64,000 nucleotides of DNA. Origin: Mytilus trossulus (lineage: Eukaryota). Where the stretch lies: contig NC_086378.1 in NCBI RefSeq assembly GCF_036588685.1, positions 52,266,001 through 52,330,000 on the forward strand. Direction: 5' to 3'. Of this stretch, positions 1 through 64,000 are shown in pieces (positions within the stretch are counted from its first letter, which is position 1; the number at the start of each line of letters is the position of its first letter). The translations under genes and the position numbers were made by a program. The notes beneath the pieces were generated by a model, which was given only the letters and a program-made list of their open reading frames with translations, did not search any database and was not told where the DNA came from.

Positions 1-584
1 AATTTGAACATAATTTTAGAGGAAGCTGGCACTCCATGTAATAATCTCATAGCGATTCCACAGGGTAAAATGGAAAGGGAATCCCAAAGACATAATGGTA
101 ATTGTTCACCAAAAGTTTGAAAAAGGCTATCGCCTGGGCCAAAAAAAATATATATTGAGCCAGAGACATATAATACAATGTATTTTATGTCTCTGCTTGC
201 GCGAACCAGTATGAGGTTACAAATTCCCTTTTTTGGGGGGGGGGTGAGGGTTTGACCTTCAGATGTTTTTATTGAACACTTTTTTTCGCAGGCCGGTCAT
301 AACATTTGATTCGATATGTGAAGCAAAAGGTTTCTGAAATGTGGATATTGTGGCAAAAACAGATGTGAAGCATATTATCTTAAAAAAAAATTGCGTTCAA
401 CATTTTAATATATTTAATATATTGTGTTTAACATTTAAAAATAATAGGGTTATCATTTTGATATTTTATTCTTAACATTTTACAATTTATGTTTACACAG
501 TGTAAAGCTGTTTTCATATGATTTTATAGCATAAACTATTTGACTTTATAATTCATTTTCTTTATAAATAAAACTCTTTCTTCA

Positions 585-747
585 TTTCAGTTATTATGTA
601 TAATTCCTGACGTTTTTTCTAGTGATTGTACATAATCACTGAAAATTTTAGTGATTATATATAATCCCTAAACTAGCCAGCGGATCTACATAATCCCTGA
701 AAGTTTCAGGAATTCTTCATAATCACTGATTATAGAAATTCACTGTA
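585..747. repeat. array of direct and inverted ATAATC[A/C]CTGA motifs (probable transposon subterminal repeats)
   Basis: ataatcactga/ataatccctga and the reverse agtgattat alternate and end in ttcactgt. Confidence 0.5.
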
Positions 748-2354
748 ACGTATACTTATAATAACAACAGTACAATGGTTTGGAGTAAGCTATGTGGAAC
801 ATCTTATATATCATATACACATGATACATAAGCACGAACATCAGGGTTATTTATAAATAAAGCGTCGAGTTAACTGTGTTGAAAACATATTTCATTTTAA
901 AGATTTGTTAAACTGCACTAAAACCAATGTACAAAAAAGTGGGCACTTAAATCAAATGCATGTATGCCTGGTGGATTTTTTATGTGTTAAAAGATCTTTA
1001 GGACATAAACGTAAAACAATGAGTTTACGAAAACAAAATTTCTATGCCATGACCTTCATGAATACAAATAGAACGTATCTTATAATATACATTGTATGCA
1101 GGTAAATTACATCAGGACTGTTGGTGATGTGTGCACGGTTTCAAAATTGAGAAGGGTATGAGGCAATATCAGTTTACATTAGTTGATGACGTTAAGAAAA
1201 TGAAACTGTAAGACCTGTCAATAAATTTATTCATTTCTTACATCCACATTCACCCTTCACCTGGTACATGGATGTCAAATGAAACACAAATGAGACAAAA
1301 AAAAAGGCACATTACAAGCAATCTCACAAAAATATATTATAAGCTGACCGTTTATCTTTATAGATTAAGTCATATAACTATGAAAGAAGAAGTACATACA
1401 ATTTGTACAAACCGAACTACGTTATTATATAAAAAAAACACTCGCGATCTCATCATAAAACGTTAGGTAGGTGATTAGGAGCAAAGTAAGGTTATCATGG
1501 TTATTTAATTTTTCACAGCAATCTATATTATCAAATTCAAGTTGTTTTACATAAGATAAAAATTGTAGCTCTAGTCCTTCATTTTATTTTTTTCCTTACT
1601 TTTGTAATAAGATATTCATAGATAGGTTAAACCAGTGCGATATTATCCATCGAATAAAATTGTGAAGTAAGTCGCTAGTTTTCAATTCAAAACTTTCACT
1701 GCAGAAATTTAGATTTTCACAATTTCTTAATAAAAGTTCTTGTCACTTGATCTTAAATGTCGACGTATTGAATATGACGAACACTAATGATTTCACCAGT
1801 GAAGCAGTGTTTGCTTATATTTTCAGAGGAAATAATTATACACAGTTTTTAATTGGATTTAAGTTTTTAGTTTTCTATGTAGAAGTTAGTGAACGTGTTT
1901 GTTTTTCTGTCGTCTTTGTTAGTTTTTACAAGCAATTTTATGTTAAATGTACCTTTTTAATGTACATAACTCATTCAGTGCTCGGGTAAATACTCATTCG
2001 AAGCATCAATCTATTTTTGAAATTTCTGGCAATTCTTCACTATAGTATCATATTTCTGTCCTGTTATTGATCCCCGCTGATTTTAAAACTCGTCCAACAC
2101 AAAAGTTATACAAACTGAAGATATAAACGGCATAGATGACTGCCAAGGAAAACACACTGACGAGCCAGCACATTGCAAATTCAAATGAAATTTTAAGAAA
2201 CAACAGAAAAAGTTAACGGCTGATTTTAGGACGACCAGAAATTGCTGATGCAAATTTCGAATCGATATGCATTTCATAACAATATTCCAAAATGTTGTGG
2301 TTTGAATTCGATTTCCGAACGTGTCCAAAATATTTGATGCTATAAACCCTTGAT

Positions 2355-3020
2355 TGACACTTATGTTCATAAACAAATCAAAAATCGAAAAGAAACTGAC
2401 AACGCCATGGCTAAAATAGAAAAAGACAAACAAACAAACAATAGTACACAAACACAACATAGACATATAAAGACCAAGCAAAACGAAACACATCCAAAAA
2501 TGGGGTTGGTCTGAGGTATTCTGGAAGAGAAAACAGATCCTACTACCTGCTCATGTACAAAATGTAGTACAGATACGGTAATAAGTCTTATTCGGTAGGT
2601 CACATTTGTGACAAGGGTACAGGGTTGTAGAAACGACAAAAGGAACATATCCACTATCATTTGTGAAACGGGTATTTCATACCGGACAACCAACTCGTGA
2701 TTGTGTCCCTAAAATAACGACGGTATGGTTTCAACCTCTCCATTTTGGAACTCGTGGATTTTAGCTTCCTTGTGAGCAGCAACCCTCTTTCAAGGAAATA
2801 ATGATAGGAAATTAGGAAATACAAGCCCCGGAGTTTTATATTACTTGAAAAATGTATACTCCGTATACAGGTGCTGTTGGAATGTTGGTACAGAGCAATG
2901 AAATGTGCTGAATTGGGAAGCTGAAATTTATCACTTTTGTCGAGAAAAAAAAAATTTCAACCGACTCTCACTGTCAATGTCTAGATGTATGTCAACTTTA
3001 CCTGTTGTATCCTTTATCTC
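2355..3020 (-). mobile_element. decayed Penelope-like retroelement 3' part (family B)
   Basis: Reverse-complement homologue of 30620-31275 (RT thumb remnants plus the gccatggcgttgtcagttt 3' end). Confidence 0.7.
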
Positions 3021-3359
3021 AACCGCCCCTCTTTTATCTGTAGTTTAATGAGAAAGATGCGTTCAAAATAGTCTTCAAATTTGGAATAAAGTGTTCAAGT
3101 GCACAAAGGCCCCAAAGTAAAATCATTTCCGATACACATATGTTGTCAAAATTCACTGTTTCATGTTTTTTCGGACAAAGAGACGTAGAGACGAAGAAAA
3201 CATCGGCAGCAACCAATGATCCTACATGAACTTATTAAAACAATTCTAATGTCCATCATTATCCGTTTTTTTATCATTTAAAGCGTTGAATTCTTTTAAT
3301 TGAGTTAATTGACAAATATAACTATTGAACTGTATTTAGCACCATGATACATGTAACAA

Positions 3360-3530
3360 TAAACTCATCATAGATACAAGGACTAAATTTAGTATATACG
3401 CCAGACGCGCGTTTCGTCTATAAAAGACTTATCATTGACGGTCGATTCCAAAAAAGTTTAAAAGGCCAAATAAAGTACGAAGTTGAAGAGCATTGAGGAC
3501 CAAAATTCCGAAAGGTTTTGCCAAATAACA
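3360..3530 (-). mobile_element. retrozyme/PLE-associated repeat fragment with a decayed hammerhead (3398-3440)
   Basis: Homologous to 61466-61660. The core reads ATGATAA instead of CTGATGA; GAAACGCGCGTCTGGCG is retained. Confidence 0.75.
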
Positions 3531-4677
3531 ATTATACTTAATAACTTTTTCATAGATATAAACCGTATTTTAACCAAATCATTTATCGACTTCTTACCAT
3601 GAGAACCTGAATTCATACCGATTATTGATAGCGCTCATGTTGCCCAATGTAGATTTTCAATATTAAGTTTCAGTGCGGCACGGGGACTGCAATATCTGCT
3701 CAAAATTAATTGATTGAGCAATGCAATGATTTGTTTCATAGCTTTTTCTTCAATAGATCGTATTTAAGTAAGAAACCAACTAGAAACTATGATTAGATAT
3801 AAAAGTTGACCTGAAGCAACTGACTGTTCGTTTTCTGCTTCTTAGGTGATGCAACACTTTTAATACTAAATGTTTTAAAAGTATTTATACATCCTCGGCA
3901 TTCAAACATTTTGGTTTGAGTGTTCATGGTTGATGTATATTCGACAAAAAAAACATACTATTTATAAAACGTTCTGTAGTTGACTAGCATATATAAATAT
4001 TTTTTTATATTTAATAAAAATAGGAAGAAAATATTTATAAACCAGTTATCGAAATGTTAATACAGTTGAATTAAATAAACACGTACAAATCTATTAATAT
4101 ACATTTTTATTCCATTATGATCTAACAATAATGATTTCATGTCTAAATATAGTTGTATATTGTTTATAAATTGTATACATCTGATATATACAGAACTATA
4201 CAAAATTTCAATTGATGGTGCAATACAAAATGTACACAATAAGAGTATTGCTATATGTTAAAATTTTCACATGAACATTATCTCATGATCACATTTGTAC
4301 TAATCTCACCAAAACAAATTAAAAAATTAATTACTGTATTGATGATGTATAATGATTTCTTCGAAACTTGACATATAGGATGTATAAGCGCATAACAGTT
4401 TTAAGTTATTCGTAACAGGCATTTCTATTACTTTTTAAGCTATTTACAGTTTTGTGTTTATTTAAAATATCATATTGCAAGGGAATGAAGTAATTACTGT
4501 AGTAAGCTATAGCCTAATAGGAGTTTGTCCTTTTTTCCCTTTTTTAAACGCTTTTTTTTTTTATTTTAATAACATATTTTAAATACATTTATTATTTATG
4601 TATTATATACATGTATATGTGGAATCGGATTGAATTTGCTAAATTTATTTTTGAGACATTTTTTTGAATATAACATT

Positions 4678-5565
4678 TTAGCCTCCATTATGTCTTGGTG
4701 GCCTTGCTGGAATATGCATTTCTGTCTTCATTGTTGGAGGACGCTCGTGTTCAATTTTGGGTTTCATCACCGCCGATTGAGCGCATCTCACTGGAACTTT
4801 TGATTCTGCAATTATATCAGTATTACCAAGTTGCATTTCTTTTGATGCAACGAAATACTCAGTTTGGTTGCTACCATCTGTAGAGATGCACGGGTGTAAT
4901 TTAAGCTGACGGAGGCGACGTTCTGGTCTATGAGTATTATCCGTCATACTATCATCATACCCCATTAATCTGAACATTGGCTTGACATTTTCAATTGCTC
5001 CCTGGACGAGTTTGTTATGTGTTACCAAGAGGTCCTTTAATTTTTGGAGTGGCAAATTGAAATCTCCTCCAATCAGAACTTCTACACCATGTGTCCATGC
5101 CAGGTATTGCGCCAACCATAAATAACTTGTAGCTTGTTGTTCTAGTTCCTCGGATTCTGCTTTTGTGAGGCTGTGATGCCAGCTGATGCAGTGGAACTGC
5201 TTGACGACATGCTGAGTTGGTTGAGGTGATAATATGTTCATTAATGGGAAAATCATTTGGCCTAATTGTACACCAGGTACCTTCAATGTTGGTATTAAAT
5301 CAAACCAATTTTGCATTTCTGGCTCTAATCGTTTGGAGTCGTACAGAAGGACAGTCTCCGAACTGAAAGCCAAATTTACTGGGCGGTAATCGTTGAGTGC
5401 GAATGAAGTCATATCTGGATTGTTACCTGGTAGAAACACCATATCGGGTTCATTCTGCCAGATTACATCATTCAAATAAGATTTTTGTTCAGATTGACAC
5501 TGCTCTCCATTTCTACCAAACAGTTTCATGCTTATAATGTTGAGTCTGTCTGTATATTTCCCCAT
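4678..5565 (-). CDS. EEP/DNase I-like fold protein, paralogue 1 (295 aa, single coding exon; probable pseudo-enzyme)
   Basis: The ORF aligns end to end with 13598-14488 and 22586-23476. It has EEP-type motifs IISM(K), EPDMVFL, CISWH and IGGDFN. The true start is probably MGKYTDRL (ATG at 5565), which matches the MGRD starts of the paralogues and follows a splice acceptor (AG at 5572-5571). The 14 extra N-terminal residues of the track ORF (5607) are likely intronic. Confidence 0.85.
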   Translation of the reverse strand: MGKYTDRLNIISMKLFGRNGEQCQSEQKSYLNDVIWQNEPDMVFLPGNNPDMTSFALNDYRPVNLAFSSETVLLYDSKRLEPEMQNWFDLIPTLKVPGVQLGQMIFPLMNILSPQPTQHVVKQFHCISWHHSLTKAESEELEQQATSYLWLAQYLAWTHGVEVLIGGDFNLPLQKLKDLLVTHNKLVQGAIENVKPMFRLMGYDDSMTDNTHRPERRLRQLKLHPCISTDGSNQTEYFVASKEMQLGNTDIIAESKVPVRCAQSAVMKPKIEHERPPTMKTEMHIPARPPRHNGG

Positions 5566-5702
5566 TTTACCTTTAAATACAATGAGTTTTTCATAAATAT
5601 TATTCATTCATTCACAATCTCTATACATAGAATGGAACAATAAAACGAGATAATGATATTGTCAACTCTATTGAAACCCCAAAGAATATTGTCTCATATT
5701 CA

Positions 5703-5975
5703 GGTGGTACCTAACACTACAGGGAGATAACTTTGTAAAATCAGCTAACCGTTTTAATTACGTTGTGTCTGAAGTCAATATTAAGCTTCTCAATGATTAA
5801 AATAAGTGTATGTCAAACTGCTATATAACCAGTGTCTTTTTTTCTGACAAAACGGTTGGTTAAAATTTTTTGAAATTTGTATATTTTTGTCAAAGGGTCA
5901 AAGTAAATACTTTGTTAAAATTTTATGAAAATTAAACGAGTCAAATTAATTTTAGTGAAAGTGTTGGGTACCACC
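5703..5975. mobile_element. MITE with GGTGGTACCYAACAC TIRs and TTAA-type target (Kolobok-like)
   Basis: Left ttca|ggtggtacctaacact, right agtgttgggtaccacc|ttaa. Confidence 0.7.
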
Positions 5976-6125
5976 TTAAGCATTGGTAAATTCATCAAAG
6001 CAGTCAGTACTGCAGGGATGTTTAGATTGCTATAATGCTTGTAAGCGCATTTCTTTTTCTTTATGAAGATTATGTTACAATCCTTTGCTATGTTGGATTT
6101 TTTTGGCAAGGGGGGGATTTTTATA

Positions 6126-6940
6126 CAAATATATCATGCTTATAAGGGGTATTTGCCAAAAATACCGGTTGAGAGGTTCAAATTTCCAGAGCCGATAGGC
6201 GAGGGAAATTTGATTACCTCGAAACCGGTATTTTTGGCAAATACCCCTTGTAAGCATGATATAATTGTTTAATTCCACCGAATGTTCCACCCCAGTAAGT
6301 TTATTATAATCAGGTATCATATGTAAGTTCTATTTGAATGTTTCATTTTTGTAAACACTGCCGCTGTGCTATTTGCGCAGTCAAATTGCAGTGACCGTAT
6401 AATGGTCTATAATCATTTCTTATCATTTTTTTTTATGTAAAGTCACTAGCTGACCTTTTTGTGATAATTTGCTGATTCTCGGCGGACTACTACACTTAGT
6501 TCATCAGTTTGACTGAAGCGTAATACAAGTGGATTCCAGTTTTATGTGACCAGTTGATAGTTCATTTCCATTGAATTTTATTTATGACGTCATTAAAAGT
6601 ACAGGTTCGCGGAATTTTAACGTCATTCAATAATGATGCTTTTTATTCTTAATATTTCATCTGGAACCGTATATTTAAAATGACCATGAATTTGTCATCT
6701 TAGAATAGAAATAATTAATTGAGTTATTTTTAGACATGGTTTTCCCCATCTGCCATGGTATTTGCTAGGGTATTCCCCATCTGCCATGGTATTTGCTAGC
6801 AAATTCCCCGGCACATGGAATTCCCTAATGACAAATACCCCGGCAGAGAAAAGAAAATATCAAAACATAGAAATTGGTTAAAAATACCATGTCTCTCATC
6901 CAATCAAAATACAGCATTATTACATAAGGTGGAATTATAT
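6126..6940 (+). mobile_element. long-hairpin element 1 (Crypton-like non-autonomous)
   Basis: Hairpin 6130-6263, then a module bracketed by TAATTCCACC (6270) and GGTGGAATTA (6928-6937), with CCAATC at 6900. Confidence 0.6.
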
Positions 6941-7390
6941 GTAAAATACACATTGTAAAAAATATTTTAACGTAAGTTTATGGCAGAATTTGTTGATCGT
7001 CATTCTTGTGTAAACGCCGCGTTAATACCCTTATATATCACACAGCAGAAATCTTATTGTGAATGCTATCATTCCATTAAAAGCAAGAAGAATGATAATT
7101 GAAGAATTGATATGTCCATAAACTCGCACATAAACGATTATATCAAACAGATTTTCAGAAAATGAAATACAATTCTATAAATAGATTTGTGAGTCGATTA
7201 TGTAACACTACGAATCGAAAATAGATAATGTGTTGTATGATAAAAAGGAATTTGTTAACAATAAAGGTAGAGTAGCTTTGTTTCAAATAGATGTTTATAT
7301 GTTGGTAGACATGGTAGAAGAATACTATATTTTTCAAAATTTCTTGACCCTTTTCATTGACGTTCCACATTTAGGATATATATAACTTAC

Positions 7391-7452
7391 CTTATAGTTA
7401 CGTTAAATTATTTTTCAATTTATTTATTTGAAGTTTGACCCGTTTTGAAGTT
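7391..7452 (-). other. predicted non-coding exon 2 of EEP paralogue 1 (62 nt)
   Basis: Minus-strand acceptor tttcattccacaagcag| and donor ataag|gtaagt at 7390. The size matches the equivalent exons of the other two paralogues. Confidence 0.55.
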
Positions 7453-9840
7453 CTGCTTGTGGAATGAAAATAAGATTTCTTGAAATAAATTAAGAAAATT
7501 TGAAATCAAAATTGATCGCGGACTGATTACGATATTGTCTTTTGAGTTCAAAATATACCACAGGGTGTTTGCTACAAACTCGAGGCTACAAAATCTATAT
7601 ATTCATAATAAAACGTCAATATTGTTCTATTTGGTGAATTTTAATGCATTGAATTTTCTCGTTTTATTGTTGCATATAAGTATATATCAGTAAACTTTTT
7701 ATGATATTCTGAATGGAGAATGTATCCAAAGAAAGGGAATAAATAGACCACGATTAAGTTATGATCATAATGACGCATAACTCCCTAATAAAATAGGTAT
7801 TTTAAGACAAAATTATTCGGGCACTGTTTAATTCCTTAATTTTATAATGGAATTACTTTTATCATTTTAAAATATTAAATATATTGTACTTTTGAATAAA
7901 AATAATTCATATTGTATTAAGCATATTTTGAAAATGACATATAATTATTTACTAACTCCTCAGTCAATCCTCGTTTTGTTGAAAAAGCTACAAATTTTGT
8001 TGCGAAATCTACGATGAGGTATAATAAAGAAATATTGAATTACTTATTTTCAATAATATGATAGAACAGGGATACTAACAACGTAGGTCCAACTTCTGAT
8101 CCTCAACAATTTAAAAGAAGTGTCAAAACTCAAATACTAATATTTGTTTAAGTAAAACCCTCGTGTGCATTATGATTTCAGTCAATGTTCCAATTATCAT
8201 CCAGTTTGATTGATTGTACACCCATAGTCAAACGTGAAATTGTTCGCGACACCCGACCTTCCTCTATCAATAACAGGCTGCTGCCACCGCTGATTTTTCA
8301 ACAGAAAATGTATTTATACTTTATTAATTTCATAAAGTATTGTTCTTATTTATGTTTATTATACATGTTTTCTAATTGATACTAGCGATATTTTTGAAAA
8401 TGTTTTATGAATTGCCTGGTTACTTTATCAGTAAATAAACCTACGGTTATTTGACAAGATTTCAGCTTCAGAAAAAGCTCCAGATAAATCAGAGCCATTT
8501 CCTATATTTACAACATTATACACAGTAGCAGGGGTATAGCAAGATTTTAAAAGTTATATGATATGCCTAATAAAATAATTAAATCAATCTAAAACACTAT
8601 ATGATATGAGAGTATATTAGTGTATGAGGCTGTACAATGACACATCAAGTTGATCACATCCACGTCTGGAAGATAATTGTCTCATGGGAAATCAAAGCGT
8701 ACCAAGTCTGTTTCACTAGTCTTTTCATCGTCTATTAAACCGGTTTAAGGAAGTATACGCTTGTCATGTTTTGGGATTTTTGTCAGATTTTCGGAAGCCT
8801 CTGGATTTATTCATTTGAATGCCTTGAAAACATTGCCCGTTGACTCCCATTTTTCTTTTTTTAAATCTTTTGCATGTATAATGATAAGCCATCAGCAAAA
8901 GTCTTATAACATTTATATTATTTTTTAATTGTTTTTTTAGAACTTAAACTTGTCAAAGATAAAGCTATAAAGAGTCAAGAGAGAAAATTTTCCCGCCAGA
9001 AATTCAATGGCTTATATGTATTTTTATTTCGTTTGAAATAGGGTTTTTCCCGTTTGCTATTTGTAGTTAATATTTACAGATGGGAACTAGTATAACTAGT
9101 TCGGATACTGGTTTTGTAACAGTATGTGCTATTTATAAGTTTGATATTAGGTGCAGGAGGCACGAGGAAAGTTTTGGCGGTTTTTATGGGTGGGGTTTAA
9201 AGGTACTATATAAAGTTTGGGATTTAAATGTATTAGTATCGAAGGTGCTCGCAGTTACGTCGGATTGAAGTTGGTCACATAGGTATATGTGCAGTTGCTG
9301 CTATGTTTATTGTACGTACAGGCGTTGGAGGCATTAGCCGGGGGAAAAGAAACGATGCGAAAGAGGAACAATGTTATATGTCATGTGTTTATATAATGTT
9401 TCGATTGAAGAAATATGTGCAATTCAGTAAAATAAAATATTGTATCGCAAGAGAAAATAAGATGTTACTGCGAGCAACTAATCCTATATCTGTGTTTGTC
9501 TTGTTTATAGCTTAATGAATTAGAAATTTAATGCTTTAAATTCGGACGAGCAGGGCGAGGGAGAATTTAAATCTCGAAAACTATCACATTGACCAATATA
9601 TATTTGTTGCTCTTTCTATTACGTTATTAATTCCCTATCAATATAAAATAGTGTTTTGAAAAGTTAATTATTTTGAAACTGACAAGCCAACTCCCTTACG
9701 AAATAAGATTGTTCTGTAGCTAAAGTTTTGTATTTTTCACTAGAAGCACTTGCATTGTGTGCAATCTGTTTGAATACAAATACAATATATGTAAGATATG
9801 GATAAAGAAGTAATGAATAAGACGAAAGTATAATCCTTAC

Positions 9841-9944
9841 CTGTTCTTGGATGTCAGCTTATTGAATGCAGCGATGTCTATAAAAATTTTCTACGCCGCA
9901 AATGGTTTAAACCAAAATCTCAGAAAACTTCCAACTATAAATAG
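9841..9944 (-). promoter_or_regulatory. predicted core promoter and non-coding exon 1 of EEP paralogue 1
   Basis: Donor cag|gtaagg at 9840. A TATA-like CTATTTATAG (9944-9935) is followed by TTGGAAGTTTTCTGAG, a block also found upstream of the other two paralogues. Confidence 0.5.
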
Positions 9945-11754
9945 CGTGTACTAGTATTCTAATAATACGAAGCGGATTTTACGTTTCCTTAAATAGCTCG
10001 AGATGATATACAATGTTCTACAAACTTAACAGGAATGAAAGAAACATACTTATATCATTAGCAGATCACAGACAAATCTTAAATCTGAAACTGATTTCGC
10101 TATTTTCTTGGCAATTGAAAATAAAATAAAGACACATTGCAATCTTTAACAACAAAAACACTAAAGACCGATAACGAAGTAAATATAATGTGTATACATA
10201 GTTGCTTAAATAAAGTTCAACGTATCAATCGTCTAAAATCTCTTAGATTAGGATATCGATCATATCTGGATCCGTCTCCAATATTTTTAGTTTCGAGCAA
10301 TTCTTTAAACAAATATAAAAAAGGTATAATCTTAACTGATATCTGTTACTTTACATTTTTTTTTCGTTTGAATTAAAAAAAAATATTGAACATGTGGCGT
10401 TATGTTTGAAAACAGTAAGGAATTAATGAAGTTACTATAATTAAGTAATAAATCTGTTCTATAATCTCCACTTATTAAAATGGTTGTTAGAATACTGCAA
10501 CCCAATATAACGTCTTTACAATCACCTGTTTAATTATGGCAACAGTGACAACCGAGAGTACATTTGAGGAACAAGGTTTAGATTTCAAGGATCAATGTTA
10601 AAAATAATATGCACAAAAGGGAAGAAATTGTTTTTTTCCGGAATTCTCTCATCATTCTGATTTAGCCTCATTGTTGTGTTCATCTGAGAGAAAGACCGCT
10701 TCTTGCAAAATAAAGTATAGAAAAGGTGCATAACATACCACATACAAACGACAAACAACAAAGCAATAACTATATGCATAACATGAGTGAACACACTGGC
10801 ACACAAAACATGAGTGAATATAAAGGTATTTTATTGTTCAAAAAAGACTTGCACAACAATAGCTCAGAAGACAAGCAAAATTATGGTAATGTCATAAAGT
10901 AAATCAGGATGATGTTCAATTAAACTGATTATATCAATGCAAAACTTTATGATTACCAGGATTGATTTCCATATTAGACAGGAAAACTTTCATTAAGGAT
11001 GATACAATGTATGTGTATTTCGCAAACTTACAAACGTTCTATTTTGGTACATTTTTAGGGGCTTCTTTTTGTCATGGTATTTTTGTTTTGTATTGAATTT
11101 CTGTTTGTATGATTTTACTATTCGCTTATTCCTCTTTGTATATCTTCCCTCTTCCTATTGGTTTTCTGCTCCTGTTTACCTTGACTTCTCAGTTGTATTG
11201 TTTGTGTATTTTCCTCCAGATAGTGATTTTTATATCCCTTTATACACTGTTAGATCGATTTAAATTAGTTGTTATTTATTTCATTCATAATATAAAATTG
11301 AGGATGGAAATGGAAAATATGTCACAGATCAGACAACAACCGATTGGTGTACAAAATATCCAATCATTATATACAAATCCCGCAAGAAAATTTTACAAAT
11401 AATACATTTTATAACATCATACAAGAGAACCTTTGATTAGAACCTGGGTTGTCATAAAAACATATATCAGGAGAAAAGACTTTTCGTTTGAATTTCTTTT
11501 GATATTATTTATGAAGTCATGCACGTGTAATAGGTATTAAGGTCATGAGTATATATTTTTATTCAGCTTTTAAAAAAGTCAAAAGTGAAAGTAGAATTTA
11601 CAATTTTAGAAGAACTATTCACTAATTATAACTTTATGTGAACATCGTGCTAGCCTTAAACTATTAAATATGATCAAAGAGTAGAATATATGAATTGATT
11701 TTATTATTCATAACACACAATCCTTGAGAGACACTGACAGAAGAAAATAAAAAA

Positions 11755-12077
11755 TGGGAGGGTTGAGATCTCATAAACATGTTTAACCCCGCCGCAGTTT
11801 TGCGCCTGTCTCAAGTCAGGAGCCTCTGACCTTTATTAGTCTTGTATATTTTTTAGTTTTAATTTCTTGTGTACAATTTGGAGTTAATAATTTTAGTATG
11901 GCATTCATTATCACAGAACTAGTATATATTTGTTTAGGGACCCGCTGAAGGACGCCTCCGGGTGCGGGAACTTCTCGCTTCATAGACGACATGTAGGTGA
12001 TCTTCTGCTGTTGTTTATTCTATGGTCGGGTTGTTGTCTCTTTGACACATTCCCCATTTCCATTCATAATTTTATTA
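11755..12077 (+). mobile_element. 3' end fragment of family A PLE-associated repeat
   Basis: Matches 30045-30360 (gggagggttgagatctc...cacattccccatttccatt). Confidence 0.85.
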
Positions 12078-13597
12078 CTCGTATCGAATGAAATACAATG
12101 TGCATTTTCCACGAAAAAATAAAGAGAGCGTATAATGTTATGCAGTGTTTATATAGACACTTATTCCTTTAAATATACATCGTCATCAGTAAAATATCCA
12201 CAAAGTCATTTTGATTAAGTTTGATCAACCGCATACTGAGGAGTACAACTTGTCAAATCAAAAATCAACAACCGACTCAAAAAAACGATGGACGCACAAA
12301 CAAAAGAAAACAACCTCGAAATGTATAGGATCCAACTAGCTGACTAAGTATCATACATAAATGATTTCCAAAAAAAAAACGATTATTTTTATAGTTTTCT
12401 GAACTCATTTGACTTAAATCATGTACAAAATGTATAAGCATGTTTGTTTATTATTTGGTAATTTTTACATTTTGTCATATAGTTTTGTCCAGATATTACC
12501 CTGTTTGTCTCTTCCTCATTTTAGAAGCAAATACTGTTGAAGATATAAAAGAGTCGTAACACGGGGCAACATTAAAATTTCAATTTATGATAACATTTCA
12601 AAACAATTGTGTGTGTTTTTGTTGGGTTTGTTTACTTGCTGTTGGTACAGTTAATTTAGATTTATAATAGTTATGTTCTCACGTTTCATCTATATGGTAT
12701 CAAATGCTACAAGCGTCCCCCAACTACAGTTTTTGTTGTTATCTGTATTGAGTTCCTCTTTCGGTGACAATCGTGTCCATTGATTATTTATTTTACGGGA
12801 TTTAAAAAAAAAAATTGAATAAAATTAATTGTTCAACAATATATCCTATGTGTCTCAAAACTCACATTACTACTTAGCTTCGAGCATGAAGGGTGTACAT
12901 GATCGACAATAACATTATAATGTAAAGATTTTTCAAGTCATTTGTCAATCAAATGATTGCATCAATACAGCTTTTTATGTTGGGTTCGTTTTGCTTCTTC
13001 TCTTCTTTGCTACCCAATTTGATCAATAATTAAATTATGGTATATTAACATAAACTTTATTTATAAAAATTAAACTAAATACATATAAAACATATCTGTC
13101 CGAAGGAAGACAATACAATGTACACATAATTCCACATAAGGCTTGCATAAATCATTTTGTAAAACGAAGTAAATAATGTTTTATGTATCAATATTACACA
13201 GTGGATTCAGAAACTCCCTAATAAAAGAAGAGTATGTATATGTCTGCAAATATTAGTCTTCAACAAGTCATATAATGCTTTAAAGTGTAAACACAATATC
13301 ATCGTTTCCAATCCATTTGAATCATAATAAATCAATCACAATATTAACATGTAAAATATCAAAATAATATAGTAAAACAGTCTTTATTTACAGAGTAATT
13401 ACTACTTAATAAACCTATAAATTTCATAATTTTTTTTCTCGGATTTGTTACCTTTATTTATTTTTCTATTTTTGAAGGATAAAATAAACATATATACTAA
13501 TAAAATGAAACCAGATAAAGGCGAAAGACAACCTTTACGAATAATACTTAGAATCTATATACAGGTAATTTAATAAACAAAATAAAAGGAAAAGATT

Positions 13598-14488
13598 TTA
13601 ACCACCGTTGTGTCTTGGTGGCCTTGCTGGAATACACATCTGTGTCTTCGTTGGCAATGGACAGAAATTCTGTACAGCTGGCCTGTTCATCGTCAGAGTG
13701 GTGCATCTTCCTGGAAGTGTTGACGCTGTCATCATTTCGGTCTTACATAGATTCATTTCTTTTGATGCGACAAAGTAGTTGGTGTCCCCGTTAATCCCTG
13801 CCACCGACTTACACTTGTGGAGTTTAAGTTGTCGGAGTGCACATCCTGGTTCTTGTATATATTCTGTCATTTCATCCATATATCCATGTTTCCTGAAAAA
13901 TGGTTTAATATCTTCGACGCCCTTTTGAATGAGGGTATTGTGTTCATCTAGAAGCTCTTGTATCTTCTTAATTGGCAAATTAAAGTCGCCTCCAATCAAG
14001 ATCTCTACTTTAGAAGTCCATCCAAGATATTGTGCAAGCCATAGATACCGAGACGCAAACTGATAGAGTTCCTGTGATGTTGTTTGAGTAAGCTCCCAAT
14101 GCCAGCTGATGCAATGAAATTTCTTGACCGTATGTTGAGTGGGTTTTGGAGCCAAGACTTCGAACAAAGGATACATTAACTTGCCTTGTTGTATGCCAGG
14201 AACTACCATAGATGGCACCATATCGTACCAATCTGGTGTACTCAATTTCAATCTCTTCGTATCGTACAAAAGTACAGTTTCGTGGTTATGATGGACTTGT
14301 GTTTGGCGATAATCATTTAGTTCTGAGGACGACATATCAGGATCGTCTCCGGGCAGAAATAATAAGTCGGGTTCATTGTCTCCGATTACATCTTTTAAAT
14401 AAGACTTTCGATAGTCCTGATATTGCCGTCTTTTTCTTCCAGAAGCATTCATGCTAACGATTGTAAGTCTGTCTATATCTCTTCCCAT
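13598..14488 (-). CDS. EEP/DNase I-like fold protein, paralogue 2 (296 aa)
   Basis: Intact ORF with IVSMNASG, EPDLLFL, CISWH, IGGDFN and C-terminal IPARPPRHNGG. An acceptor (cttacag|, ending at 14499) lies just upstream of the ATG. Confidence 0.88.
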   Translation of the reverse strand: MGRDIDRLTIVSMNASGRKRRQYQDYRKSYLKDVIGDNEPDLLFLPGDDPDMSSSELNDYRQTQVHHNHETVLLYDTKRLKLSTPDWYDMVPSMVVPGIQQGKLMYPLFEVLAPKPTQHTVKKFHCISWHWELTQTTSQELYQFASRYLWLAQYLGWTSKVEILIGGDFNLPIKKIQELLDEHNTLIQKGVEDIKPFFRKHGYMDEMTEYIQEPGCALRQLKLHKCKSVAGINGDTNYFVASKEMNLCKTEMMTASTLPGRCTTLTMNRPAVQNFCPLPTKTQMCIPARPPRHNGG

Positions 14489-14988
14489 ATTTGATTTTCT
14501 GTAAGTATAGTTTAAATACTATTTGAGTAACTGATATCAGTAGTTCTGAATGCAAAGAACGGTGAAAATATAATTTGAAAAATGATCATGTCTATTAACT
14601 CGTCCATAAACTGATTGAACTTATTTTCAGAAAATGTACACTACCCTAAAAATAAATCCGCGATCGATTACATAATTTTACACACAAAATAATGATTAAA
14701 CTTGTTGTACATTTAATGTGGATGTATATACACAAAGATAGTCGGTTTGGTTTGTATCCTTTTTTTTTGTGTAAATTTTTAACAATAGTTTTACTTTCCG
14801 CACCCGGGTTCTTTTTTCTTTTAGTATTCATTCGATTTCTGCTGGTTTCGTCTTTTATCTTTATTTTTGTCTGTTTACTCTTGTTAATGAAAAAATGAGA
14901 TTTGAATATTAGTTAACTGTACGAATATGTGTTGGTTTAGTGTTTACACATGAGACATGAAATGAGATAATAACAATTAACTTCTTAC

Positions 14989-15056
14989 TTTTTTCTGACC
15001 TTCTTTATATTGTAGTTGTTTAAATTCCTTTATTTGAATTGAAAATAACGCTATTT
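14989..15056 (-). other. predicted non-coding exon 2 of EEP paralogue 2 (68 nt)
   Basis: Acceptor ttttttttcag| at 15057 and donor gtaaga at 14988. Weak similarity to 7391-7452. Confidence 0.5.
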
Positions 15057-15290
15057 CTGAAAAAAAATCTTTATTTTACAAACATAAATATATTTTTTAT
15101 TTTCTTGCAGTCCATTTTTTATGGATTTCTTTTTTGTGAACTCATGATTTAACTTTTACTTTCACAATCATCAAAACGATTTTTGAAAACTACTGTCATA
15201 AATGCACATATTTCATATATTAGTAAGTAAATACGACGTATTTAGCTCAGACAGTAAAGATACTGTTTGTGTAAAATTTAAAACACTAAC

Positions 15291-15384
15291 CTGTATAGTT
15301 CTGTCGTCGAATGCACAACTGCAATACTTAATAACATGCGCAGTTAATAAAAATGAATCTCTGAAAACTTTCAGATGAATTTAG
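15291..15384 (-). promoter_or_regulatory. predicted core promoter and non-coding exon 1 of EEP paralogue 2
   Basis: Donor cag|gttagt at 15290. The shared block (plus strand ctctgaaaactttcag) starts at 15359, but the TATA position is degenerate here. Confidence 0.45.
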
Positions 15385-16620
15385 TATTCGATCATGAGCC
15401 TGAAATAGATTTGGGATTTTCCACATGTATAAAAATAGCTTTTGATTTGATAAAATTCAAAACCTCAGAGTTCAAAACATCAATATACCAAATCATTTAC
15501 GATGTGATGATAATTTATAGATATGTGGATTTCTTATGAGAATTACAGTCAATTAGCGCTTGAACTGTTTCGAAAGATGAACATGCAATTAGTTTTCAAC
15601 TATTTTAAGCTTTGACCTTTCCTTATGAAAATAAATCTAGACAATCACTTTCAAAGCATGAGCTAATAACGTGGTGTTATCATTTTTTGTACGAACTGAT
15701 CGATATTATTATTGATACTTTGGTTGGGTTAACATGCAATAACGTTAAAATAAATAGTAAAGATTTGTCAAAAAATCCAAAATTTAATATTAAAAGAAAA
15801 ATGTTTTTTATCAAACGTGTTAAAAATAAAGCCAACAGTTGTAGACCACTGTTCGAAATTCATAACTCGATTGCGAAAAAGAAACATAAATCAAGTTACA
15901 AACTAAAACCTAGGGAAACACACCAAATACAGAACGTTTTAGTGTATTTACTTTTCACCATTTTTATTGTGAAGTGGAGTTAGATTTTGAAATTGAATGC
16001 ATACAATGTATCTTTATCAGTGTCCGTGTTGCATTTGTATAAACGTTTACACTTGTTTGGAAGTTAAACACATCAAAACTACCTTCCCTAGTTTTGAATG
16101 TAAATCGTGAAAATGTAAGCATACCATTTAGGTTATAGAGGACTTCATGTATTTAAACATACTGTCTTTGTTATAATTCGTTCCAATTTTTTGACATATA
16201 TGTATAATACGTGCATGCCTGACGGACTTTTCAATAAATAAATGAAAGTGAAAATAAAAGCTAAATCGAGAGTTAACTATGTTAACAAACAGAACATAAG
16301 TTGATATCATTTTGAATAGGATTTTTCCAACTGTAATTAAATTCAAAACAGCAAATATTTATATAAACATAATAGGAGGGATTGTGAATGGTTTTCATTT
16401 TATAAAAATATACTCTATCAACAAGCTTAATCTCTTTAATCTAGGTCTGAAGCTTGCATGTCTGAATCTGCCTATGTAGAAAATAATGGATTAAACCTGG
16501 TGTTAAAGCTAGCTAAACCTCTCACTTGTATGACAGTCGCATCAAATTCCTTTATATTGACAACAATGTGTGTACTAAACAAAAAGACAAAATTGTTAAA
16601 AATGTCATACATCAAACTAT

Positions 16621-17106
16621 TAGTTACATAGTGTGTTAGTGACCTAAAACCAAAAATACGGTGTCAGTAAATTCCATATGGGGTGAGAGTGTATTAAGTC
16701 ACTAGCACACTATGTAACGAATGTATCCTACCGACTATATTCATTTGTTGAATATTTAGAATAGAGCTGTCACATTTCCATTCAAACCATATCTTATTAT
16801 TATTATATAAAAGTGTTCAAGTGATCAATTTTAAGAACCTTCTTCCATTGGTCTGCACACAAAATAATAATGTCAGCAATAACAATTTAAGATCAGTAAC
16901 CGTTGTATACAAATATTGAACTGAATTTTCAATACATTTGAATAATAAAATATTGCACAAGTCGTAAGTCCACTACTAACTGTGTATTGAAATAAGCCCC
17001 CCCCCCCCTTTTTTTACCTACTAACCTAATATGGAATATACACGGTCTTCAAGCGGGCGCTTTTAACCAATCATATTCCTAGAAATATATAAGAGGTAAG
17101 ATAAAT
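16621..17106 (+). mobile_element. long-hairpin element 2 (Crypton-like)
   Basis: Hairpin 16623-16718; ATGTATCCTACC / GGTAAGATAAAT brackets; CCAATC at 17067. Confidence 0.5.
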
Positions 17107-18559
17107 GATAATACCGTCCACTATGCACCATACTCCCATTACAACATACACGTTTTCTTAAGGATTGTTTACCTTTTGAGGGTAAAATTACAAATCGAGT
17201 TCACACTGTCCAATTAAATTTCTTAGTCTTATATCGATTTGCTTTTCTACCACACGCGTTCATTATTATTATCATTAGTCTGTTCCTATTTATTCTCCAT
17301 TTCTGCAAAATTATTGATTTAGTTTAGAATCATGTTGCTGTGTCATATTTCGTCTTACGATTGAAGATCTGTGCAGAATTAAATAATCTGTAAGTTATTT
17401 CGGAAAAGTTGAAACTGAATTAAATCGAATCAATTTTAATGCACAGACATATGAATGCTAAATGTGGTAGAGTTTCCGGGGTGTTTATCTGTAACTTTTA
17501 AGTAGTTTATTTTTATTTATTCTGACCAGCATCTATCCATGCAAACTACTCATGCTTTCCAATTTATTCGATATAATTCAACTCCGAGATACATTTTTTA
17601 TATAAAAACACATTCGTGCAACCCAATCAGGAGTGGATTTTACATAGATAGATAAAATCGTATTATAAAAGAGCATTTTTGTTTTTTAATTTGAGGAATG
17701 CCGTTTTGTGATTCTTTGTTACATTTGTTTGTTTTTATAGTGATTTTAAAATGATAACAGAATGGTTACTGTTGCACCCCTATTTTTGACATTTTTACCT
17801 AATGTGTCTGTTTGTTTTGCTCCCGCATCGTCTCAATATAATGGAGTTGAATGCAACAGCCATTCAAGTCAGAGGTTTAGCTAGTTTTAAAACTAGATTA
17901 AATACATCTTTTTCTACATGGGAAAATGACTGTACCAAGTCCGAAATATGACAATGGTTATCCATTCGTTTGATGTGTTTGAGCTGTTGATTTTGTGATT
18001 TGATTTATAATGACTTTTCAATTTAAATTTTCCTTAGAATTCCGTATTTTTGAGATTGTACTTTTCTAGTGTAAATGAAATACCTTTTGAATTTACATGT
18101 TACATTTTTTTGAAGTAGATGATGCACAATAAAAGTAATCTGAGTTCTACAGTCTTTTTTAATTAAAAAAAGTATCATGTGTCTGAGCTTTTGATTTTGC
18201 CATTCGATTAGTGACTTTGCTTTTTGAATTTTTCTCGGTGTATTGCTTTATAGTTTTAGTTTCATTAATTATAATTATAGTCTATGTTTTAAAATCCACA
18301 GTTTTTTATTTAAGAATTTTGAAATGAAGAATAAGACGCGACAATTGGCACAAATGATAGTCGATTTCAAATTGAGATATTCGGAGTTATTTCTAGGTAA
18401 ATCCAGAAAAGCTCAAATTTAACCGTGTTATTTTCATTCATATAATTTTGTTAATCAAGTTTTTTAAAAAATTCCTGTTGTATTAAAATTTTATGTTCTA
18501 TCATAGACATGCTTATATATGGAATAAGTAAATTATATATATTTGATTAAGGAATCTGC

Positions 18560-19450
18560 ATTTTGTAAATTTCTTATATACTTGTATTTCAACGACAGAC
18601 AATTCCTTATGACACCTCTTAGAAAGGGTAATACCTGAAGTTCTCTGTAACAACACTGTGCCGACGACTTTTTAGAAAAGTTGCTGTTTCTTATCTTTTG
18701 TATAAAACAATAGAATGTGTAGATTTAACCTACTGAACTTTTATAAAGCGTATATTGATAATAATCACACTGCCTTTTCCGGGATCTTGATTTTACCTTT
18801 ATCTTCAACGGGAAGCTGAATTTCAAAATATGAGATAAAAGTGATGATTTTTTCATTATTATTAATTATTGATTTTTAAATGATGACGTTCCCTTGTAAG
18901 CGTCTTATAGTGTTTATGTATTTTAACTTGTTCGATTTGCTCATGTGCGTAACAACATATTCGATTTGTAGCCTCTGACAAATCTCTGTATTACTGAAAC
19001 ATTATTTCAACAAGATTTTTGATCACTCAAACTAGTCAAAACATTTACTAAATGTTATCATCGGTACAAGGACACCATTTGTAAACAAATAAAAACAAAT
19101 CAACAAGAACATATCTTTTACGTCTAGGTATTTCACAGCAATATTCTATACAAGGCATTTACCTTACAAAAAGTAACCAAGCCTTAAAACAGACTTATTT
19201 AAAAGGGATATAGTTGCTACTTGTATACTGTTGTAATGTCCATAAAGGTAACATATTTTGGTATAACTATTGATTCATCCATAGGGTCGTTTCAACGGAA
19301 ATAAACTCCTTTATTCTAGGACCAGTTATTGACATGATACAGGAGGGATTTTGCTTGATTTTTGCTTTAATTACGAAATAATCTTTCAGTCAGTTTAGTT
19401 GAAGTGTAGAACCGGCATGTCAGTAACTGCTTGTAATCATTTGTTTATTC
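18560..19450 (+). mobile_element. decayed Penelope-like RT fragment (family A)
   Basis: Homologous to 29330-29900 (cttgttcgatttgctc..., cactcaaactagtcaaaacatttactaaa), with many indels. Confidence 0.75.
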
Positions 19451-22400
19451 ATCTATCCTTAGTTTCCTTTGTACCCATAAATCATTTGTAAATTGTAGCT
19501 TTCAAATTTGTACATTAATTTCGATTTAAACAAAATCCAATTTAAACTCGAAAATGAAGTCTTATGTGACAATGCTCAGTCATGATTCTACTTCGTCAAA
19601 ATTATCTCCCCATTACGCCAGTTCCTTTTCACATTGCACTATTACAATCCTTATATGCCAGTAATTTTTTTAAACGACAAATGTATCAACTAGCAAATGA
19701 GCATCAGTTAATATCTTGTCTGCATTGATTCAACTAAAAACTATTGTCTGATCGGTTGTCAGGTGGAAATTAAAAAAAATCTAATTAAATATTTCTTGAA
19801 AGGGCAGACTAGATCTTTTTAGTGGTTGAAGACTATAAACCCTAGTTATCACACACACAAAATTATAATTTTTCAAAGACATGCAATTTCATCATCCAAC
19901 TTGGAAGACTGTCACCAAGTACTTATAGTAAAAAACATAGCTATTCGATCACACCTACTCTGATTTTTTGATTCATTAGGTATTTCATTTGACCAATATA
20001 TTTTATCTTTTAGCATTGTGATTTTTTATGTTATAAAGTCAACCTGTAGCTTTGATATATAAAAATGATAGAATCTGAAGCTACACGATGTATGAAATAT
20101 TCTTGCGTTGTACGATATCAAGACAAAATATTCAAAATATTCAACAACAAAAAACTCAGACACGCCCTAAGATAAAAAGGTGCACTCGATTTTCACTTTT
20201 CGATACATTTATTACCGTTTATGGGAATTTTTTCTTGAGTCACATAATGAAAGTACAGACACGAAAATTACTGAACTAATAGATTGATATCTTTTCCGTC
20301 CGTGGTAATTTTTAAACATTAATCGGAGGTTATGCCTTTTTACTACATCCAACTTGAAAGATATTTATGTCGTCGACTTGATATCTAATTGTTCTGCTTA
20401 GCTGTTTTAGATAGATTGAAAACTTATGCAAATGGTGTTTTAAAAAAATCCAATTCGTAATTAAGAAGAAAATTGTCATTTTATTTGTTTCTATTAACTT
20501 TTAAAACTTGTGTTTCTATAGTAAACATTACAGTAAGCATTTATCGCCTCTCTAACAAAGAGCTTCGAATCTTTTGTTCTATTTCAACCGGTTTTCCGAC
20601 TGTGCTGTTTTCTATGAAACAACCATTGACAAATTTCATCATGTTGTGCTTTTGCATGTTCCTGTTTTTAATTTTTATCACAAAACAAGTATTGTAACAT
20701 AAATGGAGTTGAACCTAGCTTGCACTAAGTTTTATTCTGTATGCATTTCTGTGCATGTGGTATTATCTTTGTCCTTAAGTTTCGTTGTTGATAGCTGTGT
20801 CATTGATAATCGTACCAAATCTTCGAATTTTTATATTGTGATGGACTTTTTCAACTGCATATACTTGTTTTTAAAATATTGATAAGGAATAATAATGAAA
20901 TATGTTTTATTTACAATGTAAGATGCTACAAAATGATAGTTACAATGTTGTAACACATATATTTAAAGCTTTTGCTCTTTTGATTAAAATTTGAAATTAC
21001 TAACAAAGATTAAATAAGCCACTTATAATTTAGAAATGAGTCAATTACTTCGTAACATATACAAGCTTTGTCTTTCTTTCCATAAGTTCAAAAAATACAT
21101 CAAATCCTTTTTTACATGTAATTTACTTAATGTAGTAGCAAATACAAGTAGTGGATATGTTTTTAAAAGAGATTCATTTTCGAAAATTCATTTCATCACC
21201 AAAACGAAACTATAAAATCGATTATATAACCTTTAGTCTGAACATTTCTCTCCAGACTGGACAGGTACATACTATTCATTTATTTTGAAGATGAAACAAT
21301 TATCGAATGTAGGACTTTGAACTTTTTTTATTGATTTGTATGTTGCATGCTGATTTTCTTCTCTTTTTTATTTCATACACTTATTTTGCATCAATGCTTA
21401 CAAACTAATACTATGATGCTTATATTATTGCTATGAGTTATACAAAGGATATAAATAAGTGTATGTAAATAGCAGTGACTCATAACAATGATACCATATT
21501 TTCCGGTCATTAAACTATTATTTATGAACTGACTTTTTCAACAAAATTGCCGATTGCATGCTTGCATTTAAATGACCATATGCAATTAAAAAAAAAGGAA
21601 TACGAATAAAAAGTTTGGCTTACCTCTACATTATGTGGTATTAATATAATTGATTTAAAGGGTTTATATAAGTACTTCAAAATAAATGTTTCACTTAGTT
21701 GACAGAGCGAATGATTTAATTGCGATAACATAAATAAATGATAGCTAACCGTCAAAATAATTTACAAAAAGGATAACACATAAAGCTGAAGATGTACATA
21801 CAAATGTTTAATAAATATGTCAAACATAAAATCTGTTTACAAGGATATGGCACTTTGAAATGCTTTTTTCTAAATATAATAAAGAAATTAACGATATAAA
21901 ATCAATAACAAAATGTGATTTTAAAACCATAAAACTGAATTTCACAGAGTAATATAATCATGTGCAATAATACAGTACAGGAGCACAAGTTATTAACTAT
22001 CAAATTGACAATCAAATACACAATTCACACAAAGGTAGATATTTTTTATTGGAATGTTAATTAATACTCAAACTTTGTGCTTTACATCCTGAACAATTTT
22101 GAGAATTGAAATGTGATTTAGTGATATTGAAAACAAAACCTAAATATTAACAAATAAATCACACTTTTATCTATTGTAAAGATTACAATTTTCGCGTGTT
22201 GTTTGTTTTCTTGAAAAATTATTCACACAATTTATTATGATTTTTAAGAAAAATCAAAATTAGGAACTCGAAAAAAGAAAATAGAACTTCGCAGACAATG
22301 CAAGTATGTTTTTCATATTCAATAGGTTTGATTCAATACAAATAAACAACTTTCACAAATATATATACGAAATAGAAAAAATGAAGGATCCTTATTCAAA

Positions 22401-22585
22401 AACAAAAGGGTGAAAAAAATAAATAAAACTTGTTTATTTTTTTTATTTTTTTTTTTTGCGGGATGCCCCTATTTGTCAATACATTATATTAAAAAAAAAC
22501 ATGAAAAAAACTCCCACCGTAGACATGATACCTAATTTTGATTGGTTACAAAACATAACCAAAAACCATATATATAGATTTGATT

Positions 22586-23476
22586 TTAACCACCGTTGTG
22601 TCTTGGCGGTCGTGCAGGAATACACATTTCTGTTCTCGTTGGTGCAGGACAGTATTGATGTTCAGCTGGTCTTGTTACAGTTAGATTTGTGCATCTGCCT
22701 GGCAGGATGGAAGTCGTCATCATTTCCGTATTACATAGCTGCATTTCCTTTGAGGCAACAAAGTATTCGGTTTCCTGGCTAACGCCTGAAATAGATCTAC
22801 ACTTGTGGAGTTTGAGTTGTCGAAGCCGTCGTCCCGGTCGATTAACATTATCCGTCATTTCATCCATGTATCCCATGTCCCTGAAAAAAGGTTTGACATC
22901 TTCAAATGCTTTTCGAACGAGTGTATTATGTTCATCTAGAAGCTTTTGAATAGTTTTAATGGGCAAATTAAAGTCGCCTCCTATCAGGATCTCTACTTCA
23001 GAAGTCCATCCAAGATATTGCGCCAGCCATAAGTAACGACGTGCAAACTGACAAAGTTCATCTGTTGTTGTTTGCGTGAGCTCCCAATGCCAGCTTATAC
23101 AGTGGAACTTCTTGACAACATGTTGAGTCGGTTTAGGAGCCAGGATATCAACTAAGGGATACATGAGTTTGCCCGTGTGTATGCCAGGAACTACCAAGGA
23201 TGGTATCAGATCGTACCAGTTTGGGGTTTTCAATTTCAACCTCTTCGTATCGTACAAAAGTACAGTCTCGTGATTATGAGCGACTTGTGCTTGACGATAA
23301 TCAGTTAGGACTGGTGAAGACATGTCTGGCTCGTCTCCAGGCAAAAATAATATATCTGGCTCATCGTGTCCTATAATTTCGTCCAGGTAAGACTTTCGAT
23401 AGTTTTGATACTGTTTTCCTTTCCTACCGGAAGCATTCATGCTAACTATCCTTAATCTATCTGTATCTCTTCCCAT
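22586..23476 (-). CDS. EEP/DNase I-like fold protein, paralogue 3 (296 aa)
   Basis: Intact ORF, closest to paralogue 2, with the same motifs. An acceptor (ccctttcag|, ending at 23482) lies 5 nt upstream of the ATG. Confidence 0.88.
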   Translation of the reverse strand: MGRDTDRLRIVSMNASGRKGKQYQNYRKSYLDEIIGHDEPDILFLPGDEPDMSSPVLTDYRQAQVAHNHETVLLYDTKRLKLKTPNWYDLIPSLVVPGIHTGKLMYPLVDILAPKPTQHVVKKFHCISWHWELTQTTTDELCQFARRYLWLAQYLGWTSEVEILIGGDFNLPIKTIQKLLDEHNTLVRKAFEDVKPFFRDMGYMDEMTDNVNRPGRRLRQLKLHKCRSISGVSQETEYFVASKEMQLCNTEMMTTSILPGRCTNLTVTRPAEHQYCPAPTRTEMCIPARPPRHNGG

Positions 23477-23845
23477 TTTGTCTGAAAGGGTAAAATGACG
23501 TTTTTGTAATGCTTTCTATGTTCATTCTTTATACACATGCAGCTACTTTTTAGATATTCACAGTGTATTGAAGTGTAAATCAACATTTGCTCTTAATTCC
23601 GCTAAACCGATTTCCAGAAAATGTAGTTAAAAACATAAACAGATCTATGCTATGCGGTTCAATAATTCCACGATTAAATATACATGTAGGTCAGTAATAT
23701 AGGCGGATATGCAATACATGTAAATGTAAAGTTGATATTCTAATGCATTTGGAATTTATTTATCTGTATTTATTCTTATTTCATCTGATCATATCTTGTT
23801 TAACATATATTCAGAAGCTAAATTCTAATGACATATTTTGCTTAC

Positions 23846-23908
23846 CTTCTTTTCTTCCAAGATATTTTTGTTGAAATTTGTTCGTTAAATTGATAACACA
23901 GTATTTAC
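23846..23908 (-). other. predicted non-coding exon 2 of EEP paralogue 3 (63 nt)
   Basis: Acceptor tgtcatttcag| at 23909 and donor aag|gtaag at 23845. Confidence 0.6.
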
Positions 23909-24049
23909 CTGAAATGACATTAAAAAAATTAGGTCAGTTTCTCATGTTCTAAAATATTTTAAAAACATTTGTCTTATACTATTATATTTTTTCATTTGTA
24001 GTTTGATTTTTATTATTTTGAAATTTCAGATACTTTTCCAAAAGTTAGA

Positions 24050-25670
24050 CTTCCATATAATTGTTAACTCATTTTTTTTTAATTATTTCATTGATTTGAT
24101 TATGATAAATAGTTTTTAAACAATTTAGGGTAATACATCTACTTACTTTTCGAACGCACTTGTGAAAATGCAAGGTGCAATAAATAAGGATTATTTATGT
24201 TTTCACTGAAAAGGGGTAAAGAAGAAATCCTTGAGTTGTTAATTGATAATTGATAAATTCAGTATTTTTCATTGATAATCTGAAATTCAAAACATCTTAG
24301 AAACTCTTTCTTATAAAAGCAAATAAACAAAAACAAACGGCTTATTTTATTTGTACATTGTCTCTCAAATATTTAAAACATATATATGTATTATAAAATC
24401 ATTAGTGCGCACTTAAAATAATCCAATTTCTAACATTTTCGGAAAATAAGAAAAGTATGTTACATACGTATTGATCTAAATATATATTGCATCACAGGTG
24501 TGGAAATATCCACCAAACAAAGTTTGTTATTACCTGTGATAGTATTGTTATGCATTTTTAATTAATGGCATTTAACTTTGGAAATTAATTGAAAAAAATG
24601 TCAAATTTATAATAATGACTTATGAAGTATGACAAATGACATACCCAGTGGCGGATTCAGGCGGGGCGTGGCGGTCGTGCCCCCCCCCCCTTAAAATTGA
24701 CAAAGCAAGGGTTGTCCTCAGCTTAATAAAGTATCTAAAGAGAATTTAGAAGAATATTTCAATAATTTTACCTCAAAAAACTTTTCGCCACGCTCCGCTC
24801 GCCGATCATGTAAGTTTGCGCCCCTAACCTAATATACTGGATCCGCCCCTGATACCTGATGGACATATTACAACTGAGAGGTATTCGGATTTCATTTACA
24901 TTTTTGTTATTTTTTTTTCATTTTTTAGTAACTTAATAGGGATTTCTGTTTTACCAAAATATACAGTACAAAATTGTTTATCATTTTATATCAAAAACAA
25001 AAAATCAAATGTTGTATTTAGTTTCGAATTTAAAACTTTTAGCATATAACCGCCAAGGCTCCGTGTTGAAGGTCGTACATTGACCTGTAATGGTTTACTT
25101 TTTCTTAAATTGTTATTTGGATGGAGAGTTGTCTGATTGGCACTCACACCACATCTTCCTATATCTATGATACAATGATTCCGCATAATTTTGATATAAT
25201 ATAACAAATATAATATTCATAAAATATGTTATTTTTTGGGAAAATCTAGCTTAATTACATGTTACGCTATATATGTTTAGATCAATCCGTATGTAACATA
25301 CGTTTCTTATTTTCAGAAAACGTACGAAATTGGACAATCACTTAACAATATAAATAGTGCACATAAATGATTTTGGATACATATACAATATATGTTTGAA
25401 ATATATCATAGACAATATATAAGTGATATAAGACGCATTTCAGAAATTTAAAAAAAATAGTCACTAAATCAATTACCAATTACAAAGAATTAACACTTTA
25501 TCACTGTTGTTTTAGAGTGAAAACATAAATATTCCTTCTTTATTGTTCCTAGCATATAAACAAGTTCGTGCGAAAAGAAAGTAATTATTTGAACTTAAAT
25601 CTTTAAAAACTGTGTATCATAAAATGGTTAATAGTTATAATTTTTAAAAATTTAATACTTCTACGGAAGC
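24050..25670. repeat. old long inverted repeat (arms ~24050-24490 and ~25265-25670) inside predicted intron 1 of EEP paralogue 3
   Basis: For example aataagaaaagtatgttacatacgtattgatctaaatatata vs tatatgtttagatcaatccgtatgtaacatacgtttcttatt, and atttatgttttcact vs agtgaaaacataaat. Confidence 0.75.
24646..24851. mobile_element. 206-bp GC-rich MITE, CAGTGGCGGATTCAG...CTGGATCCGCCCCTG, 5-bp TSD ATACC
   Basis: 15-bp imperfect TIRs; ATACC at 24641-24645 and 24852-24856. Confidence 0.8.
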
Positions 25671-26095
25671 AAACTCGGAGAAAGGTAGTCAGTATAGAAT
25701 ACCTGGGGGAAGAGGGGGAAGAGTAATTGTTTTTAAAAGTATAAAAATAAAAAGATGTGCTTTGATTGCCAAGGATAAAAAACTTCACAAGAGACTAAAC
25801 GACAAATTAATTAATTAATTATTTGTCACCGTATGGCCTTCAACAATTAGCAAATGTAACTATTTCTTTATTTTTCTATGGATTAACTGACGTTGGCATC
25901 AATATGTATTAAAGCAAACTTAACTGTTTTGAAAATCTGCCTCATTAACTAACTGTTTAAGCAGATTTCTTTTTTAAATTAACAAAAAAGTTGAAAAGTG
26001 GTTATATATTTTTTTTAACAAACGAAAAGATGACATATGTGTTACTCATGTTACTTAGATAATAATAGATACAATAAAGTTTGAAAATGTCTTAC

Positions 26096-26207
26096 CTTAT
26101 ACAACGTTTATTATGTATGATCCTTGAATGGTGAATTGAATTTGCGGAATAATATGCACAATGGCTGGTTTTAATGCAGATTTTCGGAAAATTTCAGCTA
26201 TATATAG
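26096..26207 (-). promoter_or_regulatory. predicted core promoter and non-coding exon 1 of EEP paralogue 3
   Basis: Donor aag|gtaaga at 26095. CTATATATAG TATA box at 26198-26207 next to the shared block (plus strand ttcggaaaatttcag). Confidence 0.55.
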
Positions 26208-28007
26208 ATTTCATCATCAAGGCTAAAAATAGATGTCGGATTTACTTGGATCCTAAAATGGCTTTACTTAGATGAATTTAAGTCAATGTAAATAATAGAT
26301 TGAACATAAAAAAACATATGGATTACGTCATACAAATTCTAGAATATTTTAGACTTATATATTTACTACCCAGAAGAATAGACGTGCAATTGAATCAAGA
26401 ACTTTACATTATGGCCTTTCTTCCAAATAGGGTAAAGATAAAAATGATAAGAATATTTGTTTACATGCGGTACGAAATTTCTACAAATTCAATCATTGAA
26501 GAGTTACCGTTTAAAATTTTGAAAAAAAGACAAAACAACATTTAGAATCGTTCATATGTTCTAGCAATACGAATTGAATGAAATCAGCATTCAATGCAAA
26601 ACGATATACACAGCACTAGATGATCAAGTTGGCAGTATGGACGGACAGAGTCAGAGTGACCTCATGTACATTCACAATGCATAAGATTTCCAATGTCACA
26701 TACTCGTCTAGAATGGTTATGTCCTACTTCTGAATGAATTTTCAATTGTCACAATGTGAGCTAGTGGCCAAGGCAGTCCAGTTGAATTGATGAAATAAAC
26801 TAACAATTCTGAAATTGCTGAAGTAGCGATGCAACATAACGGTGTGCACTTGACCAAAACAAAAGATGGCTAGATGTTTCCAATAGGATTTAACCTCATT
26901 TCACAAGAAGAAATTTGTAAATTTTACTTCAGGTTCATAAAATACCTTGAAGTTAATTAAGAATTTAGTTCAACTTTTTTAAGTTGGCACTATGATACTG
27001 CAGCTATCAATTTAATTGTGATGTAGGCCGTATAACTTGTTAATAGATCATTTCTGAAAATCTTAAAAACTACTTTGAATAGAGGGGTGAATGATACCAA
27101 AGGCACATTCAAACTCATAGATCAAAAACAAACTGACAACGCCATTATCTAAAAAAGTAAAAAGACAAACAAGCGTAGTAATAATATAAAAGAACACAAG
27201 ACACAACATAAAAAATAAATGACGTGTTATTTGTGTACTTTCATGGCATAGTCAGGAGCGTCGCATATTTATATTTCATTTAGCATTTAAAATTTTCATC
27301 GGGCCGTTGGTTGTTTAAGAATAGAGAGCACAATCAAGGGGGGTCCACAGGAATAGATTATTTACTTTTAATGAACTCTACATCTGCAAGGGTTTTTTTT
27401 TGTATTTGATTGAAAGAGAGAAAGACAGATGTAAGACAAATTGTGAATGGTCTTTTCTTCCTTTCTCCCATGCCAAGAAATTGCCTACGTTGAATTTTTG
27501 AAAACATCCCATGGAGCAAATTACATGGATGATTAATTTTGACCATTTGGTATATGGTTGTGTTTTAGGTGAGACAAACACGCGGGTCATTAATTGATTT
27601 ATTGAATGAAATCAAATCTTTAATCACTTATGGATGCCGGAAGAGGTCAACTGGATTTTTTAGCTTATATAGGTAGTATCTTTAATTTCAAGCCTATTAA
27701 AAAGACCAACACATCAATTGTAACTGTTACGGTAGATCTAATGACAATTGACTAGTTCAGTTATTTTTGTTTTAACGTAAATCATAAAAATGTATTAAAG
27801 TGATGCATTCCCTATGATACAAGTATGGATCTCAACAGTGAGTAGGTTTTTGTGTTTAACGGGGGCGGTTTTAAGGTCCATCTTTCCTATCAATAATTCA
27901 ATAATTGGAAGATCTTCAACAAACTACAGCAGGTGTGAAATATTTATATATGTAATAAACATTGGATTTGTGTCAACACATTTTAACAGATGATTCATAA
28001 CATTAAT

Positions 28008-28520
28008 ATAGATTAATTAGACGAGATGTATATACATTATGTACACAGCCATGTATCACCATCATTGATGGCGATCCGATGGATACATCTGTTGTAGGAT
28101 TGTCACTGACTCAGACGTACTTATGAATATAATTATTTTCTGTGACTGTATCTTACATTAATTTGTAGGATCCTTTACTATAGATAATTTAGCTGATCTG
28201 TAACAATAACATCTTCATGCCTTATATATCATGTACTGTAGTACGCCGCTAGATTAAAACTGACGTGGAAAGGTAACACATGCCCACCCAAAGCTCTTTT
28301 TTTGAGAGCCCAGGTGGTCGTGTGGTCTACCGGGACGGCTGCAGTGCAGGCGATTTGGTGTCACGATATCACAGTAGCATGACTTTGTTGGGTTGATGTT
28401 TAGACGAGTTATATATATATATATATATATATATATACAACTCGTCTAAACATCAACCCAACAATGTTAGATCTGTAAATTTGCTTTCGCAAATTTTTGG
28501 TTCTTCCCTCGCCGGGATTC
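28008..28520. mobile_element. two tail-to-tail copies of a tRNA-like-segment-containing repeat joined at a (TA)n tract
   Basis: A-box-like GGTGGTCGTGTGGTCTA at ~28313 (+). The B-box remnant GAATCCCGGCGAGGG is on the minus copy at 28520-28506. A 26-bp inverted repeat (28385-28410 / 28439-28464) surrounds (TA)14. Confidence 0.65.
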
Positions 28521-29329
28521 ATATATACAATATGATTCGACATTACCTGACAATGTTATAACACCATTGAGAAGCTAATAGTTTATTTCTTTCATCGGAT
28601 TTAGTTTGTTAGTTTTTTACCCGGATTAGTTTTTGTTCAATCCAATTATTGAACAGCGGTATTCCCCTGTTGCCTTCATTTATACAAATCCCATATATGT
28701 GTTACAAATTTTAAACAACATATATATTATGTATATGGATAATGATTTTCAGAACATCATTTATGAAAGTAAAAATCCAATATTGCACAGTTAATATTTT
28801 CAGTCGAACATAAAAATAAACAGTTGTTTATTATATCTATATATTCATATGATGTCGAACTATATATACAAATCTCGAACAGTAGAGACGACACATTCAG
28901 TGAACAGTTACATCTATTGACATATTTTATCTAATTTAAACGTTTGGTGCGTCTGAAGCGCTTTTTAATTCCCATTCATTTGGAAACTTTTAATTCAAAC
29001 AGTTTAAAGCCAAACACATAATTATATTTACGTGAATACGTGAATAACGAAATGAACGGAAAGGTAAAGAGAAATTTAAACATTTAACAATGCATTTTGA
29101 AGAAAACGTGGAAATACTTTTAAAACATATTTACGATCCTTGGAAATTTCCTTTAGATATTCTAAGTAACACTGATTCTAAAGTATATTTTTTTAAATGA
29201 AACGTATTTCCCAGTCCATTTTTATCTCGTTAATCTTCAATCTAACATTTGAGAGCTAAAGATTGAATATTTATGAAAAATCTGCAGTTGGTGTACAGTT
29301 ATCTTATTATGTATTTACATACTTAGTAC

Positions 29330-30360
29330 GATTTGTACGATTCGCTCGTGTATGTAACAATGTTTTAGATTTTAACGAGAGAAATTTATGTATTACTGAA
29401 AAATTATTACACCAGGGTTTTCGATATCACAAACTAGTCAAAACATTTACTAAATTTTATCATCGGTATAAAGACATCATTCGTAAATATAGCTCAACAT
29501 GCAGACTTTTTATACGTTCAGGTATTTCACATCCAATTTTTTATGGAAATATTCTTTATAAAGCACAAAGGTGTCAGTATTCACCTCATAAACTTACAAA
29601 ACCTTTGAATAGACTTATTAAGAAGGGATATAATTACGATACTGTTGTCAAGTCATTAAAGATTGCATATTTTGGCGTTAATATTGAGTCACTGATAAGG
29701 TCTTTGCGTCGGAACTAAACACATTTATTCTAAAAACAGTTGTTGGCATGACACGGGTTATGTTCTTCTCATATATGTTATGATGGTATGATACTAAACC
29801 CCTTACGGGAAGGATTGTGCCTGATGTTCATATGATGAAATCATAATCTTTCAGTCAGTTTAATTGAAGTCTGGAGCTGGCATGTCAGTTAACTGCTAGT
29901 AGTCTGTTGTTATTTATGTATTATTGTCATTTAGTTTATTTTCTTTGGTTACATCTTCTGACATCAGACTCGGACTTCTCTTGAACTGAATTTTAATGTG
30001 CGTATTGTTATGCTTTTACTTTTCTACACTGGTTAGAGGTATAGGGGGAGGGTTGAGATCTCACAAACATGTTTAACCCCGCCGCATTTTTGCGCCTGTC
30101 CCAAGTCAGGAGCCTCTGGCCTTTGTTAGTCTTGTATTATTTAAATTTTAGTTTCTTGTGTACAATTTGGAAATTAGTATGGCGTTCATTATCACTGAAC
30201 TAGTATATATTTGTTTAGGGGCCAGCTGAAGGACGCCTCCGGGTGCGGGAATTTCTCGCTACATTGAAGACCTGTTGGTGACCTTCTGCTGTTGTGTTTT
30301 TTTATTTTGGTCGGGTTGTTGTCTCTTTGACACATTCCCCATTTCCATTCTCAATTTTAT
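29330..30360 (+). mobile_element. 5'-truncated Penelope-like retroelement (family A): RT C-terminus plus ~640-bp 3' region
   Basis: VRFARVCNNVLDFNERNLCITEKLLHQGFRYHKLVKTFTKFYHRY resembles the PLE RT thumb region; stop at 29718. The 3' region recurs at 11755-12077 (+) and 46803-48025 (-). Confidence 0.8.
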
Positions 30361-30479
30361 TAGACATATTTTGGAGAAAAAAACAAGTGGGATAGATGAA
30401 AAGATGGACACTTTGGTAGATCATTAATCTTCCTGACCCGTGACAACACATAAAAAATATAAGTTTATTTCAATGAGAA

Positions 30480-31275
30480 TCAATTGGAAAATCTTGGGAA
30501 GAAAGATAAGGAGTTAGCAATATCCTTTCATTTAACTTTCCAGTATATACATGCAGATGATGTTCTCTTACTAAATAATTCAAAATTTTGGGAATTTATT
30601 GAATGAATCTATCCCATCGAGCTAGATATAAAGGATAAAACAGACACAGTTAATTCTGCCTCATATCTTGACTTACATCTATAAATTGACAATGTCAGTT
30701 GAAAACAAAACTTAACTACAAAAAAGATGATTCCGATTGTGAATTTTCCATTTATATGCAGCAAACATTCCAGCAGCGCCTGCATTTGGAGTATATATCT
30801 CCCAGTTGTAACGATTTTCCCGGGCTTGATTTCCTTATTAGAGGGTCTCTGCTCACAGAAAAGCATCTCTTCATAAATTTTACGGACGCCAACAGGAGTT
30901 GGTTGACCGTTATGGAATAACCGTTTCACAGCTGATATCGAATATGTTCTTTATGACGTAACTACACTCCCCTTTATTTTTCACGAATGTGACATACCGA
31001 ATTAGACTTTTTACTGGAATCGTAATCATATGAGCAACTCTACGGTACCACATGTGAAGCAGGATCAGCTTACCCTTCCGGAAGACCTGAGATGACCCCG
31101 AGATTTTGGTGGAACTCATGAGATTCGTGTTGCTTAGTCTTTAGTTTTGTATGTTGGGTCTTGTATGCTATTAATTGTCCGTTTGTCTTTTTCTTTTTCA
31201 GCCATGGCGTTGTCAGTTTATTTTCGATCTTTGAGTTTTTACTGTCACTTTGATATCTTTCGCCTCTCTTTTTTA
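30480..31275 (+). mobile_element. decayed Penelope-like retroelement (family B) including the RT catalytic region
   Basis: Frameshifted peptides DDVLLLNNSKF, IYPIELDIKD, SASYLDLHL, LKTKL and SNIPAAPAFGVYISQL. Confidence 0.8.
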
Positions 31276-32398
31276 TCCCTTTGTGTGTGATATTTTCGAG
31301 GACAACCTTACATACATGCACTAATTTGGTTAAAATGATTAAAAAGGATTGCATGATAAATAATATCATTTAAGTAATATAGTATAAGTGTTATGTTCAG
31401 TAATTTTTTTTTAAATGACAGTGACAATATCACCAAGCACAATACTATCCGTTCAATTACTCGGCTTTTCATAATTTGTTTTAGTACTGTGATATGTTTC
31501 TGCCTTTTTATAGCTAATCTTTTATATAATTTTATGGATGTAAGCTTTTCTTATTCATGTGTTATTGATTTTGTTTGAGTTTAACATTTGAATATGTACA
31601 TAAAGGGAAATAACCGTGTTGTAAAAATCGACAAAGAAACAACTCTTCTGAGTTTTAATGTCCCTCTATCTGGTATCTCACCCTCTTTTAGAGAAACTGA
31701 TTCCACCACCGAATCTCGTGCAAGGCGATATTTATTCTCAGTCGGGTTTTAAATTTGAAAATCTAGCTGTCTCGAATGGATAAATATCGTATCATACTCG
31801 TTGTCGTGGTAGAATCTATATGTATTTTTCTCCTCTCTTTCATGAACTATGTAACTCTCAATATAGAACCAAGCCAACAAACGTTGTAAAAGAGTGTGTA
31901 ACTGATTTAGAGTACTGTGGAATACACATAATTCTTAAATGAATAGAAGATAACAGTTTCAAATAAAACACCCACTAAGGATGAGATTCCTGGCATAATT
32001 TGTTTTATAGCTGACCATGCTGTATGGGCTTTGCTTATTGTTGAAGGCCGTATCGTGACCTATAGTTGTTAATGTCTGTGTCTTTTTTGGTATATTGTGG
32101 GGAGTTATCTCATTGGCGATCATACCACATCTTCATTTTTATACAAGCGCTAAAAGGTGATTTCACCTCTTCGAACCAAGAACCAGATCTTCAAACATAC
32201 GAATATAAAACATTTAAAAGGTAGAACGTATAAAAATCAAATAAGAAACAAAAAAGTATCTAATATAAAGCAACAAGATCGGTTGAGCACAAACACATAT
32301 AAATAGGTCTTAAAAAGGTCATTTTATCTCAAAAAATTTAGAACTATAACCAGAGATAAGAAAATAAACAATTAAAAAGGGGGAAGGATATAAAAAAT

Positions 32399-32787
32399 CG
32401 AATAAGTAACGAATAAGGAATAAGTAATAAGTAACGAAAAGGTAGCGAATAGGTAATAAGGAATAAGTAACAAAAGGTAACGAATAAGGAATAAGGAATA
32501 AGTAACGAATAGTTAACGAATAGGGAATAGGGAATAAGTAACGAATAGGTAACGAATAGGGAATAAGTAACGAATAGGTAACGAATAGGGAATAGGGAAT
32601 AAGTAATGAATAGGTAACGAATAGGGAATAGGGAATAAGTAACGAATAGGTAACGAATAGGTAACGAATAGGGAATAGGGAATAAGTAACGAATAGGTAA
32701 CGAATAGGGAATAGGGAATAAGTAACGAATAGGTAACGAATAGGGAATAGGAAATAAGTAACTAATAGGGAATAGGGAATAAGTAAC
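32399..32787. repeat. minisatellite built from GAATAGG / GAATAAG / TAAC subunits with a 36-bp higher-order unit
   Basis: Repeating gaatagggaatagggaataagtaacgaataggtaac; it explains the repetitive track ORFs at 32319-32813. Confidence 0.95.
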
Positions 32788-33116
32788 CAACTTACGACCA
32801 TGCAAATGAACACACAGCTAATTTTGAACTAATTGTATATTGCTGACTACTATTCTCTATGAATCAATAACAAAAGAAGTGCCAAGGTGATTATGTAATA
32901 GTGATGATTAATGTTCTGATGTCATAGGCTGGTTCTAAAATACATGTCATATAATGAGTCCGATTCATTGGTTTTTTTTCTATACATCGGGTCAAACGTT
33001 TGAAACGTCTTGCACAAACTCAAAGCATAAATCTTAAATAAAAATAACTCGTCCCAAATCATTATAAGAACTTTAATCCTTATTTTTATATAAAAAAAAA
33101 CAAGTCATCATATAAC

Positions 33117-34271
33117 TTATTTTTCTCTAACTTCTATACTCGTACTTATCTTTTGATGGAGGAGAATGAGAGTCTGAGCACCTGATTTTCTTTTCGTTGG
33201 AATATGTAAAATTTCTCTAAGCCTCTGTCGAAAAGAGGAACTCATTGTCATGAATATAAAGAAATTCGATAAAAATCCTATATACACGATTAGGTTGAGG
33301 ATTGTGGCGGATATAAATCTGCTCTCTATATCCAGTTCTGATCTTGTTGGGTCGGGTTCTACAATTATCCATGTATAGACAACAGCAAATGGTAGTTCCG
33401 TTACCAAGAAACATATCAAAATAATAATAATTGTTTTATTGGTTCTCTCTATGTATCTAAATTTACGTCTCTTTGAAGCAGTCTCAGATTGGAGTCTTGC
33501 CATTTCCCTTTTTGCTTCTTTAAGCTTGAAAACTAACACAACAGTGACCACAGTCAGGATGCAACAGGGCAGTATTGTTCCTATTGTATCTTTCATCCAT
33601 GTTACAACTAAGTTTTCTTTTTTTGATGTATCCCGTGCACTACACACACAAATATCGCCGATGAATTCATTGTCTTCTGTGTTGTATAATGTGATAGAGC
33701 GATATATTTTGCTGTGTAAAGTTGGTATGATGTTTATTGAAGCGGAAAATATAACTATGAACACTATTCCCAGAACTGAATTTTTCATGGTTGCAATCCT
33801 TCGACCACTGAATAACATAGTCACCACGATAAGACGATGTATTGCTAATGTTGTTGTCAGCCATTTTGAAATGCAATGAAACATAGAGGCTAAATAATAA
33901 GACAGATCGTGGTAAATACAAAACGGATATTTCATAACTTTGAAGTTGTTTTCAAATCCATACACAAGAATAAATGTTGGACTAATTACCAATATTGCTA
34001 AACTGTCTGAGAGTGCAAGTGCAGTCAGTAGAATATTTGTTGGGGATTTTCGGTTTGTTGTCATGAACACGGTGATAGCCAGTGAGTTTAGAACCAACAA
34101 AACTAATGCTATGATAGGAATCACGTACCCATATATAGGGTTTGACAAATACTCTGATTTGTTATATGTCAAACATAGTTGATGATAATACTCTGAAGCG
34201 TTGTCACTGTTTATATGCAAGAAGTTGCTCAAATTGGAGGAGTAAAAGAATGCATTGTTGTTTTTCATCAT
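33117..34271 (-). CDS. class A GPCR, FMRFamide/sex-peptide/myosuppressin receptor-like (384 aa, intronless CDS)
   Basis: Seven hydrophobic segments. Family-typical motifs: SPTNILLTALALSD (TM2), SKWLTTTLAIHRL (TM3, DRY->HRL), LPC (TM5), FLVTELP (TM6), SNFFIF..MSSSFR (TM7/H8). N-glycosylation sequons in the N-terminus. Acceptor ttttattatcag| at 34367; candidate upstream donor gtgagt at 36036. Confidence 0.9.
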   Translation of the reverse strand: MMKNNNAFFYSSNLSNFLHINSDNASEYYHQLCLTYNKSEYLSNPIYGYVIPIIALVLLVLNSLAITVFMTTNRKSPTNILLTALALSDSLAILVISPTFILVYGFENNFKVMKYPFCIYHDLSYYLASMFHCISKWLTTTLAIHRLIVVTMLFSGRRIATMKNSVLGIVFIVIFSASINIIPTLHSKIYRSITLYNTEDNEFIGDICVCSARDTSKKENLVVTWMKDTIGTILPCCILTVVTVVLVFKLKEAKREMARLQSETASKRRKFRYIERTNKTIIIILICFLVTELPFAVVYTWIIVEPDPTRSELDIESRFISATILNLIVYIGFLSNFFIFMTMSSSFRQRLREILHIPTKRKSGAQTLILLHQKISTSIEVREK

Positions 34272-34914
34272 TGGAATTTATCTCTTTGGTCGAGTGTTAA
34301 ATTGTCGACTTCATATGTTACTAATGTTTGTCCAAACAACTTCCTGGTTTCTCCATACTTGATTATCTGATAATAAAAAAAAAACATTCAACTTTAGATA
34401 TTTGAGTAGTATACTGAATCAAGTTTAAAATCAGTTCCATCATAATGCAAGTCATCGGACTCACCAATTATTGCCACATAAACTCAATAAATACGTCAAT
34501 GGTCAATATAAAACGGACCGCTAGAAAATATTTGTTTGATTTAATTTTTGTTTATTTATCAAATACGGAGTGGACCGGCTTCTTTAAAAGTGCCGAACAT
34601 TTGTATATCGCTTATGATATATAAATAAAGGAACTGAAAAATTCGGAAAAAAATAAAGGTTCATATGCTTGTTTTCGAGATATAAGCCATCGAAAATGTG
34701 GTAGGAAATAAAGCTCTCTAGAATTTTTATATATTTGTCACCGACATCCTCCTTCTTTCAGAAAGTATTTAAAAAAAAAAACACATTTTATAGGATTGCC
34801 AAATGCGGGTTTTTTAAACTGTATGTAATCAAATAATGAAAAGAAAACTAAAGGTTATCGGCGGAATTTGTTTAACGGGACTACATGGATAAAACCTGAG
34901 GATTCCTTATATAT

Positions 34915-35720
34915 CTGGCGAGAATTCAAAAAACAAAATATATTAAAATCATGTCCAAACTTTCAAAATTTAAATATTGATAACAAATTAATTTGGATAA
35001 TGAATAATGAGGATCCCAATGTACTATTTGAATTTTACAAATATATAGAAGATACTAAGAATTAAAGTACAACTTAATCTGCAATAACTAATTCATTATA
35101 ACTCTTTAATATGAAAAATTTCAAATTCTTTGGCACCGTCCCTTGATGATCTTTGCTGGCTGGACACAGAATCTATAATCTTAAAAATATGTTTTTAAAA
35201 TATATTTTAAATAATTAAGGAGCTTGACTTATCTGCATTAAGTACAAGTAGGGACTCCCCTTTAAGCACCGACTCTTGGTGCTTTCTGCAGATAAGTCAT
35301 ATTAAATATCCTTTATTAAATATACTTTGTTATTTGCAGTATACCTCATGGTCAAATGTGGGAGTGCTTAATTGCTTTGTTTTTTATTGGGTTCTTTTTG
35401 TATTTTTTTTTTTATATATTGACATTTCTCCGCACAAACTACTAATGCCTCATGTTTGCCTTTTCAAAGTGAAGATACACTTACCGGGTGCACTTGAGTC
35501 AATTTCAACATAGTATTCATTGAATAATAATACATTTGCTACTATTTTGTTGAGAGTATTTTCTGTGGTATATTATTTTATTTTTATTATTTTTATAACA
35601 CTTGTTACATATCTTTTATTGTGTGTGTATTGCATATGTTATTGTTTATAATAATATTGTCTGTATCATATGCCCTCCTGGGGCCCTAATTTGGTAAATA
35701 AAAATATTCTATTCTATTCA
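34915..35720 (+). mobile_element. LINE 3' end (ORF2 tail, 3' UTR, AATAAA and (ATTCT)n tail)
   Basis: KSCPNFQNLNIDNKLIWIMNNED resembles the ORF end at ~53150 (SCSNFINLNSQEKLLRLLSCEN). It ends gccctcctggggccc...aataaaaatattctattctattc. Confidence 0.6.
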
Positions 35721-37034
35721 TACATTAATATAGACACAATAAATAAAATAGTCAAGATATGGGTGCATCAGTCATCATCGAATAACAATTCTAAAAGGAA
35801 CAATTTAACAGAACACAAAAAATCTACTATCTACAAATTTAACGTCAACGTTTTTCTTCCCCATCACTTCCCTTCGTCCAATGAAGCTTTCTTATGACTA
35901 TCAAACACGTACTATCCTTTACACATAAAATAAAATAAAGTGCATTGGATGCAAGCTAGGTTTTTATAAAATACGAAAAGTTTTCATGCTTTTTTTGGGT
36001 TATTTAAATCAATACATAGTTTTTAAAAATACTCACGTATACATTCGAATCTCATCTCGTTATGATAGAATAAGTTGTTCAACAATCAGATTACCCCATT
36101 GTTTTGTAACTGAGCGAATAAAAAGTGAGTGATGAAATATATTTCCAAAATAGAAACATGTAAAACGAAATGACTTCATTCAACACATGACACCTCCTGA
36201 CACCTCCTGACACCTGATCTTTCTGGTATTACAAAAAACTGAACTATTTCTTCTTGCAAAATGTGTACATCGTATGGGAGGATATTTTTAGCAAAATTAA
36301 TGATTTCATTTTCTATATTTCTAACCTTCTTAAGCAATAAATAACGTAAAAACACGGACACATATTATCGTTTTGATTTAATATTTTATGACACAACGAA
36401 CAAAAATGCATGAAGCAATGCAATCAAATTTATATAATACCATTTTGTTTATCATCAGGACAGACAACATATCCCAAATTTGCGGTAGAAATGTATAAAC
36501 AGAAGGGACTTAGCTTTGACCCTCATCACCTGAACGTACGATTTCTGACTCACTCCTATTGAATAATAAGGGCTTGTAGTACAAGAACGTGCTTTTACAC
36601 AATTTTGCATTCAAAATTTTGGTACATCTTTTTTTGTTGTTGTTAAATCTATGATAAAGAGGCATGGTGTAAATTGTATGTTGTCTTTTTGAGTTCTAAA
36701 CGACAGAGCAGGGCGGTAATGGCGACTGTGAAGACGATTTTCACGAAATATTTGCCACTGGACTATTTTATAAAAAATCAATTCATGACCTTACGGATAG
36801 TTTTCTGAGACACTGCTATCAGATTTTTTTATATTTTACAGCCGATGAGCACGCCCAAGACAAAAACTAAGAGTAATGTGGAAAAAATACAGTACACAGT
36901 AGTCAGATACATGGATAGACGAACAAAGGAATTGATCCTGTCGTCAGAAACTGAAGGTTTTAGCAACATCCTGGACATATAAACGCCTGCACAACTGGAC
37001 TTTTATTTTGTTACCAACTGTGTAATTCAAAACT

Positions 37035-37835
37035 TATACACTCTCCTCCTATCTCACACACTCTCTTCATCTCACACGCACACACTCTTTGCCTCTCTCA
37101 CACACACTCTTTGCCTCTCTCATACACCCTCATCTCTCTTACACTCTTCTCCTACCACACTAACTGTCCTTCTCTCTCTCACACTTTCTCCTCTCTCTCC
37201 TACTCTCCTTTTTCTCTCATACACTCTCCTCCTCTCTCATCTACTCTCTTCCTGTCACACATACATTCTCATCATCTCTCTCTCACACTCTCCTCTTTAT
37301 CTTACACACACTCTCCTCCTTTTTTTTAACAAACTCTCCTCCTCTCACACATTTTCCTCTCTCTATCACACACTCTCCTCCTCTCTCTAACACACTCTGC
37401 TCCTCCAACACACACTCGTCTTTACTCTCGCACACACCACATCCTCAACTCCTCTCTCAAACACCCTCTCATCCTCTCCCAAGCCCGACCCGTCACTTTA
37501 GCCAAATTATTAAGACCCCTCGACCATAACTTATACTACCCTAAATCCTCCTGACCCTTAACCATCTTCGCCAACATATCCATAACGATCTCGACCCTTC
37601 GCATACCTACCAGTAGATACCTCCGTACTATGCTTACCCTTTACTACGCTTACCCCTATCTATGCTTTCACCTATATATGCTTTACCCTATCTTTACCTA
37701 CACGTAACTATACCTTTCCGTAAGCGACTAACCCATAAACCATAACCCTAACTATCCCTACCACCTACACCCTCTGATTCACCCTACCCTACACGAAACT
37801 TAACCCTTACTCCTATACTTGACCCAACACCTCTC
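37035..37835. repeat. G-poor low-complexity tract: (CT)/(CA) mosaic (37035-37480), then degenerate (TAACCC)-like repeats (37480-37835)
   Basis: Direct inspection, e.g. cccataaaccataaccctaactatccctacc. Confidence 0.85.
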
Positions 37836-38192
37836 CCAGTGAATGCTCTGTATATGACGGTTTCCCATCCACATGAGAAATCTATAATACTAAAATTACG
37901 AGGTCCAGTCAGCCGTCATCACGTAAAAACGACGAATCAAAGAATTCAACTTTATATATAACTAATATAGTACAAAGGTGTAGATTAAAAATTACACCAC
38001 TCCAGGCCCTTTTGTTTTCCACGTAATTATATTGCCAATAATTAAGAAGTTCCAGGTCGTGTCCGATACCGATACCAATAGTATATTCACCTGTTACCTA
38101 TTACCTTATCTGTACGTTCCGCATCTGACAGGCACACCACCAAACGGTGTATTCATTATTAATATGCTGTATACACGAGTCATAATCACGGG

Positions 38193-38301
38193 TAGTCCAA
38201 ATAATTATGACGTCTGGCAAGGCTATTTTATTTTTTTTCTGTGACGCCTTCGTCCCAGAAAAAAAAAATAGCCTTGCCAGACGTCATAATTATTTGGACT
38301 A
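38193..38301. mobile_element. 109-bp near-perfect palindromic MITE with 9-bp TSD AATCACGGG (Mutator-like)
   Basis: TAGTCCAAATAATTATGACGTCTGGCAAGGCTATTTT and its exact reverse complement. TSD at 38184-38192 and 38302-38310. Confidence 0.88.
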
Positions 38302-38551
38302 AATCACGGGGTTGACACTACTTAAATTGTCAAATTGTAACCTATTGTAGTATTTTAATCAGTAAGACTTTCTAAGATAACAATACGAATACTAAAAATC
38401 TGGACTAAAAATAAGGCGTACAGTTTTCAATTTGTTAGTGGGCATGACGTTAAACACCGAATCAAAGATTTTAAATTTATTTATAACTGATACTAGGACT
38501 TGATTAAAAAAAACTCCATTCCAGGACCTTTTGTTTTCCAAATAATTTATA

Positions 38552-39157
38552 TTATACTGCACTCGTTCTATTTGAGCAGTCAAAATGCGTTGACTGTATA
38601 TTTATATTTCTATACAGTCACTGACCTGATATCACTTTTCCTCATGAATATTTTACCGAAATTGTAATTAATTATTCATACGACCTATTCAACCCGTTCT
38701 TGTTTCCAATGTATACAACGGCTCAAACTTATTTCTTTTACAATTTTTAGAAGAAAAAAATATTTCACTTAAATCATTATGTGTTATGCTTATTGTTGAT
38801 ATTTTAGTTCATTCTCAAACCATAATTCCTTAACCATCGATTAAGGGTTGCATTGGGAAATGTACATTTCATTGTGCTGTACATTTCTCCGCCTGCATGA
38901 TATGAGGCCTTTTTATAAAAAGGGGAGTTTCCCAATATTGAAATCAAATAATAGAATTAATACATTAAACAACAATTTAACATATTTTTTTAGATTGCAG
39001 TATAAAGACAATAATAGTGCATTGACTTGACATATCAACGATATAAGGATTCTGCACGAAACGGGGAAAATGCTCGGCATAGCCTCGCTTTCCCCGTTTC
39101 TAAACCTCATCCTTATATGGTTGATATGTCAAGTCAATGCACTATTATTGTCTATTT
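38552..39157 (-). mobile_element. long-hairpin element 3 (Crypton-like, opposite orientation)
   Basis: TTATACTGCA (38552) / TGCAGTATAA (38996-39005) brackets, followed directly by hairpin 39006-39153. Confidence 0.55.
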
Positions 39158-39399
39158 ACCAATAATTGATTCGACGGGTTAAAATAGAAGATTCGAAAGC
39201 AGAGAAAACTTTATCAGATGACAATACTACATGTAATACAAAAAAAAGGCTTGCGCATAGTTATATACTTTAGTTCAGTCACGGACCCGCGATATCACGG
39301 GTGTGTTCTAGTAACAATAAAATATGATAGACTTTCTAAATGGTTACAACAGTCCAAGAGTTGTACTGCTGTTTACCATTGTCTTAAAAAGGTTGATAC

Positions 39400-39488
39400 T
39401 CGTCCCTTCAGTTACCTTTTTTTTGTCTTTTTCTCGTCCCTTCAGTTACCTTTTTTTTTTTGTCTTTTTCTCGTCCCTTCAGTTACCC
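39400..39488. repeat. ~34-37-bp tandem repeat, 2.5 copies
   Basis: ctcgtcccttcagttacc occurs three times, separated by T-runs and gtc. Confidence 0.9.
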
Positions 39489-40794
39489 TTTATTAGGTTA
39501 GAATACAGCACATCATAGAGAAAAGTCTATGCTTTTTATTGCTATGAAAATGTCATACTTCACAGGTCCTTTATCATTTTACAATTTGCAATATATACCT
39601 GTACGAAGAACCAACATTTTTGTTATCATTTGCATATCACTTTTTTTAATATTCTTGACCCTTTTTATGTTCGGTTACCTATACAATTTCTTACATTTTG
39701 TGTGCGCAATTTTTTTTTTAAATGAGATGAAATATAGGGTGCTAACTGTGACAACTCATAAGTAATTCTTATATATAACGTAACAAATATACGGCTTATT
39801 AACGGATTGCACAGTGTTTATCAACATCAGTTCACTCATCATAATCAATGAACTGTAAAAATGTCAACTAAACATTAATATCCTAAATTCTAATTTATAT
39901 CATAAGGATTTTTCTAATGAATAACTTTTTTTATATATCAGACTCTCAAAAACTCTGTTGATTAAAAACAGCTCTTGTTATTTCATATTATCTTTGGTTG
40001 GCCAATTTTTCATCATATTTGTTTATCGTTTCTTTTCCGTGTAATCAATCGGTATAGATGAACAATCGTTTCTGACAATAACAAAACGGGGCATCATTCG
40101 AAACCAAGGATTCTGATGTGATAAGAATTGTTCCCCTTTGCACAGTTTAACGGGAAATTTCAAACGAACGAGATATCGAATGATTATGATTATAGAAAAA
40201 AAACTAAATATAACGATAATGATTTACAGCCAAACACCAACTCACAGAATAAATTTAAATCTAATGTCTCTATATAACGGATTGTGTTGAGATGTTCATT
40301 TGCCTAATATGTAATGTATGAATAAAGGAAATGAAAATAATTCTTGAGATTGCGTTTGATTTTTTTAATGTTCATTATTGTTCTCTTCATCGTATAAAGC
40401 CCTTCCAGCTTTCATGAAATTGTTTCCACATGATATCTCCTTTAAAAAAAAAAACAGACTATCGATATATCATGATGTCTTTTCAAAGGACTTTAAGACC
40501 AACGATGACTGATGAAATAAGAAAATAAGCATGACTTTCACATGCCCCCCTTTTCCCCTCCAAATAACTGTGTTGCTGTAGTACTCAGCTATATTCAAAA
40601 ATATTAAATATGTCGTTCATATAACTACTCATCCGTTTTAGCAAAATCTTAAGATGAAATAGATAGTTACACGCGGGACTTTTTTTCTTTGCAGGCCTAT
40701 TAAAAAGGCAAAGTTACAGTGTTTTCCATGACGGAAATTCTGGTTAATTTTACATTTCGTACCATAATATTGTATCGTTATCAGACGAAGACAT

Positions 40795-41500
40795 AGACAA
40801 TAACTGTTTAGTGTCTTTAAATATCAGCTGTATTCGTACGAGGTTAGGAAACAAGGTGTATGCGAGCTTTTAGCGAGTTAGTACACCTGTTTCAAGCCGA
40901 GTACAAATACAGCTGATATTTAAAGACACTAAACAGTTATTGTCTTTATCCTGCAATTAGTTCTGTATATTGTGTGTGTTTTGAAAGACACAAAAACTAA
41001 CATATTTAGCATTTATTTTCGATTTGTAATCCCTTGAGGCCCGCGTAGAAATATCAAAAATATAAATATCACACATAACGCTGTGTTCGCAAAAAAAGCA
41101 TCTAGAATGGTCAACAATAATACATCGCTCAAGGTGAATAATTATCTCTTTTAACATTACAACTAATTTCAACAGTAAAAACAAAAAACAAAACATTGCA
41201 AATTTAAACAGAAGTGTACGAGTTGTCCTTCGCTTTAGACTTGACATTCACTAAACATGCTTGCTGAAATTGACATGGTTGATTTTGTAACTCAATCATA
41301 TTCAAGTTTTGAAATCGGCAATTGTCATCGCCATTGGAATGCAACTGAATTACACATTCTGAAGTCACACAGGTTAAAACAATTCTCAGACCGGCAGTAG
41401 GTGGAGCCTTAAAGCGATATCTGTATAGTATACAGATACAGCATAGCGATATATATGTAGGGCTGTGTCTGTATAGTAGGACACCCAATTACAGGATAAA
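40795..41500 (+). mobile_element. long-hairpin element 4 (Crypton-like)
   Basis: Hairpin 40795-40945; TTATCCTGCAATT / AATTACAGGATAA brackets. Confidence 0.55.
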
Positions 41501-42744
41501 AATCTTTATTTTATCAGATAACGAACTGTGTAGACACAATCCAGTTAAGTCGATCAAAGATGAAGTCAAATAAACAAATAATTTATTTCAGCGAAAATAG
41601 GGTTGATCTGTTAAATCATTTTTCGCTATTGAAAACTGTAAGAGGTAGACACAATTTTCACTCTTTTTTTGTGTACTAGCATGTAAGCACAAAGCGGTTA
41701 CATTCATACACAATTTTACCGGACAAAACAGTTATAAAAATATTCCAAAAGGTTCTTGTAAGTGTACCAAATTAATTTACAATACAAACGAAAGAAAATC
41801 AAAATTCCTGAAGTTCATATTTGAAGCTACCCTTTAACATAAAATATTGACCAAGGTATCCACCTCCTTTATAAAATGAACAATTCTAAATGAAAGTGGA
41901 AGACACTTAATTGTTGACGTGAGTGTATAATGAAAGCAACTAAAAACCATTACACTTAACTCGAAAGGTTATTGCATGTGCATTTTAATCACATTTTAAA
42001 CACATAAAACATCTCGTGATTTAATTTGCATAACTATTAGGCAGTAGGATAAAAGGATAATTGTACAAATTTTGGGTATACCCATGCTTCACAGTATTCA
42101 AATGAGTGCATGACATTTCAGGTTATTCATGAATGACCTCCTACACTCTCAATTTCTATGATATAATTTTTCTAATCTGTTTTATTAAAAGCTATAAAAC
42201 AGTGTTATAATGAAGTGGTGCTGACAAGATTTTTGTCATGTTTGCTAGATGGATGGACATACAAATCAGCATTTAAAACGGACATTATAATTGTGTACAG
42301 ATGATATGATTTCTACATATTTTTATATACTTTGTTGTACATATCAATGTTTTGCATATCATTCGAAAGGAAATCAGACAAACACATTAATAAAATAAAA
42401 GAGTTTGTGTTTTGTATAATATTATAATGTAAAGAAAAACGTTGCCCATTTCGATGCCTATAACGTAATTTAATTATGGGTCGATGCCTCTGCTGGTGGA
42501 CTGTTAGTCCCCGAGGGTATCACCAGGCCAGTAGCCAGTAATTCGGTTCTGGCATGAAAATACGGATTGTTTGTGTTATTAAAATTTGCTGTTACAAATT
42601 GTTAAAAATTATTATAAATTAAGAAATGTATCTCCCTCATGCAAGGCTCTGATTCCTTTCACAGATTTGGCTATACTTTTTGAACCTTTCGGATTATAGC
42701 TATTCATCTTTTATAAACTTTTGATTTCTGTTATTTTGGCCACG

Positions 42745-42789
42745 AGAAACACTGAAGAGACATATTTTGTCGAAATGCGCATCTGGTGC
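42745..42789 (+). ncRNA. type I hammerhead ribozyme, second subfamily (core intact, stem I weakened)
   Basis: CTGAAGA-GACA tattt TGTC-GAAA-TGCGCA-TC-TGGTGC, at the end of a ~340-bp repeat monomer (~42476-42815). Confidence 0.7.
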
Positions 42790-43621
42790 AGAAAAATTGG
42801 TTTCATTTATGTTATTTTAATGTGTGGTTATAATGTCGTTTTGATAGCGTCTTTGAAATCACAGTGCGGATTAATTAGTAGTCTAATATAGTTATCAAAG
42901 GTATCAATTTAAATGTGATAAATAGTTACAACAGTATTGTACACAATTGACGAAAAATTGTACATATCATAAAGAAGTCATAACTATATAACTGCAGTTT
43001 TACTTTCGAAACATCGACAATTTTCCTCTGTCCAATAATAAAAAGTCCCGATGGAAAAAGTTACACATAGAAAAAAATGGAGGCTATTCATTAAATGAAT
43101 TGGTACTTGATTACTAATTTTGTAGCTCCTTTTAAATGATATGAAAAGAAATAACATTTAATTTCCTCTAAATTGATATGTTATATTTTTTTATTTGAAC
43201 TGCAGGTAGAAAATACGTTATGATTTAAGATGTTCGATGACATGTTTCCATAACTGTAAATTGATGTTCGCGTTCATGGTACCCTAAACTGTAAAAATAG
43301 ATTCTTGCATATTTGGCATAAAATGAATTTCATGAAATGGTCTGGTCTATATAAAAAGTCTTATAAAGTTTTAAATATTCATCAAAATAGATCTCCATTG
43401 TATAAACAATCATTATTAGTTAACAAGACATTAAACTCGGATGCAATGTTCTCAGTCATAAAATTTTGCTCTTTACTCGGAGAACATAATATGAGCTTTA
43501 AACACCTCAAGTGTTAACTTACATACAAATGTTTACCTAAATCAAAATATCCTTCTCCCACGTCAACAATTGCACTTTAAAAAAATCAAACTAACAACAT
43601 TGTAAAAATTTCTGGATTAAG

Positions 43622-43900
43622 CTTTTTCCCCCATTTATGAGAGTTCTGTTTTCAGGTCTGTGCGTCCATTCGTCCGTCCGTTCGTTAGTTTGTCCGTCCC
43701 GCTTCAGGTTTAAGTTTTTTGGTCGAGGTAGTTTTTGATGAAGTTGAAGTCCAATCAACTTCAAAAATTAGTAAACATCTTTCCTATGATATGATCTTTC
43801 CAATTTTGATGGCCAATTAGAGATTTTATCCAATTTTCACCGGCCACAGAACATAGAACAAGATAATGGGGCATCCGTGTACTTGGGACACATTCTTCTT
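43622..43900 (+). mobile_element. non-autonomous Helentron/DINE-like element
   Basis: T-rich ends, a (GTCC)n-type microsatellite at ~43660-43700, subterminal gcccca/tggggc inverted motifs and a short 3' stem-loop (tgtgtac...ggacaca-like). Confidence 0.6.
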
Positions 43901-44870
43901 TTGGTTTTTTTTTAACTACGAATTTAAAACTATCTCGTCATGTTTTTTATGATCAGTCACGTTTTTCTTTTTAACTATTACATAATGCATTGCCAAATAA
44001 AAAAAAAAATTTATTGAAATGTTGACCTTTGACCGTTGAACCTTTGACCTTAACGAAAATTGAAGATATTTCGTTAAAATCCATGAAATAAAAAATTACA
44101 GATAATAATATATTGTTTGTTATGGTATTACGCTGTGTGCATGTTGTTGCATCACAATATGGAATGGTTCTTTAAATAAGATTGTTTTTAAATTTAACTC
44201 GACTGTAAGTGAGAGAAAATTATTTCATTATTTGAATTTTGAATGCTTTTAATGATTAACAGTAAGAATGAATTCTGATTGAAGCCCCAAAAAACAACAT
44301 TTATTGAAACAACACTAACATTAGTTTTAGCAATGGGATAAACAAATTGTCCAAATTCAATTCCGTACTTTGATGAAATCAAATATAAATATGCCGGAAA
44401 TCGTTTGCTCCTATATGTAGTTTAATGAAAAATCACGATCGATCAAAATTAAAACCAGAATGAAATTAAACAACCGCCTTGTTAGTGAAGTTTCTCACAG
44501 CTATAGTATCAGTGAGAATATACTAGACAAACTTATTCCATCATTCAATGATGCTCATTCATTTAAAATTCACCGTTTAGAACAAGATCATGGCAAATTG
44601 AGATGAATTATAGAACATTTGTGTACTATAACCAACGTATTTTGAATTTTTAAAAAATCCCGGAAACGTAACCTACTTTGCTTAAATTCATTGTTAATGA
44701 GGAACAATTATATTCCAAATGTGCTTTTTTTATCTGATTTCAAACGGTTTGAAAATTATACAGGAACATTATTTCTGTTTTAACCGGAAGAAATGATTGT
44801 TATGTTTTAATCAATTAATATGTTAATATGACATAAATTTTAATTTTGATCATATCACCAATGTCTAGAT

Positions 44871-46031
44871 ATGAATACTAACAATACTGGCAGTAATATT
44901 ACATTTTCGGAATGGAATGATGAAATGACAAGAAGCTTGATACCAAACATAATCGTACTTTCTGTCTATCTCGTTCTTGGAATATGTGGAAACTTCATTG
45001 TTTTATTAGTGTATGGGTTTCAGATCAAGGAACCATCAGAAGAGCGGTATTTTATACCAGTTTTAGCGACATTTGACATGACAGCAACAGTGTACCTTGC
45101 AGTGAATTATATATTCCAGTGTTTTTATCAAGTTACTTTTTCAAACAATTTTGTATGCAAGACCCTCGTGTTTATCACAGGCCTTGCTACTACCAATCCG
45201 GTTTTAATATTGGTAATTATTGCTGTCCAGCGATACATGAAAATATGTGTCCCTTTTAAACAATCTATGTCGATTTTGATGAAACGAATTTCATTGGTAT
45301 TTACAAACGTCGTTTCCTTACTTTACGCCATACCTTTACCGTTTGTGTATGGTTCTGTTCCTTATCGCAGCGTCAGGTATGGAATATCAGGAATGAGATG
45401 TGGGAGGTTGAGAGAAGGGCATGTTTTCATGAGTAATTTACACGCGATTGTGGCTTGTGTATTAGTTTTTGTTATAGTAATAACACTTACCATACTTTAT
45501 GGCAGAATCGGATATACAGTTTTTCGTAATTTAGAAATGAAAAAACGCTTTACTATTGATGACAAAAATATCGAAGCAAATTCTGAAGGCGTAAGTACAG
45601 AGGTGCGAGATGACGTTGTGTCAACCACAACAGATAAAACATCAAATCTTTCTCAAGATAAGTATGACGGACTACGACCAATGGAAACGAACGAAAAGCC
45701 AACTGCATCCAAGAAACGAAGAAAACACAATCGTCGTGTTAGCCATAAACTCACAATTATGTTTCTTGTTATAACTATAGTATTTTTACTTTGTTTTCTA
45801 CCAAAAGTGATAATTTTACTTCTTGAAGGAATGTACGAAGATTTTTGGGAACAATTATCAATCTTACAGAGACCGGTCGTGATGCTTTTCTACCATATGT
45901 TTGTAATCAATAACATTGTGAACCCAATAATATATGCTTTTATGGATATCAAGTTTCGAAATGAAGCAGCGACACTTTTAAACTGTATGTTTAGAAAGCC
46001 GTATATTTGTTGTAGAAGATCTAAACTCTAA
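44871..46031 (+). CDS. orphan class A GPCR, copy 1 (cholecystokinin/orexin-receptor-like invertebrate family, 386 aa)
   Basis: 7TM pattern with GN in TM1, ERYFIPVLATFD in TM2, CK at the TM3 start, AVQRY, ECL2 Cys (MRCG), long polar ICL3, CFLP in TM6 and NPIIYAF..FR in TM7/H8. Confidence 0.92.
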   Translation: MNTNNTGSNITFSEWNDEMTRSLIPNIIVLSVYLVLGICGNFIVLLVYGFQIKEPSEERYFIPVLATFDMTATVYLAVNYIFQCFYQVTFSNNFVCKTLVFITGLATTNPVLILVIIAVQRYMKICVPFKQSMSILMKRISLVFTNVVSLLYAIPLPFVYGSVPYRSVRYGISGMRCGRLREGHVFMSNLHAIVACVLVFVIVITLTILYGRIGYTVFRNLEMKKRFTIDDKNIEANSEGVSTEVRDDVVSTTTDKTSNLSQDKYDGLRPMETNEKPTASKKRRKHNRRVSHKLTIMFLVITIVFLLCFLPKVIILLLEGMYEDFWEQLSILQRPVVMLFYHMFVINNIVNPIIYAFMDIKFRNEAATLLNCMFRKPYICCRRSKL

Positions 46032-46802
46032 AACAATGCATCGCTAGGTTGACCGAAAGTGTATATTTTTATTTTTTTTATTTTCATTAGTACATCTGAT
46101 CAAACAAGAAAAGACAGCAATAAGCTATCGTTGTAAGTCATTATCTCCTTGTATGTTCTTACTAAAAAAAAACAGATTTCTACTCTTCTGAGATTTAAAT
46201 ATCAAACAAAGATATAATACACATGTACTTTCTTTAAAAATATCCATATAGACGTAAACACTTTCAGAAAAATACTGGGCAAAACTAATGTGAAATGAAA
46301 GATTAAAAGGTTTTGTCTTTATCTGTTTCGCACTTTTTTTAAATAATCATAGACATAAGAATATGGAAAGATGATATGGAATAATAGAGTAAAATATTAC
46401 AATGAACATATCTACACTTTACCGTCTTAGGTTTAAACTATGCTATGTCCATTCTTTTATTTTGAAGAAATAAAGCTTATTCACATCTACAAAGAAATAT
46501 GTTGATCTAATATTTCGACCTCAAGGGCTTTTGTTAAAGCTTGTTGAAAAAAATTTGAAACATCCAGATCAAGTTAGGACGTCTCATTTTGTGTTTACGT
46601 TTGTTTTCGTATTTAGATGTTACACTTGTTTGGATTGTTAATTTTGTATGAGTTTGCGTTTATAAGGAAATATTAAAGGTTTGATTCATTTCTATGGTAC
46701 TAATAAACAAGTCACTATCATCGAATACAACATTTGGATGTATGGGTGTGTGGATGTTGTCGTTAAACTCAAACGAGGCGCTTTCATATTACGGGTGCCG
46801 TT

Positions 46803-48025
46803 TAATAAAATTGAGAAAGGAAATGGTGAACATGTCAAAGCGACAACCACCCGACCATAGAGCAAACAACAGCCGAAGGCAACCAATGGGTCTTCAATGT
46901 AGCTAGAATTCCCGCACCCGTAGGTGTCCTTCAGCTGGCCCCTAAAATATGCATAAAAGTACAGTGATAATGGACGTCATACTAAACTCCGAATCATACA
47001 CAAGAAACTAAAATTTAAAATCATACAAGACTAACAAAGGCCAGAGGCTCCTGACTTGGGACAGGCGCAAAATTGCGGCGGGGTTAAACATGTTTATGAG
47101 ATCTCAACCCTCCCCCCTATACCTCTAACTAAGGGTACCCAAATTGCACCGAGTACCCAAATTGCACCTATTTAGAAAAAAATTGCAACAAAAATCTTAC
47201 AAGATTTCCTAGAGACTAAACAATTTGTATTTTTATGATTTGATACTATGCACGTCTTTCAACATAGGTAAACATATTTAGATATACACAAAACGTTCAC
47301 AGTTTTTATCAACAGATGGACAGTTTACTGAAAAAGCAAAATGTACGAAAACGTCACCATGCGACGTCATCAAAACGTCATCTTTTTAAAATTAGCAAAT
47401 ACAATATATTATAAGTATCCATTTCGTAAAATATGAAGAGTAAGCATGGACAAATATCCAATTGTTCAAAATACTTGAAGAAATTAAACAAAAGCCCGGT
47501 TATTAGACTTTTGACGATGTGAATTTCAGCATGGATGCAATTTGGGTACTCCTCATTACAGAATCATGGATAGTTTGGAGGTTGATTCAAACCAATTTTT
47601 CAATGACTCAATATGGATTAAAATTTAAATTGATGTACCTATACAATCAAGAAGGATAGGGCTACAAAATAAACACAGTATGAACATTTTTTTCTTGATC
47701 ATAAAAAAACGTAGGTGAAAAAGCTGCCAAAATAGGTGCAATTTGGGTACCGTCACGTTAGCCAATGTAGAAAAGTAAAAGAATAACAATACACACATTA
47801 AAATTCAGTTCAAGAGAAGTCCGAGTCCGATGTCAAAAGATGTAACAAAAGAAAATAAATAAAATGACAATAATACATAAATAACAACAGACTACTAGCA
47901 GTTAACTGACATGCCAGCTCCAGACCTCAATTAAACTGATTGAAAGATTATGTCTTCATCATATGAATATCAGGTACAATCCCTCCCGTTTGGGGTTTAG
48001 TATCATACTATCATAAAATATATGA
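46803..48025 (-). mobile_element. family A PLE-associated 3' repeat interrupted by a MITE
   Basis: Reverse complement of ~29770-30360, split at a TA by the 47128-47758 insertion. Confidence 0.85.
47128..47758. mobile_element. MITE with GGTACCCAAATTGCACC inverted ends and TA target duplication (Tc1/mariner-pogo-like)
   Basis: TA at 47126-47127 and 47759-47760. The uninterrupted host sequence is visible at ~30021-30043. Confidence 0.8.
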
Positions 48026-48672
48026 TAAAACTGTTTTTAATTTATAATGTCCTTTTTAATTTTTTTTTCATTCTTTGATTATGATAGCTCATTGGTTTAT
48101 AGAAATTCTCAAAGTACAATATTTATACATTTAAATGATTGCAAATAACCACCGAGGATCATCTGTACAAAAAAACCCGGTTATTTTCAATTTCATAGAA
48201 ATTGGGAAATGGTTAAAAATATAAAACAACATCTAAATGTTTCATTTTGTTATTCGAAGTGTTTTAATATAAGGTAAAGAAGAATTATATGATTTTAACA
48301 CTTATGCACTACCAATATAACAGCCTATGTTAAACGTACTCTACATTTCGTCTTAGTACGTCTATGAACGTCTTTTGCTGATGATTTGTGCTATGCAGTT
48401 CAGGTAATGAAGCGCTCAGATGAACGATACACTTTTCAGCTTTCTTTGATATAATGGCGACAATATATCAATTTCGTTGTTTCGCTTTGAAATTGATGTC
48501 CTTGGAATCTTTTATTTGACCATTTAAGATCCTTTAAAAGGGATTATTCTATTGCTGTTCAGACATTGAGCCTGTCCTTTTTAGGAAAAGAATATCTATT
48601 CGCTTATTTGCAGTTTAAAACTATACTATTTTTTTTCTTATTTAAATTATGTACGATTATGTAATGGCAATT

Positions 48673-48861
48673 GTACTTGATCATGTCTTCTGGTACTAAT
48701 TATCATGATGCTAATGTAACTTACTACTATAAAGAAACTATTACAAACATGAAGAACTGAAAAAAATGGTACTTGATCATGTCTTCCGATGCTAATTATC
48801 ATGCTAATGTTACCTACTATAAAGAAACTATTGCAAACATGAAGAACTGAAAAGAATGTAC
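48673..48861. repeat. ~95-bp tandem duplication (2 copies)
   Basis: gtacttgatcatgtcttc...tactataaagaaactatt.caaacatgaagaactgaaaa occurs twice. Confidence 0.9.
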
Positions 48862-49832
48862 TACTATGGATTCATTTATTTTCGTGGGTACCAATTTCTG
48901 TGTATTTAGGAAAGCTAACATGTTTGTGGTTATTTTATTTTGTGATTTTGTCGTTGTCTGCGTACAAGGACATAGACAAATTGTTATTCCTTGAACTTTT
49001 ATTTTCGTGGTTCACCTGTATCCACGAAATCTACAAAAATTGATATTCAACTAATAGTAATAAATTTTCAGTAAATATAAAACTAAAATATCAGAACACA
49101 AATAGGAAAAGCTTTGATACTGAAAAATAGTGACCAAATAATTCCGACATTTAACAATTGTCAAGGGTAGTTGAAAAGACGTATAAAACATCTAGATCAT
49201 ACTATAGTGTTTATAAGTGGGGTGAATGCTTTCAGCCTTATCTCTATATGGCTTTTGGTTTTTAGTGTCTTTTTATTTCAGGACTTAAATGCAACCGTGT
49301 ATTGCCTTTCTTCAATATTCAAGTAAATACCATGTAAAACAATATGTGAGCAAATGTAATACCGACAGCATGCGATATAAAATCATTTGCTCTTGATCTG
49401 ATTACGTATTGCTCACAAAACTTTATCCATAATATTTTCTGTTATCATAAATGTATCAATTTATTGTTCATGATTATATATTCATGTAATCTCTACAAAG
49501 AGGAAATAAAGATATGAGTGAATGAATGAATGAGCGTGTGGTGTTTGTGTGTTTTGTTTTACTCAATGTTTCATTATTTTTCAGGTGCGTGCCTAACAGT
49601 TATCGCCTTTTTTTTCTGTTTCATAATCGCATTTACCTTTTTATTTAAATTCTTTCATTCGGAAAGATATACCTTGTGGTAGAAATGATTATGTCACAAG
49701 GACATTTTTGTTTTGCAAGTTTCCTGGATATTGGATTACAAACTTAAACCCATGGTTTCATAGAAATACGAAAATCTTTAATACATTATAGGACTATATA
49801 TATTTCAAATTGATTTGAGTGCAGGGATCAAT

Positions 49833-51003
49833 ATGAATAATGACACTATTCCCAATAATATAACTTTATCAGAATGGAACATGGAAATAACGACCAGCTT
49901 ATTGCCAAACATCATCATACTTTCCGTGTATCTTGCTCTTGGTATCTTTGGAAACGTCTTTGTGTTGATGGTTATGCATTTCAGATGAAGAAGGCATCAG
50001 ATGAAAGATATTTCATACCAGTTTTAGCTTTATTTGATATGATAGCAACAATATATCTTGGAGTTCATTATATAGTTCAGTGTTTCTATCAGACGACATT
50101 TTCAAACAATATCTTATGCAAGACACTCGTGTTCTTTGTTGCAAATACTACTTATTACTCAGTTTTCATATTATTTATTATTGCAATTCAGAGATACATG
50201 AAACTTTGTATGCTTCAAAAACCATCTATGTCGATTTTGATGAGAAGAACTGCATTGTTTCTGGCCATTCTCTTATCCATTCTGTTCGCTTTACCGTTAC
50301 TATTTTTATACGGCATCATTAAATACAAAAGCACTAAGTATGGTATCTCAGGAATGAGGTGTGGAAGATTGAAAGAAGGAAATTATTTAATCATGACTTT
50401 ATATTCAATTGGATTTGGTATGTACGTCTTCGTCTTAGTAACAACACTTATCGTCATTTACAGCAAAATTCTAAAAACTGTGTTTCGTAACTTAAAGGAA
50501 CACAAAAGTGACACCACATCTAAGAAAGAAATCGAAAAGACAGATGAAGATGAAAGTCGTCTTGATATTGGTTGTAAAGAAATTGAGGTGAGCATCACAG
50601 CTGCAAAGGCAGCAAAACAGGCAATGCTTCCAGAAACTTCGACAGATTCTGTCGGACAGCACGTCAGTAAAAACCCTGTAGCAAATACTGTGGAATCAGC
50701 TCTATCCGGGAAACGAAGAACACGAAATGAATAACTCGCAAAGTCACAATTATGTTTTTTATCATCACGACAGTATTTGTACTTTGTTATATACCAAAGG
50801 TTACAATTCTGTGTCTTGAAGGAATCTACGATGGGTTTTGGGAAAATATGTCCTCCTCGCTAAGACCTGCTGTGACCTTCCTATATCATATCTTCATTAT
50901 CAATAATATAGTAAACCCTTTGATTTACGCTTTTATGGACATCGAGTTTCGGGATAACGCAGTAATTGTATTGAAACACATGTTTAATTTGTGTATAAAA
51001 TAA
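49833..51003 (+). pseudogene. orphan class A GPCR, copy 2, broken by two single-base deletions (recent pseudogene or assembly indel errors)
   Basis: Near-identical to 58160-59335 from ATG to stop. One nt is missing at ~49972 (atg gttat vs atg gtg tat) and one at ~50730 (gaata vs gaaata). Restoring both gives a 390-aa ORF. Track ORFs 49874..50734 and 50752..51003 are its pieces. Confidence 0.85.
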
Positions 51004-52444
51004 AATATATAGATGCAAATTAAATACGATTGTTACAGGGTTTGTGTAAATCTAACCGCTCAGAACGAATTGTATTGAAGATGGATTTTAGTGTACAAAA
51101 CAATAATTATTTACAATTCATGAATTGGAAATTTTAAGCTCTCTATGTCCATTCAGGTTTTTTAAATTTTTATTCAAAGCATAATTATTGATTCATGAAT
51201 CAAAAAATAAACCTTTATCCTTTGGTATGGTAAAATAAAGCTGAAGTTGTGAATTATAGTTTATTAAAATACTTAAAACCAAACCCTGAATAATGCATAT
51301 TTTTTTGGGCGAGTAATATATCAATGCTAAGTTTTTGTCCGATTTTCAATGAAACAACGATCCATCAAAAATCAAAGCACAAGCATGAAAACAAATGAAG
51401 GTCACTGCAGGGCCTTTGACAATGAACAGCATATACGTTTCAAACATATCTATCAATTGTTATTATTGCTCTTTTTTTCTGATTCATTTCTAGAAACCTT
51501 AAGGAGATAGTTAAATCTGCATTATGTATCATGAGGGCATGGGTGGGGTTTACATTTTGAATTATTTTATACGTGTCATTTTGGGCCTTATATAGCAAAC
51601 TAGGGGATATGGGTCAGTTCGTTGTTGAAGGACGTACTGTAACCTATAGTTATTAACATCTTCGTCATTTGGTCTCTGGTAGAGAGTTGGTTTTTTTGCT
51701 ATCATACTTTATATTCTTAGTTTTATATTTGATAAGCGTCCTTCCCTTGCATCAATTTGCCCCAAAGAACCCTATAATATATCTACTCTGTGTAGTATAC
51801 TATTCAATTATCTTAGCAATGAAACTAGACTTAGTATATTTGTCGTAGTTACCATTCATTCCTGTTTCAGTTATTAAACATTTTACCAGGACATCACTGG
51901 GGTAAAGCTGATGACCGTAACTGCATTCACGGTCATCCCAAGATGTCGGATGAAAAATTAGGTCAGTTTTTTTATTGTCTGTTAAGGTGTTTCTACATCA
52001 TTGTCTTTACAAAGCATACTTTGATACGATGTAAATTTATAAAAGATTCACATGGAAGTCACAAACCTCTACCGAGGAACGTGTATAAAACGGGAATTTG
52101 GATTTGAAAAATTCGCTAGGATGACCGTAAATCGTAATCGAGATGACCGTAACCGGACTAGCAATTCATAACAAGGCTGACCGTAATTGGTTAAAAGATG
52201 ACCGTAAATTGTTAAGGATGACCGTAAATTGTTAAGGATGACCGTAACTTTTAAAGGATGACCGTCAATTCTAAGAAAAGTTCATATTTGTTTTCATAAC
52301 TGTTTGTCGACTTTTTCTCAATAGGGGTTCGTAACGTTTAGCGGTTATAAATATGTTTTATCTATTTCTTTTCAACTATTTGCCGTATTTAGAGTTTATG
52401 ACAATGATAGTAAATTGCATATTTCTCGTAAATAATTAAATATT

Positions 52445-52749
52445 TAAGGAATGACTGTAATATTTTTTTCTGTCTATGAAGAAATAACATAAAAAACTTG
52501 GTGCACACTGAATAATGCGCGTAGCATGCTATTTAACAGTGTGCATCACATTTTTTATGTTATTTCGAATAGACAGAAGAAATATTAGTCATTTCTTATA
52601 ATTCAATTCTAAATGCCATTTTAAACCATAGAAAACCATGAAAAAACGTTGATGACGTCACGGTCTCATGAGAAAATTATGTCTATGGGCTCATAACAAA
52701 ATAACGTAAGCCAATCAGAAGACGCGTTACATCCAAAATTAAATTATTT
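52445..52749 (+). mobile_element. long-hairpin element 5 (Crypton-like), nested in the foldback element
   Basis: Hairpin 52445-52598; TAATTCAATT / AATTAAATTA brackets; CCAATCAG at 52711. Confidence 0.55.
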
Positions 52750-53109
52750 ATTGATAACAACGTTAAAATTTGAATACAAATAAAATATTTTATTTTTCAA
52801 ATCAGAGTCCCAAAGCGGGACAATTACCAATAATGAAAGTATATGCAACAAACATTGAAAATTATATAACGTGACAGATATTATAATAGACAAATGACAA
52901 TAAATTTGTTCATCTGTATAGGAGACACCAATTCAAGGGACGGTGCTGTATGATATACTGTTGATTGCGATAGGCAATAACAGCAATCCTCTTCGTGTCA
53001 GAAGCAGATGAACAAAAATAAATAGAGAAACTGAATCCTGTCACTTAAAAAATATTTTTTTCACAAATAACAACAATAACTAATTTTGCGAAACATGGAA
53101 TACAAATCT

Positions 53110-54140
53110 GCTATTTGCAGTGTTTAACCAGGAATATACACAACTCTTTTCATACAGTTGAGTTCTCACAAGACAGCAGCCGTAGCAATTTCTCTTGGGA
53201 ATTTAGGTTAATGAAATTGGAACATGATTCAGATGTGATATAAATAGTGTCTGTCTTCGTTATATTTTGTGCAATAAAAGATAAAATGAACTTCATTTTC
53301 AATATTACCAGAATTACATTGCTGACATACGGTCTAAGGTTTGGAGGAGTATCCTGGTATCTTTCTATTTTAATCTGCAAATGGTGAGATGACACCCTCA
53401 ATTTTGTTAATGATCTCCCACGCTAAAATGTTGTTATGATATTTATATAGATACTTTTTTAACCATAATTATCCTTAACTATCACATAAGTGCGGAGCTC
53501 TCCTTCTGATTTCTTGGTCAGCTGATCCTTCCAAAATTTGTATGCACGTCTCTTTCAATATTTTCCTGATGGTATTATTTGAAATATTTTCCCAATCATT
53601 TAGATTCGCAAAACCAGGAAGAGTTTTTAAAATGTGTTGGAGAAAGCTATACCATGACGATTTATACTGAGAATATAGAGATTTGAATGCTGGTATGCAT
53701 CTTGTAATAAAGGAAATTATTCTTATTTTTTAGTCTAAGCCAATAATTCAAAACAGACCTCACTAATTAAAAGTACAGTGGAAAGTTAAAATAAGGCTGC
53801 AAAATTTGTGTTTTTATTTGTGCCGACCAGAATGAATTTACAAAATTTACTGTGTAGCTTTTCCAAGTTAAATTTGAATACATTTTATCCATGCAAATTA
53901 GTTGTTTCCATATCTAAATTTTGCTATCAAGGGATTGAATGAGCTCCAAATTTCACTTCCATATAGAGGAATAAGCTTAATAGCATACTCAAAAACATGC
54001 ATACAGTACTAGTTTTTAAGGATTTAGAGATAATATGCCTATTAATATTTACATGGTCTAGAGATTTTTTGCAAATAGTTGGGAAGGTCATTGATGAAAA
54101 TCTTAAACAGGTTAGGACTTATGTTATCTCCTTGTATAAT
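53110..54140 (-). mobile_element. decayed non-LTR retrotransposon (LINE) RT/C-terminal fragment nested in the foldback element
   Basis: Minus-strand peptides QGDNISPNLFKIFINDLP, PLYGSEIW, EKLHSKFCKFIL and SLTKLRVSSHHLQIKIERY. Confidence 0.8.
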
Positions 54141-54489
54141 TCCAAACTGTGTAGGGAAGAATATAATACAAATTGACAGCGATGCGACGAAAAGTTGAAG
54201 AAAAAAAAACATTGATTAAGCATAAGATTATCCAGCGAAATCAGATTAAAATCTTAACATCTGCCTTGAAATATACAAACAGTCCATTGACAACACCGGA
54301 TCCGATGGAACTGCAAAATGTATTCGGCATTCAGTTGGTTTGACTGAGATTAAACCTTCCGTAACAAATGAAAAGCAATATGTTCAGTAAATGTTCCATT
54401 AGATAAGGATTTCAATACGGAAATGAAGTCTTCGTATCGCCCTATCTCTTTTAGTTTTGCTTCAATATTTGGCAATAGTTCATAAATAT

Positions 54490-54695
54490 AAAAAAAAAAG
54501 ATGTGGTATAATTGCTAATTAGACAACTCTCCAAAAGACAATTCTCCACTGGAGACCAAAATGACACAAAAATCAACAATTATAGGTTACCGGACGGTCT
54601 TCATCAATGAGCAAAGTACATACCGCATAGTCAGTATAAAAGGCCCTCTAAATAACAATGTAAAAGAAATTCAAACGAGAAAACTAACGACCTAA
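54490..54695 (+). repeat. abundant short interspersed repeat (aagatgtggtat...ataggtcaccg...gcatagtcag); further copies at ~25050-25170, 25750-25855, 32005-32140, 51570-51730, 57350-57500, 59900-60060
   Basis: Multiple diverged copies on both strands within the window. Confidence 0.75.
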
Positions 54696-55512
54696 TAAAG
54701 TTCATTTTTAATTCCGTTGGACACCCTTCTTGGACATAAGCGCCACTGACTTTAAAATTGGAGGAACATCTTTTGAATGCTATAGTTAGTTCTTCTAAAT
54801 TTATAATTTGGTTTTCACTTGTATAATTTAGATTTTTTACAGGTGCCCTCCAATAATATATATGCAACACTATCGTGCAAAGTAGGTGCAACATATATAC
54901 ACCTGTTTCCTTTGGTTATACGTTACATGCAGGTTAAAATGTTTACATAGTAAGCACATTGTCTACAAGATAGCTCATGTTCAAAGCTAGCAAGATTCCT
55001 CTTTCATTCGGATACGATTTTCAGTTGGTGGAATATGTATTTGAAGCAAGTCTTATTTTCTTCTACCTATCGGATAATGCAGTCTTATAAATACGTTTTA
55101 TACTAACACAATTAATTATTTGATACAAAAAAGGTAATACAAATACGGATATCTATTAGAATCGATGGTCATCCTTTATAAATTACGGTCATCCTTTACA
55201 AATTACGGTCATCTTTTTATCAATCACGGTCATCCTTGTTTTATGTTACGGTCATCTTGAAAATATTTTACTTGCGATTTACGGTCATCTTAGCGATTTT
55301 TTCAAATCCAATTTCCTGTTTCATACACATTTCTCGATAGTTATATGTGATTTCCGTGTGATTCTTTTATGCATTTACATCGTACCAATGTATGCTTTGT
55401 AAAAATTGCTTTAGAAACACTTAAACAGACAATACAAATACTGACCTAATTTTTCATCCGACATCTTGGGATGACCGTGAATGCAGTTACGGTCATCAGC
55501 TTTACCCCAGTG

Positions 55513-58100
55513 AGGACATACAGAGAGATTATCAAAGCAATTTGTAGTTAACTTGATGATATTATTGTGTATTGCATTTGTGTTTACAACCGATATAATT
55601 GTTTAGTGTATCATAATAATTCTGTAGATGTTTTTTTAAATTTAGTGTCGATGAATTGCTGTTTCATTTAAGTAAACCCTCATGTCCATTGATTTATAGG
55701 ATTACGTACTAACACATTTTTGTGTGCCAGGCTTTCTGTGTATGTGTGATGTTATTTGAGGTATTATTTAAATTCTTTAAAAATAATGGTTAACCATATT
55801 TACGTCGAAATGATAATATTAGATACGGATGTTTTAATAAAGCATTCTTTTCTACATCCTGAATATTGGGTTACGAAAAACAAACTTTTAATATACACAC
55901 AGAAACGAACAAAGATATAACAATGGATAAGCGTAATTCCCTTGTATCAATTTTCCCCAATGAACCTTATAATATATATACTCTGTGTAAAACACGTCCA
56001 CATTATCTTAGCAATTATATTGCCTTACAATGAAGTTGTGACAATAATGTGTGGTATATATTTGACGTAGTTACCATTCATTCCTGTTCCAGTAAACAAA
56101 AAACTTATAAAACATTATACAAGGACATGCAGAAATCATCAAAGCAATTTGTATTTTACTTGATGATATTATTGTGTGTTACATCTGTGTTTACATAATT
56201 TGTAGTGTATTATGATAATTATGTCTTTTGGATTTTAGTGTTGAAGAGTTGCTGTCTCATTTAATTATACATGTTTGTTTGCCAGGCTTTTTGTGTTATA
56301 TGTGTGAAGTTATTTGAGTTATTATTTAAATTCTTTAAAAATAATGGTTTACCATTGTGTCGAAATGATAATATTGGATACGGATGATTTACTAAAGCAT
56401 TCTTTTCTACGTCCTGAATATTGTGTTACGAAAACAAACTTTTAATAAAGGCTGCAGAGGTATACCTCTGTTCGAAATTCATAAATCGATTGAGAAAAAA
56501 ACAAATCCGGGTTACAAGCTTAAACTGAGGGAAACACATCAAATATAAGAGGAGAACAATGACACAACAGAAACACAAAATTAAAATATAACACACACAG
56601 AAACGAACTAAGATAACACTGGTCATTCCCCTGACTTGGTACAGGACATTTTAAGTAAAAGAAATGGTGGGTTAAACTTTGTTAAACATAGAAATCGTTA
56701 AACCATTAATAGCCACAAATAGTAAAGATAATCTTTTCCTTTGGTAGGATCGAAGTCCTCAGTATTTTGAAAAGTCATAGTAAGTCATGGAAACAGTCAC
56801 GAAAGTACTCAGATTTAAGATAAGAAATTCAGGTAAGTTCATACCAACAACTATTATCACTAAAACGATCGCACATAAACATGTATCAATAATGACTAGA
56901 CTGCTTCTACAAAGTTCCTTTCAAGTATTGGCCTACTAATTGACCAGAAAATTATAAAAACTTCGCTTAACATCTGCATCCAGTTAAAGGATAACTGTAT
57001 ATAAAACTCTCTTTTGTGTTCAACAATCACAAAGAAACTCGTCTTACAAATATCAATATTATCAACAACTTGTCACGTCAGTCATAATTGAACTGTAAGT
57101 GTGCATTTCAACATACCTTCTTTCGTATAATTTATTTGTTATTGACGATTTATAGATCAATATGGACTTTTGCTATCCACCAAAGATCAAAGCGCAAGAA
57201 TGAAAAAAGAAAGTAGGTCACTGCAGGGCCTTTGACAATACACATCCTATATGTCAAACATTCTTATTCATTTACTGTTTACTTGAGATAATTCAAACTT
57301 CATAATGTACTATGATGGTATGGATTGTTTAATATTTTTAATTATTTGACAGGTGTCATTTCGGGGCCTTTTGTATCTGACTATGCGGTAAACTGTTTGC
57401 TCATTTTTGAAGGCCGAACATTAACCTATTGTTGTTTACTTCTACTTCATTTGGTCTCTGGTAGAGACTTGTTTCATTGGCAATCACACTTCATATTGTT
57501 AGTTTAATATTGGATATAAGCGCCATTTCCTTGTATCAATTTTCCACAATTATGATGTATCTTCTCTGTGTAAAACACTGCCACATTATCTCAAAAAAAC
57601 AATTGTCTTACAGCATAAGTAATTTGATCCATTTCCAATTCATTCCTATTTCAGTAATACAGTTGATGAAAGTTTTTACCAGGACGTACAGAGAGATTTT
57701 TAAAGCACTTTGTCTTTAACTTGATGATGTTATTGTTTGTTTCATTTGTTTTTACCACTGATAAAATTTGTAGTGTTTTATGATAATTCTGTAGATGTCT
57801 TTTAAATTTTAGTGTTGAAGAGTTGCTGTCTCAAATTTTAAAAGTGTACCCCCATCTTCGATTATTAATAGAAAAGTTTTATCACTTCTTTGTTTGTCAT
57901 GTTTTTGTGTATGTGCGGTGTAATATAACTGATAATTTAAATCCTTTAACAATTAAGTGTTACGTTCGTGTTTAAATAATAATACTGGATACGGATATTC
58001 CAACAATGCATTATTTTAAGAAAGGAAACTACATCCTTGATATTGTGTTACGAAAAACAATTTTTAAACTTGGCTAACATAGAAATCATTATATCGTTAA
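55513..58100 (+). repeat. three diverged copies of the GPCR intergenic flank unit
   Basis: Blocks such as ggataagcg..cccttgtatcaattt, aggac.t.cagagagattatcaaagca and catcctgaatattg.gttacgaaaa recur at ~51730/55513, 55925, 57515 and 60060. Confidence 0.8.
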
Positions 58101-58159
58101 TACATTACACGTCTTCATTTGTTATAACAAGTGTTTTGAATATCAGCAAAGAGATTAAT

Positions 58160-59335
58160 ATGAATAATAACACTATTCCAAATAATATAACTTTATCAGA
58201 ATGGAACATGGAAATAACGACCAGCCTATTGCCAAATATCATCATACTTTCCGTTTATCTTGTTCTTGGTATTTGTGGAAACGTCTTTGTGTTGATGGTG
58301 TATGCATTTCAAATGAAGAAGGTATCAGATGAAAGACATTTCATTCCAATTTTAGCTTTCTTTGACATGATAGCAACATTATATCTTGGAGTTCATTATA
58401 TTGTTCAGTGTTTTTATCAGACGACATTTTCAAACAACATTCTGTGCAAGACACTTGTGTTTTTTGTTGCAAATACTACCTATTACTCAGTTTTCATATT
58501 ATTTATTATTGCAATTCAGAGATACATGAAACTTTGTATGCTTCAAAAACCATCTATGTCGATTTTGATGAGAAGAACTGCATTGTTTCTGGCCATTCTC
58601 TTATCCGCTCTGTTCGCTTTACCGTTACCATTTATATACGGCACCATTAAATACCAAAGCACTGACTATGGTATCTCAGGAATGAGGTGTGGAAGATTAA
58701 AAGAAGGAAGTGGTGTCATCATGACTTTATATTCGATTGGATTTGGTATGTACGTCTTCGTCTTAGTAACAACACTTATCGTCATTTACAGCAAAATTCT
58801 AAAAACTGTGTTTCGTAACTTAAAGGAACACAAAAGTGACACCACTGGTTCTACGAAAGAAATCGAAAAGACAGATGGAGATGGAAGTCGTCCTGATATT
58901 GGTTGTAAAGAAATAGAGGTGAGCATTATATCTGCAAAAGCAGCAAAACAGGCAATGATTCCCGAAACTTCGACAGATTCTGTCGGACAGCACGTCAGTA
59001 GAAGCCCTGTAGCAAATACTGTGGAATCAGCTCTATCCGGGAAACGAAGAACACGAAATGAAATAACTCGCAAAATCACAATTATGTTTTTTATCATTAC
59101 GACAGTATTTGTACTTTGTTATATACCAAAGGTTACAATTCTGTGTCTTGAAGGAATCTACGATGGGTTTTGGGAAAATCTGTCCTCCTCGCTAAGACCT
59201 GCTGTGACGTTCCTGTATCATATCTTCATTATCAATAATATAGTAAACCCTTTGATTTACGCTTTTATGGACATCGAGTTTCGTGATAATGCAGTAATCT
59301 TTTTGAAACGCATGTTTAATTCGTGTATGAAATGA
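58160..59335 (+). CDS. orphan class A GPCR, copy 3 (391 aa)
   Basis: Same motifs as copy 1 (AIQRY, CYIP, NPLIY). The true start is MNNNTIP at 58160 by homology with copies 1 and 2; the track ORF extends to a TTG. AATAAA at ~59536. Confidence 0.92.
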   Translation: MNNNTIPNNITLSEWNMEITTSLLPNIIILSVYLVLGICGNVFVLMVYAFQMKKVSDERHFIPILAFFDMIATLYLGVHYIVQCFYQTTFSNNILCKTLVFFVANTTYYSVFILFIIAIQRYMKLCMLQKPSMSILMRRTALFLAILLSALFALPLPFIYGTIKYQSTDYGISGMRCGRLKEGSGVIMTLYSIGFGMYVFVLVTTLIVIYSKILKTVFRNLKEHKSDTTGSTKEIEKTDGDGSRPDIGCKEIEVSIISAKAAKQAMIPETSTDSVGQHVSRSPVANTVESALSGKRRTRNEITRKITIMFFIITTVFVLCYIPKVTILCLEGIYDGFWENLSSSLRPAVTFLYHIFIINNIVNPLIYAFMDIEFRDNAVIFLKRMFNSCMK

Positions 59336-61465
59336 AATATCAAGATGCAAACTTAAATACGATTTTTACAAACAAACAAAAATCTCACCGTTCAGAACAA
59401 ATTGTAAAGAAGATTGATTCTAGTGAACATAATTATATTTGTTTTCAATTCTTGAACAAAAATTTTAGCTTCCTTTGTTCATTCATTTCTTTTTTATTAT
59501 TATTAAAAGCAAAATTATTGATTCATAAATCATGAAATAAATTTTTTATCCTTTGTTTTTTTACAATTAAGCTGAAGTGGTGAACTATAGTTCATTAATT
59601 GTAAAATACGTTTGTTATATAAGAGTAATATACATGATATATCGATGCAAAGTTTTGGTCCGATTTCCAATGAGACAACGATCCATCAAAGATCAAAGCA
59701 TAAGAATGAAATCAAATGCAGATCACTACAGGGCCTTTGATAATGAGCAGCATATATATACGTATCAAACATATCTATTACTAGTAGTTGTTGTTATTTT
59801 TCTTTATTTCTCATTTATTTTTAGTATACTGGAGGAGATAATTTAAACTGCATACTGTATCATGAGAGTCTGGATGGGGTTTTCATCTTGAATTAATGTA
59901 TACGTATCATTTCGGGGCCTTAAACAGCCGACTTTGCGGTGTTTGTTTGCTCATTGTTGAAGGACGTACGGTAATCTCTAGTTCTTCAACTTCTTCTTTT
60001 GGTCTCTGGTAAAGGGTTGTTTCTTTGGCACTCATACCTCATACTCTGAGTTTTATATTGGATAAGCGTCCTTCCCTTGTATCAATTTTCGCCAATGAGA
60101 GTTATAATATATCTACTCTGTGTAAAACACTACCACATTATCATAGCAATGAAATTGTCTTACAATAAAACTAGGAGTAAGTATATGTGTTGTAGTTACC
60201 ATTAATTCCTATTCCAGTAAAACGTTATAAAACATTATACCAGGACGTGCAGAGAGATTATCAAAGCAATATTTATTTAACTTGATAATATTATTGTGTG
60301 CTGCATTTTGTGTTTACTACCGATATCATGTGTACTGTGTTATGATCATTTTGTAGATGCCGTTTGGTTTTAAATGTCTTATTGAAGTATACCCCCATCT
60401 CCATTTATTAACAGTTTACAGCAATTCTTCCCTGAATCATTGTTCAAGTTCCTAACAAAATTTGAGAACATACTTTTATTTATTATATATGTTTAGTTAT
60501 TGGAATGAAGAAAGCTTTAATTTGGAAAAAAATAGTATATTAAGTTTTTTTGTTCAATGTATTTCAACGAAAACATTTTACATTTGTATATGACTTTGTG
60601 TAGATATAAGTGACATGATGTCACACATATTTAGGGTAATAACGTCTTTCCAACCACGACTGACATCTATGACATGATGTTATACTACAGATAAGGGGTT
60701 TGATAAAGACTTTTAAAACGTGACTGATATCGAAATAATCACGGATGGCTGAGCACAATTGATTATAATATACTAACAATTTACTTCTTTTATCTATTTA
60801 GTATATAATAAAAGACCAGGATGTAACACAATCCAACAGATGGACTTCTTCAGTTTCAATGATTTTATTAAATTGAACACAATAGGTGTTCATATGAAGA
60901 ATTATCTCGTATACTAGTATTCAAATTTTAAAAATTTTTTGTTCCTTGTGAAATTAAAATAGGAATGAATAAAAGTGGAAAAAATATGGTCTCGTTTTGC
61001 TAGTTGGCTTCTATCAAGTACACCTGTCTAAGGCAACACGTACGGTATCCAGATCAGAATCAGTATTCAAAATATAGCTTGTATTACAAGACAAAATGTG
61101 AACAACAGAAATGTAAATAATAATAGAACATTCAATACTTCAAACCCGATAGAACTTAAATTTTAAGGAACTGCCACACAAATCCAAAGTGAGAACCAGT
61201 TTTCTAGGAATGAAAGTACCGCTTTCAGTTAATCTAGTTTATTATTGACCAACATTTAATAAAACTATTCTGCCTTAGCAACATAATTGACAAAACAAAA
61301 AAGAACGTATCTATAGAGGGATGGGATATGGGTGTTTGATCCAAACCTCTTTAAAACCTACAATAGAAAAACAAACCGTTTTCGCCATCAAGCATTGGCA
61401 AGATCATGGATAAATATGAACTCATCAAAAGCAGGAAATAATTACACTTATATATCTTAATTGAA

Positions 61466-61660
61466 TAAACTCATCATTGATACCAGGCCAAAATTCAGTA
61501 TATACGCCAGACGCGCGTTTCGTCTACAGTAGACTCATCAGTGACGCTCGAATCCAAGAATGTTAAAAAGGCAAAATAAAGTACGAAGTTGGAAAGCATT
61601 GATGACCGCAATTCCTAACAGTTTTGCCAAATACAGCTAAGGTAATCTATGCCTGATTTA
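61466..61660 (-). mobile_element. retrozyme-type repeat fragment carrying the intact hammerhead
   Basis: Aligns with 3360-3530 and 62590-62740. Confidence 0.75.
61504..61547 (-). ncRNA. type I minimal hammerhead ribozyme, canonical core
   Basis: Minus strand reads GCGTCA-CTGATGA-GTCTA ctg TAGAC-GAAA-CGCGCG-TC^TGGCGT. Stem I is GCGUCA/UGGCGU, with the CUGAUGA and GAAA core, stem II, a short palindromic stem III and a GUC cleavage triplet. Confidence 0.85.
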
Positions 61661-62620
61661 CTAGTAGTAATGTACAACAGAAAACTATCAAAAGTAAGTG
61701 TGAGGATTGTTGGTCAAGAATAAATCAGGTCTACGAAACAAATCGAGAGTACCAGATACTTAAATTACAATGAATATCTGTGAATATTTTCCCTAGAAAA
61801 TTTATATTATACGAGCTTGCGAATGGCTTCACCCCAGGCCAATACAGCAAGCATCGGACCAATAACAAGGCCAATACAGAATACTTACGTAATTATATCA
61901 TAAGGATGTCCAGTACGTTCATATCGACAATTATAGTAGCTGAACATTTGTCTCAAAAACGACTGAACGTCTTTGTATTGGTCTACTAATCTACAAGAAA
62001 ATTTATAAATTTTATTCTATATTTGCATCGAGTAAATTATCATGAAAAAGCAGAACAGCAAATATTTCAGTTCTACTGATTTCAGCTAGTTCAACTTTAA
62101 ATAGACTCGTTTTCACTCGTGTCTGGAGCACATACAAATGTTCAATCCTGGTATCAATGATGAGTTTCATTTCAAATATCAACATTGTCCGGACAAGCAG
62201 AAATACTTAACGTAAGTGTCTAGTAACCAACCAGACACTGGTTGTATTTATTGATTGAAATTTAAATAAGGAGATGTAATTTGCTTTGTTAATTCAACAC
62301 CTAGCATTTAAAGATCAAGCACAAAAATGAAAAAAAAATACACCCAGGTCACCGTACGGTCTTCGAAAACGATCAAACAATACATATCGAACATATTTAT
62401 CAAGTGCCATTTTATTTTCTATTTTAACAGATTTGTTTTAGGGTAAACTGGAGATAACTCAATTTGTATAATATCAAATCTCCGTTAAAATTCATTTCAC
62501 GTCAGATACATACTAATGATGTCACTTGTAGAGCATAAAATGCCAACCCCTTGGATACACGTTCTCTCTGTTTATTTTTGGTAAGAATAGTTTTCAAAGA
62601 TACCAGGATTATAATTTTGT

Positions 62621-62664
62621 ACGCCAGACGCGCGTTTCGTCTACATAAGACACATCAGTGACGC
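62621..62664 (-). ncRNA. type I hammerhead ribozyme with one core mutation (CUGAUGU)
   Basis: GCGTCA-CTGATGT-GTCT tatgt AGAC-GAAA-CGCGCG-TC-TGGCGT, inside a retrozyme-type repeat at ~62590-62830. Confidence 0.65.
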
Positions 62665-63103
62665 TCATATCAAAATATTTACAAAGACAAACAAGTACAA
62701 AGTTGAGGAGCATTGGGGATCCAAAGTTGGGCCAAATACTGGGATAAGAAAATCCTTAGTTTTTCAATAAATTCAAAGTTTTGTAAACAGGAAGTTTATA
62801 AATATGACCACACTATTCATATTCAAAAAGAAGTGCAATGCTTAATCTTAAGGTTTCAGCAACATGTTGGTTTTACCCCGCAAAGTCATGTGGTTCCCTC
62901 GACCCATGGTTTTAATATTTTGACTGTTCACCGTTTTACCTTAAGTTTGCCGACAAAAAAAATAATCATGCTTATCGTGGCATCATTAATATAGTTGCAC
63001 ACAAGTGGCTTTCATTTTTATCAAGATGTTCTTGTTGACATTTATGATGTACTTACTGTGTCCAACCATATTATATAAGTAAACACCGCGATTTTCCAAT
63101 TTA

Positions 63104-63296
63104 CAGTGGATTCATTTATATTCATGAGTATCAATTTTCGTTGATTGCTGAAAACTTGCATATTCGTGGATTTGCCAATCTCTGCATACAAAGTCTATTG
63201 AAAACATCATATTCGTGGAACATTTGAATTCGTGGTTAACCTGTACACACGAAAACCACGAAAATGTGTATCCAACGAATAATAATGAATCCACAG
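63104..63296. mobile_element. Tc1/mariner-type MITE (C[A/T]GTGGATTCATT TIR, TA flanks); older copy at ~48864-49072
   Basis: ta|cagtggattcatt ... aatgaatccacag|ta; the internal sequence is similar to 48864-49072. Confidence 0.75.
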
Positions 63297-64000
63297 TAGT
63301 TAAACTGTTTACAACGAATCTAGGTATAACTATAACTAATGTGGTTACCATTCCGTTATAAGTGATAAAACTTGCAAATAAATTATTCAAGCAATTTCTT
63401 TTGTCTCCGGTGATATGATTTTTTGTTGCCTTTGTTATACTACGACTGTAATTGCTGAAGTGTTATTTTGTAATGTAAGACTCTTCTCTTACGTGAGGGA
63501 ATGGTAGCGCACTTACGAAACATAAAAACAACACTTTATAAATGTCTTGCCTTCGAAGCACAGGGACGCAAATTGTCGACTGTTTAAGGAACTGTTTGAT
63601 GTGTAGGAACTGAAACATACATCACAAATAATTTGCAATATCCATCTAATCTCAATTTGTTTCTATCCTGCCAAGTTTTTTATGTGCCTATTAACAGTCA
63701 TGATTCTGCAACCCATTGTTTGCCTTTTCTGCCTTTTTATTTTAAAGTCTTTTGTTTTCTTTATGTGCAAAAAATCGGGTTTTTCTGCTTTCTCTTTTGT
63801 TTCACATCTTGCCTGTTTATGTCCTTTTTTGGTCTTACATACGTTGGTCTGTATCTGTGCGCCTTCGATTGCTTTTGGTCACTGAAAACCAGACAAAATC
63901 TTAATTTTTTACTCATTATGAAAGAATAGGATTCTCACTTGAAGGATTTTAAAAAGCTGTAGAAAACAAATGCTCTCAGGTTTATAATTTGTATAAAGAC

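What the first reader, a model, noticed from the sequence alone, without database searches (positions are those of the whole stretch)
4678..22621. Invariant C-terminal IPARPPRHNGG: an SH3-type PxxPxR motif fused to a di-glycine end
Seen: the last 11 residues are identical in all three paralogues (4678-4713, 13598-13633, 22586-22621) while the preceding ~30 residues diverge. Codons differ only synonymously (CCA/CCT, AGG/CGA, CCA/CCG, CAT/CAC, AAT/AAC, GGA/GGT, GGC/GGT), so selection acts on the peptide. Established: PxxPxR is the class II SH3 ligand; terminal -GG is the KLHDC2 C-degron and the activation motif of ubiquitin-like modifiers; RxxG(x) ends are APPBP2-type C-degrons. Inference: the tail is a functional module, either a built-in CRL2 degron that keeps the proteins short-lived, an adaptor-docking site, or (speculatively) a conjugatable tail.
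Basis: partly seen in the sequence, partly recalled or inferred. Interest (0 to 1): 0.7.

Follow-up and report, generated by a model that had tools for sequence, protein, structure and literature searches.

The report
Bivalve pseudo-nucleases with di-glycine degron tail
Mussels, oysters and clams share a family of proteins with a predicted nuclease fold that lack key catalytic residues yet nearly all end in an Arg-Pro-Pro-(Arg/Lys)-His-x-Gly-Gly tail, which is predicted to plug into the ubiquitin-ligase receptor KLHDC1/2 and would likely mark them for destruction.

Summary
In detail: three minus-strand ORFs end in IPARPPRHNGG-TAA, with 16 synonymous and 0 non-synonymous differences in the tail. 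They belong to a five-gene tandem array in a Mytilus mussel. The proteins have an EEP (DNase I/TDP2-like) fold (Z 17), but the metal Glu and the DH His are gone, so they are likely inactive. They form one clade whose named members are all bivalves; 57 of 58 members that reach the C-terminal region end in GG, against 0 of 73 more distant EEP hits. The conserved core is R-P-P-[RK]-H-x-G-G, not PxxPxR (30 of 68). The mussel has a KLHDC1/2 with the Arg-Ser-Arg anchor intact, and the tail co-folds into its pocket (0.64 vs best control 0.24; possibly from memory of solved complexes). Best reading: a native KLHDC1/2 C-degron on a pseudo-enzyme (0.5). The SH3 and conjugation readings are weak. The conserved His, Arg and prolines are not explained by the known degron rules. 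No half-life or binding data exist.

The parts
4678..5565 (-). Paralogue A coding sequence, one coding exon, 295 aa, EEP-fold pseudo-nuclease (an in-frame ATG at 5607 lies outside the part covered by transcript contigs)
   Evidence: contigs cover 4388-5572 and 4492-5572
4678..4713 (-). Tail A: IPARPPRHNGG + TAA
13598..14488 (-). Paralogue B coding sequence, one coding exon, 296 aa
   Evidence: contig 13444-14498
13598..13633 (-). Tail B: IPARPPRHNGG + TAA
14499..14988 (-). GT-AG intron in the 5' untranslated part of paralogue B
   Evidence: joint in one contig of run X2; ends checked
22586..23476 (-). Paralogue C coding sequence, one coding exon, 296 aa; used for the structure models
22586..22621 (-). 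Tail C: IPARPPRHNGG + TAA (residues 286-296); residues 288-296 lie in the KLHDC1/2 pocket in the co-fold
22622..22639 (-). Last beta-strand of the EEP sandwich (residues 280-285, TRTEMC); the tail starts after it
   Evidence: DSSP of both models
22652..22654 (-). Tyr275, at the place of the catalytic His of the DH motif of the sister family
23336..23341 (-). Pro46-Gly47, at the place of the Gln-Glu metal-binding motif of the sister family
23482..23845 (-). GT-AG intron in the 5' untranslated part of paralogue C (a second joint 23904-26092 points to a further upstream exon)
   Evidence: joints in one contig of run X3; ends checked

Best explanation
The three genes encode likely inactive proteins of predicted EEP nuclease fold whose conserved free Gly-Gly end is predicted to bind the mussel KLHDC1/2 Kelch propeller, which would make it a built-in C-degron that likely keeps the proteins short-lived. 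Shown: the tail, its selection at the peptide level, its spread through bivalves, the loss of the Glu and His motifs in the same clade, and a KLHDC1/2 gene with the Arg-Ser-Arg anchor in the same genome. Predicted: the EEP fold, a 10-residue tail beyond the last strand with the last 3-4 residues unpacked, and the fit of G295-G296 at R212/S246/W247. Inferred: that binding leads to ubiquitylation and turnover, and that turnover is what selection preserves, e.g. removing copies not bound to their partner or location, as for MIC19. What the EEP body binds is not known; a nucleic acid or phospho-ligand in the old active-site cleft is the default guess.
For: (1) 57 of 58 hits among P0001-P0074 that run 30 or more residues past the FxAS motif end in GG; 0 of 73 more distant hits P0075-P0147 do. 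Seven further GG-ending relatives came from a later search, 7 of its 9 new rows, the other two being cut short. Named members span Mytilus, oysters, Pinctada, Mercenaria, Ruditapes, Mactra, Mya, Dreissena, Sinanodonta and Potamilus. (2) A tree of the core without the tail puts all 37 GG rows in one 41-row group (SH-aLRT 99, quick tree, midpoint root); the other 50 rows have none. (3) Terminal Gly and di-Gly are depleted in normal eukaryotic proteomes, and over 95% of random di-Gly-ending peptides drove degradation (PMC8013793). (4) The KLHDC2 pocket takes about seven residues and ubiquitin's tail is too short for it (PMC7458402); here 10-11 residues follow the last strand and pLDDT is under 50 at 293/294-296 in both models. 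(5) Mussel P0286 aligns to human KLHDC2 at E 1.6e-82 with R212, R217, S246 at the places of R236, R241, S269 (the three residues are named in PMC11470957). (6) Co-fold score 0.64, best of 3 controls 0.24; runs agree in at least 72% of contacts; partner pLDDT at least 43; the mark was reached by 51 of 78 solved microbial complexes and 2 of 108 mismatches, on eukaryotes by 71 of 105 solved and 2 of 126 unrelated pairs. (7) An acidic residue lies in the last 7 positions in only 1 of 68 tails.
Against: KLHDC2-degron structures are solved, so the co-fold may be from memory; peptides are untested in that tool's calibration, no control peptide ended in GG, my alignments were not used, and R217 is not among the listed contacts. 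KLHDC2 holds the residues before the di-Gly by backbone contacts (PMC11568203), so it does not call for His(-4) (62 of 68), Arg(-8) (65 of 68) or Pro(-7,-6) (65, 64 of 68): a more selective partner may exist. Only 5 of 10 natural di-Gly-ending human proteins tested were KLHDC2 substrates. KLHDC3 and KLHDC10 also took di-Gly substrates in vitro, so the receptor is not unique. One related locus, L052, has an open frame that breaks off after TEMC with no tail in the remaining kilobase. Two oyster gene models and P0074 leave the frame at the last Gly and run on; P0056, P0059, P0065, P0299 run off before the last strand. Residual activity in mussels and oysters is not excluded: N14, H130, D168, N170 are mostly kept and Asp48 (51 of 57) lies next to the lost Glu.
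Confidence: 0.5

Rival explanations
1. The tail is a ligand for another reader of free C-terminal Gly-Gly that also reads side chains, such as a ZnF-UBP domain (HDAC6, USP5, USP16, BRAP2) or an unknown bivalve protein, and serves docking rather than turnover.
For: His(-4), Arg(-8), Pro(-7,-6) and a basic residue at -5 (67 of 68) are almost as fixed as the glycines. 8 of 14 human ZnF-UBP domains bind a free Gly-Gly end, and USP16 binds the non-ubiquitin histone H4 tail (PMC13493902). Basic(-5)-x-x-G-G matches the spacing of ubiquitin's R72 (recalled).
Against: Those domains bound the H4 tail weakly and only USP16 and USP3 did so. No such partner was modelled or looked up here.
Confidence: 0.22
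2. The tail packs onto the protein's own fold or a neighbouring copy (oligomer), and the His or terminal carboxylate fills the emptied active site.
For: Tail gain and loss of the Glu and His motifs fall on the same branch. Residues 281-290 have mean pLDDT 80-83, so Ile-Pro-x-Arg-Pro may pack on the domain.
Against: The last 3-4 residues are low-confidence in both models. In clams and freshwater mussels H130, D168 or N170 are lost too while the tail stays, so it cannot be completing a catalytic site there. No homo-oligomer fold was run.
Confidence: 0.12
3. The Pro-Arg part is an SH3 ligand (class II PxxPxR, or amphiphysin-type PxRPxR), with the glycines as a second or incidental signal.
For: All three window genes match both PxxPxR and PxRPxR (motifs as given in PMC3219718); PxxPx[RK] holds in 59 of 68. 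In oysters a gene with SH3-like MIB/HERC2 domains lies next to the family.
Against: Strict PxxPxR holds in 30 of 68, and in 5 of 21 after thinning to under 60% identity; six of those 21 fail even the relaxed form, while GG and His(-4) hold in all 21 (that set was chosen for GG ends). The motif does not explain a fixed terminal position. No VWA-MIB/HERC2 gene lies in or beside the mussel array.
Confidence: 0.08
4. The tail is activated by an E1-like enzyme and conjugated or thiocarboxylated like a ubiquitin-like protein or sulfur carrier.
For: Fixed Gly-Gly end just after a final beta-strand; resemblance to MoaD/MOCS2A PPxxGG and URM1 HGG ends (recalled). Bacterial CD-NTases are conjugated without a ubiquitin fold (recalled).
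Against: No beta-grasp domain: the fold hits cover residues 2-289 as EEP. The window's other long ORFs are GPCRs, not E1/E2 genes.
Confidence: 0.04
5. APPBP2 (RxxGx) is the main receptor.
For: RHNGG fits R-x-x-G-x in all three window genes; positive charge nearby favours APPBP2 degrons.
Against: The Arg is the most critical residue (R-5A 18-fold weaker; Lys not reported in the passages found) and is Arg in only 35 of 68; APPBP2 does not need a terminal Gly, which is what is fixed.
Confidence: 0.04

Closest known systems
KLHDC2/KLHDC1 di-Gly C-degron on native proteins (MIC19, PTOV1, SEC61G and others in PMC8013793 Table 1)
   Same: Genome-encoded terminal Gly-Gly on a full-length protein, conserved across species, on a tail long enough for the pocket; receptor anchor residues present.
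   Different: Carrier is a pseudo-enzyme restricted, as far as named hits show, to bivalves; five further tail positions are nearly fixed; degradation not shown.
EEP superfamily (TDP2, nocturnin, APE1/ExoIII, LINE endonuclease)
   Same: Fold (Foldseek E 2e-8 to TDP2; VIA Z 17.2, rmsd 3.4, 216 aligned), strand-1 Asn, SWH and GDFN motifs in mussels and oysters.
   Different: QE is PG (53 of 57 Gly), DH motif absent (0 of 57 vs 46 of 51 in the sister group); 11-18% identity to solved members; no Pfam match for the window proteins.
Uncharacterised invertebrate-type EEP family with ISWHG, GGDFN and DHDP motifs (hits P0075-P0147)
   Same: Nearest sequence relatives found (E 1e-14 to 1e-3); share SWH, GDFN and FxxS motifs; several match Pfam PF03372.
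   Different: They keep the catalytic set and never end in GG; taxa mostly unnamed in my calls.
Ubiquitin-like modifiers and sulfur carriers (URM1, MOCS2A)
   Same: Terminal Gly-Gly after a last beta-strand.
   Different: No beta-grasp fold; tail is longer and proline-rich.

Membership tests
EEP superfamily | Four-layer alpha/beta sandwich of DNase I type | tested here: met
   AlphaFold2 model pLDDT 80.7, pTM 0.82; 35 chains at Z 8 or more, the top 38 rows all of this fold
Active EEP enzyme | Metal-binding Glu after strand 2 (role recalled from APE1/TDP2) | tested here: not met
   Gly in 53 of 57 clade rows, Glu in 44 of 51 sister rows; Asp48 next to it might partly stand in
Active EEP enzyme | Asp-His motif before the last strand (role recalled) | tested here: not met
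   0 of 57 vs 46 of 51; a His alone at that column in 4 clade rows
Active EEP enzyme | GDFN Asp/Asn and SWH His | tested here: inconclusive
   Kept in the window genes and most mussel/oyster rows (D 42, N 47, H 46 of 57), lost in clam and unionid rows
KLHDC2/KLHDC1 C-degron | [quoted passage not shown] | tested here: met
   contigs cross each stop unspliced (runs only guessed to be RNA, joint table cut by 25 rows)
KLHDC2/KLHDC1 C-degron | Exposed tail of about seven residues or more | tested here: inconclusive
   Predicted only: 10-11 residues after the last strand, low pLDDT at the end
KLHDC2/KLHDC1 C-degron | Receptor with Arg-Ser-Arg anchor in the same organism | tested here: met
   P0286, R212/R217/S246; whether it uses CUL2 or CUL5 was not tested
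KLHDC2/KLHDC1 C-degron | Binding to the receptor | tested here: inconclusive
   Co-fold 0.64 vs best control 0.24, a textbook-type pair
KLHDC2/KLHDC1 C-degron | Receptor-dependent ubiquitylation and turnover | not testable with these tools
   needs cells or reconstitution
APPBP2 C-degron | R-x-x-G within 0-3 residues of the end | tested here: inconclusive
   3 of 3 window genes, 35 of 68 family members
Class II SH3 ligand | PxxPxR kept across orthologues | tested here: not met
   30 of 68 strict; 59 of 68 with Lys allowed
Class II SH3 ligand | An SH3 partner | not tested
   no partner modelled
Ubiquitin-like modifier | Beta-grasp fold before the Gly-Gly | tested here: not met
   the model is one EEP domain up to residue 286
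Ubiquitin-like modifier | Cognate E1 and conjugates | not testable with these tools
   needs biochemistry
ZnF-UBP ligand | Binding of the free Gly-Gly end by a ZnF-UBP domain | not tested
   literature only

The most novel reading that the evidence does not exclude
An ancestral bivalve turned a nuclease into a natural degrader or ligase plug: the dead EEP domain grips a target (nucleic-acid-bound or phosphorylated) and the fixed R-P-P-[RK]-H-x-G-G tail hands it to, or blocks, the KLHDC1/2 ligase. Mussel KLHDC1/2 ends LACSIS, not the Gly-Ser self-plug of human KLHDC2, so a plug supplied by another protein is open; the paralogue arrays would give different targets one shared handle.
Probability: 0.15. 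Interest if true: 0.8.

Novelty: new variant of a known kind. Interest (0 to 1): 0.5.

Why it matters
Eukaryotic proteomes avoid di-Gly ends, and few native KLHDC2 substrates with a clear purpose are known. A family that lost catalysis and gained a di-Gly tail on the same branch, and kept it across the main bivalve lineages (several hundred million years, age recalled), is a natural test case for why a protein would carry a permanent C-degron. It also gives the first handle on an unannotated multi-copy bivalve gene family, and a high-constraint tail that could define side-chain preferences of an invertebrate KLHDC1/2.

Tried and rejected
Pfam scan of the three window proteins: no family at E under 0.1. 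Sequence search of solved structures: only weak TDP2 hits, E 0.17. Search of the genome for the tail as a mobile module: pattern PP[RK][HN]xGG-stop gave 6 matches, 4 in this array; the other two have no open frame before them and the reversed control gave 2. Searches of the genome with distant members found nothing beyond the five array genes (P0057) or nothing (P0145); lower bounds only. Selenocysteine read-through (GG-UGA as in SelK/SelS, recalled): stops are TAA in four genes and TAG in one, rejected for this genome. Gene conversion as cause of tail identity: rejected by synonymous divergence. Tail His completing an active site: rejected for clams. Conserved linkage to a VWA-MIB/HERC2 gene: not in mussel. 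Viral structure library: only generic EEP hits at 8-15% identity, no sign of viral origin. Metagenome scan gave one locus. The careful tree did not finish; the quick tree is used, with 19 near-duplicate rows dropped by hand and rows with under 150 core residues left out. Literature: no paper holds six of the gene ids; searches gave nothing on this family; supplementary tables are not searched and may list these genes as differentially expressed. The original KLHDC2-degron structure paper was not held. Earlier findings of this scan: none.


Full report
Observation. The proteins are 52-74% identical. The tail is the longest invariant run (11 columns; next 9, 8, 8). With half of all columns invariant, shuffles give a run of 11 or more somewhere in 6% of cases and at the very end in 0.025%. 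The tail has 16 synonymous and 0 non-synonymous differences, with pS close to the core (0.60 vs 0.71), which shows selection on the peptide and argues against recent gene conversion. Contigs of public runs cross each stop codon into the 3' flank without a joint (4388-5572, 13444-14498, 22288-22640), and show GT-AG introns only upstream of the start codons. These runs are only guessed to be RNA, and the joint table was cut.

The locus. The genome holds five matches, all in one tandem array; two lie just left of the window (G000:C6:52261899-52262795 and 52256679-52257533) and end IPSRPPRHNGG and IPATPKKHSGG. Homologue names place the window in a Mytilus mussel. The tail pattern was not found on any other open frame in the genome.

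The carrier. Pfam is silent, but the AlphaFold2 model (pLDDT 80.7; 84.5 with a deeper alignment) matches the EEP superfamily: TDP2 at Foldseek E 2e-8 and VIA Z 17.2, rmsd 3.4 over 216 residues; the language-model atlas agrees. The last strand is residues 280-285/286; the tail follows it, and residues 293/294-296 have pLDDT under 50 in both models. A profile search over 1.84 billion representatives gave 108 hits. A quick tree of the core without the tail splits 91 rows into a 41-row group with all 37 GG-ending rows and a 50-row group with none (SH-aLRT 99, midpoint root). The four non-GG rows of the first group are three that stop before the last strand and one long-branch Dreissena protein ending PPPMPGA. 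The first group has Gly for the metal-binding Glu (53 of 57; Glu in 44 of 51 of the others) and never the Asp-His motif (0 of 57 vs 46 of 51) (the catalytic roles are recalled from APE1/TDP2). Mussel and oyster members keep Asn14, His130 and GDFN; clam and freshwater-mussel members lose most of these as well but keep the tail. So loss of catalysis and gain of the tail mark the same branch.

What is conserved. Of 74 top hits, 59 end in GG; 58 extend 30 or more residues past the FxAS motif and 57 of those end in GG. Among 68 GG-ending proteins: Arg(-8) 65, Pro(-7) 65, Pro(-6) 64, Arg/Lys(-5) 67, His(-4) 62, Pro(-10) 63; strict PxxPxR 30, PxxPx[RK] 59, RxxGG 35; an acidic residue in the last seven in 1. 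These counts include many close mussel and oyster relatives; after thinning to under 60% identity strict PxxPxR is 5 of 21 and RxP[RK]HxGG 19 of 21 (a set chosen for GG ends). Mean column conservation is 0.79 in the tail against 0.51 in the core; the best tail window ranks with the best core motifs, not above them. Gly2 is also common (47 of 55).

Mechanism. Terminal di-Gly is the consensus for KLHDC2 and KLHDC1; an Arg-Ser-Arg trio binds it and 4-5 upstream residues are held by backbone contacts (PMC11568203: first of 12 parts and search passages read). More than 95% of random di-Gly-ending peptides were degraded, di-Gly ends are depleted in normal proteomes, MIC19 has a conserved native di-Gly degron, but only 5 of 10 natural di-Gly proteins were substrates (PMC8013793: sections 6, 7, part of 9 and passages). 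The pocket takes about seven residues, too deep for ubiquitin's tail (PMC7458402, passages). The mussel genome has a KLHDC1/2 gene on contig C3; its protein P0286 aligns to human KLHDC2 at E 1.6e-82 with R212, R217 and S246 at R236, R241 and S269 (residues named in one passage of PMC11470957). A co-fold of its propeller with residues 265-296 scored 0.64 (best of 3 controls 0.24; runs agree in at least 72% of contacts; partner pLDDT at least 43; mark reached by 51 of 78 solved and 2 of 108 mismatched microbial pairs, 71 of 105 and 2 of 126 eukaryotic ones). G295-G296 touch R212, S246, W247, K123, W167 and A195-A196; R292 touches Y33, S73, H90; H293 touches I319-L320. Like complexes are solved, peptides were not calibrated and no control ended in GG, so this shows fit, not binding. 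I put the KLHDC1/2 degron reading at 0.5: it explains the fixed glycines, their terminal position, the tail length and the lack of acids, but not the near-fixed His, Arg and prolines.

Rivals. A side-chain-reading partner such as a ZnF-UBP domain (PMC13493902, passages) or an unknown protein would explain those residues (0.22). Packing onto the fold or a neighbour may explain Ile-Pro-x-Arg-Pro, whose block has pLDDT 80-83, but not the free end (0.12). The SH3 reading fits the window genes (motifs in PMC3219718, two passages) but fades across the family (0.08). APPBP2 needs the Arg (PMC10614623, passages), which is Lys in about half (0.04). Conjugation lacks a beta-grasp domain (0.04). A microbial protein can bind KLHDC2 by a di-Gly end without being ubiquitylated (PMC12259106, abstract only), so binding need not mean ordinary turnover.

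Results against. Locus L052 holds a close relative whose frame leaves the family sequence after TEMC, with no tail in the remaining kilobase; an intron, a chimeric contig or a true loss cannot be told apart. Two oyster gene models (P0183, P0211) splice at the last Gly codon into a neighbouring VWA + MIB/HERC2 gene; separate models of both parts also exist (P0181, P0184), and the full-length oyster members listed from assembled runs end in GG, so merged models are the likelier cause, but read-through is open. Four clam-type sequences run off at one place before the last strand, as a retained intron would.

Novelty. Native di-Gly degrons and pseudo-enzymes are both known; their union in an undescribed bivalve family, with five extra fixed positions, was not found in print (main texts of the held library only; no supplements were read). 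I rate it a new variant of a known kind, interest 0.5.

Noticed in passing
G000:C6:52256679-52257533 and 52261899-52262795 (L001), left of the window: Two more paralogues; the farthest has GGNFN for GGDFN, a shorter linker and the most changed tail (IPATPKKHSGG, TAG stop).
   Followed up: yes
P0183, P0211, P0184 (Magallana oysters): The family lies next to a gene with a VWA domain and two MIB/HERC2 domains; two gene models fuse them at the last Gly codon.
   Followed up: partly
G000:C3 about 3.87 Mb (L036, P0286): KLHDC1/2 gene; the protein ends LACSIS, without the Gly-Ser self-inhibitory end described for human KLHDC2. An exon that looks like KLHDC3 (recalled motif) lies at C3 about 20.99 Mb (L033).
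   Followed up: partly
P0145 (Dreissena): Very diverged member with no catalytic motifs that ends PPPMPGA; Ala is tolerated at the last place of KLHDC2 degrons.
   Followed up: partly
first codons of all five genes: Gly2 is conserved (47 of 55 family rows, MG[RKYF]D); could be a Gly/N-degron or myristoylation site as in MIC19, though the acidic residues that follow argue against myristoylation (recalled).
   Followed up: no
L052:1180-2052: Close relative with open frame but no tail.
   Followed up: partly
window 33117-34277 (-), 44850-46031 (+), 49859-50734 (+), 57983-59335 (+): Four long ORFs of rhodopsin-type GPCRs (Pfam 7tm_1); the third ends early at the place where the fourth goes on. A Mytilus coruscus model (P0293) fuses the first to an EEP paralogue, which shows the same gene order there.
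   Followed up: partly
window 29260-29718 (+): 152-codon frame that looks like the end of a retroelement ORF (recalled resemblance; no Pfam match over cut-off).
   Followed up: no
window 5700-5980, 8760-8870, 11750-12080, 25050-25170: Short interspersed repeats with very high contig depth.
   Followed up: no
window 32319-32828 and 36964-37529: Simple tandem repeats that give spurious ORFs.
   Followed up: no
P0076, P0078, P0088, P0102: Sister-group EEP proteins with two EEP stretches, a CCCH finger, an Ifi-6-16-like stretch (below cut-off) or a BTB domain; hints at an immune or ubiquitin link of the wider family.
   Followed up: no

Follow-up and report, generated by a model that had tools for sequence, protein, structure and literature searches.

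A bivalve-specific tandem family of EEP-derived proteins with a predicted non-canonical active site and a conserved Gly-Gly tail in Mytilus trossulus

An array of intact minus-strand genes

The window (the whole stretch of 64,000 nucleotides of the mussel Mytilus trossulus that was analysed) contains, between positions 4000 and 24500, exactly three open reading frames (ORFs) of at least 150 amino acids, all on the minus strand. Copy 1 (4678..5565, 295 amino acids from a conserved MGK start) lies within a mechanically delimited ORF of 309 amino acids (4678-5607) that extends to an upstream ATG at 5607; the second ATG, at 5565, is most likely the start because an AG acceptor is found 5 nt upstream of it, acceptors likewise preceding copies 2 and 3. 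Copy 2 (13598..14488) is a single exon encoding 296 amino acids and is the protein used for the structural model, and copy 3 (22586..23476), also of 296 amino acids, has the acceptor ...ctttcag 5 nt upstream of its ATG. The start-to-start distances are 8920 and 8988 nt. An earlier sequence-only reading of this DNA had described a tandem trio of intact paralogues of about 295 residues, some 9 kb apart; the ORFs, their integrity and their spacing (8.9-9.0 kb) are as it stated, but the array has five members. A whole-genome search returned five matches, all intact, on one contig and on the minus strand, the two further copies lying outside the window, at 3.2 and 8.5 kb upstream from its start. 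Protein identity is 54% between copies 1 and 2, 59% between copies 1 and 3, and 76% between copies 2 and 3, and DNA similarity between array copies is limited to the ORFs. Dispersed repeats are present in the region.

The same reading had noted the lack of a signal peptide, of a transmembrane segment and of a linked reverse transcriptase, and this agrees with our results: the three proteins have charged N-termini and their highest Kyte-Doolittle 19-residue means are 0.81-1.16, while the seven other non-overlapping ORFs of at least 85 amino acids in 1-32000 include no reverse transcriptase or transposon, their sole Pfam match at E <= 0.01 being a weak one to DUF3974 (E 0.0016). To call the locus an undescribed system was overstated, since what it contains is one gene family repeated in tandem, unaccompanied by functionally linked partners; the downstream ORFs of the window are GPCRs.

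Copy 2 is transcribed and spliced, which means that at least one of the five array genes is transcribed. Contigs from four runs of four studies, at least 99% identical to the gene, cover only 13091-14495 and include a GT-AG joint; we took these runs as RNA because of this splice joint and of the absence of intergenic cover. The 3' UTR (13091..13597, minus strand, about 500 nt) is spanned by contigs 13091/13105-13624 and 13595-14000, and depth falls to about 0-2 below 13097. Since the contigs cross the stop codon without a joint, the Gly-Gly end of the protein is the true C-terminus of this transcript. On the other side, an intron of 490 nt (14499..14988, minus strand, GTAAG...TTACAG), whose acceptor is 10 nt upstream of the ATG, separates the coding exon from a 5' UTR exon (14989..15056, minus strand). 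The joint 14495->14989 is found in run X1, with a shorter side of 27 letters, and the 8 loose letters of run X2 at 14495 are compatible with it. A second intron, with approximate borders, lies further upstream: its joint, 15059->15296, was seen in run X1 only, and a canonical GT (15290) and AG (15057) occur within 2-6 nt.

The family is specific to bivalves, was vertically inherited within them and expanded in tandem: every named relative comes from a bivalve, be it a mussel, an oyster, a clam or a freshwater mussel, and the branches of the gene tree match the bivalve clades. It is also under purifying selection, with NG86 dN/dS values of 0.131-0.171 among copies 2, 3 and D at dS of 0.96-1.19. 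The proposal of a lineage-restricted expansion kept intact by selection is thus well founded. It is hardly credible that these are non-functional ORFs, i.e. recent duplicates that have yet to decay. The genes have no known function (a literature search found no paper on the family), the terminal branch of copy 2 is long (0.19 vs 0.022 for its nearest relative, P0002), and dN/dS reaches 0.37 between copies 1 and E, all of which could be expected of such duplicates. Yet the duplications date far back, with dS about 1 or saturated, and all five copies are intact, relatives in the four groups of bivalves form taxon-congruent clades, and copy 2 gives rise to a spliced transcript.

Fold and relatives of the family

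The motifs from which an EEP fold had been proposed (IVSMN in the first strand, xPDxxFL, SWH and GGDFN) are all found in the ORFs, and structural comparison confirms the fold. The AF2 model of copy 2 has a pLDDT of 79.0 and a pTM of 0.81, and is weak in the segment that leads up to the last strand (pLDDT 65 at residues 271-280, below 50 at 256-272). Foldseek produced 232 matches against the PDB at E <= 0.001; the top matches listed are all EEPs, and TDP2 (4gyz_B, E 2.1e-8) leads among them. With VIA-align, 262 of 998 chains have Z >= 8, including 3mpr_D at Z 17.0 and the TDP2 entries at Z 15.2-16.7 (rmsd 3.4-3.9 A over 208-223 residues), so that TDP2 and the EEP phosphatases of Bacteroides both reach Z 16-17; the model range 2..288 corresponds to 117..370 of mouse TDP2. 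At the level of profiles, hhalign matched A3, an alignment of 33 rows with diverse relatives across all clades, to the protein P0072 (probability 98.8%, E 9.5e-17, 207 columns), itself a member of Pfam PF03372 (E 7.7e-11, 42.6 bits for a cut-off of 24.5), and 25 of 30 ESM Atlas feature matches are PF03372 clusters. The only solved family picked up by HMMER with the family profile was C. elegans TDP2, a weak match (E 0.12). According to the model, residues 2-288, that is the whole protein, are one EEP domain. The family is derived from a canonical EEP phosphodiesterase. It is an as yet uncharacterised branch of a well-known family of enzymes rather than a novel type of system.

The catalytic domain of TDP2 is the tied best structural match, covered entirely through the last strand, and has in common with the bivalve family the beta-1 Asn, PDxxFL, a His that follows the central strand, and GGD(F/L)N. 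However, identity is 12-13% and the family is not an orthologue of TDP2. The latter has an N-terminal UBA region, whereas the mussel protein starts 6 residues before beta-1; its Glu is replaced in the bivalve family (LPGD), which also lacks a conserved Asp-His. A helical insertion of some 40 residues downstream of GGDFN and the unique Gly-Gly tail further distinguish the family from TDP2. Bacterial stand-alone EEP phosphatases (3mpr, 3g6s, the mannosyl-6-phosphatase Bt3783 4c1r, and 3l1w) score as high as TDP2 in overall fold (Z 15.3-17.0). They are single-domain proteins of similar size, and in the ESM Atlas the neighbours by feature are PF03372 clusters from bacteria, but their taxonomic range differs and searches detected no sequence relationship. 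The nearest sequence relative outside the family is a small EEP group composed of P0072, a singleton, and P0102, from the clam Mya arenaria (E 2e-13 between them). It shares C(I/V)SWH and GGDFN with the bivalve family, but P0072 still has LQE, IDF and a stretch reading DHD, and has neither the helical insert nor the Gly-Gly tail. CCR4/CNOT6L, nocturnin, PDE12, DNase I, ExoIII/APE1, neutral sphingomyelinase and the LINE endonucleases have the same fold at Z 13.7-15.2, below TDP2. All of these are canonical enzymes, in which the catalytic set is complete.

The structural matches include LINE endonucleases (TRAS1 EN at Z 15.1; L1 EN, 2v0r), and this, together with the dispersed repeats of the region, raises the question of a mobile-element relic, i.e. 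an APE-type endonuclease left by a non-LTR retrotransposon, either domesticated or in decay, whose copies arose by transposition. We regard this as very improbable. There is no reverse transcriptase or transposon ORF nearby, all five genomic copies are in one array, similarity between their DNA stops at the ORFs, the 5' UTR introns are spliced, the gene tree tracks the bivalve clades, dN/dS is about 0.15, and both TDP2 and the bacterial EEPs outscore the LINE endonucleases.

The active site

Copies 2 and 3 read IVSMN and PDxxFLPGD, whereas copy 1, as had been noticed, has lost the first Asn (IISMK, i.e. SMK for SMN) and reads PDxxFLPGN; SWH and GGDFN are found in all three. Copy 1 is the most degenerate of the copies inside the window. 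Across the clades represented in A3, the beta-1 Asn and the Asp at the fourth position of LPGD are each kept in 30 of the 33 rows, and the Asp position of GGDFN is acidic in as many (22 D, 8 E), although the full GGDFN occurs in 20 and the His of [STN]WH in 24. In A2, whose 37 rows are mostly from mussels and oysters, the counts are 35 for the Asn, 34 for LPGD, 36 for xWH and 32 for GGDFN. The residue at the place of the Glu differs by one between alignments, being G47 with hhalign and D48 with HMMER (on C. elegans TDP2). At the other end, 11 of 49 sequences have a His somewhere in the stretch of 15 residues that leads up to the last strand, and six of the 49 have an acid-His pair there.

Judged by sequence conservation and by offsets anchored at the protein end, the active site is half canonical: the Asn, the Asp of LPGD, the His of SWH and the Asp/Asn of GGDFN are kept, the Glu of LQE is replaced, and an aromatic-Cys/Arg-Pro motif stands before the last strand in place of a conserved Asp-His dyad. 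The claimed departure from the canonical catalytic set is therefore upheld, and so is, as a class, the alternative of a pseudo-enzyme or an enzyme of altered chemistry. The site was said to be rewired or dead; it is altered, but not simply dead, and the Asn, the acid beside the lost Glu and the GGDFN acid, each kept in 30/33 relatives, speak for a surviving half-site that binds metal or phosphate. Two other elements of the description hold in part. The place of IDY reads TEY, TNY and TEY in copies 1 to 3, as reported, but across relatives the Asp position is occupied by D, E, N, S or G, with D in many of them, and the loss of the Asp is not a family-wide trait. The equivalence of SDH with EHERP, QNFCP and EHQYCP has approximate support, from end-anchored offsets of the VIA-align ranges.

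In human TDP2, substitution of D262, E152, S229 or H351 fully abolishes enzyme activity, and D350N leads to loss of Mg2+ binding, according to PMC5778467. Since TDP2 is affected in this way by changes at the equivalent His, Asp or Glu, the mussel proteins are probably not standard EEP hydrolases. They would more likely bind Mg2+ and a phosphate ester, or perform very slow or altered hydrolysis, on a target that might be a nucleic-acid end or a nucleotide.

A less probable but serious alternative is that they are active enzymes with a rewired site, in which the Asn, Asp48, His130 and Asp168/Asn170 bind Mg2+ and activate water, yielding a phosphodiesterase or a phosphatase that acts on a new substrate. 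The lost His could be replaced by the Tyr of the Y-C-P motif, by the invariant Lys243, or by His293, nearly invariant in the tail, if the latter folds back. In favour of this, mussel and oyster sequences keep the five canonical active-site positions in 32-36 of 37 rows, 30/33 rows drawn from all clades keep the three metal-site positions, and the genes are under purifying selection. Moreover, EEP substrates vary widely among the structural neighbours (TDP2, the mannosyl-6-phosphatase Bt3783, nocturnin with NADPH, PDE12, sphingomyelinase). Against this, clam-type relatives have lost the GGDFN Asn (GGEMx and similar) and the complete motif is limited to 20/33 rows, the IDY Asp varies, a conserved His or Asp is missing ahead of the last strand, two of the five array copies have further losses (SMK and LPGN in copy 1, GGNFN and LHGD in copy E), and the tail, with a pLDDT of 51, is left undocked by the model. 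That N14, D48, H130, D168 and N170 are strongly conserved in mussels and oysters is equally consistent with a working enzyme using a substitute residue.

On balance, we favour a bivalve-specific family of soluble, intracellular, EEP-derived proteins that are non-standard hydrolases, either binding a ligand or acting slowly or in an altered manner, and whose partners or half-life would be governed by their C-terminal tail.

The C-terminal tail

The best-conserved feature of the family is the tail PxxPx[RK]-H-x-GG-stop, of which the sequence-only reading made no use. It is found, on the minus strand, at 4678-4713 in copy 1, at 13598..13633 in copy 2 (IPARPPRHNGG and the stop) and at 22586-22621 in copy 3. 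All 48 aligned distinct rows end in GG, 44 have PxxPx[RK] within the last 12 residues, and 38 start with MG, which would be at odds with the usual preference of N-myristoylation. In copy 2 the tail lies outside the fold and appears flexible, undocked in the AF2 model.

This free, strictly conserved tail may set the partners or the half-life of the proteins. It resembles a class-II SH3-type PxxPx[RK] motif followed by a terminal Gly-Gly, a form read in human cells as a C-degron by CRL2-KLHDC2; both readings draw on human data by analogy only. In PMC8013793, KLHDC2 was responsible for the degradation of more than 95% of the random peptides that ended in diGly, but only five of ten native human diGly-ending proteins were its substrates, and MIC19 was described as subject to a "dual-end" N-Gly/C-diGly inspection. 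The mussel proteins share with these substrates a native free C-terminal Gly-Gly and, in the 38/48 rows with a Met-Gly start, might pair the N-terminal Gly with the diGly as MIC19 does, the comparison being an analogy between unrelated folds.

The Gly-Gly could also be a conjugation handle, by which an E1/E2-like enzyme ligates the EEP domain to a target in a ubiquitin-like fashion, a possibility that we consider unlikely. In bacterial CBASS, cGAS-like enzymes are ligated to a target by Cap2. The invariance of the GG end in all aligned rows, its encoding directly before the stop, which makes processing unnecessary, and the flexibility of a tail outside the fold would suit such a role. However, the EEP fold occupies residues 2-288 and there is no beta-grasp domain, the window ORFs include no E1- or E2-like gene (GPCRs lie downstream), no precedent was found in the literature searched, and a degron or peptide ligand accounts more simply for the same conservation.

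Among 18 relatives outside the alignments, five have no GG end (P0058, P0059, P0074, P0044 and P0026) and are apparently truncated, fused or broken. The back-translated pattern RPP[RK]HxGG-stop has four matches in the 1.3-Gb genome, all of them array copies (none for the reversed control), and these four differ in its eight tail codons by synonymous changes only.

An array of five intact genes

Three ORFs of 150 aa or longer, and no others, lie between 4000 and 24500 of the window, all on the minus strand: copy 1 (4678-5607), copy 2 (13598-14488) and copy 3 (22586-23476). This bears out the sequence-only reading, which had described three intact paralogues here, and every motif it quoted was found in the three window proteins. 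The ORFs start 8920 and 8988 nt apart in a window of about 31% G+C, the likeness between the repeat units is restricted to the ORFs themselves, and the proteins are 54% (copies 1 and 2), 59% (copies 1 and 3) and 76% (copies 2 and 3) identical. A six-frame search of the whole 1.3-Gb genome showed that the trio, although intact as described, belongs to an array of five rather than three members, all five free of stops, on the minus strand and on one contig. The two further members lie outside the window, upstream of its start: copy D at 3.2 kb (locus L003, G000:C6:52261902-52262795) and copy E at 8.5 kb (locus L005, G000:C6:52256724-52257533). Copy D has 298 aa and is 72% identical to copy 2, and copy E (284 aa, 50% identity) is the most distant copy, with GGNFN for GGDFN, LHGD for LPGD and a shorter tail, TPKKHSGG. 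One of these two outside members is identical, over the compared parts, to the NCBI Mytilus trossulus protein P0005. Two absences claimed from the sequence also hold: the window proteins have no TM-like segment or hydrophobic N-terminus (top 19-residue Kyte-Doolittle means of 0.81-1.16), and no RT is linked to them, since none of the seven further ORFs in 1-32000 that are 85 aa or longer and clear of the three genes has a Pfam match, save a weak one to DUF3974.

We estimated dN/dS among the five copies by the Nei-Gojobori method. For the pairs of copies 2, 3 and D the ratios are 0.155, 0.171 and 0.131 (dS 0.96-1.19), and copies 1 and E give 0.368 (dS 0.97); two other pairs, near saturation, give 0.104 and 0.167, and four pairs were not computable. 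The copy 2 stretch, whole or in part, occurs in 20 of the 24 sequencing runs listed, which come from 10 studies and are small sets of contigs presumed, by guess, to be RNA. Contigs of four runs cover 13091-14495 at an identity of at least 99%, from a few bases above the ATG through the CDS to about 500 nt of 3' UTR. Most bins of the adjoining unique DNA have no cover at all, about 400 nt upstream of the CDS are thinly covered (depth of at most 17, in runs X1 and X2 only), and elsewhere only repeats draw contigs, at 90-95% likeness. A joint from 14495 to 14989 in X1 corresponds to a 490-nt intron on the minus strand, GTAAG...TTACAG, whose end lies 10 nt short of the ATG of copy 2; X2 carries eight loose letters at 14495 that are compatible with the same junction, and only X1 shows a second upstream joint of copy 2, with approximate borders. 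In copies 1 and 3, an AG acceptor lies 5 nt ahead of the conserved ATG. Since contigs cross the stop codon of copy 2 without a joint, its GG end is the real C-terminus of the transcript.

Fold and active-site residues

EEP enzymes, named for the endonuclease/exonuclease/phosphatase fold, are among the best-understood metal-dependent phosphodiesterases, and their domain is a four-layer alpha/beta sandwich; to our knowledge, well-documented non-catalytic offshoots are few. Plain sequence methods fail to place the family formed by the array proteins and their bivalve relatives, so that structural and profile-profile comparisons were needed. The three window proteins have no match to the Pfam EEP profile PF03372 at E <= 10, let alone at the curated cut-off, and 10 of 33 relatives give weak, sub-threshold matches (best E 0.0015; 18.3 bits for the database protein P0050, where the cut-off is 24.5). 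Against PDB sequences, phmmer searches with the window proteins returned noise only (a Kv4 T1 domain, E 0.014), and the best match of the family profile was C. elegans TDP2, at an E of only 0.12.

The EEP fold is nevertheless solid. Copy 2 was modelled with AlphaFold2 from a 37-row alignment of mostly mussel and oyster sequences (A2); the model has a mean pLDDT of 79.0 and a pTM of 0.81, with low confidence limited to residues 1-3 and 256-272. Foldseek found 232 matches to it in the PDB at E <= 0.001 (best E 2.1e-8, probability 1.00), and among the matches listed all the top ones are EEP proteins: TDP2, a Bacteroides EEP, CNOT6L, nocturnin, PDE12, L1 endonuclease and ExoIII. With VIA-align, 262 of 998 chains reach Z >= 8, up to 17.0 for 3mpr_D, and the TDP2 entries lie at Z 15.2-16.7 (rmsd 3.4-3.9 A over 208-223 residues). 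Residues 2..288 of the model correspond to 117..370 of mouse TDP2, which is the entire catalytic domain including the last strand, and the two comparisons together give the four-layer EEP sandwich over residues 2-288, confirming the fold proposed from the sequence. Because VIA-align rows within one Z unit are ties, "TDP2-like" designates here the nearest solved neighbour and not membership of a subfamily. Independently of the structure, a family profile from a 33-row alignment of all clades (A3) is aligned by hhalign to the database protein P0072 with a probability of 98.8% (E 9.5e-17, 207 columns); P0072 passes PF03372 (E 7.7e-11) and is thus a true member, so homology to the EEP superfamily is shown indirectly. 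P0072, the centre of this bridging group, is a singleton. Two UniRef clusters of the family had already been named automatically as endonuclease/exonuclease/phosphatase domain-containing, and 25 of 30 feature neighbours in the ESM Atlas are PF03372 clusters, at a number of shared features (162 of 256) that is below the tool's stated comfort level.

TDP2 itself consists of an N-terminal UBA-like region and a catalytic domain with an Asn, Glu, Asp and His set. The family, in contrast, starts six residues before beta-1, which leaves no room for a UBA-like region, it lacks the Glu and the His, and it is 12-13% identical to TDP2; it is therefore not a TDP2 orthologue. P0072 and P0102 (Mya arenaria) form a tiny EEP sister group that has C(I/V)SWHGP and GGDFN in common with the family; P0072 retains LQE, IDF and DHD, and LFQN is found in P0102. 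The pair may point to the canonical ancestor of the bivalve family.

In a canonical EEP site the beta-1 Asn serves metal and phosphate, the Glu of LQE binds metal, GDxN provides the catalytic Asp and an Asn, the Asp of the IDY strand is the partner of the catalytic His, and the Asp-His of SDH precedes the last strand. The hhalign alignment pairs the family's IVSMN, FLPGD, SWH, GGDFN and TNYFVAS with INVN, MLQEF, SWH, GGDFN and IDFFIHS of P0072, and stops before the DHD of the latter. The beta-1 Asn is kept in 30 of the 33 A3 rows and 35 of the 37 A2 rows, including copies 2 and 3 (SMN; copy 1 has Lys), the His of xWH in 24 of 33 and 36 of 37, and GGDFN occurs in all three window copies and in full in 20 of 33 and 32 of 37 rows. 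Clam-type relatives have GGEMx and similar instead, and an acidic residue stands at the GGDFN Asp in 30 of the 33 A3 rows (22 D, 8 E). The Glu of LQE is gone: copies 2 and 3 read LPGD and copy 1 LPGN, and none of the 33 A3 rows has Glu in any of the four LQE-equivalent columns. Opposite this Glu, hhalign places G47 on comparison with P0072, and HMMER, in the alignment to C. elegans TDP2 at E 0.12, sets FLpGd against FLQ-E, with Asp48 at the Glu position and a one-residue insertion. An Asp in the fourth position of LPGD is found in 30 of 33 A3 rows, and LPGD itself in 34 of 37 A2 rows.

Opposite the IDF of P0072 the window copies read TEY, TNY and TEY, and the column has Asp in 18 of 33 A3 rows, the rest being E, N, S or G. 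In the sequences, a Y/F-C/R-P-x-P motif replaces the Asp-His before the last strand, and no His is conserved there; 11 of 49 have a His in the 15 residues before that strand, and six an acid-His pair. The TDP2 Asp-His would fall near Cys276-Pro277 of copy 2, in a segment with a pLDDT of about 65; this position is an estimate from end-anchored VIA-align ranges (residue 287 or 288 of the model, set against 361 in human or 370 in mouse TDP2) and not from coordinates. According to a review of TDP2 (PMC5778467), D262, E152, S229 and H351 substitutions in the human protein "fully abolish enzyme activity", and Mg2+ binding is lost in D350N. Because the Asn, the LPGD Asp and the GGDFN acid are kept and the Asp-His is absent in the residue comparison, the family appears to retain a metal/phosphate-binding half-site without the Asp-His half. 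The main rival, a rewired but active enzyme, is less likely but compatible with the sequence; it would have the same retained residues to draw on, Asp48 among them, and would have to work without the Asp-His pair. The best-supported reading is an uncharacterised, bivalve-restricted EEP branch that has kept the ligand/metal half-site and lost the Asp-His half, and some copies have gone further, copy 1 with SMK and LPGN and copy E with GGNFN. The earlier interpretation, a rewired or dead active site, is supported in part: the loss of canonical residues stands as firmly as the fold, but the site does not seem wholly dead, given this putative half-site.

A conserved C-terminal tail and its possible uses

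The best-conserved part of the family, its end I-P-x-R-P-P-[RK]-H-x-G-G-stop, is found outside the fold. Two of the eight invariant columns of A3 are the terminal glycines, and the last 10 residues contain five of the 27 nearly invariant ones. GG ends every one of the 48 aligned distinct rows, as it does ubiquitin-like modifiers, but the only domain is EEP and there is no beta-grasp. RPP[RK]HxGG ends 41 of the 48 rows, PxxPx[RK] lies within the last 12 residues of 44, and 38 start with MG; three of those that do not are gene models with an upstream extension and an internal MG. Among 18 relatives outside the alignments, 13 end in GG and the five others look truncated, fused or broken. A search of the whole genome for RPP[RK]HxGG-stop gave four matches, all in the array, with none in the reversed control, and these four copies have only synonymous differences over the tail codons. 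The idea that the tail occurs on other gene families of this genome was rejected, for single-exon tails, as the pattern is found in array copies only.

The tail lies outside the fold (pLDDT 51) and in those 44 rows carries PxxPx[RK], the pattern of a class II SH3 ligand, which is expected in an accessible, disordered segment; the tail is a candidate ligand of this kind. A free diGly end is the C-degron of human KLHDC2; in PMC8013793, more than 95% of random diGly-ending peptides are degraded, only five of 10 native diGly-ending proteins are substrates, and MIC19, with an N-terminal Gly and a C-terminal diGly, is subject to "dual-end inspection". The family carries the diGly feature in its sequence, and by analogy the tail is probably a linear motif that governs partners or turnover.

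For function, which we infer, one speculative proposal, which we regard as improbable, builds on the tail by analogy. The proteins would be unstable ligand sensors: surveillance of terminal glycines of the CRL2 type, acting on GG/MG ends, would destroy them constitutively, until the Mg2+/phosphate half-site bound a nucleic-acid end or a nucleotide, e.g. a viral one, and the protein was stabilised, or relocalised via PxxPx[RK]. Alternatively, the GG end would attach the whole EEP domain to targets. Either version, if true, would mean that bivalves have derived a signalling principle of their own from a disabled phosphodiesterase. Quite apart from this proposal, the half-site and the strictly conserved native Gly-Gly end make this compact family a natural test case for two questions: which capacities are left to an EEP domain with half a catalytic centre, and how native proteins tolerate a diGly C-degron or turn it to use. 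A role in responses to stress or infection would be conceivable.

Distribution, origin and genomic surroundings

Single-sequence searches found 41 relatives, an exhaustive search of 1.84 billion representatives 38 clusters, and a profile search 49 proteins. All named members are from bivalves: four species of Mytilus, Saccostrea, Ostrea, Magallana, Mercenaria, Dreissena, Sinanodonta, Mactra, Mya, Ruditapes and Potamilus. The restriction to bivalves holds among the members that carry names and, with many carrying none, is not proven. Maximum-likelihood analysis of 48 rows separates four groups with supports of 98-100, namely a freshwater-mussel pair and the clam-type, oyster and mussel clades. 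The mussel clade has two subclades, one with copies 2, 3 and D and one with copies 1 and E, and each array copy adjoins a relative from another data set or species. Consecutive locus numbers suggest tandem arrays in Saccostrea, Mya, Sinanodonta and Potamilus too. The family has been kept throughout autobranch bivalve history and is tandemly expanded, and for bivalve biology it adds one more lineage-specific gene family of this kind.

Other origins fit these data poorly. Descent from a retroelement or another mobile element was rejected, being disfavoured by the RT-less neighbourhood, the array, dN/dS and the tree, and pseudogene status was rejected on the intact array, dN/dS and the tree. A viral origin was rejected as well: 11 pattern matches in IMG/VR included none that was confirmed, no relative of the family was found there, and the BFVD matches are generic giant-virus EEPs. 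Literature searches found no paper on the family, its tail peptides and six LOC ids of named relatives being absent too, and a broader search of article text, on TDP2 and pseudoenzymes in oysters and Mytilus, listed unrelated ecology and immunology papers only; LOC expression tables could sit in supplements.

The terminal branch of copy 2 in the tree is long, 0.19 against 0.022 in its nearest relative P0002, and its 90% cluster has a single member; near-identical contigs occur, however, in runs under three organism codes. This mismatch could reflect fast evolution, presence/absence variation or hybrid samples. P0074 of Saccostrea cucullata (538 aa) combines a Cys-rich N-terminal region of about 440 aa with a degenerate C-terminal family piece that has lost the GG (…KHNGE…); an array copy has here probably decayed and been taken up into the gene model next to it.

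The array is followed by four single-exon ORFs for rhodopsin-type GPCRs (7tm_1 / Srw, Pfam E 6e-15 to 7e-27 over the four), at 33117-34271 on the minus strand and at 44871-46031, 49874-50734 and 58037-59335 on the plus strand. A Mytilus coruscus gene model, P0096 (538 aa), joins GPCR domains to a family member, so the neighbourhood seems conserved. Within the array, 16446-18218 draws very many transcriptome contigs at 90-95% likeness, with several joints between opposite strands linking about 16514-16563 to 17819-17945, and is probably an abundant inverted-repeat element, MITE or foldback-like. A dispersed direct repeat of about 330 nt at 11756-12084 and 30046-30369 (87-90% identity, about 18.3 kb apart) likely represents copies of a transposable-element fragment. 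A purine-rich tandem array at 32399-32783, with periods of 11, 18 and 36 and up to 30 copies, accounts for spurious ORFs at 32319-32813 and 32344-32805, and a CT/CA-rich imperfect one at 37038-37437 (period of about 20-22, about 19 copies) explains why G+C is 0.38 and GC skew dips to -0.42 in 36001-38000.
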